Shown: positions 1 through 64,000 of the stretch, in pieces | Numbering within the stretch: position 1 is the first letter of the stretch | How the letters are laid out: the number at the start of each line of letters is the position of its first letter | Origin: a virus | Strand: one strand, 5' to 3' | Length of the DNA: 64,000 bases | Virus record (IMG/VR): IMGVR_UViG_3300042868_009121 | Location: 1-64,000 of that record | Translations under genes and position numbers: made by a program | Notes under the pieces: generated by a model | Seen by the model: the letters and a program-made list of their open reading frames with translations, nothing else | Told to the model about the DNA's origin: nothing | The model's database searches: none

Positions 1-115
1 GGATCCAGACTATTCTTTCTCTTATTCTTTTATACACAAATTGACACAAACTAACACTTTCTAACAATATTAATTTTTTATATCCGTTAGATCTTCTTAG
101 TCACACACTATGAAA

Positions 116-376
116 TTAGAATGTGAACCCGCTATCTATGTATCTTACTGTATTCTTAACAGCCGGTTGTGGGGTAGGTTCTATAGTTTCTTTTACAGTA
201 TTATTCTGTTCTATAGGTTTTATTTCTTCTTCTGTTATTACAGGTGTAGGTGTAGGAGTTGTTTCCTTTATATCCTTATCTGTATTATTCTTATCCTCTG
301 GTATTATATCTTTATCTATCACTGGATTATTATCTATGTCTATATCTTGGGCCAGTCGTTTCTTATTTGTTTCCAT
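116..376 (-). CDS. hypothetical acidic, Pro/Thr-rich low-complexity protein
   Basis: ORF starts 1 nt after the stop of 378..1409; TPTPTP/PTPQP tracts. Confidence 0.6.
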   Translation of the reverse strand: METNKKRLAQDIDIDNNPVIDKDIIPEDKNNTDKDIKETTPTPTPVITEEEIKPIEQNNTVKETIEPTPQPAVKNTVRYIDSGFTF

Positions 377-377
377 C

Positions 378-1409
378 TTATTTAATCTTTATGAGGATTG
401 GGTATTTAGGATGTTCTATTTCTTTAGCATTAGGAAGTCTGCCTATAATATATTTCATGTACAGCTTTGCTCTTGAGTTAGAGTCTAAGTCTCTTTCTTT
501 TCCACTTATAGGATTAGGAAGTTTTCTTTTAGCCGGATTAAATGTTATATACTTGATATATGAATTAATAGCTAGATCTTCTTTTACTATGGCTGAAAGG
601 GTATTCATTACTCTATACTGTTCTCCCTTATTTGTTACTACATTTTGGTTTGATCCTGCTCCAACATCGTCTTTGTCAAACACTCCAAAGTTTATATACA
701 ATACCATACCAAGATCATCATCAACTTCTTCTTCTAATTCAACCATATAATCAAGACCGCTATCGGTTTTAAAAGAATATACTCTACGATCTTCTCCGTC
801 TTCTACTGTGGTAAATCTATATGGCTTCATCTTTTCACTATCCAATCCAATCTCATTTACTTCTTTACCTTTAAAGTCTTGGTTAATGTAGTACTTAAAA
901 GAATGTCTAGAGGTTTGTAGATCCTTCTTAAAGGTTGGGAATAAGGTTTGTACGTAGTGGTCGTATACATTTGCTCTTTTAGGATCTGTTGGTGACCATG
1001 CCATTGCGTATATCTTATCCATACCTCCAACCTTGTTAACAGTATTCTTTACAGCTTGGACCACGGTAGCCAGAACTTTCAATACATCTCCAGCTCCAGT
1101 CTTTTGATCGTACTTATCTTCTTCATCAGGATCTTCATTACCAGGATCAGGAATAAAATCAGTCTTAGTACCTTGAGCAGTAACGTCTGCACCGAATGCC
1201 ACGTATAAAGTAATTCCAGGATCCTTTGGTTTTTTGGTAGATAGTACCGTTACTTCCATAGGATCTCCCTTTACATTGGTATAGGCGTACTTGTAATAAT
1301 CTCCGTATCCTAAATTCTTAGATGCTATCTTATCAAACTTGTAGGCATCTTCTGGCTTAGGCATATTTAACTCTAGAGTAAGGTCTTCGAGTAGTTGTCT
1401 TAATTTCAT
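378..1409 (-). CDS. probable virion/internal head protein with two tandem copies of one domain
   Basis: Internal duplication (TGAGDVLKVLATVVQAVK..KRANVY vs TNKGEQYRVMNTLSAIVK..SRAKLY); MKLRQLLE N-terminus; TATTTAT motif upstream. Confidence 0.55.
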   Translation of the reverse strand: MKLRQLLEDLTLELNMPKPEDAYKFDKIASKNLGYGDYYKYAYTNVKGDPMEVTVLSTKKPKDPGITLYVAFGADVTAQGTKTDFIPDPGNEDPDEEDKYDQKTGAGDVLKVLATVVQAVKNTVNKVGGMDKIYAMAWSPTDPKRANVYDHYVQTLFPTFKKDLQTSRHSFKYYINQDFKGKEVNEIGLDSEKMKPYRFTTVEDGEDRRVYSFKTDSGLDYMVELEEEVDDDLGMVLYINFGVFDKDDVGAGSNQNVVTNKGEQYRVMNTLSAIVKEDLAINSYIKYITFNPAKRKLPNPISGKERDLDSNSRAKLYMKYIIGRLPNAKEIEHPKYPILIKIK

Positions 1410-1433
1410 CCTGATCTTTTTATATAAATATCT

Positions 1434-1820
1434 TTATACCTTACTATCTAAATCTCTTATCATCCATTTGATCTTGCCTATCTCTTCTAGGATCAGATCT
1501 AACTTAGATTCTATACTTAGAGTCTTACGTTCTTTAATATCGGTAATAGCATAAGCAACTCCATCACCATATTCAATTTGATAGTTTACCTTCTTACCAT
1601 GGATAGGAAAGTCTGCCATTTGGTATTCATGGATCCAAGCTCTATGTTCATTTGGATGAAGTGGAATACCGTTAGACCATAATCCATTATCACAAACGGT
1701 ATACATAATCCATTTTCCATCGTCGTATGTTAAGAGTCCTGGATATACATCGTACAATCCATCTTTCTGACTTTCATTCATCATATCTATTAGAATTTGT
1801 TTTTGTTCTTCTTTGTTCAT
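1434..1820 (-). CDS. hypothetical protein
   Basis: ORF in tightly packed minus-strand run; start taken at MNKEEQ to avoid overlap. Confidence 0.6.
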   Translation of the reverse strand: MNKEEQKQILIDMMNESQKDGLYDVYPGLLTYDDGKWIMYTVCDNGLWSNGIPLHPNEHRAWIHEYQMADFPIHGKKVNYQIEYGDGVAYAITDIKERKTLSIESKLDLILEEIGKIKWMIRDLDSKV

Positions 1821-1821
1821 A

Positions 1822-2115
1822 TTAATTTTCAAAATATTTAAAATCATTTAAGCAAGCAAATAAACATTCTAACTCGTCTACATGGACATCAATTCTTTTA
1901 GTTTGATAACCATTATCAGTTTTGGTTTCAAAGGATATATCAAATCCCTCACCATTAGACCATTCAGTTACTTTACAAAACGTATCAACTAATCCCTGCA
2001 TCTGATATTCAACAGAACGTGACGTGCCAAACTTTTTGGGTAGATAGCCGTCAATTTCCTGAATGTCTTCGGTTGTTATCTTTAGCCATCTAGCTATTTT
2101 CTTTTTTATACTCAT
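1822..2115 (-). CDS. hypothetical protein
   Basis: ORF in packed run. Confidence 0.55.
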   Translation of the reverse strand: MSIKKKIARWLKITTEDIQEIDGYLPKKFGTSRSVEYQMQGLVDTFCKVTEWSNGEGFDISFETKTDNGYQTKRIDVHVDELECLFACLNDFKYFEN

Positions 2116-2276
2116 GTTATCTGTTTTTCATTCTTTCCATTTGTTCCATATATTCCTCGAACCAAAAGTCCTTGTCCTCATCCCAGTTACCTGTCAATTG
2201 AGGGTAGAACTCATAGAACATTCCACTCTTTAATAGAGTATTGTATGCTGTCTTTGCTTTGTCTAAATTTTCCATA

Positions 2277-2486
2277 TTATAAATTTTCTAATTCTTGTTT
2301 TACTTCTGTCCAAAATTCATATCCTCTATCTGCACCCATGTATCCTAATACTTCGACACAACATTCAATTGCCTGTCTCTTGGCAATACCTTTACGTTCT
2401 TTTACGTTTAGCTTATGCCCTGTCTCTGCCAATATGATTAGCTCAGACATTGAAATTAATTTTGTTGCTTTTTCTTTTGCTGTCAT
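2277..2486 (-). CDS. small phage protein, MTxKEKA...EVKQE family (paralog of 61359..61589 and 62393..62647)
   Basis: Shared N-terminal MT(A/P)KEKA and C-terminal EVKQE(L/I)E(N/K)L. Confidence 0.7.
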   Translation of the reverse strand: MTAKEKATKLISMSELIILAETGHKLNVKERKGIAKRQAIECCVEVLGYMGADRGYEFWTEVKQELENL

Positions 2487-2495
2487 AACTTTTAT

Positions 2496-2876
2496 TTAAT
2501 AGGATTGATAAGACTTCTCTTCCACTATATCTGAATTAGTCATTAGATTTATCTCCTTCTTGATCTTGGCTCTTGAGTCATTGCTAATATACACCGACCT
2601 TGCCAATTGGATAAACTTATCTCCAAAGTCTTTTTGTCTCTCACATTCTCTGATATCATCTTCTATATCCCAAAGTTCTTTATTCACTATTGCAAGATCA
2701 ATATATTTGTCATAGACTTTTTTATCTTTGCAAGTAATACTAATGAACATAGGGAGTAATTCATCTATCTCCTTCTGGATATTGTCTAGCTTGGAGTCAT
2801 CCTTAATATTGGATCTCTTAATGATTAAGATAGAGAACTTGTCTAGGATCTCTCCAGTTGATACTTCTATTTTCAT
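2496..2876 (-). CDS. DUF6165-like protein
   Basis: IEVSxGEILDKxSILxIK ... LWDIEDxIRxCE ... FIxLARSVYxxNDxRAxIKKEIN ... VEEKSY pattern. Confidence 0.7.
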   Translation of the reverse strand: MKIEVSTGEILDKFSILIIKRSNIKDDSKLDNIQKEIDELLPMFISITCKDKKVYDKYIDLAIVNKELWDIEDDIRECERQKDFGDKFIQLARSVYISNDSRAKIKKEINLMTNSDIVEEKSYQSY

Positions 2877-3079
2877 ATTACTTCCTCCTTTTCTACTTTC
2901 CAAGTATTTCCTTCTTTGTCTTCTGCAATCAGGTTAACTCGGTTGACTTTAGTTACTGTACCACTGTAGTACGTTGTCTCATAAGATCTTCCGTCGTGGA
3001 AATAAGTACTCCAACAAATAAGATCTCCTACCTTAAATTCTCTTACGGCTTTTTCAGCTTTTTTAATTAATGTTGCCAT
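2873..3079 (-). CDS. hypothetical protein
   Basis: ORF with 4-nt overlap to the next gene. Confidence 0.55.
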   Translation of the reverse strand: MATLIKKAEKAVREFKVGDLICWSTYFHDGRSYETTYYSGTVTKVNRVNLIAEDKEGNTWKVEKEEVI

Positions 3080-3090
3080 AACTTTATATT

Positions 3091-3315
3091 TTAATATTGA
3101 TAATGTTCTAAAAATTTACTTGGCTGTGTATCGCTATATAATTTCATTCCATCAATCCACTCTGTCTTACCATCTTTATATTTGATTCTTACCTGTTGGA
3201 TCAGTGGTTTATTAAGTACCCCTCTGATCTTAGAGATCTTCAGGCCTATTATCTCTACAGTATGGGTTTTACCTACCAATCCTTCAGGTGTTCCTGGCGT
3301 GTATTTGATTTTCAT
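3091..3315 (-). CDS. hypothetical protein
   Basis: ORF in packed run. Confidence 0.55.
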   Translation of the reverse strand: MKIKYTPGTPEGLVGKTHTVEIIGLKISKIRGVLNKPLIQQVRIKYKDGKTEWIDGMKLYSDTQPSKFLEHYQY

Positions 3316-3324
3316 ATTATAATT

Positions 3325-3540
3325 TTATTGTTTGAACGAAAATGATTCTTGCTCCCACTTTCCACTGATAGGACATAAAGTCTCAAGTGTATAGTCTCCA
3401 TTGTAAGCACGATTCTCACGGTGAGTCAACCATACTTTCTCGTCTCCTGAGTGTATAACTAACTCATCACCATCCCAAGCCTGTTCGATTGCTTCAAGTA
3501 CAATAAGATCTGAACGTCTGTAAATTCCTTCTCTGAACAT
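3325..3540 (-). CDS. hypothetical protein
   Basis: ORF in packed run. Confidence 0.55.
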   Translation of the reverse strand: MFREGIYRRSDLIVLEAIEQAWDGDELVIHSGDEKVWLTHRENRAYNGDYTLETLCPISGKWEQESFSFKQ

Positions 3541-3577
3541 ATATAATAATTTTGTTGGTTAATTAATTAGTTGGAAA

Positions 3578-3994
3578 TTAGGCGGCATTCATTACGAATG
3601 CTTTAGACGCCCAATTCTTAGCATTGACATACGCGTACTGTTTTTGAGAATACAGATTCGTGTCAATCCAATAAGAGTTGATAGTACCGACAGTAAGATC
3701 TTTAAGTATCTCCTCATCGATCACAACAATCTTCTTACCTTTTCTAGCGAATACATTAAGCCAGTGCTGTCCGCCTTCTGCCATAAATTGGATAGTTTGA
3801 AGTGAACCTTTTTTCCAGCTAGACAACAATTGAGCAGGTCCGTAATTATTAGCTATGTCATCGTTATATTTTGCTTCCGCAATACTCATGAACCCAGCTT
3901 GGCATTTGTAGACGATCCTGTAAGATCCTTTCTGTCCGTTGATAAAGTTGCAGGTTCCAAGTCCGAGGGTGTTGATAATCTTGTTCATATTCAT
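3578..3994 (-). CDS. hypothetical early protein, first gene behind promoter cassette 1
   Basis: Begins in conserved AATCAATAATGAATATG leader (MNM start). Confidence 0.65.
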   Translation of the reverse strand: MNMNKIINTLGLGTCNFINGQKGSYRIVYKCQAGFMSIAEAKYNDDIANNYGPAQLLSSWKKGSLQTIQFMAEGGQHWLNVFARKGKKIVVIDEEILKDLTVGTINSYWIDTNLYSQKQYAYVNAKNWASKAFVMNAA

Positions 3995-4144
3995 TATTGA
4001 TTTGTTACATAGTAAAATTAAGACATTCCAGTCAAATAAAAAAATCTTTTTAGTCTTTTTTTGAAAATTCTCGATTGAAAATCAATCAGTTATAAGTGGT
4101 TGAAAATCAATCAGTTATAAAGTATTGATAATCAACCAGTTATA
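3986..4144 (-). promoter_or_regulatory. repeated promoter cassette copy 1 with three IHF-consensus sites
   Basis: Near-identical to three other intergenic blocks; WATCAANNNNTTR at 4080, 4105, 4130; minus-strand CTTAATTTTACTATG resembles Bacteroidota -7 TAnnTTTG. Confidence 0.75.
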
Positions 4145-4173
4145 AAAAAGAGGCCCGGATAGATATCCAGGCC
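4144..4173 (-). terminator. intrinsic terminator
   Basis: GGCCTGGAT-ATCT-ATCCGGGCC stem followed by TCTTTTTT on the minus strand, after 4200..4445. Confidence 0.75.
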
Positions 4174-4199
4174 GAAATAATCAATAATGAGTGAGGTTA

Positions 4200-4445
4200 T
4201 TAAGCCTCCAAGCTAGAAAGCTTGTACACATTAGACTTACGTCCACGTGTCATGTCGTAAGCTTCATTAACGATACGATCGTTGAAGTACTTACCTGTTA
4301 GTACGTCTGCCACATGAGTGATAGAAAAACCGGTTGTCTCAGCAACTCTAGTTACATCTCCAAGACGGAGCTTTCTGTTTACACGACTAACTTTCTGAAT
4401 GTAGCTCAATTTAGTGTAAGAGCTCGGGCGATTTGAATTTTGCAT
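4200..4445 (-). CDS. small basic helix-turn-helix DNA-binding protein
   Basis: GDVTRVAETTGFSITHVADVLTGK fits an HTH pattern; own promoter-like motif (~4477) and terminator. Confidence 0.6.
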   Translation of the reverse strand: MQNSNRPSSYTKLSYIQKVSRVNRKLRLGDVTRVAETTGFSITHVADVLTGKYFNDRIVNEAYDMTRGRKSNVYKLSSLEA

Positions 4446-4535
4446 AACTGCTTTTTTGTTGTTTTTTAATATATATGTAAATTAAGACGTTTTTCTGTAT
4501 TATAAAAATCTATCTTTAGAGTAGATAAGTTTTTT

Positions 4536-4730
4536 TTAGAATTCATCTTCAAATAGATCATCTCCGAAGTCTTCAAACACCGGCTGATTCATCTCAGCAT
4601 TCACTAAGTCTAAAGTTTGTAGTGCAAACTCTTTACTAACCCAAGGACTACCGTCTACGTCTACAATATCTGCAATGTAGTACATTCCATCCATTTCTTT
4701 TAAGTCGCTCAATTTCATTTTGTAATTCAT
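4536..4730 (-). CDS. hypothetical acidic protein
   Basis: ORF preceded by AAAACAATAAAGGTTATG leader, also used at 5036. Confidence 0.55.
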   Translation of the reverse strand: MNYKMKLSDLKEMDGMYYIADIVDVDGSPWVSKEFALQTLDLVNAEMNQPVFEDFGDDLFEDEF

Positions 4731-4751
4731 AACCTTTATTGTTTTAATTTT

Positions 4752-5036
4752 TTAATCTACTAATTCTTTTACTTTAACTACCCAAGCAGTTATATCTTCG
4801 ACAAATTGCTTTGCTCTATCTACAGTTTTAGTGTAAGCAAAAAACTGACAATACTCAGAGTCGAAGGTAATATCTGAACAATCTATATGCTTGCGGATAT
4901 ACTCTTCAATATCGTAGGCACTTTCAAAATCTCTAAATTTATATGCCTTGGCTATATTGCCTGTAACTGTGTACTCTTCTTTGTCTTCATCTAACTTGTA
5001 AATAAGGAACCCGACTGGATAATTAATGTCTTGCAT
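4752..5036 (-). CDS. hypothetical protein
   Basis: Same leader as 4730. Confidence 0.6.
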   Translation of the reverse strand: MQDINYPVGFLIYKLDEDKEEYTVTGNIAKAYKFRDFESAYDIEEYIRKHIDCSDITFDSEYCQFFAYTKTVDRAKQFVEDITAWVVKVKELVD

Positions 5037-5139
5037 AACCTTTATTGTTTTAATTTATTTGTATTGCCATATTCTAGTTTATTTTTATTCCTATATTGGT
5101 AATATTAGTACTAATTTTGGAATAATTCTAAACTATTTG

Positions 5140-5216
5140 TAGTCAGGGCCGGACTCGAACCGGATAAGCAACTCATTAAGAGATTTGGGACCATCCCGCA
5201 TTACACCCACCTGACT
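5140..5216 (-). ncRNA. aberrant tRNA-like RNA (identity unclear; possible TAA anticodon)
   Basis: Acceptor AGTCAGG/CCTGACT, T arm CCGG-TTCGAGT-CCGG; D and anticodon arms non-canonical. Confidence 0.55.
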
Positions 5217-5222
5217 AGTTGT

Positions 5223-5426
5223 TTAATCCCAACAACCTGCCATGACTTCTAAATGGTGGTCGATAGCAATTTGAGTGGATCTGAAAGAGTCATAGTCATA
5301 CTTAAACTCTGGCCACCTACTATCATCATCCCATCCTTTAGGGAACATAGGTTCGTAATTAGGATTCTGTTGCATGTATTCTTCTTGGCTCATGCGGACC
5401 ATTTTTTCTAATTCATTCTTACACAT
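5223..5426 (-). CDS. hypothetical protein
   Basis: ORF in packed run. Confidence 0.5.
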   Translation of the reverse strand: MCKNELEKMVRMSQEEYMQQNPNYEPMFPKGWDDDSRWPEFKYDYDSFRSTQIAIDHHLEVMAGCWD

Positions 5427-5447
5427 ATTATAAAATTTTAATTGTTA

Positions 5448-5696
5448 CTAAAGATAATCTTGGATGTCGTATGAATGTTCTGTCTGATAGATCTTGACAA
5501 TACTATCTCCATGAAATTCAATACTCTTTTTTAGAGCTTCACGATTCTTGACAGGATAATCAAGTATCCCACCGTTAGGATGTCTTAATTCGACCCTTAC
5601 GCAATCGTAAGACTCAATGTATCCGGTAAATTCTGCATCAAACTGTTCTTGTTCTGTCTCAAAGCTAAACTTAAAATCTGCGATATTCATATTCAT
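5448..5696 (-). CDS. hypothetical protein
   Basis: Start reassigned to the MNMNIADF ATG, which carries the conserved AAATCAATAATGAATATG leader. Confidence 0.6.
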   Translation of the reverse strand: MNMNIADFKFSFETEQEQFDAEFTGYIESYDCVRVELRHPNGGILDYPVKNREALKKSIEFHGDSIVKIYQTEHSYDIQDYL

Positions 5697-5719
5697 TATT
5701 GATTTGTTGTTATTAAAGA

Positions 5720-5959
5720 TTATGCTTCTACATGCACACCAAAAATGTAAGATGTAACTTCGCATTCAAGGTTTAGCATTAAGTCGCCAGGTCCGATATG
5801 ACGTCTAACAAATGATTTGTCTATGTACAGACCATCTAGAGTGACAGTATCGTCATTCTTAAAAGATTCAAAATAATCCGCAGTCCTGTTCAAGCATCTG
5901 CTTCTGAGAGCGGCTGTCAATTGCGGGAGGTTCATTCTGTAGTTACTAAGCATATTCAT
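5720..5959 (-). CDS. hypothetical early protein behind promoter cassette 2
   Basis: MNM start in conserved leader. Confidence 0.6.
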   Translation of the reverse strand: MNMLSNYRMNLPQLTAALRSRCLNRTADYFESFKNDDTVTLDGLYIDKSFVRRHIGPGDLMLNLECEVTSYIFGVHVEA

Positions 5960-6110
5960 TATTGATTTGATACATAGTAAAATTAAGACATATTTTTGAT
6001 ATAAAAAAATTTATTTTAGTCTTTTTCAAAAATTGTCGATTGAAAATCAATAAGTTATAACTTGTTGATAATCAATTAGTTATGTAAGTGATTGAAAATC
6101 AATAACTTAT
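5951..6110 (-). promoter_or_regulatory. repeated promoter cassette copy 2
   Basis: WATCAANNNNTTR at 6045, 6070, 6097; shared CATAGTAAAATTAAGACAT core. Confidence 0.75.
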
Positions 6111-6114
6111 GCCA

Positions 6115-6309
6115 TTATTGGTTCAAAAGTATGATCATTTGGACACAAAAGACGCTCAGGACCACAGCCAGAATGACCACGATCATCACAGACGAGGCAT
6201 CTCTTTGTCCGTAGACATCTTTATAAACTCTTCTAACCATCCAATTAGCCGCATGTTGAATGCCTGCAAATAGAAATACAAGAGCGATTGTTGCAATAAG
6301 TGTTGCCAT
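6115..6309 (-). CDS. small two-TM membrane protein
   Basis: Two hydrophobic segments. Confidence 0.55.
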   Translation of the reverse strand: MATLIATIALVFLFAGIQHAANWMVRRVYKDVYGQRDASSVMIVVILAVVLSVFCVQMIILLNQ

Positions 6310-6310
6310 A

Positions 6311-6622
6311 TTATTTTATTTTATATTCAGTTTCTAAACAATTCCAAAGTGATTTTATATCGTAGCAAATAGGATTGTTATCTTTATCCCATGCACCAGG
6401 ATCTTTCTTACTATATTTGCTACCAAAATCACAGTCATAACAAAACCAACTAAACCAATCATAACCTTCTTGACCGTAGATTTCTTTAATTAGTATAGTA
6501 ATTACTGATTCATAAGGATCTGCAAACTCAACTAAATCTACATTAAGTCTGTACAGTTGATTAGTTACTTCACTTTGATTCTTTAATGTGCCTATAATTT
6601 TAGTAAGCGTTTCTAATTTCAT
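6311..6622 (-). CDS. hypothetical protein
   Basis: ORF; DWFSWFCYDCDFG motif. Confidence 0.6.
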   Translation of the reverse strand: MKLETLTKIIGTLKNQSEVTNQLYRLNVDLVEFADPYESVITILIKEIYGQEGYDWFSWFCYDCDFGSKYSKKDPGAWDKDNNPICYDIKSLWNCLETEYKIK

Positions 6623-6710
6623 AACTTAAAATTTACCCCATTGACTTTTCTTCTTAAGTTCTTCTGCTATTTTAAAACCTAAGAATATGTCCTTAAAAAA
6701 TTTTATTATT

Positions 6711-7265
6711 TTATTCTTCATTCTTTTTCTTTGTCCATTTAGAATTAGCTACTAGATCATCCCAATCTTTATAACCTTGTGACTTAGCATACTCATCATT
6801 CTTTTTTCTTTGATATGCTTTAATTACTTCAGGTTCTCTCATCTGATCACTATCAGTAAAACCAAGTGCTTTAGCGCATTCCTCTTCACACCATTCATGT
6901 GAACCTATCTTTATTTCAATTGGTAGATCTGTTTCTATTGATTCAATAAAGTCTTCAAACTGAGATGCTACTTCATGAGGTAGAGTATAGATTCCTTCGT
7001 CTACTTGATATCCTGAACCACTTTGTTTATCAAATATTTCAATCCTACCCATTCTGTATTTCTCACCAAACAAACTAAATATACCATAACCTACAGTTGA
7101 ATAATAATATCTACCAGTTCTTGCTACACCATTCACATCAATACAACTAGGATTCATTTCAATGTAATTAGCAAGGTGATCAGCAAACTCTTCAGGTGTT
7201 GAGTTAGGATAGTTGTACTTAACATTGTCTATATACCACTTAAGATCTTTCCTATTTACTTTCAT
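6711..7265 (-). CDS. hypothetical protein
   Basis: 184-aa ORF. Confidence 0.65.
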   Translation of the reverse strand: MKVNRKDLKWYIDNVKYNYPNSTPEEFADHLANYIEMNPSCIDVNGVARTGRYYYSTVGYGIFSLFGEKYRMGRIEIFDKQSGSGYQVDEGIYTLPHEVASQFEDFIESIETDLPIEIKIGSHEWCEEECAKALGFTDSDQMREPEVIKAYQRKKNDEYAKSQGYKDWDDLVANSKWTKKKNEE

Positions 7266-7282
7266 TTTATATTTATTTGTAT

Positions 7283-7531
7283 ATGCTAAATAAATTTATA
7301 TACTATTTTTTAAGGTATTGGGTATCTATATCTTTTCTTCTTCTTGCTTTTTATTTTTATGAACCAACTCCATCTATAATCCACTGTTCACCAGATTCTA
7401 TCTCACAAGAGATTGAAGTAAAAACATTTTTAGGTTTAAATGAAATGACTTTAATGTGGATTCTAATGGCTATAGCACATGGCGCTAACTCTTGTTATTG
7501 CGACATTAAATCCATACTAAAGAAAGTCTAA
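7283..7531 (+). CDS. two-TM membrane protein on the opposite strand
   Basis: Fills the gap between minus-strand genes; TATTTAT motif at 7270-7276 directly upstream. Confidence 0.55.
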   Translation: MLNKFIYYFLRYWVSISFLLLAFYFYEPTPSIIHCSPDSISQEIEVKTFLGLNEMTLMWILMAIAHGANSCYCDIKSILKKV

Positions 7532-7998
7532 TCACTTAATCTATGCGTCACAGTAATTATGTTTACTTGTGTTGCAGTATTTGATTCTTCAAAATCATAG
7601 TTCAAACAAATAGCTGATCTAATTACACTATTGATATCAACTACTCTTTCATCAAACATCTTCTCTGTAATTCTAGGAACTTCATCTTCAATACAACAAG
7701 CACCACCACAATCTTTATATCTAACCACTTTAGAAATAGTATAGATGTATCTAGTCTTTGCCTTTGCTATTGCCTTATATACTGTATCAATATGTTCAGG
7801 TAGATAATAGTCATAGCTATCCAAATAGCAAATGTATTTTAAACCTTCACCTAGTATAGATTGAATAGTCTGATCAATCGACTCAGGATTGGTTTCATAT
7901 ACTTTAAACTCCTTATTTGTTTGTTGTTCTAATGAAGCCAAACATTTATTTAAGAGCCTATCTTCTCCTTCATGTTTAATTAACAGTACTGCTATCAT
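7528..7998 (-). CDS. short/degenerate GT2-like glycosyltransferase domain
   Basis: LNKCLASLEQQTNKEF and KYICYLDSYDYYLPEHI resemble GT-A motifs. Confidence 0.5.
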   Translation of the reverse strand: MIAVLLIKHEGEDRLLNKCLASLEQQTNKEFKVYETNPESIDQTIQSILGEGLKYICYLDSYDYYLPEHIDTVYKAIAKAKTRYIYTISKVVRYKDCGGACCIEDEVPRITEKMFDERVVDINSVIRSAICLNYDFEESNTATQVNIITVTHRLSD

Positions 7999-8000
7999 AG

Positions 8001-8237
8001 TTATTTAATTTTAACTTCACCTTTAACCAACCAAATTATTGGAGCAGACAACAAAAACCATAATCTCCATAAAAAACCACCTCGAGTATGCAGCTCAAAC
8101 ACATGTTTTAATCTTCCATTTTCTACCTTAAACCAGTCTTTTTGTGAATTATTAATAGGTAATTTATATCCATTATCTACCGGTCCAGATGCAAATGGAT
8201 AAGGTGTACCGTCTTGCATTATATCTTGTTGTGTCAT
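8001..8237 (-). CDS. hypothetical protein with C-terminal hydrophobic segment
   Basis: ORF in packed run. Confidence 0.5.
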   Translation of the reverse strand: MTQQDIMQDGTPYPFASGPVDNGYKLPINNSQKDWFKVENGRLKHVFELHTRGGFLWRLWFLLSAPIIWLVKGEVKIK

Positions 8238-8240
8238 AGT

Positions 8241-8432
8241 TTATTTATTAGTAATTAATATATCTGCTATCTTATTTCTTTGGGATTCAATCTTTTCTTC
8301 TATATTATCTACTCTAGCATTTAAATAACCAATTATATATCCACTAATCCAAAAGTATTTATCATTCTCATCACAACCATCACATCCTTCCCAAGCGGAT
8401 TCTGCTAATTTTCTTATTTCTTTTGTTGTCAT
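8241..8432 (-). CDS. small WEGCxGC protein, paralog of 62118..62396
   Basis: MTxKEIxxLAExxWEGCxGCDxNDKxFWIxGxxxGYLNARVDN shared. Confidence 0.7.
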   Translation of the reverse strand: MTTKEIRKLAESAWEGCDGCDENDKYFWISGYIIGYLNARVDNIEEKIESQRNKIADILITNK

Positions 8433-8725
8433 AACTTATTATATTTACTATCACTTATTTTAAGTCCACAATACAAATCAAGGAACGCCATTTCACGAGA
8501 AGCTATTTTAGAATAATAACGTTTCTTCTTTTTAATGTGTTTAGTTCCCCATTCTCTCCACTCTTTATTCTGTTCTTCAGTCATAGTATATTGTTGGAAC
8601 CAATTATCAGTCCTACCTTCTACATCTTCAAACTTAAGATCATGGCCTGCTATCTCAAACATCTTATCAATAAGTTCTTTAAGAAGAGTTCTCTCTTTGT
8701 TTGCTTTTATTTCTTGTCTTGTCAT
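8429..8725 (-). CDS. hypothetical protein
   Basis: ORF from MTRQEI; TATATTTG promoter motif at 8766-8773. Confidence 0.55.
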   Translation of the reverse strand: MTRQEIKANKERTLLKELIDKMFEIAGHDLKFEDVEGRTDNWFQQYTMTEEQNKEWREWGTKHIKKKKRYYSKIASREMAFLDLYCGLKISDSKYNKL

Positions 8726-8798
8726 AGCAGCATATTTTCCTATTGAACACAATTTTTATATATACCAAATATACAACATTTCACGGACCAGAGAAATT

Positions 8799-9008
8799 CT
8801 AACTTTTTAGTGAGTCAATCTCTTCTTGTAACTCCAATAAATACTTTGGGTCTAAGTTTGTTTTTAGTATTGTACCTATTATGTACCTAGTAACTATCTT
8901 AGACCTTTCTAGTAATACATGGTCCGGTTCTTTACAACCTGGTTCACCGAATTTGTTTTCAATTATGAACCTAACTGCTTTGATGATCTCTGTTGCTTCT
9001 GTTTTCAT
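8799..9008 (-). CDS. hypothetical protein
   Basis: ORF in packed run. Confidence 0.5.
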   Translation of the reverse strand: MKTEATEIIKAVRFIIENKFGEPGCKEPDHVLLERSKIVTRYIIGTILKTNLDPKYLLELQEEIDSLKS

Positions 9009-9156
9009 TCTCTATTTCTTTTCTTAGTTTTTTAATTTCTAATCTTTCTTTTTGGTATTCATCGTTTTCGAACGGGCGGTGGCCTTGGATGATCGCTCTA
9101 GTTACTTTTAGTTCTAGTTCTAGAATTCTAGAGATTCTCGGATCATTATATTTCAT
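8971..9156 (-). CDS. hypothetical protein
   Basis: ORF in packed run. Confidence 0.5.
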   Translation of the reverse strand: MKYNDPRISRILELELKVTRAIIQGHRPFENDEYQKERLEIKKLRKEIENENRSNRDHQSS

Positions 9157-9315
9157 AGTCTGTTTATTATTTTATACCATAGCTTTCTTAATATGAGTCT
9201 TGTTATTTCCCATATTAATATTATGATTAGGACTTCTTGTAGTGTAGTTTCTGGCATATTTGTATTTATGGTATTTTTTAGGCCCTCTCGGAAAGTGCCC
9301 TACCCGCGGCCGCGC

Positions 9316-9546
9316 TTACTCATATCCTTCTAACCCTCTTAGTCCGGAGTATTCACATATGTTTACTCCTGTTATTTGATATGCATCCCAAAGATTTTTC
9401 ATTGCTTCATCTATAAATTTTTTAATATCATCATTAGAAGCAGGATGATCATAACAATATTCATCTAAGTTACCCATAATGACACTTAATCTATCAGCTA
9501 ATTCTAGATAATGTCCAGAATTATGTTGCTTATAATTTTTTTCCAT
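9316..9546 (-). CDS. hypothetical protein
   Basis: ORF; C-terminal CEYSGL motif. Confidence 0.55.
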   Translation of the reverse strand: MEKNYKQHNSGHYLELADRLSVIMGNLDEYCYDHPASNDDIKKFIDEAMKNLWDAYQITGVNICEYSGLRGLEGYE

Positions 9547-9913
9547 AACTTTTTATTTTAATTCTTAATGGATAATACCATTCACGTTTTATAAAATTCA
9601 ATAACTTAAAATGTTCATTCACATCTCTTTCCCAATCCATAATATAAGTCATTAACTCACGCATCTCAGTCTCAGAAGGTTTCTTTGCTTTGAACTCTTC
9701 TGTATCAGCCCAATAGAATAATCGTATATCATCCCATATTCTACCCATGCCTTTATCTTGTAGTTCACCGTATGTAATTATATATGTAGGAAAGTCATGG
9801 ATCATAAACATTTGTTTCCTCTTTTCTCTTTTAGTAGGAAACTTTATTCCTGATCTATAATCTTCATACCAATAAGTGTACCATCTGGAGGTGCCGAAGC
9901 GACTGTATGCCAT
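9530..9913 (-). CDS. hypothetical protein (MAYSRF-type N-terminus)
   Basis: ORF in packed run. Confidence 0.6.
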   Translation of the reverse strand: MAYSRFGTSRWYTYWYEDYRSGIKFPTKREKRKQMFMIHDFPTYIITYGELQDKGMGRIWDDIRLFYWADTEEFKAKKPSETEMRELMTYIMDWERDVNEHFKLLNFIKREWYYPLRIKIKSYGKKL

Positions 9914-9923
9914 AGTTATAGTA

Positions 9924-10142
9924 TTAAATTACTAGTAAGATATTTGAAGGTTGAGTGACAGATAAACCTATATTTCCACTAGAATATATTCTCATCCTCT
10001 CTACCCCATGAACACCAATCATTCTATCAGTATTATTAGTTGAGTTAATAACTAATTTCTGTGGTTCTGGTTCTATTTTAGGCAACGCAGTTGCTACTGC
10101 TGCCATTGTAAATAGCTTTAGAAAGTTCCTTCTATTATTCAT
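9924..10142 (-). CDS. small protein with twin-arginine signal-like N-terminus
   Basis: NRRNFLK plus hydrophobic stretch; ERMRIYSSGNIGL fibre-like motif. Confidence 0.5.
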   Translation of the reverse strand: MNNRRNFLKLFTMAAVATALPKIEPEPQKLVINSTNNTDRMIGVHGVERMRIYSSGNIGLSVTQPSNILLVI

Positions 10143-10488
10143 AACTCTTTATTTAATAGTTGAATACATTTTTATCTTTGACATTTTATTTACTTCTTCT
10201 ATTAACTTATTGATAGTTATTTTCCATTCTTGATATTCCTTCTTCTTTCTTTTATCAGGCATATCAGTAAACATTTCTTCTATACGATCTACTAGATCAA
10301 CTACGTTAGGCATTAACTTGTTTTTTATTTGTTAGAATTTCTTGACATGTTTTAAGTACATCTTTCCAATAAGACAAATACTTTGTTTCTGTATTGTCTT
10401 CTAATAAACTATTAACAACTTGAATACAATTCTCTCCATATCTTTCTACTAAGAAATTTGCTCTCTCTTTTACTGACATAGTTAATAA

Positions 10489-11229
10489 TCATTTTACAGA
10501 ATTAATACTTAGTTTACCATCTTCAATTATAAGATATTGTCCTGTTGTATCCATAGTATCTATGAAATAATATCTACCTCCTGTAAATTTATTACTATCT
10601 TCTAAATCTAATTTACGCATTTGAGTATGTCCTACAATTTGAATATAGTCTTTCTTTAATCCTTTAGGATGTTTCTTATTTGCAGACATTAAAGATCTAG
10701 GTCTAATCCATATAGGAGTTTGTGTAGTATTGTCGCCTGTGGCATCAAAACCATTGAAGTCAAATGCTCTAGGTTTGTATTTAAACATTTCATTTAGATC
10801 AACTACAACATTTTCAATACTCCAATCATTTTCACCAAATACTTGATCCATAAAAATAGGACTTACACCAGCATGAGTAAATAGATATTCACCAAAACCA
10901 TAAGCCATTTGCAAATTATATCTATTCTCATCTATGACTTGTGTAATTGATGGAGCAATTTTATTTTGATAACCACTAGTACCTGTATATCCTACTTCTG
11001 GAAAGTAATGATGATCATGATTACCAATTAACATTACCACTTCAACTTGGGGATTATCTTCTTTATACTTTATAATCTCTTTGAAGTTATTAATCTGCTC
11101 TACTCCACTAAACTCAAATGAGTCAAAGTAGTCACCAATAAATATAATTCTATCAATTGGTTCTTCTTGATAAATAGCTAGCTTCCAATTAGATCTTCCG
11201 TGAGTGTCTCCTAATACAACAGTTTTCAT
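10489..11229 (-). CDS. calcineurin-like metallophosphoesterase
   Basis: GDTHG, FIGDYFD, GNHD, THAG and GHT motifs. Confidence 0.9.
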   Translation of the reverse strand: MKTVVLGDTHGRSNWKLAIYQEEPIDRIIFIGDYFDSFEFSGVEQINNFKEIIKYKEDNPQVEVVMLIGNHDHHYFPEVGYTGTSGYQNKIAPSITQVIDENRYNLQMAYGFGEYLFTHAGVSPIFMDQVFGENDWSIENVVVDLNEMFKYKPRAFDFNGFDATGDNTTQTPIWIRPRSLMSANKKHPKGLKKDYIQIVGHTQMRKLDLEDSNKFTGGRYYFIDTMDTTGQYLIIEDGKLSINSVK

Positions 11230-11573
11230 TTCCACAACATTTGTATCAAAATTATAATTAATGCAAGAAATAAACAAATTGAAGTCTTTAGTGTTACACC
11301 TTCTTTAAATAAAAACCAAGTAAGTGCAATGAATACTATAACTCCAATTCCAAATCCTAATAGTCTTGAAGGCCAAGTTTCTCCATGAAATGCTAAGATA
11401 AAATTGTGGACACTTTTCATGAATGCCCAACTAATAGGAAGTCCAAGTAACATAAGAGCCCAACTATATTTCTCAGTCCAACCCCATTTAATACCGCCTT
11501 GTAGTTGAATAAAAGATAAGACTTGTCCTATGATACCATAAAGAACTCCGTAAACTAAATTTAACAAAACCAT
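11226..11573 (-). CDS. 4-TM SMR/DMT-like membrane protein
   Basis: Four hydrophobic helices; FLFKEGVT before the last helix. Confidence 0.55.
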   Translation of the reverse strand: MVLLNLVYGVLYGIIGQVLSFIQLQGGIKWGWTEKYSWALMLLGLPISWAFMKSVHNFILAFHGETWPSRLLGFGIGVIVFIALTWFLFKEGVTLKTSICLFLALIIILIQMLWK

Positions 11574-11584
11574 TTTATTTTATT

Positions 11585-11863
11585 TTATTCCTCTTCTGTA
11601 CTCATATACAATCCTGAAGACATATTACCGCCTTCTTCTGCGATGGCATCTTTATTGATTAATTCATTGATCTCTTTCTTAATCTCTTTTATAGCATCAA
11701 TATATTCCTTAAGTTTCTTTTGATCATCAGGAGAAAGTTTACTAACTCTCTCTTTCATACTCATAGTACCTTCAACAGGAATAGTTTCTTCTTGTGGCAT
11801 TGATTCATCTTCCATCAATGATAGAATTGCTTTGCTATACTTAACTGGATCTACGTAATTCAT
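11585..11863 (-). CDS. acidic coiled-coil protein, probably late
   Basis: Start MNYVDP; TATTTAT at 11877-11883. Confidence 0.55.
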   Translation of the reverse strand: MNYVDPVKYSKAILSLMEDESMPQEETIPVEGTMSMKERVSKLSPDDQKKLKEYIDAIKEIKKEINELINKDAIAEEGGNMSSGLYMSTEEE

Positions 11864-11873
11864 TTGATTCTTT

Positions 11874-12077
11874 CTAATAAATATTTGACATCTTAACAAG
11901 TTCTTTGGCAACCTTACTATCTTTAATGACATGAACTTCAAAGTCATTTTTAGATCCTGCTGCCACAATACCTGTATATCTCTCGGCAGTCGAATGCTTT
12001 ACACAAGAAGTAGAATATCCTAATGCTACGCGCTTTGGGTGGATCTCAGTTCCACACACTTTACAATATTTTTTCAT
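11874..12077 (-). CDS. TraR/DksA-type zinc finger protein
   Basis: YCKVCGTEIHPKRVALGYSTSCVKH matches the CxxCGxxIxxxR..CxxC/H pattern. Confidence 0.6.
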   Translation of the reverse strand: MKKYCKVCGTEIHPKRVALGYSTSCVKHSTAERYTGIVAAGSKNDFEVHVIKDSKVAKELVKMSNIY

Positions 12078-12343
12078 AACTCTTGAATTTGTTTTAATAG
12101 TTCTGTAACTTCTTCAGGTGTCAAATGTCCTCTAACATCTCCATTAGCTACTGGATTGTCGTAATGCAGCTTTCCATTTTCATCTAATACAGCAAGCTCA
12201 TAGAGACCTTCTTTTCCTCCATAACTAAAGTTGTGTCTAACTATGCTGGCTCCGTATCCATTGCCAAATTGAATTCTACACTGCACTCCATTATAGAATA
12301 GATCTTTCATTTCTATAAATTCTAAGTCTTTAAATGTCTTCAT
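12074..12343 (-). CDS. conserved phage hypothetical protein
   Basis: FxNGYGASIV..SYGGKEGLYELAVL motif common in phages. Confidence 0.7.
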   Translation of the reverse strand: MKTFKDLEFIEMKDLFYNGVQCRIQFGNGYGASIVRHNFSYGGKEGLYELAVLDENGKLHYDNPVANGDVRGHLTPEEVTELLKQIQEL

Positions 12344-12353
12344 GTTTTTATTT

Positions 12354-12809
12354 TTACCAACTTGATGAATAATAATAAGCTCCTTCAGGATCTAATAAAG
12401 CTTCGTCTATTATTTTTACGGTTTCATGTAGATCATCAAAATAATATTCATCATATTCAGTACCACCAAAAAAACAACCACTAGTAGTAGGAAGTAGTTC
12501 AGGAGCTTTATTACCGTCTTCAATTACTTGAAGGCAAAGATCTTTAAGTTCTTGAAGTTTATTTGGAAATACAAAATACTCTCCACAATCATCATGTCCT
12601 TTTTGAATATTATCTACGAACCATTTATGAATAGCATTTGCTTTACGCCAATATCCTATTTCTTCAATTATATATTTAACGCGACTACTTTTAATTGTAG
12701 GATGATCTTTGCCGCCTTTAGTAACAGAGACCTGATCTCTATACTCTTCTTTAAAAAAATCACCTTGAGATATATAAAGTTTTTTATACATGTACATGTC
12801 TAATCCCAT
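12354..12809 (-). CDS. conserved phage hypothetical protein
   Basis: MGLDMY..YWRKANAIHKWF..LLPTxSGxFFG..YYxSSW family pattern. Confidence 0.75.
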   Translation of the reverse strand: MGLDMYMYKKLYISQGDFFKEEYRDQVSVTKGGKDHPTIKSSRVKYIIEEIGYWRKANAIHKWFVDNIQKGHDDCGEYFVFPNKLQELKDLCLQVIEDGNKAPELLPTTSGCFFGGTEYDEYYFDDLHETVKIIDEALLDPEGAYYYSSSW

Positions 12810-12903
12810 AACCTTTAATTTTTTGATATAATATAAATGAACATTAGAATTAATCCTGTTAGTGCCAATAATGACTCGTCTTTTAAATACTTAACGTACT
12901 TCA

Positions 12904-13782
12904 TTATTCAGCATTTTCTTTTTTAGCATATTGTCTATTGTATCTATCGGTTGTATACCTACTATCACTTTCAGATCCACCATTCTGCCAATTAAATACA
13001 TCATCAATAAACTCATTAAATCTCTTAATTGTTATTGTAACTTCTTTATCTGATCGGCTATCATTAGAAAACTCTAACGTACATTTGTACTTGTTTAATT
13101 CTTTCACTTTGAAAGCATTTACATATATATAATCGTAGTTGCTTCTACCTATTTGCAATTTTATTTGGTGTTTCACATCTTCCAAAGTAACTTCACCAGT
13201 ATCATAATTTCTATTGATATACTTCTTGGTGTTTAGTTCACAAGAGAAACCAACTTTTTTGTATTGATTCTTTAATTCATTAGCAATATCATATTTTGTA
13301 TTACTAATAGTGGTACGCAATTCTGCACATTCTCTTTCCATTTTATTGGCTTCACGATATATCTCTAAGAATGCTGGATTCCATTCGTGCTTGAATTTGT
13401 TTTCTATCTCTTGAAACTTAGCAGCTACAGCTCCAAATATCTGTACATCGGCTAGAACAAATCCGTCTTTTGCCGTAGCTCTAGAACTATACCAACTAAA
13501 TTCAGCATACTTAGATCTATTTTCACTTCTATAGTCATGCATTAGAGAAATGCTACATGAATTCCAGCGTGCATGCTCTTCAAATTTCATGATCTCAATC
13601 CTGTCACTAGTAGCTACTATTTTTTGAATTAAATTAGATACATTTTCTTGGAACCAAGATAAGATGACGGCATTTTGTGCTTCATACGCTGGCTTGACTA
13701 CGTCATTTTCGTAGACTTCTGTTTCTGATTCTTTTGTCTTGAGCTGTGCTTCGAGAGCTGAGAGGATAATTTGCTTATTCAT
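12904..13782 (-). CDS. hypothetical early protein behind promoter cassette 3
   Basis: 292-aa ORF directly downstream of the cassette. Confidence 0.7.
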   Translation of the reverse strand: MNKQIILSALEAQLKTKESETEVYENDVVKPAYEAQNAVILSWFQENVSNLIQKIVATSDRIEIMKFEEHARWNSCSISLMHDYRSENRSKYAEFSWYSSRATAKDGFVLADVQIFGAVAAKFQEIENKFKHEWNPAFLEIYREANKMERECAELRTTISNTKYDIANELKNQYKKVGFSCELNTKKYINRNYDTGEVTLEDVKHQIKLQIGRSNYDYIYVNAFKVKELNKYKCTLEFSNDSRSDKEVTITIKRFNEFIDDVFNWQNGGSESDSRYTTDRYNRQYAKKENAE

Positions 13783-13794
13783 AACCTTTATTTG

Positions 13795-13937
13795 TTTGAT
13801 ACATAGTAAAATTAAGACATTCCGTCGAAATAAAAAAATTTATTTTGATCTTTTTTGAAAATTCTCGATTGAAAATCAATTAGTTATAAGTGATTGATTA
13901 TCAATAAGTTATAAGTGATTGGAAATCAATCAGTTAT
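13795..13937 (-). promoter_or_regulatory. repeated promoter cassette copy 3
   Basis: WATCAANNNNTTR at 13874, 13899, 13924; shared core. Confidence 0.75.
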
Positions 13938-14247
13938 GAGAAGTGTACTTTAGGATTAGTTGGTCTATGATCTGTTTGTCTGATTGATCAAATGACTTTT
14001 TATTTTGAACCTTTTTTACGTAGTCAATATGCTTTTCAACTACTTCTAATTTAATTGCATAATTTAAATGCTTACCTTTATTTTCATTAGCAAATTTATA
14101 TTCGTGAGTAAGGATCTCTTTTAGTGTCTGTATTTTTCTAATATAATTATTTTCAACTTCTTTCTTATCGAAATGTTCTTTAGCTTCCATTGCTTTAACT
14201 AACTTATCTCCCAATTTGCCTAAAGAATATTTCTTGTAATCCATCAC
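13930..14247 (-). CDS. hypothetical protein
   Basis: ATGA-coupled to the upstream gene. Confidence 0.55.
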   Translation of the reverse strand: MMDYKKYSLGKLGDKLVKAMEAKEHFDKKEVENNYIRKIQTLKEILTHEYKFANENKGKHLNYAIKLEVVEKHIDYVKKVQNKKSFDQSDKQIIDQLILKYTSHN

Positions 14248-14534
14248 TCATTATTTTTAACCATGTACTTAAATATTGTTTTCTGTAATTCACGTAACGC
14301 TTCAGTATTATCTTTAATAAGTTCTGCTAATCTATCTCTTTCTTCTGCTATTAATCCCATCATCTCTTCTTGAAGTCTATCTACTTTTTCTTCAAGCATA
14401 TCATTTTTTTTAACAAGTCTTTGATATTGCATCCATGCAAAATAGCCAAGTAAAAAAGCAAGTATACCCAAAACCCCATATTGTAAAAAATACTCTTTTA
14501 TGTGTTCTGATTCTGTTACTTGAAGTATAGTCAT
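14244..14534 (-). CDS. single-TM coiled-coil protein, holin-like (BhlA-like architecture)
   Basis: LQYGVLGILAFLLGYFAW TM followed by coiled coil; TATTTAT at 14555-14561. Confidence 0.45.
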   Translation of the reverse strand: MTILQVTESEHIKEYFLQYGVLGILAFLLGYFAWMQYQRLVKKNDMLEEKVDRLQEEMMGLIAEERDRLAELIKDNTEALRELQKTIFKYMVKNNE

Positions 14535-14578
14535 TATATTAAATTAATATAACAATAAATATTAATAGTAAGGTTAAA

Positions 14579-14959
14579 CTACTTAGTGCCAAATAGTTCT
14601 TTTAAGCACTTTTTTGTATCTCTTTTAGCAATTTTTGATGCCTCAATTTCCATAGGATTTTTATGATCTGGTAGATACATTGCAAGTATCTGATAGTGTT
14701 TCATGTTTTGTTTGTAGTGTATATATTCGTGGATGATGCTATTCGCTAACTCATTTAAACTATCATTAGCAACTTTGTCTACAAATATAACAGCATCAAT
14801 CTCATCGTAATATGCTATACATCCTTCTGTATAGTAGTCTGGTTTCTTAAACTCTATTTCTGGAATTGGTCTATTGAATTTAGATTTACCATAAGTCTTT
14901 ATACACCAATCAAGGATTTGATTTACGTGTTTTCTTGTAGGCTTTATTGTTGAGTCCAT
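14579..14959 (-). CDS. HEXXH metallopeptidase-like protein
   Basis: IIHEYIHYKQ ... PMEIEA. Confidence 0.65.
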   Translation of the reverse strand: MDSTIKPTRKHVNQILDWCIKTYGKSKFNRPIPEIEFKKPDYYTEGCIAYYDEIDAVIFVDKVANDSLNELANSIIHEYIHYKQNMKHYQILAMYLPDHKNPMEIEASKIAKRDTKKCLKELFGTK

Positions 14960-14961
14960 AA

Positions 14962-15555
14962 CTATAAGTTTTCTTGTATGAATACTTTTTCTATTCTTTT
15001 AGGTGTTATTGAATAATCAGCTTTAAAATACCTTGGCATCTTCTCTATGATCTTTTGGTTACTGTATGGGCTATTGTTTGGAGTGGCCCACTTTCTTGTA
15101 GCCAATAATCTATTATAGAAATAGATATATGCATTAGCCTTTTTTATATAGCTATCTATGTCTACATCTAGACCAAACTTTTTAATAATTCTTACAGACC
15201 TTTTTTCATTATCCAATTCTAACTCTCTAGATACTGCCAAATGTTTCTTTATATTAGGAACCTCTTCACCTTCTAACCAAGCATCTACAAGAGGCATACT
15301 TGTCATACACTTCTTCCAAATATCTATCTGCTCTACCCATTGAGTGAGGTGAGAAAATTCATGTGCAAGGATCTCTATCCAATCCTTTCTATTCATTGAA
15401 CAAACAAGAGCCGGAGTATCTTCATCAAAATATCCTGAGCACTTTATATTTCCTGATAATCTGACATATCTAGTTTTCCTCAAGTCACACTTGACTCCAT
15501 ACTTTTTACATTCAGACTTTACGTATTTGACGAACTCTTTTTCCTTCTTGTTCAT
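14962..15555 (-). CDS. HEXXH metallopeptidase-like protein
   Basis: LAHEFSHLTQW ... ELELDNE. Confidence 0.65.
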   Translation of the reverse strand: MNKKEKEFVKYVKSECKKYGVKCDLRKTRYVRLSGNIKCSGYFDEDTPALVCSMNRKDWIEILAHEFSHLTQWVEQIDIWKKCMTSMPLVDAWLEGEEVPNIKKHLAVSRELELDNEKRSVRIIKKFGLDVDIDSYIKKANAYIYFYNRLLATRKWATPNNSPYSNQKIIEKMPRYFKADYSITPKRIEKVFIQENL

Positions 15556-15573
15556 ATAGATAGGTTTTAGGTC

Positions 15574-15897
15574 CTATGATAAATATGAACTCTTTAAGTC
15601 CTCTATATGCTTACATGTTCTTTTATTTCCAGAAAATTTGTATGAGTGACAATTACACTCCCAGGTTTTTCCTTTGAGTGTCACTAGATACTTCTTACCT
15701 TTCGTACCTTCCATATCCCATTCAATATCTCTTTCAAATGCCGGATTCTTTCCACCTCTATGAGGCTTCTTGAACCACAGGATCTGATCTCTTGTGGTAC
15801 CTTGAGGCAAATCTCTTCTTCCATTATCATCTATTAGATAAGGACCTTTCTCGTCTATCCAAAAGAATGGAACTATAAAAGAGTGCACAATTATCAT
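15574..15897 (-). CDS. SWIM zinc finger protein
   Basis: WECNC-x-CKH (CxC..CxH). Confidence 0.7.
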   Translation of the reverse strand: MIIVHSFIVPFFWIDEKGPYLIDDNGRRDLPQGTTRDQILWFKKPHRGGKNPAFERDIEWDMEGTKGKKYLVTLKGKTWECNCHSYKFSGNKRTCKHIEDLKSSYLS

Positions 15898-16115
15898 AGG
15901 AACTTAAATTTAACCAATTCTAGGATATTTTTAAAACTAAATTCTTCAGTCTGAGGAATTAGTTTAGTAAAGTCGTAGTGTTCATTTAAAGAGTGCTTCC
16001 TAGCTTTCTCTTTAGTAAGATCATAAGCACTTCCAAAATTAAATTCTTTTAGCCATTCATTATACTCTAAAGAATTCTTAGGTAGGATTGTTTTCTGTAC
16101 TCTTAATTTATTCAT
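15894..16115 (-). CDS. hypothetical protein
   Basis: ORF from MNKLRVQ. Confidence 0.45.
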   Translation of the reverse strand: MNKLRVQKTILPKNSLEYNEWLKEFNFGSAYDLTKEKARKHSLNEHYDFTKLIPQTEEFSFKNILELVKFKFL

Positions 16116-16119
16116 ACTA

Positions 16120-16482
16120 TTATTTTTTATAACCAAATGTTTTTGACATATCATATCCACGCAAATGATAATTGACTTCAACTACTGACTCTAAAAATGC
16201 CTCTGTAATTTGGCCAGTCAATCTATCTTCAATCATGGCATGTCCTGTGCCGTAACGATGATCAAGATCTATTGTATTAAAATATTCTTCGGCCTCTTCG
16301 TAAGTGTCAAAGACTTCTATTGTAGAATCTTCATCAGTATACCCTTCAATAAGTTCTTGATTATGGTCTCCAAATTCGTCAATAGTTGTAATATAAGGAC
16401 TTACCATTACAAAAAACTTATTAGGAAGTTGTCCGTCACCAACGATCTCTGATGCCAATGCTTTAATTTCTTTCTGAGTCAT
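16120..16482 (-). CDS. hypothetical acidic protein
   Basis: ORF. Confidence 0.6.
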   Translation of the reverse strand: MTQKEIKALASEIVGDGQLPNKFFVMVSPYITTIDEFGDHNQELIEGYTDEDSTIEVFDTYEEAEEYFNTIDLDHRYGTGHAMIEDRLTGQITEAFLESVVEVNYHLRGYDMSKTFGYKK

Positions 16483-16719
16483 AACTTTAATTTAAGTGGA
16501 TTGTTTGAATTTCTTTTGGAAAATGTGGATAAGTAACGATTGGAATTGTTAACGTCATAACTATTTATTTAATGAATAAAATTGGAATTGAAGGATCAGT
16601 TGGAGCTCCATACTTCTTGTCAAACTCTTCACGTGGAATGTATTCGATCTCATTATCGTCTATCCACAATACCTCTACAAAATAATCATTTACGCTTAAT
16701 ATTTTCATATCCTATTATT

Positions 16720-17064
16720 TTATAAATTTTGAGAATAAAATGCAGCATGCGCCATATCTTCATAGCTAAGCATATCGCTATCGCTTTCTAATGCTGAACC
16801 TCCATGCCACTTAGTCACGTATTCGTTCCAAGTCATACGACCTTCTTCATAAGCGATCTCATCCTTTTCTTGATTTAAAGGTGGAGCAAAAATGAAGTTC
16901 TTACTATCAATTACAAAATTGACTTGACAGTCCGGATGAACTTCTCTAAATACCTGGTGGTTAGCCTCGGCTGTTGCAAAATCACCTTGAACAGTTATCG
17001 TACTGTCAATGATTGTCTCTTTAGTAATGTAGTTAAAAACGAAGATCTTGATGTCCATATTCAT
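16720..17064 (-). CDS. hypothetical early protein behind promoter cassette 4
   Basis: MNM start in conserved leader. Confidence 0.6.
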   Translation of the reverse strand: MNMDIKIFVFNYITKETIIDSTITVQGDFATAEANHQVFREVHPDCQVNFVIDSKNFIFAPPLNQEKDEIAYEEGRMTWNEYVTKWHGGSALESDSDMLSYEDMAHAAFYSQNL

Positions 17065-17215
17065 TATTGATTTGATACATAGTAAAATTACGACATATTT
17101 TTGACATAAAAAAATCTTTTTAGTCTTTTTTTAAAAATTGTCGATTGGAAATCAATCAGTTATGCAAGTGATTGAAAATCAATAAGTTATAAAGTATTGG
17201 AAATCAATAGGTTAT
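17056..17215 (-). promoter_or_regulatory. repeated promoter cassette copy 4
   Basis: WATCAANNNNTTR at 17150, 17177, 17202; shared core. Confidence 0.75.
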
Positions 17216-17244
17216 ATATATAAAGAAACTACATATATAAATGA

Positions 17245-17997
17245 TTATCTTCTGATGTCTATAAATTCGGATCCATCGTCTTGATCCTTATAGTCTATGA
17301 TATCTTCGTCTTTGAATAATATATCTCCATCTCCTTCTAGTCCAAGCTTTTTCAAATGCTCATAATAAAAGTCATCAAGTTGATATAATTCTTGTACTTC
17401 TTCTTTTATTTCAGGACTATCAATAGAAACTGCTTCTACTCTTTGTAACATCTTATTTGAGAATGGATCTCCTACATAAAGAAAGTGGCAATTATAACAA
17501 AGCCATTGTAAATTTTCAAGTCTCCAATCACTCTTCTTTCCGTTTTTAAAACTAAGTAGTAGTGGAGCTTTCATGTCTGTTAATCTTTTCTCTGAGAACT
17601 TACACGATGAACATTGATATCCAAGTCTACCATCTTTCATTAAAGCTTCTTTAAGCTTTGCTATTCTCTTTGAATTAATAGGTTGACTCTCTTTAAGCAT
17701 TTCATCTAAGTCAACTTTCCATTTGGAACCTGCAAGGTTTTTAGGTACACCTCTACCAGGAATATTTTTATGTAGTTCGAATAAAGTCTTTCCTGTTTCT
17801 TGATCAATATAAGACTTAGCGTATTTCTTATATGTTATATCTGTAATACCAAGCCATCTAGCAGCTTCTTTATTACTACGACTATTTGCCATAGCTTCTC
17901 TAAGTTGCTCTTCTGTTAATTGAAGTCCCTTATTCCACCAAGTATCTGGTCTGGCTTCTTTAGCCATGTTTTCTTTTGTGAAGAAACCTTTAGGCAT
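17245..17997 (-). CDS. HTH + degenerate HNH/zinc-finger protein with acidic tail
   Basis: SNKEAARWLGITDITYKKY HTH; CSSC..LLLSFKNG..DWRLENLQWLCYNCH HNH scaffold lacking the usual H. Confidence 0.6.
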   Translation of the reverse strand: MPKGFFTKENMAKEARPDTWWNKGLQLTEEQLREAMANSRSNKEAARWLGITDITYKKYAKSYIDQETGKTLFELHKNIPGRGVPKNLAGSKWKVDLDEMLKESQPINSKRIAKLKEALMKDGRLGYQCSSCKFSEKRLTDMKAPLLLSFKNGKKSDWRLENLQWLCYNCHFLYVGDPFSNKMLQRVEAVSIDSPEIKEEVQELYQLDDFYYEHLKKLGLEGDGDILFKDEDIIDYKDQDDGSEFIDIRR

Positions 17998-18397
17998 CTA
18001 ATTTAGGATTTAGTTTGCACATTAAATGCCAAAGATCATACGGGTTTTCAAGTATTAATTCATCTTTGTCATTAATTATTATTGGATTTAATGTACCATC
18101 ACTATTTACTCTTTCATACAAATAGAAACTAATTACCTCAGTACATTGTTTACCAAAGTGCATATAGATAAGAGCATCTATAACAGTAAAAAACTTCTCA
18201 TCATAGTCTGCAAAGTCTAAGTTAAGATCTGCATACATAATGTTTTGTCTAACGTTTAATTCATCTAGACTATTCATCATGTTAAAAAACAATTCTCTTT
18301 TTTTATCTACTTCAGTCTTTTTCTTCCTTCTTATTACAGTCTTAGTTCCAATTATAGAGTCTACTCCTAATTGAATTTGTTTGAAATCATTCTCCAC
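17990..18397 (-). CDS. hypothetical protein
   Basis: ORF. Confidence 0.6.
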   Translation of the reverse strand: MENDFKQIQLGVDSIIGTKTVIRRKKKTEVDKKRELFFNMMNSLDELNVRQNIMYADLNLDFADYDEKFFTVIDALIYMHFGKQCTEVISFYLYERVNSDGTLNPIIINDKDELILENPYDLWHLMCKLNPKLDA

Positions 18398-18743
18398 TGG
18401 CTTTAGTTTTAGTTGTAAATTTTCTGGCCTTATTCTTATCTTGAATTGATTGAATCATATTTTTAATATGAGTACACATTTCGTAATTCTCTTCTTCAAC
18501 ATACCATAGTAAACAGGTTTCTAAAGCCTGAACCCAATGGTTTTTATGGATCTCTACATATTCATTAGTTTCATTTATCTCAAATAAACAAGCATAAATC
18601 TTCTTATTAACTATAGCATACTCTATAGAATTAGGTGTATGTATCTTTAATAAAGATTTAAGTATTTCAGATTGGGAAACGTCTTCTGCTGTAATGTGTT
18701 CAGGATTATCAAATAAAGCCCTGACAACTCTTCTTCTTACCAT
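18387..18743 (-). CDS. hypothetical protein with UVR-like C-terminal motif
   Basis: EEENYEMCTHIK. Confidence 0.5.
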   Translation of the reverse strand: MVRRRVVRALFDNPEHITAEDVSQSEILKSLLKIHTPNSIEYAIVNKKIYACLFEINETNEYVEIHKNHWVQALETCLLWYVEEENYEMCTHIKNMIQSIQDKNKARKFTTKTKASGE

Positions 18744-18760
18744 AACTAATTTATTTTATT

Positions 18761-19075
18761 TTAAGCTCCTCCTTTCATGGCTTTAATCAATAACATTGCC
18801 ACAGAGTTTAAAGGTACAATAAAGCCTATTACATTTTTATATGGATTGCGATCATCATAATCAACCATAACTCCAGAAGCTCCAAGTTTTTTCTGTAATG
18901 CCACACTAATTTCATTAGCCAACATTTGCTTGTCTCTAGGATCTTCAAGTTCTTGATCTAGTACGAATTGCATTTTAACTCCAAGTTTAGTTGGATTGTC
19001 ATTTACATCAAACCTAAGTTTGTATTTCTTTCCTGCTACGGTTATATCAAATAATGGATTAGCTGCCTTTGCCAT
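18761..19075 (-). CDS. hypothetical late protein
   Basis: TATTTAT at 19088-19094. Confidence 0.6.
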   Translation of the reverse strand: MAKAANPLFDITVAGKKYKLRFDVNDNPTKLGVKMQFVLDQELEDPRDKQMLANEISVALQKKLGASGVMVDYDDRNPYKNVIGFIVPLNSVAMLLIKAMKGGA

Positions 19076-19094
19076 TTGTTTTTTTATATAAATA

Positions 19095-20378
19095 TTACTC
19101 TATAATCAATAATGAATAGTCGAATGGTGGATTAGTTACAACAATTTGATTCTGAGCTAGGTCTACCACATTTCTGACCTCTATTTTAGCAGATCCTAGT
19201 TCATATATTCCAGGTTCAGAGCCTTCTAGGATGTCACCCAAGCGCGTTATATTTTGTAGGAATTCATCTTTGGCTGGATCTATGTTTGTAAAATCAACTT
19301 CTATTTTTATATTAAAATCTATCGGCTCTCCTACTTTATATATAGATTCAAAATCAATTGTTCTAAATAAATGTCTTGCTTCTTCCCATCCTTCTTTTAC
19401 ATATCCTAAAAGTTCATTAGCAGGATCTTGTTCATTACTAAATGTTTTTATCATTATATTTACTTGCTCTTGAGATTTTAACCACACTCTAGATGAATAT
19501 ACTTCTAATTGTGCTATAAACAAAGGATTCAATTGTTTGTTATCTTTTATTACAAGATCAATATCTAACTTTTTTAACTTTTCTTCCCCATGATTAAAAT
19601 TGCCCCATTTTTTTAAGAACCTTCTAATCTCTATTCCGTCAGCTATTTTTTGAATTTCTAATTTTCTTTGAGCTTCTTCATTATTTTTATCAAACCAATT
19701 CTTTCCTCTAGAACTTATACAAGTAAAATGATAGACATTAGCTTGCCAAGTTTGTGTCATTTTTATTCCTGCATGAACACATCTTTGTACAAAGTCAGAA
19801 TCTTCTCTAGACTTTCTAAATACTGTATCGTAACCACCAATACTTTGCCATACTTTTTTATAGAAAGTTATTGGAGCAAAAAAGTATTCAGCTCTTTTAT
19901 TTGATTTTACAGATTTAGAAAATTGATTCCATTTTTCCATATCAAATTTAGTAGGATCAGTTCCAAAGTCTTCTATTATAGTATAATCAGAATATCCATG
20001 AAGTGGAGGTTCTATTCTAGTAGCAGATAGTATACAATTATCTTCTAGTTGATTTAAAATATTAACATCATAATCAGGACCTACAACCATATCGGATTGA
20101 AGATAACTTACAATCTCATGTCTAGCTATATCAATAAGTAGATTAGAATTTCTTTGATAACCTACAGGTCCTTTTAATTTATGTGTAATTATTTTAAGAT
20201 CATAAAAATCATTTTTAATACTTTTAAGATAATCATATGTACCATCATTATCTTTATCTATAAAGACTATGATCTCATGTTCTTTACCTATTAAATTATT
20301 TTTTAAAGATTCTAATAAAAGCTTTGTATGATCTAATGTATCTATACCTGTATTTGTTATGAAACTTATTTGTTGCAT
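19095..20378 (-). CDS. GT2-family glycosyltransferase
   Basis: DNDGT, YLQSDM, IGGYD..REDSDF, VYHF motifs. Confidence 0.85.
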   Translation of the reverse strand: MQQISFITNTGIDTLDHTKLLLESLKNNLIGKEHEIIVFIDKDNDGTYDYLKSIKNDFYDLKIITHKLKGPVGYQRNSNLLIDIARHEIVSYLQSDMVVGPDYDVNILNQLEDNCILSATRIEPPLHGYSDYTIIEDFGTDPTKFDMEKWNQFSKSVKSNKRAEYFFAPITFYKKVWQSIGGYDTVFRKSREDSDFVQRCVHAGIKMTQTWQANVYHFTCISSRGKNWFDKNNEEAQRKLEIQKIADGIEIRRFLKKWGNFNHGEEKLKKLDIDLVIKDNKQLNPLFIAQLEVYSSRVWLKSQEQVNIMIKTFSNEQDPANELLGYVKEGWEEARHLFRTIDFESIYKVGEPIDFNIKIEVDFTNIDPAKDEFLQNITRLGDILEGSEPGIYELGSAKIEVRNVVDLAQNQIVVTNPPFDYSLLIIE

Positions 20379-21151
20379 TTTAATTTATTGTATGTATTAA
20401 TTATTCCTTGTTGAAGCCCTATGTAATCTAACTGCAAAGTTTTATTAAAGCCAACATATCCTTTTGTTAATCCTGATTGTTCAAATTGTATTCCTACTAT
20501 ATAATCATCAAGAGTATTTATGAACTGACATATCTGTTTTAAACTTTTAATATCTTCATATGTACAATCAACTTGTTTAGGTAAATTGTCATTAAGTATA
20601 TAATGCTCTACTAATTTAATTAAGTCTTGCATATAAAAGAAGTCCATATATTTGTTATGGTGTATATGCATATCTTCTTTATTTATGTATCTATTTAAAT
20701 TAGATTTAATAAATCTAGTACTTAATTCTAACTCATCAAATACTGCATATATTCTTAAGTTATATAATCCGTCCTTATTTTGTATAGATTTAGATATAAC
20801 TCTTTTACTAAATCCATAAGGCTTATCTTCTTGTGAATATTCTGCTCCTGAACCAAATTGGATTAATTTTCCATAATGTGATTTACATTGTAGTAGATTA
20901 TAATACATAGATAAGTTATTATCCATTACTTCCCAACTGTCTTCTTTTAATCTACTTCCACCTGCTACAGCGCAATGTATAACTACATCAAAATATTTGC
21001 CATCAAAAAAATTAATCATTTTTTGAATATCAATTAAATTAAAATGATTCCTGTTTATAGAAGTTACTTCATACTTATTTTTAAATGCATTGTATAATGA
21101 ACTTCCTATATAACCATTTGCCCCAGTAATTAATATTTTAAGATTATTCAT
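20366..21151 (-). CDS. NAD-dependent epimerase/dehydratase (extended SDR)
   Basis: ITGANGYIG; YGFSK. Confidence 0.85.
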   Translation of the reverse strand: MNNLKILITGANGYIGSSLYNAFKNKYEVTSINRNHFNLIDIQKMINFFDGKYFDVVIHCAVAGGSRLKEDSWEVMDNNLSMYYNLLQCKSHYGKLIQFGSGAEYSQEDKPYGFSKRVISKSIQNKDGLYNLRIYAVFDELELSTRFIKSNLNRYINKEDMHIHHNKYMDFFYMQDLIKLVEHYILNDNLPKQVDCTYEDIKSLKQICQFINTLDDYIVGIQFEQSGLTKGYVGFNKTLQLDYIGLQQGIINTYNKLKCNK

Positions 21152-21173
21152 TATATTAAAATTATTTTCACAT

Positions 21174-21815
21174 CTATGAATTGTATGTAAATATTTTATC
21201 TACTCCGTAATCTGCCACTATAAAGTATCCATTATCATTTAATAGTTTAATAAGTTTTTCAGAATCAGAGTCATATCTATTTAACCATTTTTCACAGAAT
21301 TCTATACACAAAACTGGTTTATACTTTTTTATAGTTTCTATACCACCTAAAATTGCATTTAATTCATATCCTTCTACATCTAATTGTATTAAATCACAAT
21401 ATGATAAATTAAGATCATCTATCATGATTGAAGGTGTATATCCTTCTCCAGATATATGTACTCCACCTATATCATTAGGCCTATTTTCTCTAAACAAGTG
21501 TTGAGTTTTTACTGGATTTCTATCTTTTCCTAAACATGCTTGCAGTTTAATAACATTTTGATTTTGAACATTTTGATTTAAGCAATAGAAATTAACCGGA
21601 TCTGGTTCAAATGTATAAACATAATCAAATTTATCCACAAATTTACTAAGCATAAATCCGCAATTTCCTCCTGCTTGAATCATAACACGATTTTCTTTTA
21701 CATAAGGCATTACATGCTCTACTAAATTCTGGAATTCATTTTGGTATTTCCAACTATTTTCATCTATAACTGGCCAAATCCAGCCTCCTTCTTTTTCAAC
21801 CGTTAAATTCTTCAT
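21174..21815 (-). CDS. FkbM-family methyltransferase
   Basis: IQAGGNCG, FEPD, LDVEGYE, YKPVL motifs. Confidence 0.85.
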   Translation of the reverse strand: MKNLTVEKEGGWIWPVIDENSWKYQNEFQNLVEHVMPYVKENRVMIQAGGNCGFMLSKFVDKFDYVYTFEPDPVNFYCLNQNVQNQNVIKLQACLGKDRNPVKTQHLFRENRPNDIGGVHISGEGYTPSIMIDDLNLSYCDLIQLDVEGYELNAILGGIETIKKYKPVLCIEFCEKWLNRYDSDSEKLIKLLNDNGYFIVADYGVDKIFTYNS

Positions 21816-22725
21816 GTACTTTTAATTTGTAATAATTTATTGTATTTATTAGTCCAGTTTTTAAATTTGTTTTTGGTAATATATTTGTTGTAAAAGACAC
21901 TTTATCATTATTTCCACAAATGTAATTAGATATAAATTCTCTATTTAATTTAGAATCAAATTTTATTTTACTTTTAGAATTTGTTAATTCTTTTATATTT
22001 AATATAACGTCTTTCAATCTGTATTCATGTCCAGAACAAATATTAAAAATTCCTATATGCCTATTAATAACTAATTCATAAACGTAATTTACAAAATCTT
22101 CAACATATAAGTAATCTAATTTTTTTTCACAATCATCTAAAATTACAGTTTCATTATTATAAAACTTTTTTATTAATAGAGGAATTAATCTTGTATTAAC
22201 ATCATAAGGACCATAAGTATAACAAGGTCTTATCCAACCCCAATCCATTCCATACATTTTACATAATAACTTACTATAATTTTTAAATGTATATTTAGAT
22301 AGTCCATATAAATTTATTGGATTTTCTATATCTGTTTCTAATATTTTTCTATTATAGTTTCCGTATTCTGAAAAACTTCCAAAGCCATAAAAACTAGGAC
22401 TTATTGGAAGTTTACTTAACATCTCTAGAAAGTAAATTCCAGGTTCTACATTATCTTGTACTTGTTTTATATCATTAACATCTAAATGACTATTTCCTCC
22501 TGACCATCCTAAGTGTAATACGATGTCTGGTGAAAATAATTTTATATCTTCAAATAGATTGAGTATATCTCTAGTATGTCCTTTGCTATATTTAATTTTG
22601 TTTAATATATCTTCTATATTATTTGTATTGTTTGATATAACATACACACTATGTTTTTCTAATAAAAACTTCCTAACTAAATTAGATCCAAGAAATCCAT
22701 TTCCACCTGTAATTAATACATTCAT
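21796..22725 (-). CDS. NAD-dependent sugar epimerase/reductase (candidate YerF-like side-chain reductase)
   Basis: ITGGNGFLG; GSFSEYG; YGLSK. Confidence 0.8.
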   Translation of the reverse strand: MNVLITGGNGFLGSNLVRKFLLEKHSVYVISNNTNNIEDILNKIKYSKGHTRDILNLFEDIKLFSPDIVLHLGWSGGNSHLDVNDIKQVQDNVEPGIYFLEMLSKLPISPSFYGFGSFSEYGNYNRKILETDIENPINLYGLSKYTFKNYSKLLCKMYGMDWGWIRPCYTYGPYDVNTRLIPLLIKKFYNNETVILDDCEKKLDYLYVEDFVNYVYELVINRHIGIFNICSGHEYRLKDVILNIKELTNSKSKIKFDSKLNREFISNYICGNNDKVSFTTNILPKTNLKTGLINTINYYKLKVHEEFNG

Positions 22726-23720
22726 TTCTTTAATTTTTGCGCTACCTCTAATATAAGATCTTCTTGCCCAGCAACTAACTTTCTATTTCCAAGTTCAAAA
22801 ATTAATGAAGAATATTCTATTCCAAATAGTTTAGATGCTTTTATAATTGGTTTTTCAAATCCTGAGAATAGTCTATTTAGACCTGTAAGTATATTAACAG
22901 GAGTAGATATAGGGGCGGTAGGTACTAAATATTCCATAACTTTATCTGCTTCTATAATAACTTTTTGAAAGTCTATATCTACTTCGTATCCACTCTTTTC
23001 TAATACAGGTATTAGCATTTCTAAATGGGCATTACCTGCTCCTGCACCAAATCCTCTAATACAAGCATCAATATATTTAGCTCCGTAATTTACAGCAGTT
23101 AATGAATTTGCTGTGGCTAATCCTAAATTATCATGAGCATGAAAACCTATATCAATACTAAGATTATTTTTTAATGCATCAATCCTTTCATAAACATCTT
23201 TTGGTAAATACGTACCTGTAGAATCCATAATCACTACCGCCTCTGCTCCATACTCTTCCATAACTTTTGCATTCTCAACTAAAGTTTTAGTATCAGCCAA
23301 TGCGCTCATCATTAATACTCCAACTACAGTTTTATCTTTACTCTTTAAATATTCTATATGAGATTTAGATAGTGTAGCTTCAGTACAATGTGTTGCAATT
23401 CTAAATACATCTACACCCATATTAATTGCAGGCTCAATATCTTTTTTAACTGTAGCAATCCCAGGAATAATATGAATACCAAGCTTAGATGTTTTAAGAT
23501 TTTCTTTTGCTGTAGTTAATATTTGTTGATCCGTATATGGTGATAATCCTATTAATAAAGATGAGGCGCCTAAACCATTACCATGTCCCACTTCTACAAT
23601 AGGAATACCCGCTTTATCTGCAAACTGGCAATATCTTTTTATTTGATCAAGATTAATTGTATGTTTTACAGCATGATTGCCATCTCTTAATGATGAATCT
23701 GTTATTATGATCTTACTCAT
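22722..23720 (-). CDS. dmpG: 4-hydroxy-2-oxovalerate aldolase
   Basis: SLRDGNHA, EVGHGNGLG, ATHCTEA, GFHAHDNLG, GAGAGN, GQEDLI. Confidence 0.9.
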   Translation of the reverse strand: MSKIIITDSSLRDGNHAVKHTINLDQIKRYCQFADKAGIPIVEVGHGNGLGASSLLIGLSPYTDQQILTTAKENLKTSKLGIHIIPGIATVKKDIEPAINMGVDVFRIATHCTEATLSKSHIEYLKSKDKTVVGVLMMSALADTKTLVENAKVMEEYGAEAVVIMDSTGTYLPKDVYERIDALKNNLSIDIGFHAHDNLGLATANSLTAVNYGAKYIDACIRGFGAGAGNAHLEMLIPVLEKSGYEVDIDFQKVIIEADKVMEYLVPTAPISTPVNILTGLNRLFSGFEKPIIKASKLFGIEYSSLIFELGNRKLVAGQEDLILEVAQKLKK

Positions 23721-24568
23721 TATAATAAATTTTTAGTTACTTCAATTGCGGCACAGTTAATAATATCTAAATTACCTGCGTATTCTGGTAAATAATCTCC
23801 TGTTCCTTTTACTTTAATACTTAATACAAGTATATCATCATTTATAACTGGAGGTAATACTAATTCGTAGTGCGGTATATAAGTTTTTAGTTCTTTGATT
23901 TTTTTATAGATCTCTTCAACTAAATCTTCAAAATCAATGTTCTGAAACTTTAAAAACATCGTAGTTTGCATATCAACGCATGGCTCAGCAGGATTCAAAT
24001 TTAATATAACTTTACAACTATCACACTTTGTAAATTGTTTTATTGCCATTTCTGTTGTGTGAATATAAGAATCAATATTAATTCTTGTTGCCATACCTGC
24101 ACTTTTAGATGCAATTTGAGATACAACTTCTATGTAATCTAATTTATCACAATACTTAGATATTAGGTTAAGCATTGGCATTGATGCTTGTCCTCCACAT
24201 GTAATCATATTTACATTACCAGAATCTAATATAATTTTAGAATTGATACTAGGTACACATAAAGGTCCTACTTTTGCAGGAGTTAAATCAATAACTTTTA
24301 TTCCTTGATCAGCAAATATTTTAGCATGTAGTTTTGCATCTGCTGCACTTGTACAATCATATACTACATTACAGCAATTGGGATTGTCAATAAAATATTG
24401 AATACCTTTATCTGTAACTTCTATATTTTTTGATTGAGCTATCTTAATACCATCTGAATCCATTCTGCGACCTGCAAATATTACAGGTTTTATATAATCA
24501 GTCTTAAGTATTTTTAACAGTAGGTCTGTACCAATATTACCTGTTCCTATAATTCCAGCATTAATCAT
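23720..24568 (-). CDS. dmpF: acetaldehyde dehydrogenase (acetylating)
   Basis: IIGTGNIGTDL, DLTPA, NVNMITCGGQA, GDYLPEYAGNLDII. Confidence 0.9.
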   Translation of the reverse strand: MINAGIIGTGNIGTDLLLKILKTDYIKPVIFAGRRMDSDGIKIAQSKNIEVTDKGIQYFIDNPNCCNVVYDCTSAADAKLHAKIFADQGIKVIDLTPAKVGPLCVPSINSKIILDSGNVNMITCGGQASMPMLNLISKYCDKLDYIEVVSQIASKSAGMATRINIDSYIHTTEMAIKQFTKCDSCKVILNLNPAEPCVDMQTTMFLKFQNIDFEDLVEEIYKKIKELKTYIPHYELVLPPVINDDILVLSIKVKGTGDYLPEYAGNLDIINCAAIEVTKNLL

Positions 24569-26346
24569 CTTTTAATTAATTTAGATTTTTCACTAATCTC
24601 TATTATCATGTTTTGTTTTACTTCATCTAAAGAAAGTAGTGGAGACATTTCTTCAATTGGTGGAGGGAATATACTTCCATCTTCTTTAAGTACTCCTTTT
24701 ACTTTAGGTATAAAATCTTGTTCGGGATCCATAAATACTTCTAAACAAGCAGGTCCTGGATCATTTACAAAGGATGTCATAGTATTTTCAAAATTATCCC
24801 ATGTCTTAAGATCATAATACTTATATCCAAAAGCTGGCATAATTTTATTAAATTTAGGTAGACCTATTCCTGTCTTTTTATTTACACTAACATAGTCTCC
24901 TTTAAATAACATCTTTTGAGTATGCTTAATCATTAAGTATCCATCATTATTGAATATGATAATCTTAATAGGAAGATCATTCTCTATAATTGTATGAAGT
25001 TCTTGTATATTCATCATTATTCCTCCATCACAATTTAAACATAGCACAGGCTTGTTTGGGCATGCAAGGGCAGCACCTAATGCAGCAGGAAGGCCATAAC
25101 CCATTTCACCAAGACCTTGCGACGTAAACATAGTTTGATTAGGTTTAAGCTTTATATTCTGGTGTCCACTTAATAAGGCTGTTCCCATATCAGTTACAAC
25201 TATATGATCGTCTTTTAAATAATCTGACATCTTAGTTATAAACTTATACGAATTTAGATATCCATTATCCTCATGATAATTTTCTACCAAAGGATATTTG
25301 TTTTTCATAACAGAACAATAAGCTACCCATTCTTTTTTATATCCCCATAACATGTATGTCTTATCTATGAGACTACTAATAACGTCATAACAATCTGATT
25401 TTATATGTTTATCTACTTTATATTTAGTTGCTTCAAGATCATCTATATCAACAATAATGATTTTTGCATTTCTTGCAAATTGAGTAAAGTCATAACCGAC
25501 TTGTGGTAATGCTAGTCTACTTCCTAAAACAATAATAGTATCTGCATTCTGTATAATAAAGTTTGCAGCTCTTTGACCATACAATCCGAATCTTCCAAAA
25601 TAGTTTTCATTTTTATCATCAAGTAAATCTATTCCTGACCAACTTAACATTACCGGAACTTTTGCATAGTTAACAAATGATCTAAATATATCTTTAGCTC
25701 CTGATAATCTGACTCCATTTCCACCTATAATAACAGGTCTTTCTGATTGGTTTATTGCATCGATGATATCATCAACATTTACTTTATTAATTTGTTTAGA
25801 ATAAAATTTCCAATCTCTAGTATTTACTATCTTAGCTTGTAAGTTCATAGGAACATCTAACCATACAGGACCAGGTCTATCAGATATTGTTTCTTTATCT
25901 AATTCTTCTAATGTATCAAAAATATTCATTTGATCATCAAAGGCAATTGCTTTTTTAGTTACTTCTGATATCATTTTAGTTACATTTAGTCCTTGAGTGC
26001 CGTACATTCTTAAAGACTCTTGAGTACTTACATAATTATAATTCTCTTGTCCTGAAATAATAATTCCTGGTACTGAGTCTGCCCAATTACTTACAACTCC
26101 TGTAACTGCATTGGTTGCTCCACCTCCTGCTGTAACTATAGCAGCAGATAATTTACCAGATGATCTATAATAGGCACCCATTGCAAGTACAGCAGCTTGT
26201 TCATGGTGTGTGTTTATTATTTTAGTATAACCTAATTTGTTAATAGAATCAAATATATGAGAATTAGCAGATCCAATAATACCAAATACTACTTCTATAC
26301 CTTTTTGTTTTAAATAGTCTGCAATAACATCACTTACTTTTACCAT
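24565..26346 (-). CDS. ThDP-dependent acetolactate-synthase-like carboligase (YerE-like)
   Basis: HHEQAA, RPGPVWLDVP, MGYGLPAALGA, CDGG..NNDGY ThDP motif; sugar-cluster context. Confidence 0.85.
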   Translation of the reverse strand: MVKVSDVIADYLKQKGIEVVFGIIGSANSHIFDSINKLGYTKIINTHHEQAAVLAMGAYYRSSGKLSAAIVTAGGGATNAVTGVVSNWADSVPGIIISGQENYNYVSTQESLRMYGTQGLNVTKMISEVTKKAIAFDDQMNIFDTLEELDKETISDRPGPVWLDVPMNLQAKIVNTRDWKFYSKQINKVNVDDIIDAINQSERPVIIGGNGVRLSGAKDIFRSFVNYAKVPVMLSWSGIDLLDDKNENYFGRFGLYGQRAANFIIQNADTIIVLGSRLALPQVGYDFTQFARNAKIIIVDIDDLEATKYKVDKHIKSDCYDVISSLIDKTYMLWGYKKEWVAYCSVMKNKYPLVENYHEDNGYLNSYKFITKMSDYLKDDHIVVTDMGTALLSGHQNIKLKPNQTMFTSQGLGEMGYGLPAALGAALACPNKPVLCLNCDGGIMMNIQELHTIIENDLPIKIIIFNNDGYLMIKHTQKMLFKGDYVSVNKKTGIGLPKFNKIMPAFGYKYYDLKTWDNFENTMTSFVNDPGPACLEVFMDPEQDFIPKVKGVLKEDGSIFPPPIEEMSPLLSLDEVKQNMIIEISEKSKLIKR

Positions 26347-27296
26347 ATAAATTTTGATTTATAGTAGTCTACTATATTTTTTATTTCTAAGTCAAATTCT
26401 TTTTTGGGTTTCCAACCAAGACTTCTTAATTTACTATCATCTAAAGCGTATCTTACATCCTGGCCAGGTCTTGAATAGTCGGTATCTATATATTCATTTA
26501 CATCAAATGTACTTAATCCAGTATAATTGTATATAACTTTCTTTATAGTAGACAAATTACTTTGTTCATATCCACCAGCGATATTGAATATTTCATTTTG
26601 TACTCTTGATTCAATTATAGTAATTACTGCTTCTGCTGTATCTGCCGCATGCAACCAATTACGTATTGGAGATCCTCCATTATGTAAAGGTATCTTTCTA
26701 TCTAAAGTCAAATACTTACATGCTTTAGGAATAAGTTTTTCTACATACTGACCTACTCCATAATTATTAGTTGGTCTTACTATAACGTAAGGGATTTTAT
26801 ATGTTCTACCCCATGCTAATATTAATTGATCAGCTGCAGCTTTAGTAGCCGAATAAGGATTAGATGGTTTAAGAAGATCATTTTCTGTATGAGCTCCATC
26901 TTCAATATCTCCATACACTTCATCTGTTGAGAAATGAAGTAAGACTGGAACTTTAGTTGTTTCTTGTCTATAGTTTCTTAATAGTTCAAGTAAGTTATGA
27001 ACTCCATTAATATTAGATGAAACAAACTTATCTGAATTAGCTATTGAATTTCCTACATGAGTTTCAGCTGCTGTATTAATTATATAATCGCACTCATATA
27101 GAAATTTAAGATTATTAATATCATCTTTTACAAGAGAAAACTTTTTATAAGAAGAAAATTCTTGAATCAAATCTTTATTTGCAGCATAAGTTAATGAATC
27201 AACTCCTTTAACATACCAACCTTTTTCTAAACACGCTTTTGTTATATGACTTCCTATAAGTCCAAAACAACCAGTTACATAAACTACTTTTACCAT
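26340..27296 (-). CDS. NDP-glucose 4,6-dehydratase (RmlB-like)
   Basis: AAETHV, HFSTDEVYG, PYSATK, NNYG, RPGQDVRYA. Confidence 0.85.
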   Translation of the reverse strand: MVKVVYVTGCFGLIGSHITKACLEKGWYVKGVDSLTYAANKDLIQEFSSYKKFSLVKDDINNLKFLYECDYIINTAAETHVGNSIANSDKFVSSNINGVHNLLELLRNYRQETTKVPVLLHFSTDEVYGDIEDGAHTENDLLKPSNPYSATKAAADQLILAWGRTYKIPYVIVRPTNNYGVGQYVEKLIPKACKYLTLDRKIPLHNGGSPIRNWLHAADTAEAVITIIESRVQNEIFNIAGGYEQSNLSTIKKVIYNYTGLSTFDVNEYIDTDYSRPGQDVRYALDDSKLRSLGWKPKKEFDLEIKNIVDYYKSKFIW

Positions 27297-27297
27297 A

Positions 27298-28269
27298 TTA
27301 TAAAAAATTATTTTGTTTTAAATATTCATCAACTCTATCTAAAAATTGCTTTGGTTTTCCTTTACCTCTTGTATGACCAATAAAGTGAGTTATCTTTGAT
27401 TCTAATCCCCATCTCCATCCACCATCTGGTTCATCATTAGGATCTAATTGCCCATGTTTTGGATGGGGTCCAAAATTAGGAACAACAAAATATTCTTGAG
27501 GATTAAGTATATGTGGCATCTTTTTAGATAAAGCACAATTTGCTAAACCATAAAAAGATTGTTGTTGTGTATCAATAAAAAATCTTGTGTTATCCCATAT
27601 CTCTTCTCCATTTTCATCATATATAGATTTAAATTCAAAGAAATCCATAAGAAGTTGAAATCTATCCGCAGATAAAAAATCATCATAAATAGTAAGATCA
27701 AAACCTTGGAATCCTGAATTAAACCCATACGCATTTGGATTTTTTGTTAAGTAAATATCTTGAAATTCTAATCCATATATCTCTACAAATTTTCTAAATA
27801 AAACTTTATCACAATTTGCATTTGCAGGTTCTGCTATAAACATAGGTGTTTTTGATAGTATAACATCACAAGGTAATTTAAAATCATCATGAATTATAAT
27901 ATCATCATCATAGACTAAATAATAATCCTCTAGCTTTACTCTTCTTAAATAGTGTCCTATTAAAACATGATAAATACCTAAATAAACAGAAAATTTTTCT
28001 TGATAATCTAGTCCATACGCTGTTTTTACATAATCATTAAAAAACTTTTTATCATAAGAATAAAGATATTTTATTTCTTTATCAATAACTTCAGACCAGT
28101 GTTCATCATCTTTAAGACCTAATTCATTTCCTATAGAATCCCATATAACATGAAATTCAACTTTAACGTCTGGATATAAATTATTTATTTTTGATTGTAT
28201 TTGATGTAATGCAAAAAATGATTGCTTATTCTTTGCTCTCATCAAACTTGAAATAATAATTTTACTCAT
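27298..28269 (-). CDS. probable GT-A fold glycosyltransferase
   Basis: YYLVYDDD DxD motif, FNSG, THFIG; cluster context. Confidence 0.5.
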   Translation of the reverse strand: MSKIIISSLMRAKNKQSFFALHQIQSKINNLYPDVKVEFHVIWDSIGNELGLKDDEHWSEVIDKEIKYLYSYDKKFFNDYVKTAYGLDYQEKFSVYLGIYHVLIGHYLRRVKLEDYYLVYDDDIIIHDDFKLPCDVILSKTPMFIAEPANANCDKVLFRKFVEIYGLEFQDIYLTKNPNAYGFNSGFQGFDLTIYDDFLSADRFQLLMDFFEFKSIYDENGEEIWDNTRFFIDTQQQSFYGLANCALSKKMPHILNPQEYFVVPNFGPHPKHGQLDPNDEPDGGWRWGLESKITHFIGHTRGKGKPKQFLDRVDEYLKQNNFL

Positions 28270-28270
28270 T

Positions 28271-29281
28271 TTATTTATATTTAATTTTTAAATTCCCTAA
28301 TTCATATTCACCTTTTTCTTCTATGGATTGTAATATATAGGGTAAAGTTTGTAGATATTCAAAATCCTGATTTTGTAATGATCTCATATCAAACTGTACG
28401 CTTATATCACTTCCTGGTTCATTTATTAGTTTTATAAACTCTTGTAATTGAGGAGTGCAGTTTTCTCCTTTTATTTCTACGGGTATTCTTTTGTATGGTA
28501 TACCATTAGCTAAGGTATACTGTCTCATATATTCCCATGTAGTTTTCCATTTTTTTATATATAAACCAGCGGTAGTTTTACTAGAGTCTATTCCTTCTTG
28601 ACCAGATCTAGAAGTTAAACTTCCCATATGATAAACTAAACTATTTAATACATGAATAAACTTATATCCTGCTTGATGAAGTCTTATCATTAAGTCTCCA
28701 TCCTCATAAAAATATGGTTGAAAATACTCATCAAAACCTCCTACACTATCAATAGAACTTTTATATCCAGCCATAAAAAATCCTCCAAAAGGAGAATCTA
28801 TAGTTGAACTAGGAATTTTTTTTACATGGTCTTCACAAAATTCATTAAACTTATCTATATTAAAAACATCCATTGACCTACCAAAATTCATTATAGGTTT
28901 TTGGAAAGTGTTTGGATCATTATATAAAGGAGGTTCCACTGTTGTAAAATTACAAAACTGTGTTTCTGATATGTGAGGTATTATATTTTCTAAAAAATTC
29001 TTTGCTAAAAAAGTATCATCATGAAAGAAAACAAAACACTTTTTACTGCAATTCTTAAGAGCTAAATTATATCCACCACTAACATAAACTCTTTTATTAG
29101 TATATACTTCTACTAAATTAGAATCTTTAGGATCTATTTTTATATCAGAATTATTTTCATAGACTATTACAATTTCGTTATCAGGATAATTAAATCTTAT
29201 TGATTGATAAGCTCCTAAAAGCCTATTCATATCTTTTGCTTGAGTAACTATTAAAAAACTAAAATCATTTAAAGTAATCAT
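28271..29281 (-). CDS. GT2-family glycosyltransferase
   Basis: YNLA, FHDDT, VGGFDE..YEDGDL, VYH. Confidence 0.85.
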   Translation of the reverse strand: MITLNDFSFLIVTQAKDMNRLLGAYQSIRFNYPDNEIVIVYENNSDIKIDPKDSNLVEVYTNKRVYVSGGYNLALKNCSKKCFVFFHDDTFLAKNFLENIIPHISETQFCNFTTVEPPLYNDPNTFQKPIMNFGRSMDVFNIDKFNEFCEDHVKKIPSSTIDSPFGGFFMAGYKSSIDSVGGFDEYFQPYFYEDGDLMIRLHQAGYKFIHVLNSLVYHMGSLTSRSGQEGIDSSKTTAGLYIKKWKTTWEYMRQYTLANGIPYKRIPVEIKGENCTPQLQEFIKLINEPGSDISVQFDMRSLQNQDFEYLQTLPYILQSIEEKGEYELGNLKIKYK

Positions 29282-30107
29282 AACATTTATCTATGAATAT
29301 ATCTAATTGTTTTATTGTATTTTGTTCTATACTATCTAAATGATCATTAAATTCATTCCTTATACTTTTAGCCCTATCTAAATCATTTAGTCCGTATGCT
29401 AGGTATTTATTTAATTCATACCCTTTAAAAAAATCTTCTTTAGTTTTATTATGAGGAACTACTATAGTATCTGTGCCACACATTAAACTTTGTATACTAA
29501 TATATGTATAGTTATCATAACAATAAAAAATATTTTTAGAGTTAAATAGATTAGATAATCCTACTAGATCTCCTCCTGATTGATATGGTATAAATGTACT
29601 ATTTTCTGGATGTATAAATTGTTCTGGCTTTATATAGTCTTGTGCTTTTCTTAACATCCAACAAGATCCTGATTTATTTAAATTTCTATTATAGAATATT
29701 TCTCTATGTTGTTCTCCTATATATAAAATATTATCTTTATCTTTATTATATTTTTCTGTCATATAAAATGGAAGATACCAAAACCACAAATCTTTATCAG
29801 ACCACGTATTAATATGTACCTCACTTGGAAAACCAATCATCCATCTTACTACATTTTTTGCATTTAAATAATTTCCATACCAACTTTCTGGATATATTAC
29901 AATAACATCATCTAAATTATCTAACACTTCTTGTGTTACCATTTTAGTATTGTAATTTTCATATACACCAAATGGTTGATTAAAGTCTAAAGGAATTAGA
30001 TATGCATCTTCTCCTCGTTCATTTAATAGATGGCATAGCTTATGAAGAACTTTTAAACCTCCTATTCCCATATCAAAACCATGCGTACTTATTAAAAACT
30101 TTTTCAT
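29265..30107 (-). CDS. probable glycosyltransferase (WavQ-like)
   Basis: GGLKVLHKLCHLL, IVIYPE..GNYLNAKNVVRW, FYCYD pattern. Confidence 0.55.
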   Translation of the reverse strand: MKKFLISTHGFDMGIGGLKVLHKLCHLLNERGEDAYLIPLDFNQPFGVYENYNTKMVTQEVLDNLDDVIVIYPESWYGNYLNAKNVVRWMIGFPSEVHINTWSDKDLWFWYLPFYMTEKYNKDKDNILYIGEQHREIFYNRNLNKSGSCWMLRKAQDYIKPEQFIHPENSTFIPYQSGGDLVGLSNLFNSKNIFYCYDNYTYISIQSLMCGTDTIVVPHNKTKEDFFKGYELNKYLAYGLNDLDRAKSIRNEFNDHLDSIEQNTIKQLDIFIDKCYDYFK

Positions 30108-30898
30108 AGATTATTATATTTTTCATCCATATACCAATAGATTTTTTTAGAATATTTTTCTTCTCCAATACAATGGGCGGCATCTATAATATTAGGAAGT
30201 TCTATTATTCTTAATTTATCCATAGCATGAGCTATAACCGCAGGTGAAGATAGATTAGATACCATAAGTGAACAAGAGTTAATACAAGTAAACCATTCAT
30301 CTAATGTAGAAACTTTTAAAAATGGAATATTCTTTCCATATTCTTTATAATCTTTTTCTGATGATGATATAAAAATAACTTTATCTTTATACTCTTCTAA
30401 TATTTGATTATGAGGAAAATAATGATTTAATCTAATAGGATTATACCTACGATGAATTAATACTTTATCTGATAATTCATTTATTTTTTTATCATAGGAT
30501 ATCCAATTGTATTCTCCACTAATAGAAAAATCAAAAGTTTTACTATATAATTCAGACCAGCATGTTTTATATATATAAGGAGAGTTTACATATGTTCCAA
30601 GATCTATATATCCTTCTGATAATAACTTATCATTATATATTTTTATAAGAGAATTTTTTTCAGGAGTTTGTATAGGATCTAATTCATATTCCGTAAGAAT
30701 ATTTAATGAGTTTATATAATCTTGTTGAGCCATTATAGGAGTTAATTCTGCATATGTATTTTGTATTCCAAATTCCCATCCTATATTGTACATGTATACA
30801 TTTGCTTTAGTATTATTTTTTAAACACAAGTGCTTAACAGCAAACATTGCATGTAAAAAATCCCCTAACTTACCTCCCATTAAAAAATTACTATACAT
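30104..30898 (-). CDS. GT9-like glycosyltransferase
   Basis: KLGDFL N-terminal motif; VSNLSSPAVIAHAMDK. Confidence 0.55.
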   Translation of the reverse strand: MYSNFLMGGKLGDFLHAMFAVKHLCLKNNTKANVYMYNIGWEFGIQNTYAELTPIMAQQDYINSLNILTEYELDPIQTPEKNSLIKIYNDKLLSEGYIDLGTYVNSPYIYKTCWSELYSKTFDFSISGEYNWISYDKKINELSDKVLIHRRYNPIRLNHYFPHNQILEEYKDKVIFISSSEKDYKEYGKNIPFLKVSTLDEWFTCINSCSLMVSNLSSPAVIAHAMDKLRIIELPNIIDAAHCIGEEKYSKKIYWYMDEKYNNL

Positions 30899-30902
30899 TA
30901 AT

Positions 30903-32120
30903 TTACTTTGAAATTATTTCAAATTTAGGACAAGGAACAATAAACTTACCTCCATTTTCTAAAAACTTATTCTCTCTATTAATAAATTCTGATATGAAAT
31001 GCCAAGGCAAAACTATCATATAATCAGGTTTCATTGCTCTAACTTCATCTTCTGATTTAATTGGGATATTTGTTCCAATTGTTTTTAATCCATACTTGTA
31101 AGGTGATCTTTCTGCTATAGCATCAATTAGCGTATGATCTAATCCAAACCATTGTAATAAAGTATTTCCCTTAGTAGATGCACCATAACCACATATTTTT
31201 TTTCCTTTAGCTTTTTCTTGCTTAATAAAATTTACAGTTTGATTTTTTAAATCTTCTATATCAGACATAAACTTATCCCACACTTCTTTTTTACCTATGT
31301 CAAAACTAGTATTTTCATAGTTAAGTAAAGATTGAATTCTAAAATTACAAACGTCTCTTAAAGGACTTGTGCCAAATGATGTAATATTAGCGGTTTCTTT
31401 TTGGACATATACTCTAAAACTTCCACCATTAACGTCATTTAATGTACAATCTACTATTTTTAATTTATGTCTTTCAAATAATTTTTTAATTGAATTTAAT
31501 GAATAGTAATAAGCATGTTCATGACATATATTATCAAATGCTAATTGCTGAATCATTAACGGAGTATATGACATTTGTAAAACCCAAATACCATTGTCAT
31601 CTAATACTTTATTTATATCTTCAATAAAAGGATCAGGATTTATAAGATCATAAAACATAGCAATAGTAGTAATTACTTTTGCTTTTTTATTTAAATTTAA
31701 TTTACTATAAGCATTATAACTAAAATAATCTTGAACAACTTTTGCATGTTTAGATGACTCTTGTAAAAAGGTATCATCAGCAGGATCAATTCCTACTTTT
31801 ATAAATCCTTCCGGTATTTGTTTTAATAAAGTTCCATCATTACAAGCTATATCTAACCAAATATCTTCTTTATTCCATTTAATTCTAGAGGTTATTTCTT
31901 TTACTATATCTCCAAGTTCTTTGGTCATAGTAGTATTAATACTAGATCTGTACCAATATTTACCCCACATAGTATTAGAAGGAGCTATTTCAATAAGTTT
32001 TGCTGCACCTATTGTTTCATCTAGTTCTAAGTCTAAACTATATTTCTTTTTATTTTTATAGTCTTCTTCTGAATGTACAAAATCAGATACGTAGTGATCT
32101 CCTATTTTAACTATTTTCAT
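30903..32120 (-). CDS. NDP-hexose C-methyltransferase
   Basis: LDIACNDGTLL, GIDP, FDNICHEH..YYS, NGGSFR, YGASTKGNTLL, VLPWHF. Confidence 0.85.
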   Translation of the reverse strand: MKIVKIGDHYVSDFVHSEEDYKNKKKYSLDLELDETIGAAKLIEIAPSNTMWGKYWYRSSINTTMTKELGDIVKEITSRIKWNKEDIWLDIACNDGTLLKQIPEGFIKVGIDPADDTFLQESSKHAKVVQDYFSYNAYSKLNLNKKAKVITTIAMFYDLINPDPFIEDINKVLDDNGIWVLQMSYTPLMIQQLAFDNICHEHAYYYSLNSIKKLFERHKLKIVDCTLNDVNGGSFRVYVQKETANITSFGTSPLRDVCNFRIQSLLNYENTSFDIGKKEVWDKFMSDIEDLKNQTVNFIKQEKAKGKKICGYGASTKGNTLLQWFGLDHTLIDAIAERSPYKYGLKTIGTNIPIKSEDEVRAMKPDYMIVLPWHFISEFINRENKFLENGGKFIVPCPKFEIISK

Positions 32121-33073
32121 TGTAGTAATTTTAAATCGTTATTAACCATTAATTTAATCATATCTTCAAAACTTGTTTTAGGCTCCCAACCAAGTTTGTT
32201 TTTTATTTTACTATAATCGCCTTTTAAATTATCAACTTCATTTGGTCTGATGAATTCAGGATTTATTTTTATATAATCTTTATAATTAGATATTCCAACA
32301 GTATTAAAAGCTATTTCTAAAAGATATTTTAATGTATGAGACTTATTAGTTGCAATTATATAATCATCTGATATTTTATCTTGTAGCATCATCCACATAG
32401 CCTCAATAAAATCTGGGGTATATCCCCAATCTCTGCTAACATTTATATTCCCTAATTCAATAAAATCTTTTTTACCTAATGAAATTTCAGCTACAGATTT
32501 AGTTATTTTTCTTGTAACAAATTTAGGATCTCTTCTTTCTGATTCATGATTAAAACTAATTCCATTACATGCATATATTCCATAAGATTCTCTATAATTT
32601 TTTATTATCCATTGAGCATATAATTTAGCACACCCGTAAGGAGACTTTGGATTTAATGTTGTATCTTCATTAGCAATAATATTTTTTAAATTTCCAAATA
32701 TTTCACTACTAGATGCTTGATATAATTTTATATTAGGATTAATATTTTTTATTATTTCTAATATTTTTAATACTGCTACACCATTAACATCAGCAGTATA
32801 TTCTGGGAAGGTCCAACTATTTGGAGCAAACGATACTCCTCCAAAATTATAAATTTCATCAGGATTACTTAATTCTATTGCATTAGCTATTGATTTTTTA
32901 TCACTTAAGTCCGCTTGCAGTAAATGAATTTTATGTTTACAAGCTTCTATATTAGAATGTTTAACATCTATATTTCTAGAGGTTCCATATACTTCATATC
33001 CTTTATTTAAAAGGAAGTCTGCCATATGACTACCAACCATACCATGAATTCCAGTAATTAAAGCTTTTTTCAT
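32117..33073 (-). CDS. GDP-mannose 4,6-dehydratase paralog (divergent)
   Basis: ALITGIHG, YQASSSE, SPYGCAK, FNHES, FVTRKI, RDWG. Confidence 0.8.
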   Translation of the reverse strand: MKKALITGIHGMVGSHMADFLLNKGYEVYGTSRNIDVKHSNIEACKHKIHLLQADLSDKKSIANAIELSNPDEIYNFGGVSFAPNSWTFPEYTADVNGVAVLKILEIIKNINPNIKLYQASSSEIFGNLKNIIANEDTTLNPKSPYGCAKLYAQWIIKNYRESYGIYACNGISFNHESERRDPKFVTRKITKSVAEISLGKKDFIELGNINVSRDWGYTPDFIEAMWMMLQDKISDDYIIATNKSHTLKYLLEIAFNTVGISNYKDYIKINPEFIRPNEVDNLKGDYSKIKNKLGWEPKTSFEDMIKLMVNNDLKLLQ

Positions 33074-33104
33074 TTTATAAAATTTAAATAATTTTTTAGT
33101 ATGA

Positions 33105-34085
33105 TTATTTAAATTCTTTTTGCCAATACTCAATCATTTCATCTAACATAGATTCAAAAGTATATTCAGGTTTCCAATCTGTATCTTTTTTTAATTTAGT
33201 TGGATCTCCTTTAAGATCATTTAATTCTTCTGGTCTAAAAAATTTTTGATCTTGTTTAATATAGTTTTCCCAGTTCATGTCTAATCTACTAAAAACATAT
33301 TCTACAAGTTCACGAACAGTGTGAGATATTCCTGTTGCACATACATAATCTCCAGGCTTATCTAATTGAAGAATTAACCACATTGCTTTTACATAATCTT
33401 TTGCATGTCCCCAATCTCTTGATGCATCTAAATTACCTAAAACTAATTCATTAGATAATCCTAATTTTATTTTAACAGCTTCTTTTACTACTTTATTTGT
33501 AACAAAATTGGTACCTCTTCTTGGAGATTCATGATTAAATAAAATTCCATTTGATACAAATAAATTATAAGAATTTCTATAATTTCTAGTTATGTTATAT
33601 CCAAATAATTTAGAACATCCATAAGGAGACACTGGATTCATCGGAGTATCTTCTCTTTGAAAACCATCTTGATCAATACAATTTCCAAACATTTCTGATG
33701 AAGATGCTTGGTACACTTTAGCAAGTGGTGAAACTTCTTTCACAACTTCCATTAAATTTAATACACCCATGCCAGTAGCATTAACTGTATAAATAGGTTG
33801 ATCAAATGATATTCTTACATGAGATTGCGCAGCTAAATTATAGATTTCATCTGGGTTTATTTTATTGACTACTCTGTAAAGAGACGATATATCAGTCATG
33901 TCTGCATATTCTAAATTACTTTTTATTTTAGAATAAATCGTATTAAGTCTTGATGTTTGATTTTCAGAAACAGAATTACGTTTTAATATTCCATATACAT
34001 CATATCCTTTTTCCAAAAGAAATTCTGTTAAATATGCACCGTCTTGTCCATTAATCCCAGTAATTAAGGCTTTTTTATTACTCAT
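33105..34085 (-). CDS. gmd: GDP-mannose 4,6-dehydratase
   Basis: ITGINGQDGAYL, NLAAQSHV, QASSSE, FNHESPRRG, RDWGHAKDY. Confidence 0.92.
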   Translation of the reverse strand: MSNKKALITGINGQDGAYLTEFLLEKGYDVYGILKRNSVSENQTSRLNTIYSKIKSNLEYADMTDISSLYRVVNKINPDEIYNLAAQSHVRISFDQPIYTVNATGMGVLNLMEVVKEVSPLAKVYQASSSEMFGNCIDQDGFQREDTPMNPVSPYGCSKLFGYNITRNYRNSYNLFVSNGILFNHESPRRGTNFVTNKVVKEAVKIKLGLSNELVLGNLDASRDWGHAKDYVKAMWLILQLDKPGDYVCATGISHTVRELVEYVFSRLDMNWENYIKQDQKFFRPEELNDLKGDPTKLKKDTDWKPEYTFESMLDEMIEYWQKEFK

Positions 34086-35443
34086 AATTGATTAATAAAT
34101 TTATTAAGAATAGTTTCTATATAGTCTATCTTTTCTTTATTAATTACAGGCGATGTTCCTAAAAAGAATGTATCTGTTGTAACTTTTCTTGCTACAGGAA
34201 ATTTCTCTATTACATCTTTAGGATCCATAAGTCCTTCATATGCTGGTTGTAACATTATATTACCTGCAAAGTAAGGTCTTGTTTGTATTTTATTTGCTTC
34301 AAAGAACTGACAAATATCTGATCTTTTAAATGGAGCATCATCCTTTAAAGTTACTGGGAACGCAAACCAATCTACATCTGCACCAGACTGCGCTTCATGT
34401 AAATGGAAGTACTGCTCATGCTTTTTAAATGCACTAAATAGATTCTTATAGTTTTCTCTTCTTTTTTGTCCAATCTCTTCTAGCTTCTCCATTTGCACCA
34501 ATCCCATTGATGCCTGAAGCTCGATAGGTTTTAAATTATATCCAATTTCTTCATACACATATTTGTGATCAAACAAATCATTTGGTAATGCTGGTAGCCA
34601 ATTATTGAATCTGCAACCGCAAGATCCTTTCTCTAATAAATTTTGTTTACCTATACAATAACAACCACGACCCCATTCTCTAAAACTACGAATGATTCTT
34701 TCAGTTTGTTCATCTTTACATGCAACGAATCCACCTTCTGCCATAGTCATATGATGTGCTGGATAGAATGAGCAACTTGCTAATTCACCAAACGATCCTA
34801 AAGGTTTTCCTTCATAAAAAGATCCTAATGCATCACAACAGTCTTCTAATAAAATTAATTCATACTTTTCAATAATCTTCATTAACTTATTCATATTAGG
34901 AGGGTTTCCTAATACGTGAGCAAATGTAATAATTTTTGCATCAGGATTATTTATACAAGCTTGTTCTACTTGATCAAGATCTAGATTAAGAGTTTCAAGT
35001 TCAATATCAACAAAGATAGGTGTAAATCCCACTTGTAATATAGGATTGATAGTAGTAGGAAAACCTGCGATAGGTGTAATTACTTTTGTGCCTTTAGGTA
35101 AGTTACGACCTCTTTTAGATGTCATAGCTAGCATCATTAATAGGTTTGCACTAGATCCTGAATTGGCTAGTAGTCCATAGTCTTTACCAAATTTTTTAGG
35201 AAATTTAGTTTCAAATTTATTTGCCTCAGCTCCTAATACCAACCATTCAGTAAGTAAACTTTTAACTGCTGCTACATATTCATCAGATGAGAAATATGGT
35301 CCTGCATATTGAACCCAATCTTTTCCTGCTTCCCAACTTTTTTTATAATGTTTTTCTTCTATATATCTTTGTACTAATCTAAGAATTTCTTTTTCTGTAA
35401 ATTGATATCCTTCTAAATCTTGATACGTTTCTGATTTTGTCAT
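34082..35443 (-). CDS. rfbH: NDP-4-keto-6-deoxyglucose 3-dehydrase (E1, RfbH/DdhC)
   Basis: NSGSSANL, FPTT, HVLGNP, EDCCDALG, SFYPAHHMT (His in place of the aminotransferase Lys), WGRGCYC..CGCRF, DHKY. Confidence 0.88.
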   Translation of the reverse strand: MTKSETYQDLEGYQFTEKEILRLVQRYIEEKHYKKSWEAGKDWVQYAGPYFSSDEYVAAVKSLLTEWLVLGAEANKFETKFPKKFGKDYGLLANSGSSANLLMMLAMTSKRGRNLPKGTKVITPIAGFPTTINPILQVGFTPIFVDIELETLNLDLDQVEQACINNPDAKIITFAHVLGNPPNMNKLMKIIEKYELILLEDCCDALGSFYEGKPLGSFGELASCSFYPAHHMTMAEGGFVACKDEQTERIIRSFREWGRGCYCIGKQNLLEKGSCGCRFNNWLPALPNDLFDHKYVYEEIGYNLKPIELQASMGLVQMEKLEEIGQKRRENYKNLFSAFKKHEQYFHLHEAQSGADVDWFAFPVTLKDDAPFKRSDICQFFEANKIQTRPYFAGNIMLQPAYEGLMDPKDVIEKFPVARKVTTDTFFLGTSPVINKEKIDYIETILNKFINQL

Positions 35444-35445
35444 AA

Positions 35446-36045
35446 CTAGATTGTATTATAAAACTGATTTTGTTTTTCTTGTCGTACTATATCTTTAGGA
35501 TGAAATAAGCAGTAACCTTCTTCTTGAGGCAGTAGCGAATACTCTTCAAAACCACTTAGTCTCTCATGTACTTTATTTATCCATTTAATCTTACTATTGT
35601 TTTTCCATATCCTCCATTGATAATCAGGAAAGTTGACCCATCCTTTTTCATCAATTCTCCATCCCCATTTTTGAATATGTTGTTCAGTTAAGTCTGATAC
35701 AGTATTTATTCTAGGTACTAAAAGTACATCAATTGTTTGATTGTATTCTAATATATCTGCCAAGTTGCTAATTAAATACTGATGTGGATATTCATCTGCA
35801 TCTATTTGAAAGATGTAATCTTTAGTGCAATGTTTACTCAAGTTATTTTTAAATGAGGCAAAGTCTTTATTAAGAGGGAATTCTATATAGTCTTTAGCAA
35901 CCTCTCTAACTTCCTTAGTCGCATTAGAGTCTAATTGGACCACGATTTCATCCTCTTGACGTATATTATTACGTAAAACTTCTAATAGAAATGATAGTTC
36001 CCTGTGCTCGTTACAGGCGGTTATAGCATAACTAATTGATGGCAT
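35446..36045 (-). CDS. GT2-family glycosyltransferase
   Basis: FQIDADE, FPDYQWR, W.NKVHE. Confidence 0.85.
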   Translation of the reverse strand: MPSISYAITACNEHRELSFLLEVLRNNIRQEDEIVVQLDSNATKEVREVAKDYIEFPLNKDFASFKNNLSKHCTKDYIFQIDADEYPHQYLISNLADILEYNQTIDVLLVPRINTVSDLTEQHIQKWGWRIDEKGWVNFPDYQWRIWKNNSKIKWINKVHERLSGFEEYSLLPQEEGYCLFHPKDIVRQEKQNQFYNTI

Positions 36046-36050
36046 AACAT

Positions 36051-36497
36051 TTATTTTATATCAAAGAAGCCAATATATTCACAAGCTTCAAAATAATCTT
36101 TACCAAAACTTTTTAGTGTCTTAGAATCTGATTTGTACTTTTTTCCTTTAAATTTAGGAAGTTCTTTTTCTTCTTTAGTAAGCTTTACACTTTTAATAGA
36201 ACTCCACTCCCATTCTTCTTTTGAAGTACCATTGGCAAATACAGTTCCTTTACCTTCTATATTAATTACATTAGGATACCAAACTCTCCCATCTTCATCA
36301 GTTTGTTTTATATCTCTATAAAGCTCAGGAAGTTCATTTTCATATTCTTCAAAGTTAAATTCACCTTCACACATTAAATCATTTGTTTGAAAACCACAAG
36401 ATAGACAAACATAAGCTTTGTGAAATTCATTTACAGGCTGAGTGTAACAGGACTCGGGCGCTTTACACTTTGGGCATGTTATTAAATTATCAGTCAT
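36051..36497 (-). CDS. zinc-ribbon hypothetical protein
   Basis: CPKC ... CLSCG. Confidence 0.6.
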   Translation of the reverse strand: MTDNLITCPKCKAPESCYTQPVNEFHKAYVCLSCGFQTNDLMCEGEFNFEEYENELPELYRDIKQTDEDGRVWYPNVINIEGKGTVFANGTSKEEWEWSSIKSVKLTKEEKELPKFKGKKYKSDSKTLKSFGKDYFEACEYIGFFDIK

Positions 36498-36732
36498 TGA
36501 GTTGTTGTTTTGTTGTATATGTTATATTTGTTCCTGATGGTAATGAAGTGACGTCTGTTCTCCCAGATGCATTTAGAAAACCAGTCCCACCTACTCCTAT
36601 AGAAAAGCTTTTGTTATCAGATACTTTTTCTAGAACTTCTTTTATTCTATCCCATTGTTTAGGTGTAGGAGCAAAGTCATTACAAGCTTCTACAAATCCT
36701 TTTAACCATATTGTAAATTCACTTGATGTCAT
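36490..36732 (-). CDS. conserved phage hypothetical protein
   Basis: FTIWLKGFVE..PTPKQWDRIKE pattern. Confidence 0.6.
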   Translation of the reverse strand: MTSSEFTIWLKGFVEACNDFAPTPKQWDRIKEVLEKVSDNKSFSIGVGGTGFLNASGRTDVTSLPSGTNITYTTKQQLND

Positions 36733-38036
36733 TAGTCTACTTTTTTAAGTTTAGGAAGTTCAATCTTCTTTAATTGAGGAAGTTGTAGTCCTACTTGTTT
36801 TGGTATTCTATCTAAATAGCTAGCAAGTAAGTTTTTCATTTCATCAAATGAGAATTTAGTTTTAGATATATGAGACTGTCGTTTAGCAAATTCTTCATAT
36901 TTAGAATATTTTTCATAAACATTTTTTAGGTAAGCACTTGCCTCATTAATATCTGGACTAAACCACATAGACTCTGCCAATATCATATTTTGTACTTGGG
37001 CAGATGGATGAACATTTTTTAATTCTCCGCCAATTAAACAACAGAATTCACGATCAAGAAAATCTATATGTCCAGACCAAGCAGATACTATAATTGGTTT
37101 TTTACTAAGTGTAAACTCTAATAAAGGTCTACCAAATCCTTCACCTTTAGTTAGATTAAACATTGCTTTAACTTTAGGATGGTTGTAAAGATTGTTAATA
37201 TCTTTATCATCTAATTCACCATGAAGTAAATATACACTAGGTAAATCTCCATCAACTGTATTTTTAATAGCATCTATCTTTTTAAGCATTTCATCACGGT
37301 CCATTATACTAGATCCTGCACCAGATGTTTTCATTATTAATGCAGGTTTATTTTTTTTACCTTTAAATGTTTCTAGAAATGTTTTTAGCATTAAGCTAGT
37401 ATTTTTTCTATCTTCACCAATTTCTCCTTGAAGCCAATGTCCTACATATAGAAAACAAAACTCTTCTTTGATTTCGTCTAATTCAAGCACTACGTCTGTT
37501 TCTTCAAGATCTTCATCTTCAATATGAAAGTATTTATTTAAATCTACTCCTTCAAATAAAACTTCAACTGGCTTTTCAAGTTTCACTACTCCAAGAACTT
37601 GATTTTGTTGATCTCTTTTTTCAAATGTAGATTGTTGAAATACTTTTTTAGAGTGTTCTGAAGATACTAAAGTTATGTTCATTCTATTAACTCCTTCAAT
37701 CCAACTAGGATCACAAATTGTTGTTTCAATACCTGCGGTTAAACCTATATTATACTTTCCTATAGATTGAAATTCGTTTGGTACAGTGATTTGAATCCAA
37801 ATATCTGGTTGTCTTGGTAATTGAGGAACTTGTAGAATTAAAGGTTCTAACCAACTATATTCTTGTTTATTGTCTTTAATATATCCCCAAGGAGTAACTC
37901 CCCAACGTTGAGATATGATTTTAATATCATACTCTTCTTTTTTTAATTCATATAGAGCTTTAACAAAGTCTCTAGATCTAGCACCATAACCTGAATACGT
38001 GTCAATAGGACAACTAATTACGCACAACTGTTTCAT
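36732..38036 (-). CDS. GT4-family glycosyltransferase
   Basis: SGYG, RKN, GEGFGRPLLE, WSGHIDF. Confidence 0.85.
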   Translation of the reverse strand: MKQLCVISCPIDTYSGYGARSRDFVKALYELKKEEYDIKIISQRWGVTPWGYIKDNKQEYSWLEPLILQVPQLPRQPDIWIQITVPNEFQSIGKYNIGLTAGIETTICDPSWIEGVNRMNITLVSSEHSKKVFQQSTFEKRDQQNQVLGVVKLEKPVEVLFEGVDLNKYFHIEDEDLEETDVVLELDEIKEEFCFLYVGHWLQGEIGEDRKNTSLMLKTFLETFKGKKNKPALIMKTSGAGSSIMDRDEMLKKIDAIKNTVDGDLPSVYLLHGELDDKDINNLYNHPKVKAMFNLTKGEGFGRPLLEFTLSKKPIIVSAWSGHIDFLDREFCCLIGGELKNVHPSAQVQNMILAESMWFSPDINEASAYLKNVYEKYSKYEEFAKRQSHISKTKFSFDEMKNLLASYLDRIPKQVGLQLPQLKKIELPKLKKVD

Positions 38037-38037
38037 A

Positions 38038-39480
38038 TTAATAAACTAAAGGGTGTACAATTTTTTTTCTTTCTAATTTTTCTGTCTTAATTAAATCAAA
38101 CTGTTTTTTAGGTTTGAATGTATCAATAGTTTCATTTATAGTAGATATAACATTATCACACATATGAGCTGCGCTCATCATAGATTCATTAGATAATACC
38201 CACTCTCTAGCTGACATACCTTTTCTACTTCTTTCATCAGGAGATAAATTATAACAATCTTCAATTGCTTTAGCAACATCTCTAAAATCACATCTATCAT
38301 CATAAATGTAAGGAGTAGGTATAGATCCTACAATACTAATATTAGTAGGAAATACTGGTAACGCCCATTCTCCATGGTTTTTATATTTGCCAAAATGATT
38401 TGAACAGAATTTATCATTGAAGTCAATCCACTTACCATCTTCATCTTCAAATCTCATTTGATCTTGCATTCCTCCTGTAACATTAGCTATAATCATTCTA
38501 CCTGCCATCATAGATTCTGTTAAAGATAATCCCCAACCTTCATTAGATGAAATTAAAGCAGTCACATCAGACATGTTATAAAGCAAGTTTATTTCTTCTG
38601 CATTAAGTCTTGCATCTGAGAAATATACTTTTTGATATTCTGGATTACATATTAAATCTACTACTGCATTTAAGTCAGTTCCATTTTCATCTGCTCTTTG
38701 AGTATGCATTAATAGGGCACATTTGCTAGCCTTTTCTTTTCCTATCTTATCACAGAACATTGCATACGCGGCAATTAAATCAGAAGTACATTTTCTTCTA
38801 ATATTTCTGGCATTATAGAATACTACGAACTCAGGTTTAAAATCACCGAATATTTCTTTTTTCTTTTTTTCTAAAGCCTCATTCTGATTTTGCATAAATT
38901 CAGTAATAGGATAGAATATCTTTTCATTAATTCCATGAGGAACGTATTTAAGAATTTTTCCTTTTACTTTATCTCCTAATACCATTCTATTAATATTAAG
39001 AGTTTGCTTTGATATAGCCATTAAAGTATCACAAGAGTCATAAAATGATTCATTGTATAATGGAGCAGGAAGATCATCCCAAATATTTAAATACACCATA
39101 GGTATTTTTTTCCTAATCTCATTTTCCATTTGAAATAACCAAACCCAATATCTAGGATCTGTAAAAAAGAAAATAGCATCCGGCTTTTCTATTTCAATTA
39201 ATTGTCTAATTAATTCAGGACTTCCATACCCATTAGTAGGATAAATAAAAACAGAAGAATCATTTATGCCCATGATTCTATTTGTATCAGTAGATATGTC
39301 TAACTTTTTTCCTTGATCAGGATGATTAATTGCTCCACCTACATTTACCCAATTAAATACATGAGAACTTCCTACAACTATTTCTCTAGCCATTGTAGAG
39401 ATTCCGCTTGTCATTCTAATATCATCACATAGAAAAAGAATTTTTTTTCTTTGTGCTTGAGGAATATAACCATTTATCAT
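38038..39480 (-). CDS. GT4-family glycosyltransferase
   Basis: VPHGI, RNIRRK, NEGWGLSLTESM, TGGMQDQ. Confidence 0.88.
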   Translation of the reverse strand: MINGYIPQAQRKKILFLCDDIRMTSGISTMAREIVVGSSHVFNWVNVGGAINHPDQGKKLDISTDTNRIMGINDSSVFIYPTNGYGSPELIRQLIEIEKPDAIFFFTDPRYWVWLFQMENEIRKKIPMVYLNIWDDLPAPLYNESFYDSCDTLMAISKQTLNINRMVLGDKVKGKILKYVPHGINEKIFYPITEFMQNQNEALEKKKKEIFGDFKPEFVVFYNARNIRRKCTSDLIAAYAMFCDKIGKEKASKCALLMHTQRADENGTDLNAVVDLICNPEYQKVYFSDARLNAEEINLLYNMSDVTALISSNEGWGLSLTESMMAGRMIIANVTGGMQDQMRFEDEDGKWIDFNDKFCSNHFGKYKNHGEWALPVFPTNISIVGSIPTPYIYDDRCDFRDVAKAIEDCYNLSPDERSRKGMSAREWVLSNESMMSAAHMCDNVISTINETIDTFKPKKQFDLIKTEKLERKKIVHPLVY

Positions 39481-39487
39481 ATATAAC

Positions 39488-39706
39488 TTATTTTATTGCT
39501 TCAATTAAACTAGATCCTGTATAGTGTGTATTATATTGTTCATGAATACTTTGTCTAAATCCAGAGTCTGTAAGATACATAAACATAGCTCTTTCAACTA
39601 TATCTTGTAAATTTATTTTAGTCTTAACAGATGTTACTTTAAAGTCTTCATATAGAGTCTCCGGTATTTTTACCGATGTTATAACTCTTTTTGATTTATT
39701 TACCAT
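39488..39706 (-). CDS. ribbon-helix-helix-like DNA-binding protein
   Basis: ITSVKIPETLYEDFK..NLQDIVERAMFMYL; TATTTAT at 39720-39726. Confidence 0.55.
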   Translation of the reverse strand: MVNKSKRVITSVKIPETLYEDFKVTSVKTKINLQDIVERAMFMYLTDSGFRQSIHEQYNTHYTGSSLIEAIK

Positions 39707-39766
39707 ATTTTCTTTTATAATAAATATACAAGAATATACAAATAAATATGTAAATAAAAAAATATT

Positions 39767-40672
39767 TTATGTAGTTTTATTGCACAAGTCAGGTTTATTT
39801 GTATACGGACAAAACTTACAACTATTAGTATTCTTTGCGTATGATCTTTCCTTATTATGCTTGGCATTAGGATTGAAACACTCTCTTATGAATTTAGAGA
39901 AGTCTTCAAATGCATCTTGCACTTTTTTCTTTCCATTAGCTGGTATAAACTCTTGAACTCTGTATGTTGGATAGTCTGGATTAACAAACACTTTTCTCTT
40001 TACTATAAAGAATTTAACATCAATCTTTTCTTCTGGCACATTCATCGCTTTAGAATAAAACCTTTTATACAGAAGTATTTGATTAATTTTAGTCTGATCC
40101 TTTTTTTCATAATCAGACCATCCTTTAGTTGATGTCTTTATATCATAGATAGTATACTTATCTACAGCCTTTTCATATATTATAAAGTCTATAGATCCAT
40201 TCATAAGAACTCCAGGAATATCATCTATTACTGGGAGTAAGATAGGAATTTCTATGCCTACTAGATCGGATGTCTTTCTTGAAAAGTATTTAGATCTATT
40301 CTTTTTGAACCAATCTAATGTAGCTTGACCATCCGCTAAGAATTCTTTTAACTCATCTTTATTACTAAAATGTTCATTCTTATTGTCTACTAAACTTTGT
40401 TTATAATTCTCTATAAGTCTATCTTCAAGAATCTTATCTAGATCAAGTTCATCAGCAGCTTTACCAGACTTTTCATACATAAGTTTAAGATACTCTTGTA
40501 TAGTCTCGTGCATTGCAGTACCATATACTAAATAGATGGAAGGCTTAAATGAACTCTCTTTCTTTATATAAGTCAAATACCATTGATATTCACATTGCTT
40601 ATAAATAGAATATTGAGAATAGGATACAGGAGTTTGGGTAGCCCAATTGATGTTTAAATTAGGTTTGGGCAT
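39767..40672 (-). CDS. PD-(D/E)XK nuclease, RecB/Cas4-like
   Basis: SYSQ..C, GTAMHE, GSIDF..IYDIKT, QILLY, CKFCPY..C. Confidence 0.85.
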   Translation of the reverse strand: MPKPNLNINWATQTPVSYSQYSIYKQCEYQWYLTYIKKESSFKPSIYLVYGTAMHETIQEYLKLMYEKSGKAADELDLDKILEDRLIENYKQSLVDNKNEHFSNKDELKEFLADGQATLDWFKKNRSKYFSRKTSDLVGIEIPILLPVIDDIPGVLMNGSIDFIIYEKAVDKYTIYDIKTSTKGWSDYEKKDQTKINQILLYKRFYSKAMNVPEEKIDVKFFIVKRKVFVNPDYPTYRVQEFIPANGKKKVQDAFEDFSKFIRECFNPNAKHNKERSYAKNTNSCKFCPYTNKPDLCNKTT

Positions 40673-40938
40673 TATTTCTTTTTACCTGTAATAATAGATT
40701 TAATTTTCTGTAGGTATAGAATAGCATCCATGTGCTCTTCAATTGCAGCTTCTATCCATTGTTCTAAAGACCAGTCTTCACGATCTAAGGTAACTCCATA
40801 TTTTTCTTTACCTACTCTAGAACGATCTATAAACTTATCTACTATTGAATCTACAATAGAATCAGTTTTAATTACTATTCTACTATTAGAATCATTATAC
40901 GTTGTTATTGTTCCGTATATATCTTTATTCTTGCTCAT
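40672..40938 (-). CDS. conserved phage protein, possible all-alpha NTP pyrophosphatase fold
   Basis: RSRVGKEKYGVTLDR..WIEAAIEEHMDAILYL. Confidence 0.5.
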   Translation of the reverse strand: MSKNKDIYGTITTYNDSNSRIVIKTDSIVDSIVDKFIDRSRVGKEKYGVTLDREDWSLEQWIEAAIEEHMDAILYLQKIKSIITGKKK

Positions 40939-41158
40939 TAGCTAATTCTTTAGGATAAAAATCTTTATTAACGTGTCCACATTTTGTACATACAAATGTT
41001 GCAATAGGAATGACTCCGTCTTGCATTTCACCTGTTAAAAACTTACTAACCTTACGAAGCATAAGAGCTTCTTGAAATGTTGTATTAGAACATTCTTCGC
41101 ATACTATTGATGTGGTCTTTTTTAAGTCTATGTTGACTTTCATTCTTTGATCCTGCAT
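40925..41158 (-). CDS. zinc-ribbon protein
   Basis: CEEC ... CTKCGH. Confidence 0.65.
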   Translation of the reverse strand: MQDQRMKVNIDLKKTTSIVCEECSNTTFQEALMLRKVSKFLTGEMQDGVIPIATFVCTKCGHVNKDFYPKELANEQE

Positions 41159-41297
41159 ATTATTTGTTTTTAAATAAATCTTTAAGTTTTTTTGCTGGTA
41201 CTATTGTATTGTAATTATCATCTATTAATGGGGCTCTCCATACTTCATAAGCAATCCATAATATAGCTACTACTACAAATAATGCTAAAATCATAAT

Positions 41298-41549
41298 TTA
41301 TATTTTTTTAGAGCTCCAATAAATTTCTCTTACTTTACCTCCTAATTCTTGATCATTAGGTGTTGAATAAATTAATTCTTCACTAACTGTAATTAGTCTT
41401 CTACTACGTTCTTGGCTACACATATGAGGTTGATAACATCCTTGACCAGCACCTTCAACATATCCTATTCTAGTATCGATGTGATCATTAAATCTGTATG
41501 GTGTGTCTTTACCACACATTACGCATTTGTCGATTGGGTTGTTTTGCAT
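41298..41549 (-). CDS. hypothetical protein
   Basis: Start moved to MQNNP (upstream part is tRNA); DKCVMCG..RIGYVEGAGQ motif. Confidence 0.6.
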   Translation of the reverse strand: MQNNPIDKCVMCGKDTPYRFNDHIDTRIGYVEGAGQGCYQPHMCSQERSRRLITVSEELIYSTPNDQELGGKVREIYWSSKKI

Positions 41550-41563
41550 AACTATTATTTTAG

Positions 41564-41650
41564 TACCTGAAGTGGGACTTGAACCCACACGAGCTTTTTC
41601 TGCTCACAAGATTTTAAGTCTTGCGCGTATACCGATTTCGCCATCCAGGT
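41564..41650 (-). tRNA. tRNA-Leu(TAA)
   Basis: ACCTGGA/TTCAGGT acceptor, CAAGA-CTTAAAA-TCTTG anticodon arm, long variable arm, GTGGG-TTCAAGT-CCCAC. Confidence 0.9.
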
Positions 41651-41658
41651 TTAAAGAG

Positions 41659-41815
41659 CTGTCAGGGGAGGAGTCGAACCTCCATGCTGCAATTCAGTAT
41701 TAGACAAAATAGCCGGCTTTGTGGTCAACCCATATCTAAATACCTATCTTGTTTTTCAGCGCCCACGAGACGAGTGGGTGTGTATGCCGCGTAGCTACTC
41801 TTTCACCACCTGACA
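41659..41815 (-). ncRNA. expanded tRNA-like RNA (157 nt)
   Basis: TGTCAGG/CCTGACA acceptor, GGAGG-TTCGACT-CCTCC T arm, CCCAC-TCGTCTC-GTGGG arm, ~78-nt paired variable region. Confidence 0.6.
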
Positions 41816-41819
41816 ATGA

Positions 41820-42038
41820 TTAATAAATTCTATCTTGTTTTTCTTGTTTATATTCTTTGTACTTTCTTACCCAAGTAAAGCTAACATCAACTGCCATTAA
41901 TATTGGTGCCATTACTAATATAGCTAATGTTTCTAATGCAGGAGATGCATATAAAGGATCTTCATTTCTTTTAGCATAACTTGTATACATTTTATATATG
42001 CAGTAAATTATGCTGATAATGTAAATAGTTAATATCAT
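41820..42038 (-). CDS. small membrane protein
   Basis: Two hydrophobic segments; TATATTTG promoter motif at 42054-42061. Confidence 0.6.
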   Translation of the reverse strand: MILTIYIISIIYCIYKMYTSYAKRNEDPLYASPALETLAILVMAPILMAVDVSFTWVRKYKEYKQEKQDRIY

Positions 42039-42175
42039 AACGTTTTATTTATTCAAATATAAAAAGATCTTTTGATATTGATATAATTGATCTTTAGAGT
42101 GATTCATTTTATTGATTTAGAAAGATATTTATTCTTGTACCACAAGGTATATATTTTTAACTTAAATCATTAGAA

Positions 42176-42346
42176 ATGAAAAAAACTGAATTACTAGGCC
42201 TTATCAGACACGCTCTTACTTTTGTCGGCGGTATCGTTGTTGCAAAAGGTTTGATTGATGAGAGCCTATTCCAAGAAGTTCTTGGTGGTGTTATGACTTT
42301 ATTTGGTGCTGGTTGGTCTCTTTGGGAGAAGAAAAAAGCTGCGTAA
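42176..42346 (+). CDS. small two-TM putative holin (Pam3 gp28-like), absent from the ORF track
   Basis: MKKTELLGLIRHALTFVGGIVVAKGLIDESLFQEVLGGVMTLFGAGWSLWEKKKAA; TATTTAT at 42126-42132. Confidence 0.7.
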   Translation: MKKTELLGLIRHALTFVGGIVVAKGLIDESLFQEVLGGVMTLFGAGWSLWEKKKAA

Positions 42347-42370
42347 TTAAAAACACTTTATTTAAAACAA

Positions 42371-42400
42371 AAGAGAGCCGGTTTCTACCGGCTTTTTTTA
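42371..42400. terminator. bidirectional intrinsic terminator
   Basis: AAGAGAGCCGGT-TTCT-ACCGGCTTTTTTT between convergent genes. Confidence 0.8.
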
Positions 42401-42427
42401 TTAAAAGACTACTGTTCTTCAACTATT

Positions 42428-42703
42428 TTATTTTTTGTTTGTTAATTTAGTTTCTAATTTATCTAGTCTTGAATCCAATTGTGAATAGATGTCTTTTTCA
42501 AAACCATCAATTCTTGAATGACAGTGTCTATTTTCTTCAGCTATATTCTGATAAATTTCTCCTACAACTGAATCAAGTTGTCTTTGAATATTATCTAATT
42601 GATTTTTCACTTTTATTACCTTAACGAAGGCATAAGTAGCAACTATAGCCAAAGCTATAACCACAACGAATGCTATCCCTAAAACGAATGATAGTGTTTC
42701 CAT
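42428..42703 (-). CDS. single-TM coiled-coil protein
   Basis: METLSFVLG start with TAAGGAG upstream; N-terminal TM then heptads. Confidence 0.7.
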   Translation of the reverse strand: METLSFVLGIAFVVVIALAIVATYAFVKVIKVKNQLDNIQRQLDSVVGEIYQNIAEENRHCHSRIDGFEKDIYSQLDSRLDKLETKLTNKK

Positions 42704-42742
42704 GATTTGTTTCTCCTTATATGTCAAAGAACAGTAGCCTTG

Positions 42743-42816
42743 TTGACCCTCTCGGGCTTGAACCGAGGACCCACAGATTATGAGTCTGTTGCTCTAACCA
42801 ACTGAGCTAAGGATCA
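42743..42816 (-). tRNA. tRNA with CAT anticodon (Ile2 more likely than Met)
   Basis: TGATCCT/AGGGTCA acceptor, TAGCTCAGTTGGTTAGAGC D arm, ACAGA-CTCATAA-TCTGT, CTCGG-TTCAAGC-CCGAG. Confidence 0.88.
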
Positions 42817-42828
42817 ATCTTGATTCAG

Positions 42829-42900
42829 AGCCCCCGCCCAGAATCGAACTGAGTTATCGTGATTACAAGTCACGCGCATCGCCAGCAATGCTTAAGGGGC
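42829..42900 (-). tRNA. tRNA-Thr(TGT)
   Basis: CGTGA-CTTGTAA-TCACG anticodon arm; GCCCC/GGGGC acceptor; TTCGATT T loop. Confidence 0.85.
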
Positions 42901-42902
42901 AT

Positions 42903-42930
42903 AAAAAAGGGAAGTCATTTCTGACCTCCC
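42903..42930 (-). terminator. terminator-like hairpin
   Basis: GGGAGGTCA-GAAA-TGACTTCCC-TTTTTT. Confidence 0.7.
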
Positions 42931-43216
42931 TATAAATTGATGGGAATAACGATTACCCATAATCCATGGACAGACCCCTTTTCACCCATAGTCCACAAAG
43001 ATGATCAGTCTAAGTGTTGAGACTAGTTGGATTGACTACCAACAACGCCTGCGGAGATCGTCATGATTTTCTTCGGCGTATCCAGAGCACTTTTAGGTTG
43101 CGCATTCTACCTTTAGTGTTGGTGGTTTTAACTCATCTGTCTGTGAAACCCAACTCAATAGCTTTTCAGCTATCTTATTAGTGCCTTAATCCCTCTCAAG
43201 GATTTATTCGGCCACA
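42931..43216 (-). ncRNA. unassigned structured non-coding RNA
   Basis: No ORF of 60 aa or more, GC-richer than flanks, at least eight stems, lies between tmRNA and tRNA-Thr. Confidence 0.6.
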
Positions 43217-43226
43217 TTTTTATTTT

Positions 43227-43614
43227 TGGTGGAGATAGTGGGATTCGAACCCACGTCTCCGAAAGAGACAATAATACTAACGTCTCACATGCTTAGTACT
43301 GCTTGCGCTGCACCGTAAGGGCTGACTTGTTATGGTCGGATCCACCACTTGATTTTATGACTATCAAGAAAACAATCTACAGTCCTTATTTAACGAGTCG
43401 ATCGTGAATACTCGGAGTAGTTCTGTTCCTAGGTTACTCACCCGAGTTTGACTAGGCAGCTACTGCGTAGTCAGCACCAACGAAAGACATTGCGTCTTCG
43501 AAAGTGAATGAAGATAATTCTTCAGCGTTTATTGTTTAGTATCTTCTAAGGCAGTATACTCAAATGCCTGCATGTAGTATTACCTCAACATTCGGATCGA
43601 TACCGGTTATCCCC
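43227..43614 (-). ncRNA. ssrA: tmRNA
   Basis: 5' GGGGATA pairs with TATCTCC-ACCA (G3.U Ala identity), T arm GTGGG-TTCGAAT-CCCAC, tag ORF 43526-43452 AEELSSFTFEDAMSFVGADYAVAA*. Confidence 0.93.
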
Positions 43615-43619
43615 ATATT

Positions 43620-43856
43620 TTAAAGATCTACACAGTAAAATACTGCGGTAGGTTTGTGTTCTAAAAAAGTTTCATCTAATGAATCTTCATCACTTGTAAT
43701 AAGAGGAACAAATCTATTAGAGTTAAATGATGTGTATCCTTCTGGAACACTAACTTCTTCTAATATAAAATTGTTACTAACAGTTACTTGAGCTACGGTA
43801 TAAACTTCACCTTCAGTAAGCACATCTTCATATCCATTTATACAGAGAACTTTCAT
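43620..43856 (-). CDS. hypothetical protein
   Basis: KVLCIN..LTEGEVYTV..FNSNRF pattern. Confidence 0.6.
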   Translation of the reverse strand: MKVLCINGYEDVLTEGEVYTVAQVTVSNNFILEEVSVPEGYTSFNSNRFVPLITSDEDSLDETFLEHKPTAVFYCVDL

Positions 43857-43935
43857 ATAATAAGTATTTGATTTTATGTAAAAAGACGTTTCAACGGTAG
43901 TCGTTCCGAGCGTTTCCCTCGACAGCCCATAGTAA

Positions 43936-44142
43936 TTACTTTACTGGAATCTCGTGTGCAGATTGACCGGCACCTACTGCATCATTTAATTGAGCAGAAT
44001 CAGTTACTACATTTACAGAGTCAACTGGAGCTACTACTGAATCTACAGGAGCTACAAGTGAATCAGTGGCAGGAGTCTCACCAGAACCACCACAAGAGGC
44101 AAGCATAACAAGCATTGCCATAGCGATAACCATCTTTTTCAT
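43936..44142 (-). CDS. small lipoprotein with VAPVDS repeats
   Basis: Lipobox MLASC; TATATTTG promoter motif at 44168-44175. Confidence 0.75.
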   Translation of the reverse strand: MKKMVIAMAMLVMLASCGGSGETPATDSLVAPVDSVVAPVDSVNVVTDSAQLNDAVGAGQSAHEIPVK

Positions 44143-44226
44143 TTTTCTATTTTGATTTGTTTCAATACAAATATAAGATAGATTTGTTTATTGGATACAA
44201 TTAATCTTTATAGTGAACCACTTTTT

Positions 44227-45417
44227 TTATTGTCCCTTACTAGGAAATTTAGTCCAACCATTGATCCAAGTAGGCATAGCTAATTCAGGAATAATAACAT
44301 CAATCTCTTTATTACCTTTTCCTAAAGCTAGTGTTTTAAGTTGATCATTAGTTAGGATTGTTGTTGCTTTACTAATAAAGTTTTGAGTTGGATTGAATGC
44401 ACCTACTGAATTATTTTCAAATATAGATACACCGTCTTTTATTGCTTGAGCTGTTTCATTACTTTCTAAACTTAATCCACCTTTTATCCAACCGTAGATA
44501 GCACTATTCTTTACTGTAAATTGTGTAGCTCTTCTAAACCTTAAACCTAGATTGTGGTTCGCTAATGCGGTTTGATTATTAGGTCCAACTAATACCATTC
44601 CAATTAATTTAGGATGCGTAAATGGTTGTGCCAGTGAGCCCACACCATCATTATCACATTCTACACCATTACCTGCGTCACCGTTGTCTACAAACAAAGG
44701 ATCACGTTTTGCAATACCATTTGTTACAGTTCCAGTGTAACCAAAATCAAAGTCAAAGTCATCATCTGCTGTAGCATACGCATAAAGATTTTTTGGAGAA
44801 ACAGTTCCGCCAAAGAATTCAAATGCATCATCGTTAGCATAGATTGTTTGTACATTTTCAATTATAGTACCAGAACCTACACCACCTAAAGTAAGTGCAT
44901 TAATTTCTGAGTTAGGTAATGCGGCAATTCCTGCATATTCAATACGAACATACTTCAAAATACCACTGTTGTCTCCATCATCATTACCACCAAATGGACG
45001 ACCAATACCACCTTCAATAGTTGGTTCTGATGAACGATTAGTTTTTGCTTTGCCTAATATTACAATTCCACCCCAGTCACCAGGAGACCTCTCGCCGGCG
45101 ATTTTTCCTGAGGTAAAAATGATTGGTTTTGTTGCTGTTCCTTCTGCAATAATCTTTGCACCTCTTTCGATACATAAAGCACCTTTTTCTGCAATATCAC
45201 TTTTAATTACAGTTCCTGCTTGAATAATTAATGTAGCACCTTCTTTAACATAAACGTATCCTCTTAGAGTCCATTCTTTGTCAGAAGTAAGAGTTGTAGT
45301 TATTGTAATGTTACCCGTAATTGTTTTGTCAGTAGGTACATTTATAGGTGGATCTATAGGTTCTTTTTTACAAGCAAATAAACCGATAATTACTAAAAAT
45401 AAAATTAGCTTTTTCAT
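44227..45417 (-). CDS. beta-helix surface lipoprotein partnered with the TonB receptor
   Basis: LFAC lipobox; PGDWGG, SGILKYVRIEYAG, GVGSGT, DDAFEFFGGTV, DDDFDFDFGY. Confidence 0.8.
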   Translation of the reverse strand: MKKLILFLVIIGLFACKKEPIDPPINVPTDKTITGNITITTTLTSDKEWTLRGYVYVKEGATLIIQAGTVIKSDIAEKGALCIERGAKIIAEGTATKPIIFTSGKIAGERSPGDWGGIVILGKAKTNRSSEPTIEGGIGRPFGGNDDGDNSGILKYVRIEYAGIAALPNSEINALTLGGVGSGTIIENVQTIYANDDAFEFFGGTVSPKNLYAYATADDDFDFDFGYTGTVTNGIAKRDPLFVDNGDAGNGVECDNDGVGSLAQPFTHPKLIGMVLVGPNNQTALANHNLGLRFRRATQFTVKNSAIYGWIKGGLSLESNETAQAIKDGVSIFENNSVGAFNPTQNFISKATTILTNDQLKTLALGKGNKEIDVIIPELAMPTWINGWTKFPSKGQ

Positions 45418-47663
45418 AAATTCAAATTAAATGTTAATGAAATTGATTGTTCGTTATTTGTTTTAATTAAATTGCCTCTTGATTTTTGATAATAAACAGA
45501 TGGTTGGGCAAGTATATCACCTACTGCTAATTTTATTTCTCCTTTACCTACTTTACGTAAGAATACTAAATCTATAACATCTCTAGAGTTTTCAAATATA
45601 TCATCGTATCCTTGAAAACCTACCGCAGATATTCTATCTCCAACTCTGTTATAAGAAATGTTAAACGTATTTTTTCCTTTATGTAAATTCAATCCACCAT
45701 TTACAACATAATTAGATTGTCCTTGTAATTGTCTTTTTCTTCCATTAACAATAACTTCAGATTTAACTATAGAAGTATTAGTATAAGCATCTAACCAATT
45801 AGTTATTTTTTTACGAAATTCTATTTCAAATCCAGCAACTAATGCTTGATCTGGGTTCAAGTAAGTTAATAATAGGTTTGATGGTACAGATCCATCTGCT
45901 ACTATTTGTTCAATTGGCTTTTTAAAGTCTTTAATAAAGAAAGCGGCAGATATATTTTCACCTTGTTTAGGATAGTATTCTAATTTAATATCAATATTGT
46001 ATATATCTGTTTTTTCTAAATTAGTATTACCCAATAATTGAGCATTACGTACAAAATCATAATAAGCAAAATTAGCCACTTCTCTAAATTCAGGTCTTGC
46101 TAATGTTTTACTAGCAGATATTCTATATTTGAATTTATCCCATTCATAAGAAAAGTTTACCGACGGTAAAAAGTCTAAGTACTTCCTATTTACATCAACT
46201 TTTTGTCCACTAAAATCTGCAGTATTAACATTAAACAAATTATATTCTGTTCTTAAACCTGCATTTACTTTCCAACCATTTAACTCGCCTTCATATAAAG
46301 CATACGCACTCGCTAAATCAAAATCTGCTGAATACTTGTCTGTGTTGTTAGTAATTTCATCTAACATGTCTATAGAAGTATATCTAAAGATTCTAGCTTT
46401 GAAAGTTCTATATTTTTTAATATAGCTTGAACCCATTTTAAAATTACCTAGTTGTTTATTCACACTAGCATTTAAACCATTTTCATCCATATCACTCCAG
46501 AAACGATAAGTATCTCTCCATGCTGTTGCATAAGGTTCATTAACACCTAATGATTTAGTTATTGGATTAATTCTATAGTCTGGTTGTTTTCTTATCATTA
46601 AGTTATATCCTACATTAAAATCAAAAGTTTTAATCTTGCCATCAAATTGTGAATTGATCAATGTTTTAATTATATTGTTAGATGCTGTACTTCTTACATC
46701 TTGAACATTATCATAATTTTCACCATTACGAGTTAAATACGTTTGTTCAACTTGATGATTAAATAATGTTTTCCAACTATACTTATTCTTTCCTGTATAA
46801 GTAATATTAGTTAGTGCATTTAATAATTGCACCTTACTAAATGAAGTATCTTTATATTTGTAAGCTAATTCAGTTGAAGATTGATAATCTTGTCTATCAA
46901 TGTAGTTTAATTGGAATGTATTTCTTGTTGTTGAACTAAATAAAAAGTTCCACTTATTTCTTTTTAAACCAAAAGACATTGATCCATTTAAGTTAGGAAT
47001 GGATTTAAATTGTTTGGCGTCTGGAGACTTTATAAGGCTTGTATAATTCCTTTTCTCTGTGTTTGTGCTTACGCGGTAAGTGTATGTGGATGGAAATTGA
47101 GTGGGGACGGTCGTATAATCCACCAATTTGAAATTTTGGGAAGTTGATACGGCCCCGTAGTTCATTCCGAGGCCTAATGAGAAAAAATCATTGGACACAT
47201 CTTTTGTAGTTATTTGAACAATACCTCCTGCAAAATCACCGGGTAAATTAGCTGTAGCTGACTTTGCTACTATGATATTATCTATAAGTCCTGAGGGAAT
47301 AATATCAAATGAGAATGCTCTACGATCAGGTTCTGTTGAAGGTAAAATGGTTTTATTCAACATAGCAGAGTTATATCTGTCTGCTAAACCTCTAACCAAT
47401 ACAAATTTATCGTTCTGTATAGTAACACCATTAACTCTTTTGAGTGCGTCACCTACACTACGGTCAGGAGTCTTTTTTATAAATTCAATAGAAAGACCAT
47501 CAGATATAACAGAACTATTTCTGATACTATTAACAACGGCAATATTGGATTCTTTCTTTTGTACAGAACGAATTGTAATATTGTCTAGTTTTTGATTAAA
47601 AATTGTGTCTTGAGAAAATGACAGAACCGGGAATAGTAAAAATAATAACGTTTTTAATTTCAT
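45414..47663 (-). CDS. TonB-dependent outer-membrane receptor
   Basis: Signal peptide; plug DALKRVNGV..VRGLADRY..PSTEPDRRAFSFDIIP..GDFAGG; barrel LARPEFRE, GNTNL, LQGQS. Confidence 0.9.
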   Translation of the reverse strand: MKLKTLLFLLFPVLSFSQDTIFNQKLDNITIRSVQKKESNIAVVNSIRNSSVISDGLSIEFIKKTPDRSVGDALKRVNGVTIQNDKFVLVRGLADRYNSAMLNKTILPSTEPDRRAFSFDIIPSGLIDNIIVAKSATANLPGDFAGGIVQITTKDVSNDFFSLGLGMNYGAVSTSQNFKLVDYTTVPTQFPSTYTYRVSTNTEKRNYTSLIKSPDAKQFKSIPNLNGSMSFGLKRNKWNFLFSSTTRNTFQLNYIDRQDYQSSTELAYKYKDTSFSKVQLLNALTNITYTGKNKYSWKTLFNHQVEQTYLTRNGENYDNVQDVRSTASNNIIKTLINSQFDGKIKTFDFNVGYNLMIRKQPDYRINPITKSLGVNEPYATAWRDTYRFWSDMDENGLNASVNKQLGNFKMGSSYIKKYRTFKARIFRYTSIDMLDEITNNTDKYSADFDLASAYALYEGELNGWKVNAGLRTEYNLFNVNTADFSGQKVDVNRKYLDFLPSVNFSYEWDKFKYRISASKTLARPEFREVANFAYYDFVRNAQLLGNTNLEKTDIYNIDIKLEYYPKQGENISAAFFIKDFKKPIEQIVADGSVPSNLLLTYLNPDQALVAGFEIEFRKKITNWLDAYTNTSIVKSEVIVNGRKRQLQGQSNYVVNGGLNLHKGKNTFNISYNRVGDRISAVGFQGYDDIFENSRDVIDLVFLRKVGKGEIKLAVGDILAQPSVYYQKSRGNLIKTNNEQSISLTFNLNL

Positions 47664-47725
47664 ATAAATAGATATTTTGGAAATTTATTCCAAATGATAT
47701 CTTAATATTACTAAATTATTAATTA

Positions 47726-48025
47726 TTACTTACTGCTTTTCTCCTTAGTGCCAAAATAATAACTAAAGATCATTAGTACTAGCGTCTTTATTAGATCAAA
47801 TAACTCTTTATTTTGCTCAGGAGATATTAAATTAATTTTCCAAGCTATAGTTTTATCAACAATAAATAAAGCAACTAAAGCAGTAAATATCATTAATATA
47901 AATCTAACTAATATTTCTTGAGTATTTTGTGCAAATAGTTTATACGTAAAATAAACAGACATCATTATAAACCCTAAAGCCGCAAATATCCCTAGAATCA
48001 TTGTTAATCCACCTTCTGAAAACAT
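47726..48025 (-). CDS. three-TM holin-like membrane protein
   Basis: Three hydrophobic helices, YYFG and a basic tail. Confidence 0.5.
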   Translation of the reverse strand: MFSEGGLTMILGIFAALGFIMMSVYFTYKLFAQNTQEILVRFILMIFTALVALFIVDKTIAWKINLISPEQNKELFDLIKTLVLMIFSYYFGTKEKSSK

Positions 48026-48029
48026 AACT

Positions 48030-48431
48030 TTATTTTAATTGGTTTTGACTTGTATCTATTTTTTCAGTGATTACACTATCAGATTTTATAGTAGTATTTG
48101 TTTTTTCTTTACCCCAAAAATTCTTTTTAGTCTCAATATAAACAGTATCTATTTTATATACAATTTTTTCAGTAGCTATTGTTTGTTTACTTAATACTTC
48201 TTTATATTTTTCAACTTCAGTATTTAAATAGCTTATTTCTTTAACTATTTTAACTACTTGTTCTTTAGCAGTTGAATCTGATTGGTGGTAAACTAGAACT
48301 GCTGTATCAAAGTGTTTTTGGCTACTTTCAAGTATATTATCTACTTCTATCATTTGTTTAGTTATAACCTCTTGATCTTGGTTTTTACAACTAAATAAAA
48401 ATAAAAAAGATAATAGTAATAATTTTTTCAT
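48030..48431 (-). CDS. lipoprotein with coiled coil (o-spanin-like position)
   Basis: FLFSC lipobox; follows a TM coiled-coil gene. Confidence 0.55.
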   Translation of the reverse strand: MKKLLLLSFLFLFSCKNQDQEVITKQMIEVDNILESSQKHFDTAVLVYHQSDSTAKEQVVKIVKEISYLNTEVEKYKEVLSKQTIATEKIVYKIDTVYIETKKNFWGKEKTNTTIKSDSVITEKIDTSQNQLK

Positions 48432-48432
48432 A

Positions 48433-48735
48433 TTATTTAATTTTACCTAATTCTTGTAACAATGTAATTTTAGAAACAGCAGAAGCTAAAGCGCTATCAG
48501 ATCTACGAAGTTGATTTGATAATATATCAACTTTGGTTTCTAATACTACAATTTTAGCGTCTTGTTTAGTTACTATTTCTTTATTTGATAATTTAATATC
48601 AACATAAAGATATCCAATTGCAATTAATACAATAAATAATAATCCTTTAACAGGATCTTTGCTAAATTCTTTAAATGAGATTGGAGGTTTAATTGTTCCT
48701 GCCAATGATTCTACCGCTGTTTTTTTTGGTGCCAT
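48433..48735 (-). CDS. single-TM coiled-coil protein (i-spanin/holin-like)
   Basis: KGLLFIVLIAIGYLYVD TM then heptads. Confidence 0.5.
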   Translation of the reverse strand: MAPKKTAVESLAGTIKPPISFKEFSKDPVKGLLFIVLIAIGYLYVDIKLSNKEIVTKQDAKIVVLETKVDILSNQLRRSDSALASAVSKITLLQELGKIK

Positions 48736-48736
48736 G

Positions 48737-49852
48737 TTATTTTTGATTTTTACTACCTTCTTGAGTGGCGTATTTTATACCCATAATTGTTCCAACTATT
48801 GAAAACGCATTTGTCAATAATACACTAAACATGTTACTCCAAGTAGAGCCAATAATCTGTGTATCCTTACCAGTAAGCATTGCCATCCAATACAATGTAG
48901 TTGTTACAACACCTACGCCAATAATAACTGCTAATGCAACTTTTACAATCACCTTAATTAACTCGGATTGACTTTTTTTCATTACCACATCTAAATCATT
49001 TAACGCAGCATTTTTTTCTATTTCAATTGCGTCTTTCAGTTTTTTAGAGTTATCCAATTCAATTTGTAAATCTTTTGATAGGGCATCTATCTTGTTTTTA
49101 CTATTGACAGCTTCAGTAACATCAGTAGCAATTTTGATTACATTTGTAACATTTCCTTTGCTGTCAAAGACTGGATTATAGGTGGCTTGTAAATAGATAG
49201 TAGAGCCATCCACTTTTTTTCTTTCAAATATTCCGTCAAAAAACTTGCCGCTTTTTAAGGATTTCCAAAACTTACTATACTCATCTGATTTTGAATACTC
49301 ATAAGTTACAAAAATACTATGATGCTTTCCTATCACTTGGCTTTTTTCATTTGATCTATATCCCATGGTTTCTAAAAACACAGAATTAGCATCTACAATA
49401 AAACCATTAATATCAAAAGTAATAGTTGCAGTACTCTTATTAATTGCGTCTATCTGTTTTTTACTATTTACAATCATAGTAATGTCAGTAGCAACTTTCA
49501 TTACTTTAGTAATTGTACCACTCTCATCGTAAATAGGATTGTATGTTGCTTGTAAGTTGATAAGACTACCGTCTCTTTTCCTTCTTTCAAATTCTCCTTG
49601 ATAGTATTTACCACTTCTTAATATATCCCAGAACTTTTCATATTCCAATGATCTTGCATAATCTTCACATACAAAAATACTATGGTGCTTACCAATAAGT
49701 TCTGCATGCTCATCTGCACCATATCCCATTGCTTCTAAAAATATTGCATTAACACCTAAAATTTTTCCAGTTAGGTCAAAATAGATGATAGCATTGCTAC
49801 GATTAATCGCTTCAAGCCTACTTAGTAATTCTTCTTTAGATAGATTTTTCAT
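48737..49852 (-). CDS. tandem PAS/PAC sensor protein with coiled coil and two C-terminal TM helices
   Basis: Two repeats AINxS.AxIxFD..G..N..FL..MGY..IGKHHSIFV..EY.KFW..L.SGK..G.FER...DGS.I.LQATYNP..D..G....V.K.ATD.T (BdlA/MCP-type PAS); no MCP, kinase or GGDEF output domain. Confidence 0.88.
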   Translation of the reverse strand: MKNLSKEELLSRLEAINRSNAIIYFDLTGKILGVNAIFLEAMGYGADEHAELIGKHHSIFVCEDYARSLEYEKFWDILRSGKYYQGEFERRKRDGSLINLQATYNPIYDESGTITKVMKVATDITMIVNSKKQIDAINKSTATITFDINGFIVDANSVFLETMGYRSNEKSQVIGKHHSIFVTYEYSKSDEYSKFWKSLKSGKFFDGIFERKKVDGSTIYLQATYNPVFDSKGNVTNVIKIATDVTEAVNSKNKIDALSKDLQIELDNSKKLKDAIEIEKNAALNDLDVVMKKSQSELIKVIVKVALAVIIGVGVVTTTLYWMAMLTGKDTQIIGSTWSNMFSVLLTNAFSIVGTIMGIKYATQEGSKNQK

Positions 49853-50122
49853 TTATTGAGTTACTACAGTATCTACAACTTCAATAGCTAAAGTATCTAT
49901 AGGCTCTACAGGAACAATTACACTATTAATAGGAGTATCTGGAAAAGCATCGCTTACAACATTAATAATTGCTTCAAAATTCAATGATTCTTCAGCAATA
50001 TATCCTTTTTGAACAGCAAATATTCCAGCGGCAATTGCTACTACTGATAAGATGATTACAATTTTCTTTTTACCTTTAAATTTAGTTATTAAAGGAATTA
50101 GTTTTGATACTACGTTTTTCAT
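49853..50122 (-). CDS. single-TM protein
   Basis: Basic N-terminus, TM, acidic tail. Confidence 0.6.
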   Translation of the reverse strand: MKNVVSKLIPLITKFKGKKKIVIILSVVAIAAGIFAVQKGYIAEESLNFEAIINVVSDAFPDTPINSVIVPVEPIDTLAIEVVDTVVTQ

Positions 50123-50247
50123 TAATCTTTTTTTATATGGTTTTCTATATTTTTTATAACCTTTATATTTTGATCAATTAATTTACGATCTTTAAGGCCG
50201 TTCCTTCTAGACTTCATAGGTCTTGGTTTCGGTGATTTTTTTGCCAT
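50122..50247 (-). CDS. small basic protein (41 aa), absent from the ORF track
   Basis: MAKKSPKPRPMKSRRNGLK...; TAATG coupling at both ends. Confidence 0.5.
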   Translation of the reverse strand: MAKKSPKPRPMKSRRNGLKDRKLIDQNIKVIKNIENHIKKD

Positions 50248-50522
50248 TATAACTCCTCCTCTACCGGCTCTTCTTTAGCTCCAGCTTTTTTATTTACAAA
50301 CTTATCAATTGAAGCTATACCAAAGCATCCTAATACTAACCACATGAATGCATCGAATATAAAATCATTAATTACTAATGGCTTACCTAAATATCCGGTT
50401 ACAATATCTGCTAATGCAAATCCTACCATCATTACGAAAGCTAAAAAGCCTACTACAGACTTTTCATTAATATCATTGTTGTCTTTAAACAACTTGATAA
50501 AAAAAGATTGTTTTGATTTCAC
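50247..50522 (-). CDS. two-TM holin-like protein
   Basis: Two TM helices, charged C-terminus, adjacent to the endolysin. Confidence 0.55.
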   Translation of the reverse strand: MKSKQSFFIKLFKDNNDINEKSVVGFLAFVMMVGFALADIVTGYLGKPLVINDFIFDAFMWLVLGCFGIASIDKFVNKKAGAKEEPVEEEL

Positions 50523-50568
50523 TTGTTATACTTTTAATTAATAAATGTACAACCATTATGAAACTAAA

Positions 50569-51168
50569 CTACTTCAATAAGCTATAATACTCTTTGAAAT
50601 GCTTGATTCTGTCAGGAAGACCTATGGTACCACCATTTACTCTTTTGGTAACTGAAGTAACTACAGCATCTGTAGCACCTTGATCTGCAATTTTATGAAG
50701 ACCATTTTTATGGAAAAACCATGCAGCAGAAAGTAGAGGATACTTTGTTGCAACTAAATCTGGATTATCAATGATTGATTCGGCTACTACTGCATCGAAT
50801 GCTTTATAATTATCTTTTCCGGTTAATTGAATATAGCCTCTGCCACGAAATCTATAACCCTCTCCAGAAGCTTCAGGGCCATTACCCATTCTAGCTCCAT
50901 AAACTAGATTAGCAATTTTTTCTGGCTTGCGCTCATACAATTTAGCTTTTTCTTCTGTTGGGAAATACTTCTTGAATATACTCAATAGACCTTTTGCTCC
51001 GTAATTTAAATTTTCGTTAACTGCTTTAAATCCACCGGATTCGTGGCCTGCTTGAGCAAGAAAATGTGCTAAACGAAGTGGAGTGTTTAATTCAAATTTA
51101 GCAATTGTGTCTGGTAGCTGTGTAATAACAGCATCAGGGATATGCCCTTTAAGTTTGCTTATGTCCAT
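50569..51168 (-). CDS. glycoside hydrolase family 19 endolysin
   Basis: AHFLAQAGHESGGF, ENLNY, FRGRGYIQLTGKDNY, SAAWFF, TKRVNGG. Confidence 0.9.
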   Translation of the reverse strand: MDISKLKGHIPDAVITQLPDTIAKFELNTPLRLAHFLAQAGHESGGFKAVNENLNYGAKGLLSIFKKYFPTEEKAKLYERKPEKIANLVYGARMGNGPEASGEGYRFRGRGYIQLTGKDNYKAFDAVVAESIIDNPDLVATKYPLLSAAWFFHKNGLHKIADQGATDAVVTSVTKRVNGGTIGLPDRIKHFKEYYSLLK

Positions 51169-51376
51169 AGTATATAAATAATTTACTTAATTTATTTACA
51201 ACCTAGATTCAAAAACAATTAAAGTATTATTTTGATTATGTCTCTTATTAAATCTTCTCTTCCTAAAAATTCTAAAGCTATTAAAGATACTCCTAGTGCC
51301 AATCCAAATAATTGCGCTATAATTATAAACTTTAAAGAAAACTCTATTAGGCGGTTTTTCATAACATTTATAAATA

Positions 51377-51634
51377 TCATTTAAATTGGTTCAAAACTCT
51401 AGAAAGTTGATCTTTTGCCATAACTCCTGAGTTTCTGTATGCTACTTGACCTTGTCCATCTAGTATGATCAAAGTAGGTACTGATGTTACAGAATATCTT
51501 TCTGCAAAAGAAGCATCATAATCAACATTAATGTAGTTTATATTAACTCCCAATTCTCCAGATACCATTTCTACAACTGGTTTAAACATCTTACACGGTC
51601 CGCACCAAGGTGCTGTGAAATACAAAACTTGCAT
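51377..51634 (-). CDS. thioredoxin
   Basis: FTAPWCGPCK; SVPT. Confidence 0.92.
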   Translation of the reverse strand: MQVLYFTAPWCGPCKMFKPVVEMVSGELGVNINYINVDYDASFAERYSVTSVPTLIILDGQGQVAYRNSGVMAKDQLSRVLNQFK

Positions 51635-51635
51635 A

Positions 51636-52280
51636 TTAATTTATTTTAAATTTAAAGTTAGTTAATTTTTCTATTTCTTTTATATCTACTTCATTATTTT
51701 CAATTCCATCAGCTTTAGACTGATCATTATTAAATATATAAGCTTTCCATTCATTTTTGCTCTTTATATAAATAACTTTCCAACACTTATCAGGAACCGA
51801 TACTCTACCTATTTTTCTTTTTTCTCCTACTGAGCCTGTCCATACTTTAACTGAATCTAATGATTTAGCTAATTCTCTAGTACGCATTTCTAAAGTCTTC
51901 CAATCCCCTCTATTTAATTGTCCATATTGTGGAACCATATTAGAGAAATAAAAAGACTCTATCATAGCATCTTTACCAGAACACTGATTATCAGCTGCTG
52001 GAGCCATATGGCCACGATCAAAACCTGATTTGATATAATCACTAGCTAAATCGGTATAGGCGGCCAGAAGTGGGTCTGGTACAAATCTATCATGTCTTGG
52101 TATGGCTTTGTCACATTGAACCTTATTCTTTGTCACCCACCATTCAACTAGTACAGGATACTTTAAAGATTTTGAAAATACAGTAATATACTCTTTATGG
52201 AACAATCTCACTGTATCTTGTGCCTTTAATGACACACTAAGGAAAAGAACTATCGTTGTGGATAATAATGTTCTAAACAT
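51636..52280 (-). CDS. secreted DNA/RNA non-specific endonuclease (NucA/EndoG-like)
   Basis: Signal peptide; SGFDRGHMAPAAD, SNMVPQ..LNRGDWKTLE. Confidence 0.9.
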   Translation of the reverse strand: MFRTLLSTTIVLFLSVSLKAQDTVRLFHKEYITVFSKSLKYPVLVEWWVTKNKVQCDKAIPRHDRFVPDPLLAAYTDLASDYIKSGFDRGHMAPAADNQCSGKDAMIESFYFSNMVPQYGQLNRGDWKTLEMRTRELAKSLDSVKVWTGSVGEKRKIGRVSVPDKCWKVIYIKSKNEWKAYIFNNDQSKADGIENNEVDIKEIEKLTNFKFKIN

Positions 52281-52450
52281 TCTTTATTATAAATATCTTT
52301 TGTCCTCATATACCTTTTAGGTGTAAAAGTATACGAATGCTTAGGCCTATTCTTTTTTTCCCACTCTGCATATTGATCTTCTTTAAGCCAGTGATCTGTT
52401 TGTTTTTTCATTGTTTTAAGTAATAAGTCCCGTCTTTGTTCGTACGTCAT
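52250..52450 (-). CDS. hypothetical basic protein
   Basis: TATATTTG motif at 52455-52462. Confidence 0.45.
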   Translation of the reverse strand: MTYEQRRDLLLKTMKKQTDHWLKEDQYAEWEKKNRPKHSYTFTPKRYMRTKDIYNKECLEHYYPQR

Positions 52451-52531
52451 ATATCAAATATAAGCAAATTTTATTATCGTATGATAAAAATGTTTATAGT
52501 AATAGTGTATTAGGTTGATATTTATTTATAT

Positions 52532-52780
52532 ATGATGTTAGTAGAAGAAATACCGTGGTTGCACTTTGTAAAACTAAATCACATTAGAAAAATGTCTTTA
52601 AATGAGCAGGTTAGTGCTTATAGACAACATCTTTGTGATATTGAACAGATACGAATGTGTGGAGGAAAATCAAAAACTAAAGTAATTGGAAATATAGGTT
52701 ATCTTCAACAAGAAGATTTAAATTATATTTTACAAGAAGACGGATCAAAAATATTTGTAACAGGAATAAAAGAAGTATAA
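52532..52780 (+). CDS. hypothetical protein, possibly structural
   Basis: YLQQEDLNYILQEDGSKI repeat motif seen in phage tail-associated proteins. Confidence 0.55.
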   Translation: MMLVEEIPWLHFVKLNHIRKMSLNEQVSAYRQHLCDIEQIRMCGGKSKTKVIGNIGYLQQEDLNYILQEDGSKIFVTGIKEV

Positions 52781-52781
52781 A

Positions 52782-53429
52782 ATGCCAGATTTACCAATAT
52801 CAGGATTACCAGCAGCAAATTTACCTTTAGATGGAACAGAATTATTTGCGACAGTTCAAGGAGGAATAACTAAATACTCAACATTAAATTCAGTAAACTA
52901 TATTCCTGGTAATAGCTATGGATTATATGCTCAAATAGTAAATAGCACTCCTGTAACTGCTACAACATCAGAATTATCTTTAATAAATAGTACTGATGGT
53001 ATAGGTACATTAACTGTTCCTGCTAATGGTTTTAGAGTCGGAGATAGTTTTAGAGCGGATTTTGGTGGTCAGTTTTCTTCTAAGAATAATGATACTATAA
53101 GAATTAGAGTTAAAACAGGAAATGTAATCTTAGCAGATAGTGGAGTACAAACTATGTCAGCAGCAGTTGATGACATTTGGCAACTCTCTATTAATTTTAC
53201 AATTAGAGAACTTGGAGCAGCAGGAGTAGCAGATATTGTTTCACTTGGTGTATTTCATACTACAAAACAATCTAACGGTGCTCCGCAAGGATTTGCTTTT
53301 AATACTATTAATAATACAACATTTAGTACTACAGTAACAAATGTTTTAGATGTTACAGCTCAGTTTAGTTCAAATAGTCCTTTAAATTCAATATTTACAG
53401 ACATATTCGTATTGAATAAAATCTATTAA
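52782..53429 (+). CDS. probable virion structural (fibre/decoration) protein
   Basis: MPDLPISGLPAA..VQGGITK N-terminus; T/S/G-rich beta composition. Confidence 0.55.
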   Translation: MPDLPISGLPAANLPLDGTELFATVQGGITKYSTLNSVNYIPGNSYGLYAQIVNSTPVTATTSELSLINSTDGIGTLTVPANGFRVGDSFRADFGGQFSSKNNDTIRIRVKTGNVILADSGVQTMSAAVDDIWQLSINFTIRELGAAGVADIVSLGVFHTTKQSNGAPQGFAFNTINNTTFSTTVTNVLDVTAQFSSNSPLNSIFTDIFVLNKIY

Positions 53430-54502
53430 TTACTTAAGGGAGCTTTTATTTTTGAATGCGATTGATAATTTATTAACTCAAAACAATCTGGTCTGTAACT
53501 TAGTATTTTTTCGCTAAATGTTTTTTCTCCAAGATGTTCTTTAACTGCTTCATGCATATACCAATTCCTTTCAGTTATTTGAACTTTAGGTAATTCATAT
53601 GGAGTTCTAGTAATTTGTTCTTTAGCTTGTTCAATATGGTTATTATACAAATGAACGTCACCTAAATTACCAATTAAATCTTCAGGCACCATGTTTACTT
53701 CTTTAGCAATAATCTCAAGTAGTAGTGCATATGAAGCAATATTGAATGGTAGACCAAGGAATGTATCTACTGAACGTTGATTCCACATTAGAGAGATTGC
53801 TCTTCTTGGAATGTTTCGTTGTTCTAAACGATTTATAGCTACATTATGTAAACCATCTGGCGGCCAGTCGTATTTGGCAATGCTATACCTTTCTTTTAAA
53901 CTCAACTTTCTCGTATAAACTTGAAAACCATAATGACAAGGCGGAAGTACCATTTGATTTAATTCACCTACATTCCAAGCACTAACCATTAATCTTCTAC
54001 TATCTGGATTTATTTTGAGTTCTGAGATTAGGTTTGCGATTTGGTCTACGTGTTCAGTACCTTTATAGAATACGCTTCTACTATTCCAGTTTCTCCATTG
54101 CTTACCATAGATTGGTCCTAACTCCCCCCACTGTTTAGCAAACTCATCATCTGTTTTTATTTTTTCTACAAATGCTTCTTCCTTTGTAACAAACGGACCC
54201 CAATCAATTTCGCCGTTATATTTTTCATAGTTCTTAATTGCATCACCATTCCAAATATGACAACCATTATCAACAAGGTATTTGATATTAGTATCACCTC
54301 TTAGGAACCATAGTAACTCTGTTACCATAGTTTTCCACGCCATCTTTTTTGTAGTTAGCAATGGAAAGCCTTCTTTCATATTGTGCCTAATTTGCCAACC
54401 AAAGATTGATTTAGTGCCTGTACCTGTACGGTCTTTCTTATCTATACCAAAATGTAAGATATGTTCTAATATTTCTTTATACTGACGGTCTATATTATTC
54501 AT
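53426..54502 (-). CDS. thyA: thymidylate synthase
   Basis: DRTGTGT, FPLLTTKK, LGPIYGKQWR, SRR, LPPCH, QRSVDTFLGLPFNIASY, HLYNNH. Confidence 0.96.
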   Translation of the reverse strand: MNNIDRQYKEILEHILHFGIDKKDRTGTGTKSIFGWQIRHNMKEGFPLLTTKKMAWKTMVTELLWFLRGDTNIKYLVDNGCHIWNGDAIKNYEKYNGEIDWGPFVTKEEAFVEKIKTDDEFAKQWGELGPIYGKQWRNWNSRSVFYKGTEHVDQIANLISELKINPDSRRLMVSAWNVGELNQMVLPPCHYGFQVYTRKLSLKERYSIAKYDWPPDGLHNVAINRLEQRNIPRRAISLMWNQRSVDTFLGLPFNIASYALLLEIIAKEVNMVPEDLIGNLGDVHLYNNHIEQAKEQITRTPYELPKVQITERNWYMHEAVKEHLGEKTFSEKILSYRPDCFELINYQSHSKIKAPLSN

Positions 54503-54786
54503 TATTCAGTCATTGATAAGCGCTTATTAAATTCAGATGCTGCTGCATAGTTTTCATCTTCTAACATCTCAAGAGCAATATAATAGCGATTTAATTGAGT
54601 TTCATATACAAATAATTCACTTTTAATACTATCTGCAAAATTTTCTGCTTGTAATACTCTAGTTTGTAAACTATCACAAATTGATTGAACTTCTTTTAGT
54701 TGCTTTTGTGAAGATGATGTAAAATAAACTTGAATAAATAGCATTGCCATAGCTACTATGACAGCCGTAGTTAAAACCTTTACCAT
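54502..54786 (-). CDS. single-TM coiled-coil protein
   Basis: N-terminal TM then heptads. Confidence 0.5.
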   Translation of the reverse strand: MVKVLTTAVIVAMAMLFIQVYFTSSSQKQLKEVQSICDSLQTRVLQAENFADSIKSELFVYETQLNRYYIALEMLEDENYAAASEFNKRLSMTE

Positions 54787-54796
54787 ATTTAATTGT

Positions 54797-54988
54797 TTAG
54801 TATATTTCGTCGTAGATGTTTTCATCGGCCATCTCCCTACCTGCTACTCTATTTACAGCTTCTCTTTCATCTAAAAAATCTTCTCCTTTATAATCTGGGT
54901 GTTTTTTCTTCATATAGTCAATACCTCCTACCCACAGCCATACAAGTGCTGCTAATAGAGTGAAAGCGATAGCATAAATTATAAACAT
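54797..54988 (-). CDS. small membrane protein
   Basis: TM plus GIDYMKKKHPDYKGEDFL. Confidence 0.6.
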   Translation of the reverse strand: MFIIYAIAFTLLAALVWLWVGGIDYMKKKHPDYKGEDFLDEREAVNRVAGREMADENIYDEIY

Positions 54989-54999
54989 AGTATATTATT

Positions 55000-55575
55000 T
55001 TAGTCCCACCAGGTTCTAAGATCTGATCCATCCCAATCTTTGTATTCCTTATACTTCTTTCCATGGATGATCTCGCAAAACTCTTTCCACTCTTTTTGCT
55101 CTAACCTATGAGCTTCTTTATATACTTTTCTTTGATGATCTTTCTCTTCAGGAGTGTCATCATCAGCTAGCATATAAAAGTCTTCATTTCCTGTTTCTAT
55201 AAATCTGAGTGGTTTATAGTTAATTTGTCCGTGAATTTTTTCCGCCATCATGATATAGTTTGAATCAACTATGTTATCAATAATTTGACAGAGCCTCCTC
55301 ATTTTTATTATCTTTTTATCACTGGACTCTTTAACTTCATAACCTTTTGTTTCCATTCCGTTAGCCTGTATTTCTACAGACTTTCTCAGCATCATTAGAG
55401 TAAAGCTATGATCCCACCATCTATGAGACCACAACTCACGGCGAAACCTCCATACGTTCTTAAAGAACTCAGGAAGTTGTTTCACTATGGTATTATAAGT
55501 CCTATAAATAAGACTAGACTCCCACGTTAACCTCTTCAGACTTTGAAAAAAGGAATTTTTTGCTTTGACTTCCAT
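55000..55575 (-). CDS. conserved phage hypothetical protein
   Basis: W-rich, ends GSDLRTWWD. Confidence 0.65.
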   Translation of the reverse strand: MEVKAKNSFFQSLKRLTWESSLIYRTYNTIVKQLPEFFKNVWRFRRELWSHRWWDHSFTLMMLRKSVEIQANGMETKGYEVKESSDKKIIKMRRLCQIIDNIVDSNYIMMAEKIHGQINYKPLRFIETGNEDFYMLADDDTPEEKDHQRKVYKEAHRLEQKEWKEFCEIIHGKKYKEYKDWDGSDLRTWWD

Positions 55576-55626
55576 AACCTTTCTTTTGATAAATATATAA
55601 TAATAAAATTAAAGAAAAAAATATTT

Positions 55627-56121
55627 TTATAAAGCTATTTTTGGCATAGGTTTAAGGTTTTGAGTAACTGTTCCCTTTAACTCTTTCATGTATTCATAGA
55701 GCTCTAATGTTGTACCATTAAAAGATTCCATGATAGAATCTAACTCTTCTTCAGATACTTTAAATTCTTTCTTGAAGTCTTTCTTCATGTTTTTAATTAT
55801 CTCTGTTTCTTCTTTTAGGAAGTCTTCATGAAGCTTTTTGTATCTGGCTCTAAATAAACTTATCTTGTCTAATTTTTCTTCGTAACTCTTTAAATGCTGA
55901 GTAGCGTCTTCAAGTAAATAGTTTTCGTGTTCTGCCTGATAATAGTAGTCAGATGTTTCATAATCACCATTAAGTATCTTCTCATAAAGAGTGCGATAAG
56001 GATGCAGGGTTTGCCTTTGTTGATAGCGTCTCCACCAAACAAATTGATTGTAAGTTTTTCTTGACAATTGAGAGAGTCTTTTTTCAATATGCTCTCTCTC
56101 CATTTTAGTTTCGAATATCAT
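55627..56121 (-). CDS. hypothetical protein
   Basis: ORF with ATAAAGGTTATG leader. Confidence 0.65.
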   Translation of the reverse strand: MIFETKMEREHIEKRLSQLSRKTYNQFVWWRRYQQRQTLHPYRTLYEKILNGDYETSDYYYQAEHENYLLEDATQHLKSYEEKLDKISLFRARYKKLHEDFLKEETEIIKNMKKDFKKEFKVSEEELDSIMESFNGTTLELYEYMKELKGTVTQNLKPMPKIAL

Positions 56122-56138
56122 AACCTTTATTTTTTTGT

Positions 56139-56786
56139 TTAGTTGAACATGTCGTAATGCCTAGGATAAACGTGTAGATTTGTAATAAACCAATGCATTT
56201 GACCTACTGGATAGCCTGTCTTTTCTGAAACTAATTCCATTAGTTTAGCAAATGTGTATTGGTCGTTACAGAAACCAAACACAAGATCAATGGATCTAGC
56301 AAAGACTGTAAGATGTAGTTTATCGTTTTTGATATAGAAATTAAGTACGTCATTACAAGGTGTATCATATTTGTATCTATCTATTTCGTGTAGAATATAA
56401 TGTACAACAATTGCTCGACGTGTTTCTTTATTTCTTTTTAGTTCGCTAATAACTTTGTTAAGTTGTTCATTATAATTCCAGAAGTATCCGTAATTAGAGT
56501 TTACCTCTGTAGTATATGGTATCATCATTTGGTTCCATATCTTAGCACGTTCTGCAATTTGTTTAGCATCTCTATCTCCTTTAACATACCATTCCCATTC
56601 ATATTCTGCATAATCTTGGTTAAACTTACGTCTAGGAGTTGTAATTACTTTATCTGCTGGATTATCGACTGTAAAAGAAACATTGAACTTAGCTTTAGTA
56701 TTAGCAAAGTCTTCACCTGTATCTATGATATAATGAAATAAGTTTTCAAATGCACTAGTAGGGGTCGAATAAATTTTATTGTCCAT
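56139..56786 (-). CDS. thymidylate-synthase-fold dCMP (hydroxy)methylase, T4 gp42-like
   Basis: VNSNYG, TRRAI, catalytic DTPCN, RSIDLVFGFCND (Asp at the position of the ThyA Asn), NLHVY. Confidence 0.75.
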   Translation of the reverse strand: MDNKIYSTPTSAFENLFHYIIDTGEDFANTKAKFNVSFTVDNPADKVITTPRRKFNQDYAEYEWEWYVKGDRDAKQIAERAKIWNQMMIPYTTEVNSNYGYFWNYNEQLNKVISELKRNKETRRAIVVHYILHEIDRYKYDTPCNDVLNFYIKNDKLHLTVFARSIDLVFGFCNDQYTFAKLMELVSEKTGYPVGQMHWFITNLHVYPRHYDMFN

Positions 56787-57243
56787 ATTGTTCTACTTGT
56801 ATAAATTGTGATAAAAAGTCTATGCCTTGAGTATTTCGATATACATTCAAATATACAACTTTTTTTATTCCTGATTGCAAAATAAGTTTAGAGCAGTCTA
56901 AACAAGGACTAAGTGTTAAGTACAAAGTGGAACCATCTACAGAGTTGCCTGTTTTTGCTGCTTTAAGAATGGCATTAACTTCTGCATGGATAACATGGGG
57001 CAGAGTGACATCATCTTTCTCACAAGTGTTGTCCATACCTGCAGGAGTGCCATTATATCCAAATGATATTATATTGCCATCTTTAACTAAAACTGCGCCG
57101 ACTTTTGATCGAACGCAGTGTGACAGAGTAGAAGTTTCCTTAGCTATGTTAATAAATACTCTGTTTAGTATTTTTTGCTTAAAGTCCTGTAGAACCGAAT
57201 CCACCTGAGCCTCTTTGTGTATTTCTGTTTGGTAATTCATCAA
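56776..57243 (-). CDS. dCMP deaminase (true start uncertain)
   Basis: KVGAV, GYNGTP, HAEVNA, TLSPCLDC. Confidence 0.9.
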   Translation of the reverse strand: MMNYQTEIHKEAQVDSVLQDFKQKILNRVFINIAKETSTLSHCVRSKVGAVLVKDGNIISFGYNGTPAGMDNTCEKDDVTLPHVIHAEVNAILKAAKTGNSVDGSTLYLTLSPCLDCSKLILQSGIKKVVYLNVYRNTQGIDFLSQFIQVEQYGQ

Positions 57244-57607
57244 CTTCTAATATATCTAGGTAACCAACTGGAATTAAAACGAACTGAACTAATTTTTGTC
57301 CTGTAACAATAGTTTGATCTTTATCAGATGTATTAATCATGTGGAGATGAACTTCTCCTTCATAGTCTTCATCTACTACGCAAGCACCTACTGATAGTCC
57401 TTGCTTAACAGCTACACCTGATTTATTAAATGCTACTAGAGCATAGCCTCTAGGAACTTGTACTCTAACACCTGATGGGATCAATACTGATTCACCTGGC
57501 TTTAGTATTGTAGTTTCAAAATCCTCAGGTACATAAAAATCAATTCCTGCTGATGCTTCTGTGCCCCTATTTGGGGTCTTTACGTTTCGTAACTTTTGTA
57601 TCTTCAT
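57179..57607 (-). CDS. dut: trimeric dUTPase
   Basis: SAGIDF, NKSG, VDEDYEGE, KLVQ, RGSGGFGSTG. Confidence 0.93.
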   Translation of the reverse strand: MKIQKLRNVKTPNRGTEASAGIDFYVPEDFETTILKPGESVLIPSGVRVQVPRGYALVAFNKSGVAVKQGLSVGACVVDEDYEGEVHLHMINTSDKDQTIVTGQKLVQFVLIPVGYLDILEVDELPNRNTQRGSGGFGSTGL

Positions 57608-57872
57608 TTTGAACATTGTTTTGATAATCATTTAGTGAAGCAATATACGCAACACAATCTAATAAATTGTCTTCTTTATGGTTGTAAGCTTGTCTTGATA
57701 ACTTTAATGCAATCATTGCGTTATACATATCAACTGCAGTTAGTTCTTTACGACTTAATAACGATGCAATTTTAGCTGCTTCTTGCATACCTTCTTGCAT
57801 TGGCCCATATTGACGGGCTTTCTCTTCAGATCTCTTGTAGATAATCTCGTTTGCTTGTTCTAGTATATTCAT
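57567..57872 (-). CDS. DUF6378-like all-alpha protein (possible dNTP pyrophosphatase)
   Basis: ILEQA..RQYG..MIALKLSR..HKEDNLLDCVAY. Confidence 0.65.
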   Translation of the reverse strand: MNILEQANEIIYKRSEEKARQYGPMQEGMQEAAKIASLLSRKELTAVDMYNAMIALKLSRQAYNHKEDNLLDCVAYIASLNDYQNNVQNEDTKVTKRKDPK

Positions 57873-57908
57873 GGAATAAATATAAAACAGAATTAATAAA
57901 TGGTAAAA

Positions 57909-58796
57909 CTATTCTCCTAAGTACTTAATAATATCAGACTTATCACCCCACTCTCTTTGAGAGTCTACATCACTTGGTTTAATTGTAGGCTTAGGCATAT
58001 TTCTAGCAACATTCCAGAACCAATTTCCAGAGTGACCATAACGTTTCATATAATCCCAACCTTTTGCATCATAGGTTTTGATACAATCAAATGGAGTATC
58101 GATGTCACAATCTTTAAGGAACTCTTTATGATACGCATAAAATTTAGCTCTACCTAATTCACCTGGTTGCACATTTCTTGCAACTGCTACTGCATTAAAT
58201 TTAGTATCTGGAAGTGCAATCTGAAGCGTTCTAGATAATACGCCTGTTGAGAATACACTCCACAATTCATCTATATTTTTATCTTTAAATGCTTCATGAA
58301 ATATCTTAACTCCGCCTGCTACAACTTGTTCATGTTTAAGACCGAATGGTAAATATTTTGCACCGATCTTTTTTGCAAAATCTTTTGCCCAACCATTAAT
58401 AGTAGGCATAGCAGGAGTTTTCAAGAATATAGGAGTCGCTCCATCTTCAATAACACGTAGTTGATGCTCAGATGCTTCTTTAGATGCTGGCATAAATAGT
58501 ATCAACTTTTTATTATACTTTTTAGCAAGATATGTTAATGAGTATGGAGCGTACCCTGTTCTAGGTGCAACATAAACTAAAGCATCTTCTTTTACTTGAC
58601 TAATCATAAAGTCTCCCATCTTTGCCTTACTACCATATTGAAACTCACCATCATCGATTATATTAAAACCTTCTGCTTGTTTTAATTTAAATTCAAAATC
58701 TGGTTTGTAGTTTTTCGTCATTTCAAGATAGTAGTTTAAATCTCTACCATCTGACATGTCTAAGTTAGATTGATCTGTTGCTTTGTTTATGAACAT
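57909..58796 (-). CDS. fold-type II PLP-dependent enzyme of the kind found in DNA-hypermodification clusters
   Basis: IIDD..GSK (PLP Lys), LVYVAPRTGYA, LPFGL, VFSTGVLSR, YDAKGW, FWNVA. Confidence 0.65.
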   Translation of the reverse strand: MFINKATDQSNLDMSDGRDLNYYLEMTKNYKPDFEFKLKQAEGFNIIDDGEFQYGSKAKMGDFMISQVKEDALVYVAPRTGYAPYSLTYLAKKYNKKLILFMPASKEASEHQLRVIEDGATPIFLKTPAMPTINGWAKDFAKKIGAKYLPFGLKHEQVVAGGVKIFHEAFKDKNIDELWSVFSTGVLSRTLQIALPDTKFNAVAVARNVQPGELGRAKFYAYHKEFLKDCDIDTPFDCIKTYDAKGWDYMKRYGHSGNWFWNVARNMPKPTIKPSDVDSQREWGDKSDIIKYLGE

Positions 58797-58798
58797 TT

Positions 58799-59485
58799 TT
58801 ATTTCTTTTCTTGAAGTTCTTTACTTAAATTACTAACCGGAACTGGTGTTCCTACAGGATATGGGAATCCTTCTTTAGCTGCAGTAATAGACGTCATTCC
58901 TGTTTTAACCGGAATAGCTTTACGTAGTGGAACTGCTGCTTCATTAAGTGGACCGTATACTTTTGCCAATACAATACCTGTAGATGTTGTATCAAAGATA
59001 ATTCCTGGCATAGCAAACATATTACTTTCACTTGTACTTGGATTATCAAGGTTTATAACAAATGCACGATTTACTGGAGGTAGTAATTCCCACTCTTTAG
59101 TTTCAGGATTAAACTGAGGTACTACCGTTGTTGAATCAAAATACCAGAATAGAGACCATGCTGTACCATTAGTTCCATCAGGAGTTTGAAAGTTTTCAGC
59201 TACATTGAATTTTCCATAAGTTCCACTAATGCCTTCCATTGCTAAATTAGAAATAGATGGTCCGTCTAATACAGGGCATATTGCACATCCTTCATCATAT
59301 TCAACTCCTTGAACGATAATCTTTTTTCCAGTAGGAATTGCTCCAGATGCACCGCAAAAAGCAAAAGATCCTTCGTGTACCTTTACTATTTTATCAAATT
59401 TAAGATCTTCAACTATCTCAGTGTTTGTCTTACAACTAACTAACATTACTAGTAGACTAACTACCATGAGTGCGCTTTTTTTCAT
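58799..59485 (-). CDS. lipoprotein of unknown function
   Basis: LVSC lipobox; additional Cys residues. Confidence 0.7.
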   Translation of the reverse strand: MKKSALMVVSLLVMLVSCKTNTEIVEDLKFDKIVKVHEGSFAFCGASGAIPTGKKIIVQGVEYDEGCAICPVLDGPSISNLAMEGISGTYGKFNVAENFQTPDGTNGTAWSLFWYFDSTTVVPQFNPETKEWELLPPVNRAFVINLDNPSTSESNMFAMPGIIFDTTSTGIVLAKVYGPLNEAAVPLRKAIPVKTGMTSITAAKEGFPYPVGTPVPVSNLSKELQEKK

Positions 59486-59496
59486 TTTTTTGTTTT

Positions 59497-60540
59497 TTAT
59501 TTTAATTTAATTGCGAAGTCATAATACTTGTCATGACCCCATGTTTGTTTAAGAATTGAATTATTTTTCATTCTATGACCATTATTTTTTATAATATGAT
59601 CTTCAGACTGATATTCTTGGAAATAACGAACCACGTCGCATGCTCTACTATCTTCACAATCAATTGGATTCAAGTTATACCTATTAGACAAGAATTGTAG
59701 TACTTCATTAATATACTCGAACTCTTTTACTTTAGGACTAACTTTAGGAAAAATAGCTTTAATACAACGAACTGCGTTTGTTCCTGCATATACCCAACCT
59801 TTAGGATTTACCATATTAGGAAAATATTCACCTAAGTCAGCAGCAAATGCAGTCAATACAAAGTTTTGTTTTTTAAATCCAACACTATTAAGATATTCAT
59901 TACCAATATCTGTTACTTGATAGATATCTAATCTTTTAGTAGTAACAGCTTCATAAATATGTCTAACTAAACCTTCTGAGTGTTCAAGAATAAAACGTCT
60001 TAAGTGTCCTCTAGTCTCGCCTTCAAAAGTGAATTGTGGAAGTAAGTATCCTTTATTATCTGTAAAAGGCGTGATGCGGTTTCTAAGGTCTTCTTTCCAT
60101 TCTGGCCATGTATATCTTTCTTTTAATATAGAATCTACAATCCAGAAATTACCGAAACCATGCGTACCCAGGATGTCCTTGATATGATCTGTTTTATATC
60201 TAGGTACGTAATTAATACCAGAACCACTTAGTCTAAATAAATAGAATAGCATAAACCAATCAAACTCATCTTTTATATCATGATGTGTAAAGTGATTACC
60301 CATTCCTCTTAAGTCTTTTTCTTTATACCATACGGCTTCAGTAAAAGCGCAGAATGCTGCAAATCTACGATGCGCAGTATCATAAATAGGCACATGATAA
60401 ATTAAATCGTCATTAACATCTGCAAGTAAGTCTCCATCATAAGGAAGCTTAAGACTACCATGTTGTTGCATTAATAAACTACGTTTATCGTATTCATCTA
60501 ATGCTTCAAGGAGTTTTTCGTTTATAATAAATTTAGTCAT
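59497..60540 (-). CDS. divergent amino acid:DNA transferase / aGPT-PPlase1-like protein
   Basis: C-terminal FVLTAFAADL..WVYAGTNAVRCI..PIDCEDSRACDVVRY parallels the family pattern F...E...DL..GPGA.RGL..D.E..LCE..KY; context next to the PLP and TS-like genes. Confidence 0.55.
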   Translation of the reverse strand: MTKFIINEKLLEALDEYDKRSLLMQQHGSLKLPYDGDLLADVNDDLIYHVPIYDTAHRRFAAFCAFTEAVWYKEKDLRGMGNHFTHHDIKDEFDWFMLFYLFRLSGSGINYVPRYKTDHIKDILGTHGFGNFWIVDSILKERYTWPEWKEDLRNRITPFTDNKGYLLPQFTFEGETRGHLRRFILEHSEGLVRHIYEAVTTKRLDIYQVTDIGNEYLNSVGFKKQNFVLTAFAADLGEYFPNMVNPKGWVYAGTNAVRCIKAIFPKVSPKVKEFEYINEVLQFLSNRYNLNPIDCEDSRACDVVRYFQEYQSEDHIIKNNGHRMKNNSILKQTWGHDKYYDFAIKLK

Positions 60541-60566
60541 ATATAAATGTATAAAAATTATGTTTA

Positions 60567-61247
60567 TTAATCAAATCTATCTTTGCAGTGATCAAAATGC
60601 CATCGCTGCATAGCATTGTATTGACCTATTTTTTTACAATATGGACACTCCACTTTTTTCCTATCTTTAGCTGATTCTGACATTTTAATTTTAGCTTCTT
60701 CTGATTTAGGTTTGCGCATCTTACTTATAGTATTTTTAGAGTGTTTTTTACCAAATCTCCAGTTTTTTTCTCCTATTCTAGAATTTGATATATTCAATCT
60801 ATGAGATTCAGAAAAAATCTTACCAGTATTAGGTCCTGGTTTGCCTATTTTAGCTTTTGACAGTTTCTTTTTATGATCTTCAGATAAAATTTTGCCTTTA
60901 TGAGAGATAGATATTTTTAATTTAGTTTCATAACTTACAACTTTTTCTCTCATTTTATTTTTACAATACTCATATACTCTAGAACTTGGTTTATATCTAT
61001 TTCCTTTCTCTGTAGGTATTATAGACATCATAGAAAAAGCATAAAATAGACTAGGATTATCAGGATATATTTCATGTAGTAACCAATGACATAAAAAATG
61101 TTCTCTTGCAGTAAGCTCTACTATATTATCTTTATCATTACAACCTCCAATACATTTAGGTATTATATGATGCTTTTCTTTATATCCTTCTACAATTCTA
61201 TTTTTAGCTCTGTATATAATTTGATCATATATTTTTTTATAATTCAT
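60567..61247 (-). CDS. free-standing HNH homing endonuclease with NUMOD3 repeats
   Basis: EKHHIIPKCIGG..LTAREHFLCHWLL; GKKHSKNT/SEDHKKKLS repeats; C-terminal CPYC..WHFDHC. Confidence 0.88.
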   Translation of the reverse strand: MNYKKIYDQIIYRAKNRIVEGYKEKHHIIPKCIGGCNDKDNIVELTAREHFLCHWLLHEIYPDNPSLFYAFSMMSIIPTEKGNRYKPSSRVYEYCKNKMREKVVSYETKLKISISHKGKILSEDHKKKLSKAKIGKPGPNTGKIFSESHRLNISNSRIGEKNWRFGKKHSKNTISKMRKPKSEEAKIKMSESAKDRKKVECPYCKKIGQYNAMQRWHFDHCKDRFD

Positions 61248-61258
61248 AAAAAAGAAAA

Positions 61259-61345
61259 TGGTCCAAAAAACAGAGGAGCTACTACCTTCCTAAGTTTAAA
61301 GGACCAATAAGTTTATTATAGAATGTTGGTAGTAGCAACTTTCTG
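61259..61345 (-). promoter_or_regulatory. structured (pseudoknot-capable) 5' leader of the HNH gene
   Basis: Interleaved complementary pairs 61278-86/61328-36 and 61259-64/61301-06; TATTTAT at 61352-58. Confidence 0.5.
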
Positions 61346-61358
61346 TCTATAATAAATA

Positions 61359-61589
61359 TCATAGTTTTTCTATTTCTTGTTTTACTTCTTCTAAATAATC
61401 CCAAACCTTTTTATCATAAAAACCTGCAAGTACTAATAGTTCGCCTATTGCTATTAATGCACATTGTTTAGCTTGTTTCCATGCTTTATATTCTTCAGAT
61501 ATACCTAAAGGCTCATTTATCCAAGCCTCATTAGGTGTTGTTTGGTAAAACTTATCTACTAATTCTTCTGCTTTTTCTTTTGGTGTCAT
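61359..61589 (-). CDS. MTPKEKA...EVKQEIEKL family protein
   Basis: Paralog of 62393..62647 and 2277..2486. Confidence 0.75.
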   Translation of the reverse strand: MTPKEKAEELVDKFYQTTPNEAWINEPLGISEEYKAWKQAKQCALIAIGELLVLAGFYDKKVWDYLEEVKQEIEKL

Positions 61590-61882
61590 TTATTATAAGT
61601 TTCATTGTAGTATTTAAAAAATGTTTGCCAATCTTCTTCAGCAATACCTTTTCCTTCAAATCTACCAGCTTGGTGAGCAGCTATCCAGCAATCTTCCATC
61701 TGCTCCATCTCCATTAATTTGGCTTGTTCAAATATCTTTTGCCACTCGAGAATATGTGGTTCACTTTTCAATAAAGTTTCAAAAAACCATTCTACTGCTG
61801 TTTGTTGTTTTGTTATTTGTGTAAATGTACCATACACAGGATAGCCATTTTCGTCTAGTGGATTGTCTGTTTGTCGTGCCAT
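61586..61882 (-). CDS. KQQTAVEW family small protein
   Basis: Paralog of 61855..62121. Confidence 0.7.
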   Translation of the reverse strand: MARQTDNPLDENGYPVYGTFTQITKQQTAVEWFFETLLKSEPHILEWQKIFEQAKLMEMEQMEDCWIAAHQAGRFEGKGIAEEDWQTFFKYYNETYNK

Positions 61883-62121
61883 ATTTTATCTTTAAATGTT
61901 TTATTATAATAATCTTCAAACGAATCACCATGACCTGTGTCTAACAATGCTAACATAGCGTGTTCATAACATGCTTTCATTTGCTCCCTCCCCATTGCTT
62001 TGGCTTTTTCAAATAAATACTCAAACAAAAACTGATTAGCCTCATACGCATTACCTATTTCTTTAGGAAACTTATTTTGTAATTCTATTAAAATCCAATT
62101 AACTGCTGTTTGTTGTTTCAT
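61855..62121 (-). CDS. KQQTAVxW family small protein
   Basis: KQQTAV.W..FEKAK.M.REQM..YYNKTFK. Confidence 0.7.
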   Translation of the reverse strand: MKQQTAVNWILIELQNKFPKEIGNAYEANQFLFEYLFEKAKAMGREQMKACYEHAMLALLDTGHGDSFEDYYNKTFKDKIWHDKQTIH

Positions 62122-62396
62122 ATATCATATGATTTAGGTGAAGGTAAGCCACTATAATGACAATCCAAACCATTAATCAACATCTCTGCAATATTCTTAT
62201 GTTTACGATCTATTTGATCATTTAGATTATCTATTCTAGTACTTAAATTATCCATGCTATTACTTAAATTATCTACTCTAGCATTTAAATAACCATGTAG
62301 AAATCCGTTAATCCAAAATCCTTTATCATTCTTATCACAACCATGACATCCTTCCCACTGGGTTTCAGCTAGTTGTTCTATTTCTTTTCGTGTCAT
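62118..62396 (-). CDS. WEGCxGC family small protein
   Basis: Paralog of 8241..8432; start MTRKEI. Confidence 0.7.
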   Translation of the reverse strand: MTRKEIEQLAETQWEGCHGCDKNDKGFWINGFLHGYLNARVDNLSNSMDNLSTRIDNLNDQIDRKHKNIAEMLINGLDCHYSGLPSPKSYDI

Positions 62397-62647
62397 AGTT
62401 TTTCTATTTCTTGTTTTACCTCTTCCCAATAAGATTTAGCCATTCTCCAATCACCACTATCAGACATTATCCCCATAGATAGTATTTCATCTACTGCAAC
62501 TAATGCATATATCTTAGCATGAATAACGGAATTAATTATTTGAATTGGAACTACTGTCTGTTCACCACTACTGTCTTCTATACGCTCAGTATGATATACA
62601 GTAAGAAACTTACTTACGAGTTGCTCTGCTTTTTCTTTTGGTGTCAT
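62393..62647 (-). CDS. MTPKEKA...EVKQEIEKL family protein
   Basis: Paralog of 61359..61589. Confidence 0.75.
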   Translation of the reverse strand: MTPKEKAEQLVSKFLTVYHTERIEDSSGEQTVVPIQIINSVIHAKIYALVAVDEILSMGIMSDSGDWRMAKSYWEEVKQEIEKL

Positions 62648-63573
62648 TTTACAAATTCGTTTGCGAACATATAATATTTAGGCTTCAAGTGTACTGATTG
62701 TTTAGGTTCCATGTATTCAAACATCTTCATTCCATCTTCATCAATCCATTCATTTGGCCATTGAAGTGTTTTAAGTCCTGAATTATTCATGATCCTATTT
62801 GCTGTATCTACCAATCTTGCTCTTTCTTGTCTTGTGCCAAAATAAGCTTGTTTTAGATATAAACCTGTACCAGGTAATTTACGACTTTCATGCTCAACTG
62901 GTAACAAATTAACTAGAGTTGCATTATTTAGTTTCTTAGCAAATTCTACATAACGTCTAATAAGATCTCCTACTGCTTCAGCAGGATTATCTTGCCTCAT
63001 TAAGTGAAAACGAATATCAATATTACCAAAGTAAAGAACTACTTCGTCATATTTTTGATTCCACTCTTCAATTAAAGAGTCGGCATCTTTTAAGAATCCA
63101 AACAAAGTTTTACCGTCTGTTCTATCAAGACCAAAACCAGGTCTCCATGCACTAAGCGAATGAGAATCACCTCTTACTAACTTCTTTGTATTATTTGCAT
63201 GTAGTCTAGCAAAGTCAATACAGTTGATTGCAGTAAACTGATGATCAATATTAAATCTTTTATTGAACACATTAAGATCAATAGGAACATTAACTGCAAT
63301 AGCTAAACCTTTATAATTAGCCATAGCTTCAAGCTTAGCTCTATGTTCAGGTTGTGGTCCTCCAATAAAATTGAATACGTTCTCTTGATAGTTAACTCCT
63401 TCTAGAATGTAGAGTCTTTCATATTCATTCCATGTTGAAGGATCTGGATTAACATCTAAATCTCCTGGGTGTTCTGATTTTAGTATGTTCAACATAACAT
63501 GATAATAGCCGCCGCCGTGATGGCTTTGGCTACTACCAACATTATTGAGCATACCTACTACGGCTGCTTTCAT
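62644..63573 (-). CDS. two-domain protein with C-terminal SGNH hydrolase/acyltransferase-like domain
   Basis: GDSH (block I), DGKT (II), FGNID (III), SVHL (V). Confidence 0.6.
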   Translation of the reverse strand: MKAAVVGMLNNVGSSQSHHGGGYYHVMLNILKSEHPGDLDVNPDPSTWNEYERLYILEGVNYQENVFNFIGGPQPEHRAKLEAMANYKGLAIAVNVPIDLNVFNKRFNIDHQFTAINCIDFARLHANNTKKLVRGDSHSLSAWRPGFGLDRTDGKTLFGFLKDADSLIEEWNQKYDEVVLYFGNIDIRFHLMRQDNPAEAVGDLIRRYVEFAKKLNNATLVNLLPVEHESRKLPGTGLYLKQAYFGTRQERARLVDTANRIMNNSGLKTLQWPNEWIDEDGMKMFEYMEPKQSVHLKPKYYMFANEFVK

Positions 63574-63593
63574 AACTTATTGTTTTTTAAATA

Positions 63594-64000
63594 TTACATT
63601 CCCATAGTCATGTCCATCATAGGATCTGACTTGTCATTTTTTTCTTTCTTTTCAAATACAACAGATTCAGTTGTCAAAATAGTTCCTGCTACTGATGTTG
63701 CATTCTTAAGTGCTGTAATAACAACTTTAGCTGGATCAATGATGCCTGATTCAAACGCATCTACCATTTTATGATTCTTTGCATCATAAATTTTATTTTT
63801 TACTAATTCGCTTGGAATATAATTCCACCAGTCTTCTACACCAGCATTAGATAAAATCTTAATAAATGGTGCTTGTAAAGCATTGCGAACAATATCTCTA
63901 GCGATTGCTACATTGCTATTGCTTTCTGCTCTATGATTAAGTGCTACTCTATAAAGTGTTGCACCACCACCAGGTACGATACCGTCAGCAAGAGCTGCTT
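63594..64000 (-). CDS. groEL: chaperonin GroEL, C-terminal part (runs off the window; absent from the ORF track)
   Basis: AALADGIVPGGGA ... GIIDPAKVVITALKNATSVAGTILTTESVV ... MMDMTMGM. Confidence 0.93.
   Translation of the reverse strand, partial: AALADGIVPGGGATLYRVALNHRAESNSNVAIARDIVRNALQAPFIKILSNAGVEDWWNYIPSELVKNKIYDAKNHKMVDAFESGIIDPAKVVITALKNATSVAGTILTTESVVFEKKEKNDKSDPMMDMTMGM

Follow-up and report, generated by a model that had tools for sequence, protein, structure and literature searches.

A probable enlarged relative of the manA RNA among the tmRNA and tRNA genes of a freshwater phage contig

GOLLD and ROOL are large, phage-associated RNAs of about 500–800 nt that occur near tRNA genes and have been seen by cryo-EM as homo-oligomers. 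A smaller phage RNA, manA (Rfam RF01745), entered the literature as a candidate riboswitch (Weinberg et al. 2010, PMC2864571) and for 15 years was classed as a putative cis-regulator; in cyanophages, its canonical form occupies sites between protein genes. A 2026 preprint describes manA RNAs as RNA-only cages in vitro: cryo-EM revealed pentamers, decamers and a 60-mer, built via two sets of kissing loops, L8-L9' and L5-L7' (10.64898/2026.07.01.735769). What is known of manA assembly comes from this one preprint and from RNA refolded in vitro. In the full-text literature, manA appears only as the canonical motif (PMC2864571, PMC9964418, 10.64898/2026.07.01.735769); neither an enlarged form nor a form linked to tRNA arrays was found there.

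The locus of interest lies in a 64,000-nt stretch of viral DNA (positions 1–64,000 of IMG/VR record IMGVR_UViG_3300042868_009121; hereafter, the window). The window is a phage-like contig that encodes a PD-(D/E)XK nuclease, a thymidylate synthase, glycosyltransferases, and many ORFs without an assigned function, and the contigs most closely related to it in IMG/VR are about 180 kb long. The DNA sequencing runs that contain the stretch are lake and freshwater metagenomes, with 14 runs from 11 studies holding at least half of the sampled words. A blastn search of 50,697 GenBank phage records returned no match to the RNA block described below. Within the 5-kb neighbourhood the sole GenBank-phage match is tRNA-Met, which shares 90–95% identity with its counterpart in crAss-like phages of human and pig faeces. 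Nearby, a 749-aa ORF (45414–47663, minus strand) shows Pfam matches to the Plug and outer-membrane beta-barrel domains (i.e., it is TonB-dependent-receptor-like), and adjoins a widely conserved 396-aa protein with no assigned family.

The original prediction, made from the letters of the window, was of an unassigned, non-coding and GC-enriched RNA of many stems, placed between a tmRNA gene and tRNA-Thr. The position was confirmed by ARAGORN and Rfam gene calls (Table 1), which leave a gap of 326 nt between the tmRNA and tRNA-Thr. The non-coding and GC claims were also borne out: no ORF on the RNA strand of the gap exceeds 33 aa, and the GC content of the block is 42%, as compared with 31% in the whole window. 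With a minimum free energy of −92 kcal/mol, the stretch is more stable than its dinucleotide shuffles (z = −3.2). The RNA that is supported by covariation spans positions 42934–43219 on the minus strand (~286 nt), and 7 nt separate the CCA end of the tmRNA from the 5' strand of its closing helix, P1. The limits drawn originally hold for the block as such, but set its 5' end 3–5 nt short. Likewise, the GAAA-capped, terminator-like hairpin that was taken to close the RNA does exist, but lies outside the conserved fold. This hairpin carries one compensatory change (U-A to C-G) relative to related locus L001, and is seen only in the clade of window-like sequences; clades B and C run straight into a tRNA within 5–20 nt.

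Table 1. Coordinates of the RNA, its structural elements and the neighbouring genes (window positions; listed in the direction of the minus strand).
Feature	Position	Strand	Basis or remark
tmRNA gene	43227–43614	−	ARAGORN and Rfam; directly upstream of the RNA
P1 closing helix, 5' strand (AAAUG)	43215–43219	−	Complementary clade-specific ends; manA model places the closing helix here
Invariant UG linker	43213–43214	−	Directly after the P1 5' strand
P2/P3 module (GCC/GGC around an AAUCCUU-GAG-AGGGAUU hairpin)	43183–43212	−	Covariation
GNRA hairpin (CUAAU/GUUGG and AUAGCU/AGCUAU, with internal loop)	43150–43181	−	Counterpart of manA P4/P6
Long-range stem (GACAGAU/GUCUGUC)	43135–43141 with 42969–42975	−	96% paired; double changes in 5/7 pairs
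H9 stem (ACGCC/GGCGU, 25-nt loop)	43045–43079	−	99.4% paired; 3 pairs with double changes
H10 hairpin (GUUGG-UAGUCAAU-CCAAC)	43026–43043	−	100% paired; 3 pairs with double changes
H11-H13 arm (UAGUC/GACUA, then a stem of ~8 bp)	42989–43025	−	Covariation helices 13–16
Terminal hairpin (AUGGG-UAAUCGUUAUU-CCCAU; 5 bp, 11-nt loop)	42940–42960	−	100% paired; counterpart of manA P9
P1 closing helix, 3' strand (CA(A)UUU, one bulged A)	42934–42939	−	Clade-specific complementary ends
GAAA-capped terminator-like hairpin and U-tract	42903–42931	−	Outside the conserved fold; abuts the tRNA-Thr 5' end
tRNA-Thr(UGU)	42828–42900	−	ARAGORN and Rfam; downstream of the RNA
tRNA-Met(CAU)	42742–42816	−	ARAGORN and Rfam; downstream of tRNA-Thr

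Relatives of the RNA were gathered in two ways: (i) through the 396-aa neighbouring protein, for which 80 related loci were fetched, and (ii) by exact-word scans with conserved stretches of the RNA. Only one of the 80 loci, L001, contains the block; it is 88% identical to that of the window, and where the two differ, the changes are paired and compensatory and are located in three hairpins. The scans added 26 viral loci and 48 metagenome loci, while 185,579 prokaryote genomes gave no match (a result valid for the exact pattern scanned). Removal of duplicates left 62 distinct full-length homologues from viral and freshwater metagenome contigs, with identities of 58–96% to the window and pairwise identities of 56–96% (median 71%).

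The 62 homologues were aligned with MAFFT, rather than with a structure-aware aligner (alignment A4). In this alignment, a structure of 72 pairs in 17 helices is 94.8% paired, as against 80.6% for shuffled controls and no more than 46.5% for slid partners. Double (i.e., compensatory) changes occur in 43 of the 72 pairs, and none of 500 shuffles reached the observed covariation score. Pairing and covariation in excess of both types of control indicate that an RNA structure is being maintained, and we conclude with near certainty that positions 42934–43219 contain a real structured RNA gene. The expectation of a multi-stem, non-coding RNA with covarying relatives in other phages is in this respect well supported. 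The individual stems, ten of which had been drawn by hand, fared less evenly. Six are kept in the 62 relatives, with compensatory changes: GCC/GGC, AAUCCU/GGGAUU, AUAGCU-GAAA-AGCUAU, AGGU/ACCU, AUGGG/CCCAU, and ACGCC/GGCGU together with the second GUUGG/CCAAC. The other four (the first GUUGG/CCAAC, GUUU/AAAC, AGUCU/AGACU and UGGAC/GUCCA) are not maintained, and in their place stand the better-supported pairings CUAAU/GUUGG, GACAGAU/GUCUGUC and UAGUC/GACUA. A UGUG/CACA helix proposed by both minimum free energy folding and RNAalifold was rejected: clade B disrupts it (10 U-U and 10 G-G oppositions), and its first UG is part of P1. A pseudoknot, GGA/UCC (A4 columns 148–150 with 179–181), competes with helix H7, and both fit the data.

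The fold is closed by P1. At least four different complementary pairs of ends are found among the relatives (AAAGUAAUG/CAUUACUUU, AUAACUGUG/UACAGUUAU, UGUUUG/CAAACA and AUUCUG/UAGAAU), giving helices of 5–8 bp; since the ends differ among clades and yet stay complementary, we place the limits of the RNA at about 43219 and 42934. The P2/P3 module that follows contains an asymmetric internal loop (GAAUA on one side, AA on the other), and its two helices are paired in 100% and 99.5% of cells, with double changes in eight of ten pairs. The next hairpin retains an invariant GAAA tetraloop and shows double changes in 8 of 11 pairs. Downstream of it, the long-range stem (42969–43141) encloses an expansion domain of ~160 nt, which comprises two invariant strands, GAGUUAAAACCAC and GGGUGAAAAGGGG (ACC/GGU, UU/AA), and a series of helices: three small ones (H7, H7b and H8), H9, H10 and H11-H13. 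H10 is again P9-like but shorter, and the cmscan alignment of the window itself sets it against manA P9; the H11-H13 arm is capped by a 7-nt loop, CUGAUCA (43002–43008), which contains the palindrome UGAUCA. Considered as a pair, H9 and H10 (43026–43079, minus strand) resemble an inner, second copy of the manA P8-U-P9 unit, onto which the Rfam model aligns in the window. This resemblance hints that the enlargement of the RNA may have arisen via a nested partial duplication.

Two loops of the fold are complementary to one another. In the window, the H9 loop ACGAU (43057–43061) can pair with AUCGU (42949–42953) in the loop of the last hairpin; across the relatives, the corresponding motifs NYGAU and AUCRN are 93.5% paired, as opposed to 2.6–63% in slid controls, and 0 of 500 shuffles scored as high. 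Four complementary versions exist: CUGAU/AUCAG in most sequences, ACGAU/AUCGU in the window clade, AUGAU/AUCAU in L144 and GUGAU/AUCAC in L145. In the manA consensus, the kissing partners are GGU with ACC and ACUGU with ACAGU. Judged by position and pairing, the contact between H9 and the last hairpin matches manA L8-L9' and would be its counterpart; the covariation fits a contact within one molecule and a contact between molecules alike. Because the GGU and ACC blocks are invariant, a contact of the L5-L7 type carries no covariation signal. An alternative pairing of the CUGAUCA loop with the last-hairpin loop was rejected on account of 14 C-U mismatches and a lack of compensation in clade C.

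The arm loop itself reads UGAUCA in most relatives and UAGCUA, another palindrome, in one clade. This switch is a single evolutionary event, and would be expected by chance about once in 16; seven of the 62 relatives (L105, L114, L151 and L140 types) replace the palindromic hairpin altogether. The pattern hints at self-pairing between copies of the RNA.

At Rfam gathering thresholds there is no match to the RNA, and to that extent it was rightly called unassigned. Relaxed thresholds bring up a single sense-strand match, manA, which is also the sole match to recur at this site in relatives. Up to an E value of 10, matches in the 340-nt region are confined to manA (sense strand) and two lncRNA fragments (antisense strand); RNase P, group I and II introns, GOLLD, ROOL and 6S give no match, in agreement with the lack of an RNase P signature noted originally. 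The window scores 15.3 bits against RF01745 (E 0.09–0.3), a match that is weak if taken alone. However, the model matches the site in every homologue tested, at 16.9–33.5 bits: L082 reaches 33.5 bits in a joint search (31.7 bits, E 1.1e-6, for its 331-nt region alone), L105 29.4 bits (E 6e-6), L087 23.9 bits, L111 23.5 bits (E 2.6e-5 per phage genome), L094 20.1 bits, L103 19.8 bits and L093 16.9 bits. All these scores fall below the RF01745 gathering threshold of 55.2 bits, and the genuine manA of P-SSM2 scores 181.6 bits; 14 control genomes gave no RF01745 match. The proposed Rfam search has in this way yielded no strong hit, but a sub-threshold manA match that, recurring in every tested homologue with E values down to about 1e-6, tells against an RNA of no known kind.

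The alignments behind these scores map manA P1, the UG linker, the CUGAAUAA...UAAgG module, the GAAA hairpin and the outer stem of P8 onto the RNA. The P2/P3 module of the window aligns to the CUGAAUAA...UAAgG module with high posterior probability, and in L105 the GAAA hairpin of the model is aligned to the GNRA hairpin. In L082 and L105, the P8 outer stem maps to the long-range stem with an insertion of 155–162 nt, which falls where manA has a 15-nt hairpin tip. The last hairpin of clade B, GUGGGUAUUCAGUAAUCCCAC, is an almost base-for-base match to the manA consensus, GugGGUAuacAguAAUCCcaC. Searches were also run in reverse, with two partial models built from the RNA: R1 (the 5' module, 69 positions) and R2 (the 3' module, 40 positions). 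The genuine manA element was the top match of R1 in all seven cyanophage loci, and manA P9 was the top match of R2 in five of the seven; individual scores are low (4–15 bits), but their placement is consistent. On the strength of the same-site matches in relatives, the reciprocal searches, the architecture of the ends and the loop-loop contact, the RNA of 42934–43219 is likely a relative of manA, and a fair reading of the sequences is that it represents an enlarged, uncatalogued variant of the manA family below the curated score.

One related locus contains a further, smaller RNA. In L105, a 141-nt, reduced manA-like RNA (1728–1868, plus strand; RF01745 score of 23.5 bits, local E 1.7e-4) immediately follows a tRNA, some 80 nt downstream from the enlarged RNA. 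Its parts are a P1 (CAGAG/CUCUG), a module reading GGAAUAAAC..UAAAGC, and a hairpin that resembles P9 but has a loop of 8 nt. The L105 array indicates that such phages can carry both sizes of manA-type RNA in one tRNA array. In the window, neither a second copy nor a mini form was found.

The genomic surroundings of the RNA were compared across 77 loci. Within 150 nt on the same strand, the upstream neighbour is a tmRNA in 24 and a tRNA in 10 (34/77 in total), while the downstream neighbour is a tRNA in 32 and a tmRNA in one (33/77); most of the remaining loci have a terminator-like hairpin or a contig edge downstream. The flanking tRNAs vary (Thr, Met, Arg, Tyr, Gly, Glu and Asn), and hence there is no common downstream target. 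In locus L002, which has 97% protein identity to the window and is otherwise collinear with it, the tmRNA joins the next ORF directly: the RNA, tRNA-Thr and tRNA-Met (42734–43226) make up one 493-nt block that is present in the window and absent from L002 (8227–8235). In L001, an extra 46 nt lie between the tmRNA and the RNA. The RNA behaves as an independent gene rather than as the switch of a protein gene.

Short motifs around the locus were also noted. Immediately after tRNA-Met, at 42722–42733 (minus strand), the sequence TGTTCTTTGACA resembles the rrn boxA, TGCTCTTTAACA; boxA-like TGTTCTTTGACA is not enriched in the window (four matches versus 1.8 expected). Sigma-70-like promoter matches do not exceed chance. 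In L091, L097, L082, L106, L085 and L118, relatives without an upstream tmRNA, the same boxA-like motif (GTTCTTTGACA / GTTCTTTAACA) occurs 15–20 nt upstream of the RNA, where it may act in stable-RNA operons as a promoter or for antitermination.

The RNA is present in RNA libraries. Contigs from metatranscriptome libraries of four studies, containing relatives that are 88–99% identical, cover both the RNA and the tmRNA. These are short, assembled contigs that establish presence only, not ends, strand or amount, and DNA carry-over is possible; uncovered bins (tRNA-Thr with the hairpin, and the edges of flanking ORFs) cannot be read as transcript ends, nor can contigs that bridge the tmRNA and the RNA be read as co-transcription.

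Alternative identities for the RNA were weighed against these observations. If it were an independent, new class of phage RNA, sharing with manA just a few recurrent building blocks (hairpins with an internal loop, a GNRA cap or an 11-nt loop) by convergence, and neither ancestry nor mode of action, it would be readily understood that every manA score lies below the curated cut-off, that over half of the molecule (~160 nt) lacks a manA counterpart, that manA P5 and P7 are missing, and that tRNA arrays are occupied here as opposed to intergenic sites beside protein genes in cyanophages. Convergence accounts poorly for shared modules in the same order and adjacency (P1, UG and P2/P3 at the 5' end, P9 and P1 at the 3' end), for a clade B last-hairpin loop that nearly equals the manA consensus in length and sequence, for the retention of L8-L9-type complementarity and for the reciprocity of the searches; in addition, the 141-nt RNA in the same L105 tRNA array implies that the size forms grade together. 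We regard a new class as rather improbable. Only a little less unlikely is a decoy or scaffold that binds a host or phage protein, such as an RNase, a tRNA-targeting defence nuclease or a translation factor. Phage tRNA and tmRNA genes are thought to keep translation going during infection, and the RNA is consistently sited among them; the long invariant single-stranded blocks GAGUUAAAACCAC and GGGUGAAAAGGGG could serve as a binding surface. Against this, no linked partner protein is apparent (the neighbouring ORFs vary, and have no family matches), and the covarying loop-loop contact and palindromic loop point to contacts between RNAs. Protein binding is, at the same time, compatible with self-assembly.

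Regulation in cis is highly improbable. A riboswitch or attenuator would control read-through of hairpin 42903–42931 into tRNA-Thr and tRNA-Met; manA was originally a riboswitch candidate (PMC2864571), and in the window-like clade a terminator-like hairpin does stand straight after the fold, abutting tRNA-Thr. Yet clades B and C have no terminator and reach a tRNA 5–20 nt after the fold, many loci end the cluster with nothing downstream on the strand, the genes that are downstream differ (Thr, Met, Arg, Tyr, Gly), and no conserved alternative pairing links the 3' strand of P1 with the terminator. Harder still to credit is a ribozyme that, for example, cleaves itself out of a tmRNA-tRNA transcript. 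The size and complexity of the RNA, its invariant junction nucleotides and its place between RNAs that need to be cut apart are as a ribozyme would have them, but the region matches no ribozyme family at E values of up to 10, its tRNA-type neighbours already provide RNase P and RNase Z sites, and the variable ends show no conserved cleavage-site motif.

The observations are, as a whole, best explained by a stand-alone gene for a stable, trans-acting, enlarged manA-type RNA that oligomerises, an explanation that we hold to be reasonably probable. With tmRNA and tRNA genes a few bases away on its own strand, the RNA is probably made on the same transcripts as these, from which the enzymes that trim its tRNA-type neighbours would free it. 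Copies of the RNA may then bind one another through the kissing contact between H9 and the last hairpin, by analogy with the manA cryo-EM structures, with the self-complementary loop UGAUCA as a putative second intermolecular contact. Infected cells would in that case contain a defined oligomer made of RNA only. Whether the RNA self-assembles is, by this analogy, close to an even call, perhaps leaning slightly against. A more specific proposal, which is conceivable but doubtful, is that the RNA is the building block of a phage-made, RNA-only shell or lattice: the manA pentamer contact would be kept, and the inserted domain would contribute a second P8/P9-like unit as well as the self-complementary loop. 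Through these further contacts, the units might be linked into a larger or differently shaped closed assembly, made in bulk from tmRNA/tRNA operons in the course of infection, that sequesters or shields e.g. tRNAs, nucleases or ribosomes.

The enlarged family presents manA-type folding in a setting where it cannot serve as a 5'-UTR switch: it sits in stable-RNA operons, often has its own terminator, and moves with tRNA genes. It is also common in lake metagenomes. The loop-loop contact kept by covariation is the very one reported to build manA pentamers, and a palindromic loop has been added; both lead to a directly testable prediction, in terms of assembly state and loop mutants. The homologues provide a richer alignment for working out the role of manA-type RNAs, and a reason to widen the Rfam manA model, which misses the mini and enlarged forms. 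If the shell proposal were true, manA-type RNAs would be diverse natural RNA nanocompartments (mini, canonical and enlarged) rather than cis-regulators.

How, then, does the RNA compare with described systems? Like GOLLD and ROOL, it is phage-borne, lies beside tRNA genes and plausibly self-assembles; unlike them, it is shorter, with an unrelated fold and no sequence or structure match at E values of up to 10. The HIV-1 dimerisation initiation site mediates loop-loop dimerisation via a 6-nt palindrome. A hairpin loop with a 6-nt palindrome is present here too, and its variants, UGAUCA and UAGCUA, remain palindromic, but HIV-1 RNA is an unrelated molecule, and the palindromic loop here caps an arm within a large fold, its dimerisation being putative.

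The differences from manA are considerable. Scores of 15–33 bits lie below the 55.2-bit cut-off, and a length of ~286 nt exceeds both the 165–200 nt of manA and a compact size of <200 nt; a ~160-nt, multi-helix domain is inserted in the P8-like stem, and adds a second P8/P9-like pair and the arm with the palindromic loop. The manA P4 domain consists of P5 (GUGGUG loop), P6 (GNRA loop) and P7 (ACCA loop), of which P5 and P7 are absent here. GGU and ACC are instead invariant strands inside the long-range stem, a different structural setting from the manA loops, and the kissing core is GAU/AUC as opposed to CUG/CAG. The sources also differ (freshwater phage contigs here, marine cyanophages or Photobacterium for manA), as does the context: tmRNA/tRNA arrays, often with a terminator of the RNA's own, as compared with the putative 5' UTR of a protein gene.

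The two RNAs nevertheless share much of their architecture, and both occur in phages. In each, P1 pairs the two ends and is followed by a UG linker; a P2/P3 hairpin bears a GAAUAA bulge on the 5' side and a UAAG bulge on the 3' side; and a GNRA-capped hairpin, here with an invariant GAAA loop, is present, along with GGU and ACC blocks. Directly before the closing strand, a long stem is succeeded by a 'U' and a 5-bp hairpin with an 11-nt loop, which reads UAnUCAGUAAU as against UAuacAguAAU in manA (tested against the manA consensus UAnnCAGUAAU). Finally, another loop is complementary to this 11-nt loop, as the counterpart of L8-L9', even though the stem that carries it has been expanded.

Follow-up and report, generated by a model that had tools for sequence, protein, structure and literature searches.

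Organization of the lysis cassette

The window, a stretch of 64,000 nucleotides from an uncultured lake phage (positions 1 to 64,000 of IMG/VR record IMGVR_UViG_3300042868_009121), carries eight minus-strand ORFs that we verified at the coordinates listed below, confirming the eight-gene cassette with a GH19 endolysin reported in a preliminary description of this DNA. The tight packing noted there also holds, with intergenic gaps of -1 to 4 nt, except that the first gap, between the endolysin and the next gene, is 46 nt and falls outside the 0-4 nt originally given. The cassette comprises the following genes:

50569..51168, minus strand: GH19 endolysin, 199 aa (phrog_181, E = 2.5e-66; Pfam Glyco_hydro_19, E = 1.4e-7)
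50247..50522, minus strand: tm2, a 91-aa holin-like protein with a GTG start and two transmembrane (TM) segments (aa 23-41 and 54-72)
50122..50247, minus strand: basic peptide, 41 aa, an ORF whose start overlaps the tm2 stop
49853..50122, minus strand: single-TM protein, 89 aa (TM aa 20-38), abutting the start of the PAS gene
48737..49852, minus strand: PAS-PAS-helix-hairpin protein, 371 aa (Pfam, hydropathy, AlphaFold2 and selection analysis)
48433..48735, minus strand: type-II membrane protein, 100 aa, i-spanin-like (TM aa 29-47, helical periplasmic part)
48030..48431, minus strand: lipoprotein, 133 aa, o-spanin-like (lipobox LFSC, read from the sequence)
47726..48025, minus strand: tm3, a 99-aa holin-like protein with a basic C-terminal end (2-3 predicted TM segments)

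More than 80 viral contigs contain 78-99% identical copies of the window endolysin. The holin-like protein tm2, which has an acidic/basic C-terminal tail, belongs to a family with more than 5000 metagenome relatives and without a Pfam family or functional name; in 23 of 43 loci its gene directly adjoins that of the PAS-hairpin protein, and it is found next to endolysins in the kinase-relay lineage described below. The 41-aa basic peptide, for which Pfam and PHROGs searches gave no family match, is kept in loci L001 (93%) and L244 (69%), and homologues of the 89-aa single-TM protein were found in few loci only. The products of 48433..48735 and 48030..48431 fit the layout of a type-II inner-membrane protein and an adjacent lipoprotein, with one N-terminal TM segment and a lipobox cysteine, and likewise gave no family match in Pfam and PHROGs. 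This spanin-like pair co-occurs in L012, L015, L016, L059 and L290; both genes are missing from the closest relative, L001 (93.5% identical), the lipoprotein gene as part of a 690-nt indel. As for tm3, initially described as a three-TM protein, two segments are clear and the third is weaker; a homologue is located directly before the endolysin in L015, L016 and L290. Pfam recognised no holin in the window cassette. Beyond the cassette lie genes for an outer-membrane receptor-like protein and for a lipoprotein. A sigma-70 promoter scan, which is uninformative for this type of host, returned fewer sites than shuffled sequences, and no terminators.

Architecture of the PAS-hairpin protein

In Pfam, the 371-aa product of 48737..49852 matches PAS_3 (5.3e-27), PAS_9 (1.1e-21) and PAS (2.7e-18), each over two stretches, and nothing besides the two PAS domains: no known output domain was recognised, HisKA and HATPase_c are absent, and neither MCPsignal nor HAMP was detected at E-values up to 0.1. 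Hydropathy analysis predicts two TM segments in the C-terminal part (aa 298-316 and 341-359), and the AlphaFold2 model (mean pLDDT 80.6) consists of PAS1, PAS2, a continuous helix of 82 residues (aa 246-327) that runs directly into TM1, a 4-residue turn and a second helix (332-364). These results confirm the combination described initially, namely, two PAS domains and two C-terminal TM segments with no kinase, MCP or cyclase output. The protein is divided as follows:

49484..49795, minus strand: PAS domain 1, aa ~20-123 (PAS_3 at aa 33-120; PAS fold with pLDDT 86-91)
49121..49432, minus strand: PAS domain 2, aa ~141-244 (PAS_9 at aa 148-247; PAS fold; pLDDT 85-91 over both PAS domains)
48962..49117, minus strand: charged linker helix, aa 246-297, continuous with TM1 (AlphaFold2)
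48764..48961, minus strand: membrane hairpin, aa 298-363, comprising TM1, a 4-residue turn and amphipathic TM2 (hydropathy, AlphaFold2)

The hairpin has a predicted N-in/C-in topology and ends in a short net-positive tail, and its amphipathic TM2 bears a GxxxG motif and a continuous Ser/Thr/Asn/Gly face. Of the coiled coil proposed earlier, the long charged helix is indeed predicted, with heptad regularity that is moderate only (hydrophobic residues at 8 of the 15 a/d positions in the best register). Similarly, the identity of the PAS domains stands, and the label "MCP/BdlA-type" proved loose, the closest solved proteins by sequence being MmoS, Aer and NifL. The best PDB sequence matches were MmoS (3ewk, 5e-9) for PAS1, the Aer PAS (8dik, 4e-6) for PAS2, and 2gj3 (1e-5), and the best Foldseek matches were 3ewk (2.6e-16), DosP and NifL; the fold search with the whole model retrieved PAS proteins only, with no match to the hairpin. 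In the sequence alignments with these sensors, the His in "GxxH" and the Trp in "FW" are aligned, whereas, compared with FAD-binding PAS domains, the Asn of the MmoS "NRRKDG" stretch and the Aer "RHPD" stretch are replaced, positions that we take to be flavin contacts.

Natural variants with a single PAS domain exist, as represented by P0186 and by repeat-to-repeat joints in sequencing runs. Such run-derived joints come from contigs of mixed strains, and joints with 21-letter sides (e.g. 48450 to 51238) were discounted. A candidate joint from 49852 to 48432, seen in one run, would delete exactly the PAS gene and the next gene.

Conservation and distribution of the hairpin

Full-length homologues with 79-95% identity are present on hundreds of phage contigs. 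Across the window copy and 31 phage homologues, with synonymous sites saturated (dS above 1), the PAS domains and the linker have dN/dS values of 0.07-0.12 (0.12 for the linker alone), and the loop and TM2 have 0.028; residues 331-363 are invariant across 33 sequences. Cassette neighbours are 35-70% identical, and the hairpin is far better conserved than the adjoining holins and endolysins, a pattern more in keeping with a conserved target in the host, or with a channel that assembles by itself, than with attachment to holins, which evolve fast.

In the data searched, the hairpin family appears almost confined to viral contigs. In the ESM Atlas, the clusters closest to it are entirely (100%) viral and all hypothetical; a profile search of 400 other sampled Bacteroidota genomes gave no real match (one 22-bit match, E = 1e-4); and in species genomes, searched with PAS-derived patterns only, the full-length protein was found on only three short MAG contigs. 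Bacterial PAS-PAS proteins cover residues 1 to ~300 only, with 38-47% identity. In the isolate-phage collection, the hairpin was matched neither by the window C-terminus nor by the LEGNILK form introduced below, so that no cultured model was found, and the whole protein retrieved only three matches, to unrelated PAS domains.

The same hairpin is joined to diverse N-terminal inputs, namely, two PAS domains, one PAS domain, a different PAS, GAF (2.5e-17) and a ~45-aa "LEGNILK" domain. The LEGNILK-hairpin gene follows a gene for a PAS-HATPase_c kinase and one for a stand-alone Response_reg protein in all 45 loci with flanks (kinase-relay operons, loci L081-L160), so that the hairpin has the appearance of a signalling output. 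The PAS domains of the relay kinases are 36-41% identical to those of the window protein, and the hairpins of the two forms are 45-65% identical in the C-terminal 100 aa. The kinase-relay cassettes share neighbours with the fused form, including tm2-like proteins, Phage_holin_4_1 holins and endolysins, and the LEGNILK-hairpin gene often lies between holin and endolysin genes. For the fused form (the window and L001-L080), no kinase or receiver was found nearby, and tblastn with phage kinase and receiver queries matched the PAS region only. A search for homologues of the C-terminal module with other sensors had been suggested, and its reuse under GAF, a single PAS domain and the kinase relay supports the proposal that the membrane module is the conserved working end of the protein and not what remains after loss of a kinase or MCP output. 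Two further fusions, P0221 (with a glycosyltransferase fragment) and P0193 (with a TsaD fragment), were discarded as possible assembly or gene-call chimeras. Pfam contains no family for the hairpin, and neither the 371-aa protein nor 27 hairpin relatives matched the holin families in Pfam or PHROGs; the only PHROGs match that recurred, in 9 of the 27 relatives, was weak (best E = 0.0015) and was to phrog_1544, a family of unknown function.

Linkage to lysis genes

An endolysin gene is located within 3 kb of the PAS-hairpin gene in 37 of 43 loci, which are related by descent, and is directly adjacent in 19, in line with the synteny that the preliminary description had suggested checking; no recognised endolysin lies within 3 kb in the other 6, or in 20 of 45 kinase-relay loci. 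The endolysins within this distance belong to four unrelated families, GH19, GH24 (3e-43), Peptidase_M15_3 (2e-21) and PG_binding_1, and the same cassettes also hold Phage_holin_4_1 holins and members of the tm2 family. These gene neighbourhoods support the assignment of the PAS-hairpin gene to lysis cassettes. Within near-identical cassettes, the gene is optional: among 44 phages with 78-99% identical endolysins, it is present in 9 and absent in 35. Furthermore, L298 and L290 (82% identical, collinear) differ by an insertion of ~1.1 kb that is exactly the PAS-hairpin gene and that, in L298, sits exactly between the two spanin-like genes.

Proposed function and alternatives

Given that the gene is optional and co-occurs with canonical holins, an accessory role in regulating lysis is more likely for its product than that of the holin. 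Taken as a whole, we lean towards viewing it as a one-piece phage signal transducer that serves as such an accessory regulator and is not the essential holin. The two cytoplasmic PAS domains would bind or sense an intracellular cue, and the resulting conformational change would travel along the single long helix straight into TM1, altering the packing or oligomeric state of the two-helix inner-membrane hairpin, with the near-invariant polar face of TM2 as the putative effector surface. The hairpin could then act on the lysis machinery within the membrane, through antiholin-like restraint or release of the holin or, alternatively, through a small regulated leak that would collapse the membrane potential and trigger the holin, so that the time of host bursting would follow the state of the infected cell. 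In this scheme, the hairpin as the output and lysis as its target are inferred, as are the sign of the regulation and the kind of signal; the flavin or heme cofactor and the redox or oxygen signal put forward in the preliminary description are likewise conjectural. The PAS-hairpin protein probably tunes host lysis to an intracellular signal, a behaviour not known from any studied phage, and in the literature that we searched no phage lysis protein was described as linked to a PAS domain or a kinase. In a broader and more tentative version, large aquatic phages might run their own signalling, through the fused PAS-hairpin or the kinase-receiver-hairpin relay. The output might then be a gated pinhole or holin trigger belonging to a new class of regulated intramembrane effectors, and the virus would read the energy or redox state of the infected cell and choose the moment of bursting accordingly; such a system would be a counterpart, on the cytoplasmic side, to lysis inhibition, and would bring a new protein family and a new kind of PAS output.

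The protein might instead be a regulated membrane effector outside lysis, its gene simply placed among late membrane genes; it could, for example, serve in superinfection exclusion, govern the respiration or membrane potential of the host during infection, or inhibit a conserved host membrane enzyme. TM2 is extremely conserved even between phages whose lysis genes are unrelated, which suggests a conserved target, possibly in the host; endolysins are not near in some loci; and the outer-membrane receptor-like gene and lipoprotein gene that follow the window cassette indicate that the region also carries non-lysis envelope genes. Nevertheless, the adjacency of endolysins from four families, the L298 insertion precisely between the spanin-like genes and the position of the kinase-relay version between holin and endolysin genes at many loci make such a role rather improbable. 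That the hole is formed by the hairpin itself, as a class II or pinholin-like holin with triggering gated by the PAS domains, appears unlikely: the gene is missing from most near-identical cassettes (present in 9 of 44, with a clean one-gene indel), Phage_holin_4_1 holins and the holin-like tm2 and tm3 proteins co-occur with it, no holin family in Pfam or PHROGs is matched, and 371 aa of near-invariant sequence are unlike known holins, even though the predicted N-in/C-in two-TM topology, the short charged tail, the amphipathic TM2 with GxxxG, the location next to endolysins and a window cassette in which Pfam recognised no holin would all suit this role. The earlier suggestion of a sensor-holin, taken as the main holin of the phage, is accordingly disfavoured. 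Membrane tethering is common among PAS proteins, but we find it quite doubtful that the hairpin is only an anchor from which the PAS domains signal to a soluble or membrane partner, because no other part of the protein is as conserved (dN/dS 0.028; 33 invariant residues) and because it stays constant beneath different N-terminal domains. Finally, a truncated host chemoreceptor or sensor decaying after acquisition by the phage, which had been raised at the outset and which the bacterial PAS-PAS matches to residues 1 to ~300 (38-47% identity) and the automatic JGI name "methyl-accepting chemotaxis protein" might suggest, can practically be dismissed because of the strong purifying selection (dN/dS 0.03-0.12) on a protein that is full-length in hundreds of phage contigs, lacks an MCPsignal domain and has a C-terminal module without a real match in the bacterial genomes searched. 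The JGI name itself was rejected, the C-terminus being a two-TM hairpin.

The burst size and fitness of a phage depend on when it lyses the host, and, to our knowledge, superinfection lysis inhibition in T-even phages and ICP1 is the only signal-dependent control of lysis known. If the proposed role is correct, the strong selection that preserves this coupling of a sensor to a membrane effector in lysis cassettes, across thousands of phage contigs from lakes and the sea, would mean that phages commonly tie host killing to host physiology, with consequences for how viral mortality and carbon release are modelled in natural waters. The hairpin would then represent a new type of output for PAS and two-component signalling. 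Being small and invariant, it could also be used as a ligand-switchable membrane-permeabilising part.

Comparison with known systems

Holins are small, fast-evolving and essential, and class II holins or pinholins, such as S21 68 of phage 21, have two TM segments, N-in/C-in topology and a glycine-zipper-like small-residue face on TM2. The window protein resembles the S21 68 type in its two TM segments, predicted N-in/C-in topology, small-residue face of TM2 and location beside an endolysin, but differs from holins in its length of 371 aa, nearly invariant TM2, optional presence, sensor domains and lack of a holin match in Pfam and PHROGs. Its PAS-PAS fold is common to the redox and oxygen sensors MmoS, NifL, Aer, DosP and FixL, the outputs of which are a kinase, a phosphodiesterase, an MCP domain or NifA binding, whereas here the output would be a membrane hairpin. 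The kinase-receiver-LEGNILK-hairpin operons share with the window the hairpin family, related PAS domains and cassette neighbours, but employ phosphotransfer and a separate receiver where the window protein has PAS domains fused directly.

In the Vibrio phage ICP1, lysis inhibition involves the holin TeaA and the antiholin ArrA, small membrane proteins encoded near lysis genes that extend signal-dependent lysis timing beyond T-even phages (PMC7182436). Neither is homologous to the PAS-hairpin protein, and the ICP1 system includes no ligand-binding sensor domain or phospho-relay; more generally, Pfam and PHROGs searches revealed no homology of the PAS-hairpin protein to known antiholins. In T4, lysis inhibition acts on the holin T through a periplasmic antiholin, RI, and a cytoplasmic one, RIII; RI detects superinfection on the periplasmic side, its globular domain binds the periplasmic domain of the holin, and it is able to act while membrane-anchored (PMC11413866, PMC8385771). 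The T4 antiholins have no sequence or fold relation to the PAS-hairpin protein, and, unlike in RI, the sensor of the latter is predicted to be cytoplasmic and its effector to be a hairpin that lies within the membrane and is hardly exposed to the periplasm. Like RI and RIII, the PAS-hairpin protein is probably an accessory, non-essential factor; it is encoded with lysis genes and would adjust holin triggering to a signal.

Lysis cassette and position of the PAS gene

Window positions 47726-51168 hold eight genes in a row, all on the minus strand, among them the gene for a 371-aa protein with two PAS domains, a long helix and a C-terminal hairpin of two transmembrane (TM) segments (hereafter PAS-hairpin).

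Genes of the lysis cassette, in order from the endolysin
50569-51168, minus strand: GH19 endolysin (phrog_181, 2.5e-66)
50247-50522, minus strand: tm2, 91-aa protein with two TM segments, second gene of the run
between tm2 and the 89-aa single-TM gene, minus strand: basic peptide, 41 aa
between the 41-aa peptide and the PAS gene, minus strand: single-TM protein, 89 aa
48737-49852, minus strand: PAS-hairpin protein, 371 aa
directly after the PAS gene, minus strand: type-II membrane protein, 100 aa
after the 100-aa protein, minus strand: lipoprotein, 133 aa
last gene of the run, minus strand: tm3, 99-aa protein with two or three TM segments

The spacing is -1 to 4 nt between genes beyond tm2 and 46 nt between the endolysin and tm2; the tight packing claimed in the preliminary description thus holds for the former but not for the latter. 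No terminator-like sites were found within the run, and, judging from the sequence, a single transcription unit is plausible. The G+C content of the window is 30%, and near-identical DNA is present in lake-water metagenomes from several studies.

Directly past the cassette (44227-47663, minus strand) lie genes for an outer-membrane protein of 749 aa that resembles TonB-dependent receptors (Plug, 4.6e-7; OMP_b-brl_3, 2.4e-23) and for a lipoprotein of 396 aa; the pair is kept in the related phage contigs L001, L004, L259 and L292. Upstream, positions 51377-54502 encode thioredoxin-like (WCGPC motif), secreted DNA/RNA non-specific endonuclease-like and thymidylate-synthase-like proteins, their identities being read off the translations. 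Elsewhere, about 20 consecutive minus-strand genes of 25-30% G+C (19095-39480) make up a cluster for sugar synthesis and glycosylation, with GT2, an NAD epimerase/dehydratase, a three-domain TPP enzyme, an HMGL-like aldolase with DmpG_comm, a C-methyltransferase, a DegT aminotransferase and GT1. Phage genomes seldom carry a pathway of this kind, directed at an unusual and possibly branched sugar.

The assignment of the PAS gene to the lysis genes was borne out by 43 PAS-hairpin loci with flanks, which are not independent samples: a recognised endolysin lies within 3 kb in 37 and directly adjoins in 19, the synteny that had been proposed as a check. The closest endolysin is GH19 in 18 loci, GH24 Phage_lysozyme in 11 (3e-43), PG_binding_1 with phrog_3000 in 6 and Peptidase_M15_3 in 2 (2e-21), and some loci have no endolysin nearby. 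Because four endolysin families are involved, shared descent of one cassette would hardly explain the association. The same cassettes also hold Phage_holin_4_1 proteins, and tm2, which belongs to a large unnamed family, adjoins the PAS-hairpin gene in 23 of the 43 loci.

Domains and predicted structure

Two PAS domains, and no other Pfam domains, were found in the 371-aa protein. The AlphaFold2 model (mean pLDDT 80.6) contains two PAS folds, a single unbroken helix (residues 246-327), a four-residue turn and a second helix (332-364); hydropathy places TM1 at about residues 298-316 and TM2 at 341-359. Lysines ahead of TM1 and in the C-terminal tail are consistent with a predicted N-in/C-in hairpin that would barely reach into the periplasm. 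TM2 is just moderately hydrophobic, with Ser, Thr, Asn and Gly sharing one face and a GxxxG motif at its end. The linker, previously described as a coiled coil, is a charged helix, but its heptad regularity is moderate, so that a coiled coil is possible and falls short of established.

The closest solved structures are, by sequence, the FAD-binding PAS sensors MmoS, Aer and NifL and, by fold, MmoS, DosP, NifL, FixL and LOV kinases. In the alignments of the window PAS domains, the Asn of the MmoS 'NRRKDG' stretch and the Aer 'RHPD' stretch, which we take to be flavin contacts, are replaced, so that flavin is at most a candidate cofactor. The two PAS domains form a tandem repeat (49083-49762), with 68-69% DNA identity against the copy in L001. 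Natural 250-aa variants with one recombinant PAS (P0186, P0126, P0145) sit on contigs 170-240 kb long, and such variants were also found in the same lakes.

Hairpin family and a kinase-receiver relative

Residues 262-371, used as query in an exhaustive HMMER search, retrieved 96 representative clusters, mostly proteins of 130-230 aa with the module at the C-terminus. The commonest form comprises, from N to C, a conserved domain of about 45 aa ('LEGNILK'), a basic stretch, a helical linker of varying length and the hairpin; other members begin with a single PAS, a different PAS or a GAF domain (2.5e-17), and single-PAS variants also occur as repeat-to-repeat joints within lake contigs. The module matched no named family in Pfam and PHROGs, the sole recurring match being a weak one to phrog_1544, of unknown function. 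It was not found in the isolate-phage collection, and a search of 400 other Bacteroidota genomes, a sample, gave no genuine match; among species genomes, the full-length protein appeared only in three short MAG contigs, and the closest ESM Atlas clusters are all viral. By these comparisons, the hairpin constitutes a separate family, to which different input domains can be joined.

In all 45 IMG/VR loci with the LEGNILK form and adequate flanks, genes for a membrane-anchored PAS histidine kinase (HATPase_c, 2.9e-13; PAS_3, 8.7e-12) and a stand-alone 145-aa receiver (Response_reg, 1.3e-8) precede the hairpin gene, and in this kinase-relay lineage tm2 again adjoins endolysins. The kinase PAS shares 36-41% identity with each window PAS domain. 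Neither kinase nor receiver was found in the window or adjoining the fused PAS-hairpin form. Sensor, kinase, receiver and hairpin are thus separate genes in one arrangement, whereas sensor and hairpin are fused in the other, and by the classical fusion argument we infer that the hairpin is the downstream element of the signalling path.

Marine and freshwater phage contigs (L081-L160) carry the complete kinase and stand-alone receiver inside lysis-type cassettes (e.g. L124:6329-7567, L090:7564-8001), often followed by a 325-415-aa protein with four TM segments and no family (cluster d6). One 146-aa protein, P0212, joins an N-terminal TM region like that of the phage kinase straight to the hairpin and may be a recombinant of the kinase and hairpin genes or an assembly artefact.

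Conservation, gene exchange and possible functions

We lean towards the PAS-hairpin protein being an accessory, signal-controlled regulator of when lysis occurs; its hairpin would act in the inner membrane, in the manner of an antiholin or by a regulated leak that sets holins off. The strongest reservation about this reading is the extreme conservation of the hairpin beside fast-evolving holins. Relatives number in the thousands in a large protein collection, the best 120 sharing 83-94% identity across the full 371 aa; IMG/VR contributed 159 confirmed viral loci, 80 of which were kept, and contigs bearing relatives reach 160 kb (viral) and 308 kb (metagenome). In a comparison of 31 distinct phage copies together with that of the window, synonymous changes are at saturation (pS about 0.6, dS above 1) and dN/dS is 0.07 for PAS1, 0.11 for PAS2, 0.12 for the linker, 0.11 for TM1 and 0.028 for the loop plus TM2; residues 331-363 are invariant in 33/33 aligned sequences. 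Given the saturated synonymous sites and low dN/dS, the high identity is, on these measures, old and maintained by strong purifying selection, and recent transfer is not its cause. Adjoining genes are far more diverged (35-70% identity). Such conservation of the hairpin suits a self-assembling channel, or a conserved target in the host, no less than it suits holin binding, so that a membrane effector that is regulated but has no part in lysis, although unlikely, keeps a real claim.

The preliminary description had proposed a sensor-holin or antiholin tying lysis to host metabolic state. Its link to lysis genes stands, but an indispensable holin does not fit the comparison of 44 viral loci with endolysins 78-99% identical to that of the window and flanks of 3 kb or more on each side: the PAS-hairpin gene is present in only nine. 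Across more than 9 kb, L290 and L298 are collinear and share 82% nucleotide identity; an additional ~1.1 kb in L298 corresponds precisely to the PAS-hairpin gene, whose insertion there separates the two members of the spanin-like pair (type-II membrane protein and lipoprotein). Between the window and its closest relative, L001 (93.5% identity), a 690-nt segment differs that is exactly the spanin-like pair. Taken together, these differences indicate that the cassette is a site of gene-by-gene exchange and that PAS-hairpin is not an indispensable holin; a sensor-holin is accordingly quite improbable, its gene being optional among near-identical cassettes. The 690-nt presence/absence is precise (48047-48736), and in L012, L015, L016 and L059 the PAS gene lies between the two spanin-like genes.

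We give little credence to the hairpin being a mere membrane anchor. A decaying host gene, in the form of the truncated chemoreceptor considered earlier, is effectively ruled out by the old, maintained identity, with dN/dS of 0.028-0.12 and full-length relatives.

Relation to known lysis control

To our knowledge, signal-dependent control of lysis is known only as lysis inhibition, and a full-text literature search found no papers that connect phage lysis proteins with PAS domains or kinases. Lysis inhibition is described for T4 (PMC11413866, PMC8385771) and for ICP1 (PMC7182436). The PAS-hairpin protein, which we favour as an accessory regulator of lysis timing, is unrelated to the lysis-inhibition proteins and sensing sites of both T4 and ICP1.

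What the first reader, a model, noticed from the sequence alone, without database searches (positions are those of the whole stretch)
56139..63573. Candidate new DNA hypermodification pathway: amino-acid transfer chemistry coupled to a cytosine-type hydroxymethylase
Seen: besides an intact ThyA, a second TS-fold gene reads RSIDLVFGFCND, whereas the window's ThyA reads RSVDTFLGLPFN. The same run carries dCMP deaminase, dUTPase, a DUF6378-like protein, a PLP enzyme (GSK), an amino acid:DNA transferase (AADT)-like protein and an SGNH protein. Known: Asn versus Asp at this position selects dUMP versus dCMP (T4 gp42 has Asp). AADT + PLP decarboxylase pathways are characterised for 5-hydroxymethyluracil in phages ViI and M6, where a DNA kinase activates the base first. 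Inference: here the same chemistry may decorate cytosine, giving an amine- or amino-acid-substituted 5-methylcytosine, while ThyA supplies normal T. No 5hm-pyrimidine DNA kinase is visible in the window.
Basis: partly seen in the sequence, partly recalled or inferred. Interest (0 to 1): 0.85.

Follow-up and report, generated by a model that had tools for sequence, protein, structure and literature searches.

The report
Kinase-free cytosine DNA hypermodification gene module
A widespread group of uncultured phages carries a conserved gene set that probably makes 5-hydroxymethylcytosine and then attaches an amino-acid-derived group to it, chemistry so far known only for thymine and here lacking the usual DNA kinase.

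Summary
The window holds a normal ThyA (53426..54502) and a second TS-fold gene (56139..56786). That paralog has the three residues that mark a T4 gp42-type dCMP hydroxymethylase: Asp at position 177, Asp at 143, and Asp kept at 169.

It belongs to a module conserved in 79 viral contigs from five lineages. The members are DUF6378, a two-domain SGNH protein (p9, 62644..63573), an all-helical protein (p7, 59497..60540), a fold-type II PLP enzyme (p5, 57909..58796) and the TS paralog. A MazG or dUTPase-family gene, and often a dCMP deaminase, accompany them.

- **p7:** it matches no Pfam family. Its model is a helix-hairpin-helix glycosylase fold, with the AADT PaMx11 gp46 among the top three PDB matches. 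It keeps an invariant Glu-x3/4-Cys pair like the essential AADT pair.
- **p5:** it is homologous to the M6 gp52 decarboxylase family (hhalign 95.8%).
- **p9:** it is fused to p7 in eight database cluster representatives.
- **Kinase:** no 5-hmdU-type DNA kinase is found in the window or in two near-complete related genomes.

Best reading (about 55%): post-replicative, amino-acid-derived hypermodification of 5hmC, with p9 replacing the kinase step. The product is unproven. No paper in the searched library describes it.

The parts
56139..56786 (-). TS-fold paralog, predicted dCMP hydroxymethylase (5hm-dCMP synthase), 215 aa
   Evidence: PF00303 E 4.7e-27. Best PDB hit is T4 gp42, 1b49, E 6.5e-18. 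Cys146 is present, Leu143 is replaced by Asp, Asp169 is kept and Asn177 is replaced by Asp, in the window and in all module copies. The criteria come from PMC13326640. It scores far below the NCBIfam thymidylate synthase cut-offs.
56776..57243 (-). dCMP deaminase
   Evidence: PF00383 E 3.1e-26, phrog_174 E 1.7e-53. It lies next to the module in 42 of 79 loci.
57179..57631 (-). dUTPase-family dNTP pyrophosphatase; a possible dCTPase role is inferred
   Evidence: PF00692 E 6.8e-25. It occurs in lineages A and D. Lineages B, C and E carry a MazG-like gene at the module instead.
57567..57872 (-). DUF6378 protein, conserved module member of unknown function
   Evidence: PF19905 E 2.3e-12. It lies by the module in 72 of 79 loci across all five lineages.
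57909..58796 (-). p5: fold-type II PLP enzyme of the M6 gp52 type, a predicted decarboxylase of a DNA-linked amino acid
   Evidence: phrog_7093 E 3.6e-27. Homologs carry PF00291. hhalign against the M6 gp52 family gives 95.8%, E 8e-9, over 223 columns. Invariant Lys57 aligns with the gp52 Schiff-base lysine, and both share the C-terminal YDxKxW...FWN motif.
58799..59485 (-). Lipoprotein-like gene (signal peptide ending LVSC); a variable insert, not a core member
   Evidence: It matches no family. It is present in only part of lineage A and absent from the 98%-identical loci L001 and L040.
59497..60540 (-). p7: AADT-like enzyme with a helix-hairpin-helix glycosylase fold, from a new family without Pfam coverage
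   Evidence: The AlphaFold model has pLDDT 93.5. The top 14 VIA matches are all from the HhH-GPD superfamily, including PaMx11 gp46/PUGT at Z 8.6, rmsd 4.5 over 209 residues. Glu296 and Cys301 are invariant in 59 of 59 diverse members. They match the essential E-T-x-x-C of M6 gp51 and E-T-S-G-A-C of ViI gp247.
60567..61247 (-). HNH/NUMOD3 homing endonuclease, a mobile insertion between p9 and p7
   Evidence: PF07460 E 4.4e-14, phrog_655 E 3e-55. It is absent from most relatives, where p9 abuts p7.
61359..62647 (-). Five small ORFs of unknown function that lie in the same window-specific stretch as the HNH gene
   Evidence: They are shared only with L004 (92-100% identity for four of them, 55% for the fifth). 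They are absent from L001 and L040.
62644..63573 (-). p9: two-domain protein with an unknown N-terminal alpha/beta domain (about residues 1-115) and an SGNH domain (about 120-307); the obligate partner of p7
   Evidence: The model has pLDDT 88.5. SGNH fold matches have Foldseek probability 1.0 and VIA Z up to 12.3, and include the O-acetyltransferases PatB and OatA. GDSH (Ser137), GNID (Asn184) and His295 are invariant in 30 of 30 sequences. It is fused N-terminally to p7 in 8 of 8 long cluster representatives and in L078.
53426..54502 (-). Canonical ThyA (358 aa, with insertions), which supplies normal dTMP
   Evidence: PF00303 E 1.2e-93. It has Asn177 (RSVDTFLGLPFN) and Leu143 (LPPC).

Best explanation
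The genes form a phage pathway that replaces cytosine with a hypermodified 5-methylcytosine derivative carrying an amino-acid-derived group.

1. **5hmC supply (inferred from signature residues).** The TS paralog turns dCMP into 5-hydroxymethyl-dCMP. The dUTPase-family or MazG enzyme and the dCMP deaminase shape the nucleotide pools, and ThyA keeps thymine normal. 5hmC is then polymerised into DNA.
2. **Activation (inferred, weakest step).** The SGNH protein p9 works with p7, and is fused to it in many relatives. It takes the place of the 5-hmdU DNA kinase of the thymidine pathways. The most likely way is to esterify the 5-hydroxymethyl group so that it can leave.
3. **Transfer (inferred from fold and invariant residues).** p7 flips the base out. 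Cys301 attacks C6, with Glu296 as the acid. This expels the leaving group and forms an exocyclic methylene, to which a free amino acid adds.
4. **Trimming (inferred from homology).** The M6 gp52-like PLP enzyme p5 decarboxylates the attached amino acid. The module has no radical-SAM isomerase. The amino acid must therefore be linked through its side chain, as serine is in phage ViI. That would give a product such as 5-(2-aminoethoxy)methylcytosine.

The result would be DNA that resists host restriction.
For: - **TS paralog:** best PDB hit is T4 gp42. All module copies have the Asp143/Asp169/Asp177 signature. M6 and SPO1-like dUMP hydroxymethylases have Asn177, and the RB69 5hoC synthase has Asn169 (criteria).
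- **Module conservation:** DUF6378, p9, p7, p5 and the TS gene keep one order and often overlap. They occur in 79 IMG/VR loci from five lineages, with p7 identity falling to 50%.
- **p7 fold:** every one of the top 14 of 48,161 chains belongs to the HhH-GPD superfamily, and AADT PUGT scores Z 8.6.
- **p7 residues:** Glu296 and Cys301 are invariant in 59 of 59 members. Their E-D-V-x-C spacing equals E243-T-V-L-C247 of M6 gp51. Both residues are essential in M6 gp51 and ViI gp247.
- **p5:** hhalign gives 95.8% against the gp52 family, with the Schiff-base lysine aligned.
- **p9-p7 fusions:** found in 8 of 8 long cluster representatives.
- **p9:** the SGNH catalytic residues are invariant.
- **Kinase families absent:** the HMUDK families are missing from a 95%-complete relative and a 98%-complete relative, while the M6 and ViI controls are found.
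- **p9 in cultured phages:** p9-like genes occur in phages that encode a gp42-type enzyme (Aeromonas phage 31) or a 5hoC-type TS homolog (Tenacibaculum PTm5).
- **Host genomes:** no p7 relative was found in 185,579 prokaryote genomes.
Against: - p7 has no detectable sequence similarity to Pfam ADDT or to a 32-sequence AADT profile.
- The fold score of about Z 9 is middling for a helical protein. The nucleotide hydrolase Qng1/DUF2419 scores as high (Z 9.0), so action on free nucleotides is not excluded.
- The Glu/Cys correspondence rests on motif and position, not on a residue-level superposition.
- p5 is only about 17% identical to gp52, and its nearest PDB sequences are cysteine synthases. 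It could therefore catalyse beta-replacement rather than decarboxylation.
- No acyl donor is known for p9, and its N-terminal domain is unassigned.
- In Tenacibaculum phage PTm5 a p9-like gene sits among ribonucleotide reductase genes without p7.
- The TS tree does not resolve a clade with T4 gp42.
- No chemical data exist.
Confidence: 0.55

Rival explanations
1. The same enzymes act before replication on free nucleotides. 5hm-dCMP is derivatised by p9, p7 and p5, and the finished nucleotide is then phosphorylated and polymerised.
For: The best structural match of p7 is Qng1/DUF2419, which hydrolyses a nucleoside monophosphate (Z 9.0). The module sits among nucleotide-pool genes (deaminase, dUTPase or MazG, TS). 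A p9-like gene lies between ribonucleotide reductase genes in Tenacibaculum phage PTm5.
Against: Every characterised bulky pyrimidine hypermodification of this chemical type is built on the DNA polymer (PMC8989533; PMC13326640 abstract). Most of p7's fold relatives are DNA glycosylases, and one is the DNA-acting PUGT. The gp52 family acts on DNA. No dedicated dNMP kinase was found in the window.
Confidence: 0.15
2. The phage stops at 5hmC, or glycosylates it using the large sugar cluster at 19-40 kb. p9, p7 and p5 then do something else, such as counter-defence, DNA repair-like base excision or amino-acid metabolism.
For: The window carries about 20 kb of NDP-sugar genes with three glycosyltransferases. 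p7 is not a sequence member of the AADT family. The glycosylase fold is compatible with base excision.
Against: The module is conserved next to the TS gene in all five lineages. A canonical glycosylase Asp was not seen among the invariant residues, whereas the AADT-type Glu/Cys pair is invariant. p5 is specifically related to a DNA-hypermodification decarboxylase.
Confidence: 0.15
3. The TS paralog makes 5hm-dUMP and the pathway decorates thymine, as in ViI and M6.
For: Every characterised AADT and PLP-decarboxylase pathway works on 5hmU. A dCMP deaminase and a dUTPase, both typical of hmU phages, are adjacent.
Against: Position 177 is Asp in every module TS and Asn in the M6 and SPO1-like dUMP hydroxymethylases. 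Those two form a 99/95 clade that excludes the module TS. An intact ThyA is present. The 5-hmdU kinase families are absent.
Confidence: 0.05

Closest known systems
Thymidine hypermodification pathways of phages ViI, M6 and PaMx11 (5-HMUDK, AADT/clade-2 aGPT-Pplase and PLP decarboxylase; Lee et al. 2018 and 2021, PMC5889632 and PMC8989533)
   Same: Both use a pyrimidine hydroxymethylase of the TS family. Both have a helix-hairpin-helix-fold enzyme with an essential Glu/Cys pair and a fold-type II PLP enzyme of the gp52 family. In both, the genes are clustered and sometimes fused.
   Different: The predicted base is cytosine, not uracil. There is no P-loop 5-hmdU DNA kinase. An SGNH two-domain protein is the invariant, often fused, partner instead. 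The transferase-like protein is outside Pfam ADDT by sequence. No radical-SAM, FAD or acetyltransferase tailoring genes are present.
T4 gp42 dCMP hydroxymethylase system (gp42, cd, td, gp56)
   Same: Both have a TS paralog with Asp177 and Asp143. Both have a dCMP deaminase, a separate ThyA and a dNTP pyrophosphatase.
   Different: The module has no T4-type alpha- or beta-glucosyltransferase next to it. The follow-up genes are p9, p7 and p5. The TS paralog is shorter (215 against 246 aa) and only about 28% identical.
PaMx11 gp46 (PUGT, PDB 8z2m), 5-phosphomethyl-dU glycinyltransferase
   Same: Both have an all-helical two-bundle glycosylase-like fold (Z 8.6, 209 residues aligned). Both have a Glu...Cys motif in the C-terminal part of the domain.
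   Different: Sequence identity is 11% and there is no profile-level similarity. The FGPW...K glycine-binding motif of the M6 and PaMx11 clade is not conserved in the p7 family.
5hmC carbamoyltransferase system and 5-hydroxycytosine glycosylation (PMC8670742, PMC13326640)
   Same: These are other recently found phage routes that build on a C5-oxygenated cytosine made by a TS homolog.
   Different: They use different tailoring enzymes (carbamoyltransferase, glycosyltransferases). The 5hoC synthases carry Asn169, which the window's enzyme lacks.

Membership tests
T4 gp42-type dCMP hydroxymethylase (TS superfamily) | Thymidylate synthase fold with the catalytic Cys146 | tested here: met
   PF00303 E 4.7e-27. 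The TPC motif aligns with Cys148 of T4.
T4 gp42-type dCMP hydroxymethylase (TS superfamily) | Asp at ThyA position 177 (dCMP rather than dUMP) | tested here: met
   RSIDLVFGFCND aligns with RSNDVVFGFRND of T4. Asp is present in all 9 module copies. Asn is present in ThyA and in the M6 and SPO1-like enzymes.
T4 gp42-type dCMP hydroxymethylase (TS superfamily) | Acidic residue at position 143 (hydroxymethyl rather than methyl product) and Asp169 kept (not a 5hoC synthase) | tested here: met
   DTPC, compared with DFMC in T4. Asp169 is present, whereas RB69 gp48 has Asn (criteria).
T4 gp42-type dCMP hydroxymethylase (TS superfamily) | Forms a clade with characterised dCMP hydroxymethylases | tested here: inconclusive
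   The 16-sequence ML tree is unresolved. Only the dUMP hydroxymethylase pair is supported (99/95), and it excludes the module TS.
Amino acid:DNA transferase (Pfam PF18724 ADDT, clade-2 aGPT-Pplase) | Sequence match to the family profile | tested here: not met
   No Pfam hit even at E 10. hhalign probability is below 1% against M6 gp51, ViI gp247 and a 32-sequence profile. Positive controls M6 gp51 and ViI gp247 match PF18724.
Amino acid:DNA transferase (Pfam PF18724 ADDT, clade-2 aGPT-Pplase) | [quoted passage not shown] | tested here: met
   The top 14 VIA matches are all from the HhH-GPD superfamily, with PUGT 8z2m at Z 8.6. The score is middling for a helical protein.
Amino acid:DNA transferase (Pfam PF18724 ADDT, clade-2 aGPT-Pplase) | Conserved essential Cys with a nearby essential Glu | tested here: met
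   Glu296 and Cys301 are invariant in 59 of 59 members, with E-D-V-x-C in most. M6 has E243-T-V-L-C247, invariant in 32 of 32. ViI has E282...C287. Equivalence is by motif and position, not by superposition.
Amino acid:DNA transferase (Pfam PF18724 ADDT, clade-2 aGPT-Pplase) | Works downstream of a 5-hmdU DNA kinase encoded in the same genome | tested here: not met
   PF18748 and PF18747 are absent from G001 (95% complete) and G004 (98% complete). Both are found in the M6 and ViI controls. There is no Walker A motif in the window.
Amino acid:DNA transferase (Pfam PF18724 ADDT, clade-2 aGPT-Pplase) | Transfers a free amino acid to the C5-methylene of a pyrimidine in DNA | not testable with these tools
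   This needs an enzyme assay.
M6 gp52 / ViI gp226 PLP-dependent decarboxylase (fold type II) | PALP-superfamily homology with the Schiff-base lysine | tested here: met
   Homologs carry PF00291. Invariant Lys57 aligns with the gp52 lysine and with the cysteine synthase PLP lysine.
M6 gp52 / ViI gp226 PLP-dependent decarboxylase (fold type II) | Profile-level homology to characterised members | tested here: met
   hhalign gives 95.8%, E 8e-9 against a 15-sequence gp52 profile. ViI gp226 alone was not detected.
M6 gp52 / ViI gp226 PLP-dependent decarboxylase (fold type II) | Decarboxylates an amino acid attached to a DNA base | not testable with these tools
   This needs an enzyme assay.
SGNH/GDSL hydrolase-acyltransferase superfamily | SGNH fold with block I Ser, block III Asn and block V His | tested here: met
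   VIA Z up to 12.3 and Foldseek probability 1.0. Ser137, Asn184 and His295 are invariant in 30 of 30 sequences. The usual Asp three residues before the His is Gln or another residue here.

The most novel reading that the evidence does not exclude
This would be the first amino-acid-derived hypermodification of cytosine in DNA. It would be made without a DNA kinase. An SGNH enzyme, often fused to a new clade of AADT-like transferase, would activate 5hmC (and perhaps 5hoC) by esterification. The transferase would then add a side-chain-linked amino acid, which a gp52-like PLP enzyme decarboxylates to a cationic amine such as 5-(2-aminoethoxy)methylcytosine.
Probability: 0.3. Interest if true: 0.9.

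Novelty: new variant of a known kind. Interest (0 to 1): 0.8.

Why it matters
Amino-acid:DNA transfer is known only for thymine derivatives, and it always depends on a 5-hmdU DNA kinase. A cytosine version with a different activation step would add a new natural DNA base. It would also add a new enzyme family (p7, absent from Pfam) and a new job for SGNH enzymes on nucleic acids.

Such enzymes are useful for selective chemical tagging of 5hmC in epigenetic sequencing. They also help explain phage resistance to restriction and CRISPR.

The module is common: 214 IMG/VR stretches and 363 protein clusters. An unrecognised cytosine modification in these phages could also affect how their DNA behaves in sequencing, which was not tested here.

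Cultured relatives make part of the idea testable now. Aeromonas phages 31 and 44RR2.8t and Tenacibaculum phages PTm1 and PTm5 carry p9-like genes.

Tried and rejected
- **Nucleotide and protein searches against cultured phages:** megablast of the region and tblastn of p7 found nothing.
- **p7 by sequence:** Pfam, PHROG, NCBIfam and PDB sequence searches were all empty. Foldseek against the PDB gave no significant hit. Only the exhaustive VIA search gave a coherent list.
- **p7 against AADT profiles:** hhalign against M6 gp51, ViI gp247 and a 32-sequence AADT profile gave no similarity.
- **GFGxxW motif:** the resemblance of p7 to the AADT FGPW motif is not conserved in the wider p7 family, so I dropped it.
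- **p5 against ViI gp226:** not detected.
- **TS phylogeny:** too divergent to resolve.
- **p9 with p7 complex prediction:** no verdict. This is neither for nor against binding.
- **ESM Atlas:** a weak GDSL lead for whole p9 and nothing for its N-terminal domain.
- **DUF6378:** no second family and no informative paper.
- **Whole genome:** none is held for the window.
- **Tools unavailable:** Sample origin and expression could therefore not be examined.
- **Prokaryote genomes:** the scan found no p7 relative. The scan is pattern-based, so distant prophage copies could be missed.
- **APS-kinase-like gene:** a small P-loop gene in the 70-kb relative G004 was considered as a hidden DNA kinase. 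It is absent from G001 and G002, so it is not part of the module.

Full report
**The observation.** The window is low-GC (about 31%) phage-like DNA with nearly all genes on the minus strand. A six-frame motif search finds exactly two TS active-site motifs.
- RSVDTFLGLPFN lies in a 358-aa ThyA at 53426..54502 (PF00303, E 1.2e-93).
- RSIDLVFGFCND lies in a 215-aa paralog at 56139..56786 (PF00303, E 4.7e-27).

Downstream of the paralog on the coding strand come four genes up to ThyA. Upstream lie, in order:
- dCMP deaminase (56776..57243)
- dUTPase (57179..57631)
- DUF6378 (57567..57872)
- a 295-aa protein, p5 (57909..58796)
- a lipoprotein-like gene (58799..59485)
- a 347-aa protein, p7 (59497..60540)
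- an HNH/NUMOD3 homing endonuclease (60567..61247)
- five small ORFs (61359..62647)
- a 309-aa protein, p9 (62644..63573)
- a GroEL-like gene

**Conservation.** p7 has 363 metagenomic protein clusters, all unannotated. It has 214 confirmed stretches in IMG/VR, and 80 loci were fetched. Mapping the window's proteins onto these loci and clustering all neighbouring ORFs gave five lineages, with p7 identity from 98% down to 50%. All five share one core in one order: DUF6378, p9, p7, p5 and the TS paralog.
- p9/p7 occur in 79 loci, p5 in 76, DUF6378 in 72 and the TS gene in 62. The shortfalls are mostly truncated contigs.
- Genes often overlap by one base. In G004, for example, the coordinates are 8003-8923, 8923-9966 and 9966-10859.
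- The lipoprotein, the HNH gene and the five small ORFs are variable. The 98%-identical loci L001 and L040 have p9 directly abutting p7.
- A dNTP pyrophosphatase is always near. It is dUTPase-family in lineages A and D and MazG-like in B, C and E (PF03819), a complementary pattern.
- A dCMP deaminase is present in 42 loci.

**The TS paralog.** Its best PDB match is T4 gp42 dCMP hydroxymethylase (E 6.5e-18), with RSNDVVFGFRND aligned to the window's motif. A 2026 paper gives residue criteria in E. coli ThyA numbering (PMC13326640):
- Asn177 to Asp selects dCMP.
- Leu143 to Asp or Glu goes with hydroxymethyl rather than methyl products.
- Asp169 to Asn marks flavin-dependent 5-hydroxy-dCMP synthases.

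In my alignment the window's enzyme and eight module homologs have Asp143, Asp169 and Asp177, like T4 gp42.
- RB69 gp48 has Asn169.
- The M6 and SPO1-like dUMP hydroxymethylases have Asn177.
- The window's ThyA has Leu143 and Asn177.

The paralog scores far below all NCBIfam thymidylate synthase cut-offs. An ML tree is unresolved, except that the two dUMP hydroxymethylases form a 99/95 clade excluding the module enzymes. The paralog is therefore most likely a 5hm-dCMP synthase. This is inferred from residues, not measured.

**p7.** No Pfam, PHROG, NCBIfam or PDB sequence match exists, even at E 10. An AlphaFold model built from 31 sequences is confident (pLDDT 93.5) and all-helical.

Foldseek found nothing significant. 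An exhaustive alignment against 48,161 PDB chains gave a coherent list:
- Qng1/DUF2419, Z 9.0
- PaMx11 gp46 (PUGT), Z 8.6, rmsd 4.5 over 209 residues
- then AGOG, NTHL1, OGG, Mag1, AlkA and endonuclease III

All fourteen matches at Z 5 or above belong to the helix-hairpin-helix glycosylase superfamily. This is the fold class predicted and then solved for AADTs (PMC8989533, PMC11472151).

AADTs need a conserved Cys and a nearby Glu. Both are essential in M6 gp51 and ViI gp247. The Cys is proposed to attack C6 so that the C5 substituent leaves as an exocyclic methylene forms.
- In a 32-sequence M6-type family the motif E243-T-V/I-L-C247 is invariant.
- ViI gp247 has E282-T-S-G-A-C287.
- In 59 full-length p7 relatives from a 1.84-billion-protein library, ten positions are strictly invariant, among them Glu296 and Cys301.
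- Most of these relatives read E-D-V-x-C-D..RY, the M6 spacing. The window reads E-D-S-R-A-C, the ViI spacing.

Profile-profile comparison still finds no global similarity. p7 is therefore not a Pfam ADDT member, but it plausibly works like one.

**p5.**
- It hits phrog_7093.
- Relatives about 40% identical carry PF00291.
- A 20-sequence profile finds only cysteine synthases in the PDB, weakly, with invariant Lys57 on the PLP lysine.
- Against M6 gp52, hhalign gives 86.8%. Against a 15-sequence gp52 family profile it gives 95.8% (E 8e-9, 223 columns). Lys57 falls on the lysine the authors proposed for the aldimine, and both share the C-terminal PF.C...YD.K.W...FWN motif.
- ViI gp226 alone was not detected.
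- Other homologs sit inside or next to DNA-modification genes in Erythrobacter and Microcystis phages.

**p9.**
- The model (pLDDT 88.5) has a C-terminal SGNH domain. Foldseek probability is 1.0 and VIA Z reaches 12.3. The matches include sialate and xylan O-acetylesterases, TesA, and the peptidoglycan O-acetyltransferases PatB and OatA.
- GDSH (Ser137), GNID (Asn184) and His295 are invariant in 30 sequences.
- The N-terminal domain of about 115 residues is unassigned.
- All eight cluster representatives longer than 550 aa among the p7 hits are p9-p7 fusions, as is L078. This is strong evidence that the two act together.

**No kinase.**
- No ORF in the window has a Walker A motif.
- PF18748 and PF18747 are absent from G001 (162 kb, 95% complete, close relative), G002 (136 kb, 82% complete) and G004 (70.5 kb, 98% complete, lineage C).
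- Both families are found in M6 and ViI in the same searches.

**Cultured relatives of p9.** BFVD and tblastn find p9-like genes in 38 T4-like Aeromonas phages, 3 Tenacibaculum phages and 2 Stenotrophomonas phages.
- In Aeromonas phage 31, ORF233c (795 aa) is p9-like at residues 9-334 (E 7.5e-60). It continues into a helical region with a sub-threshold match to PF18723, the helical domain of 5-hmdU DNA kinases (E 0.0036). This is a lead only.
- That phage also has a gp42-type TS (RSNDAIFGYRND).
- Tenacibaculum PTm5 has a TS homolog with the 5hoC-synthase signature (RSNN...LD).
- p9-like enzymes thus travel with TS homologs that put an oxygen function on C5 of cytosine.

**Mechanism.** I propose the following steps.
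1. 5hm-dCMP is made and polymerised, as in T4.
2. p9 activates the hydroxymethyl group in place of the kinase, most simply by esterification.
3. p7 uses Cys301 and Glu296 to expel the leaving group and add an amino acid.
4. p5 decarboxylates the amino acid.

PLP chemistry needs a free alpha-amine, and no radical-SAM isomerase is present. The amino acid should therefore be side-chain linked, as serine is in ViI. Esters at the 5-methylene position of pyrimidines are known from nucleoside chemistry to be displaced by amines; this is from my own knowledge, not tested here. Step 2 is the least supported.

Rivals are action on free nucleotides, an unrelated role for p9, p7 and p5 with 5hmC left bare or glycosylated, and a thymine target.

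**Novelty.** Full-text searches found the thymidine pathways, 5hmC carbamoylation, TET-based and 5hoC glycosylation, but nothing on this module or on an amino-acid-derived cytosine base. Earlier first-stage notes of this scan flag the same stretch with the same idea. One recalled-motif note led me to compute the Glu/Cys comparison.

I rate this a new variant of a known kind. It is well supported as a conserved module. Its chemistry is still unproven.

Noticed in passing
window 19095-39480 (minus strand): A cluster of about 20 kb of NDP-sugar genes. It holds five 4,6-dehydratase/epimerase genes, a sugar C-methyltransferase (30903..32120), a DegT-type aminotransferase (34082..35443), an HMGL-like aldolase with an acetaldehyde dehydrogenase (22722..24568), a TPP enzyme (24565..26346), a GT2 (28271..29281) and two GT1-like glycosyltransferases (36732..39480). 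It could build an unusual branched amino sugar for DNA, virion or host-surface glycosylation.
   Followed up: partly
window 60567-62647: A window-specific stretch of about 2.1 kb (HNH/NUMOD3 homing endonuclease plus five small ORFs) separates p9 from p7. It is absent from the 98%-identical loci L001 and L040. Four of the five small ORFs recur in L004 at 92-100% identity.
   Followed up: partly
loci L044-L080; G004:10948-11550: A MazG-like pyrophosphatase sits in the module in lineages B, C and E. A dUTPase-family gene sits there in lineages A and D. The complementary pattern suggests one shared role, perhaps dCTP removal.
   Followed up: partly
L144 (Aeromonas phage 31, AY962392) 4309-8289: ORF233c fuses a p9-like region to a helical region with a sub-threshold match to the 5-hmdU DNA kinase helical domain (PF18723). 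The gene next to it is a phage-encoded sodium:solute symporter (PF00474, E 7e-53). The same phage has a gp42-type TS homolog.
   Followed up: partly
L145 and L150 (Tenacibaculum phage PTm5, AP019525): A p9-like gene (ORF-050) lies between ribonucleotide reductase genes. A TS homolog there carries the 5-hydroxy-dCMP synthase signature (Asn169, Asp177, Glu143). The family match contains one TAA stop.
   Followed up: no
L081 (Erythrobacter phage R6L gp1) and L082 (Microcystis phage Mae-JY30, 6968-7678): Homologs of the PLP enzyme p5 lie inside a large gene annotated 'DNA modification methylase', or next to two ParB-like genes. This PLP family may serve other DNA modification systems as well.
   Followed up: no
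window 53426-54502: ThyA is 358 aa long because of two insertions relative to the 266-position Pfam model.
   Followed up: no
window 45414-47663 and 48737-49852: A TonB-dependent-receptor-like beta-barrel protein (Plug plus OMP_b-brl_3) and a double-PAS protein are encoded in what looks like a phage genome. They lie near a GH19 endolysin (50569..51168) and an Endonuclease_NS gene (51636..52280).
   Followed up: no
L085 (Bacteroides phage BF503P2): The closest cultured-phage homolog of the TS paralog (44% identity) is in Bacteroides fragilis phages. These carry two TS homologs, both annotated as dCMP hydroxymethyltransferases, but have no p7, p5 or p9.
   Followed up: no
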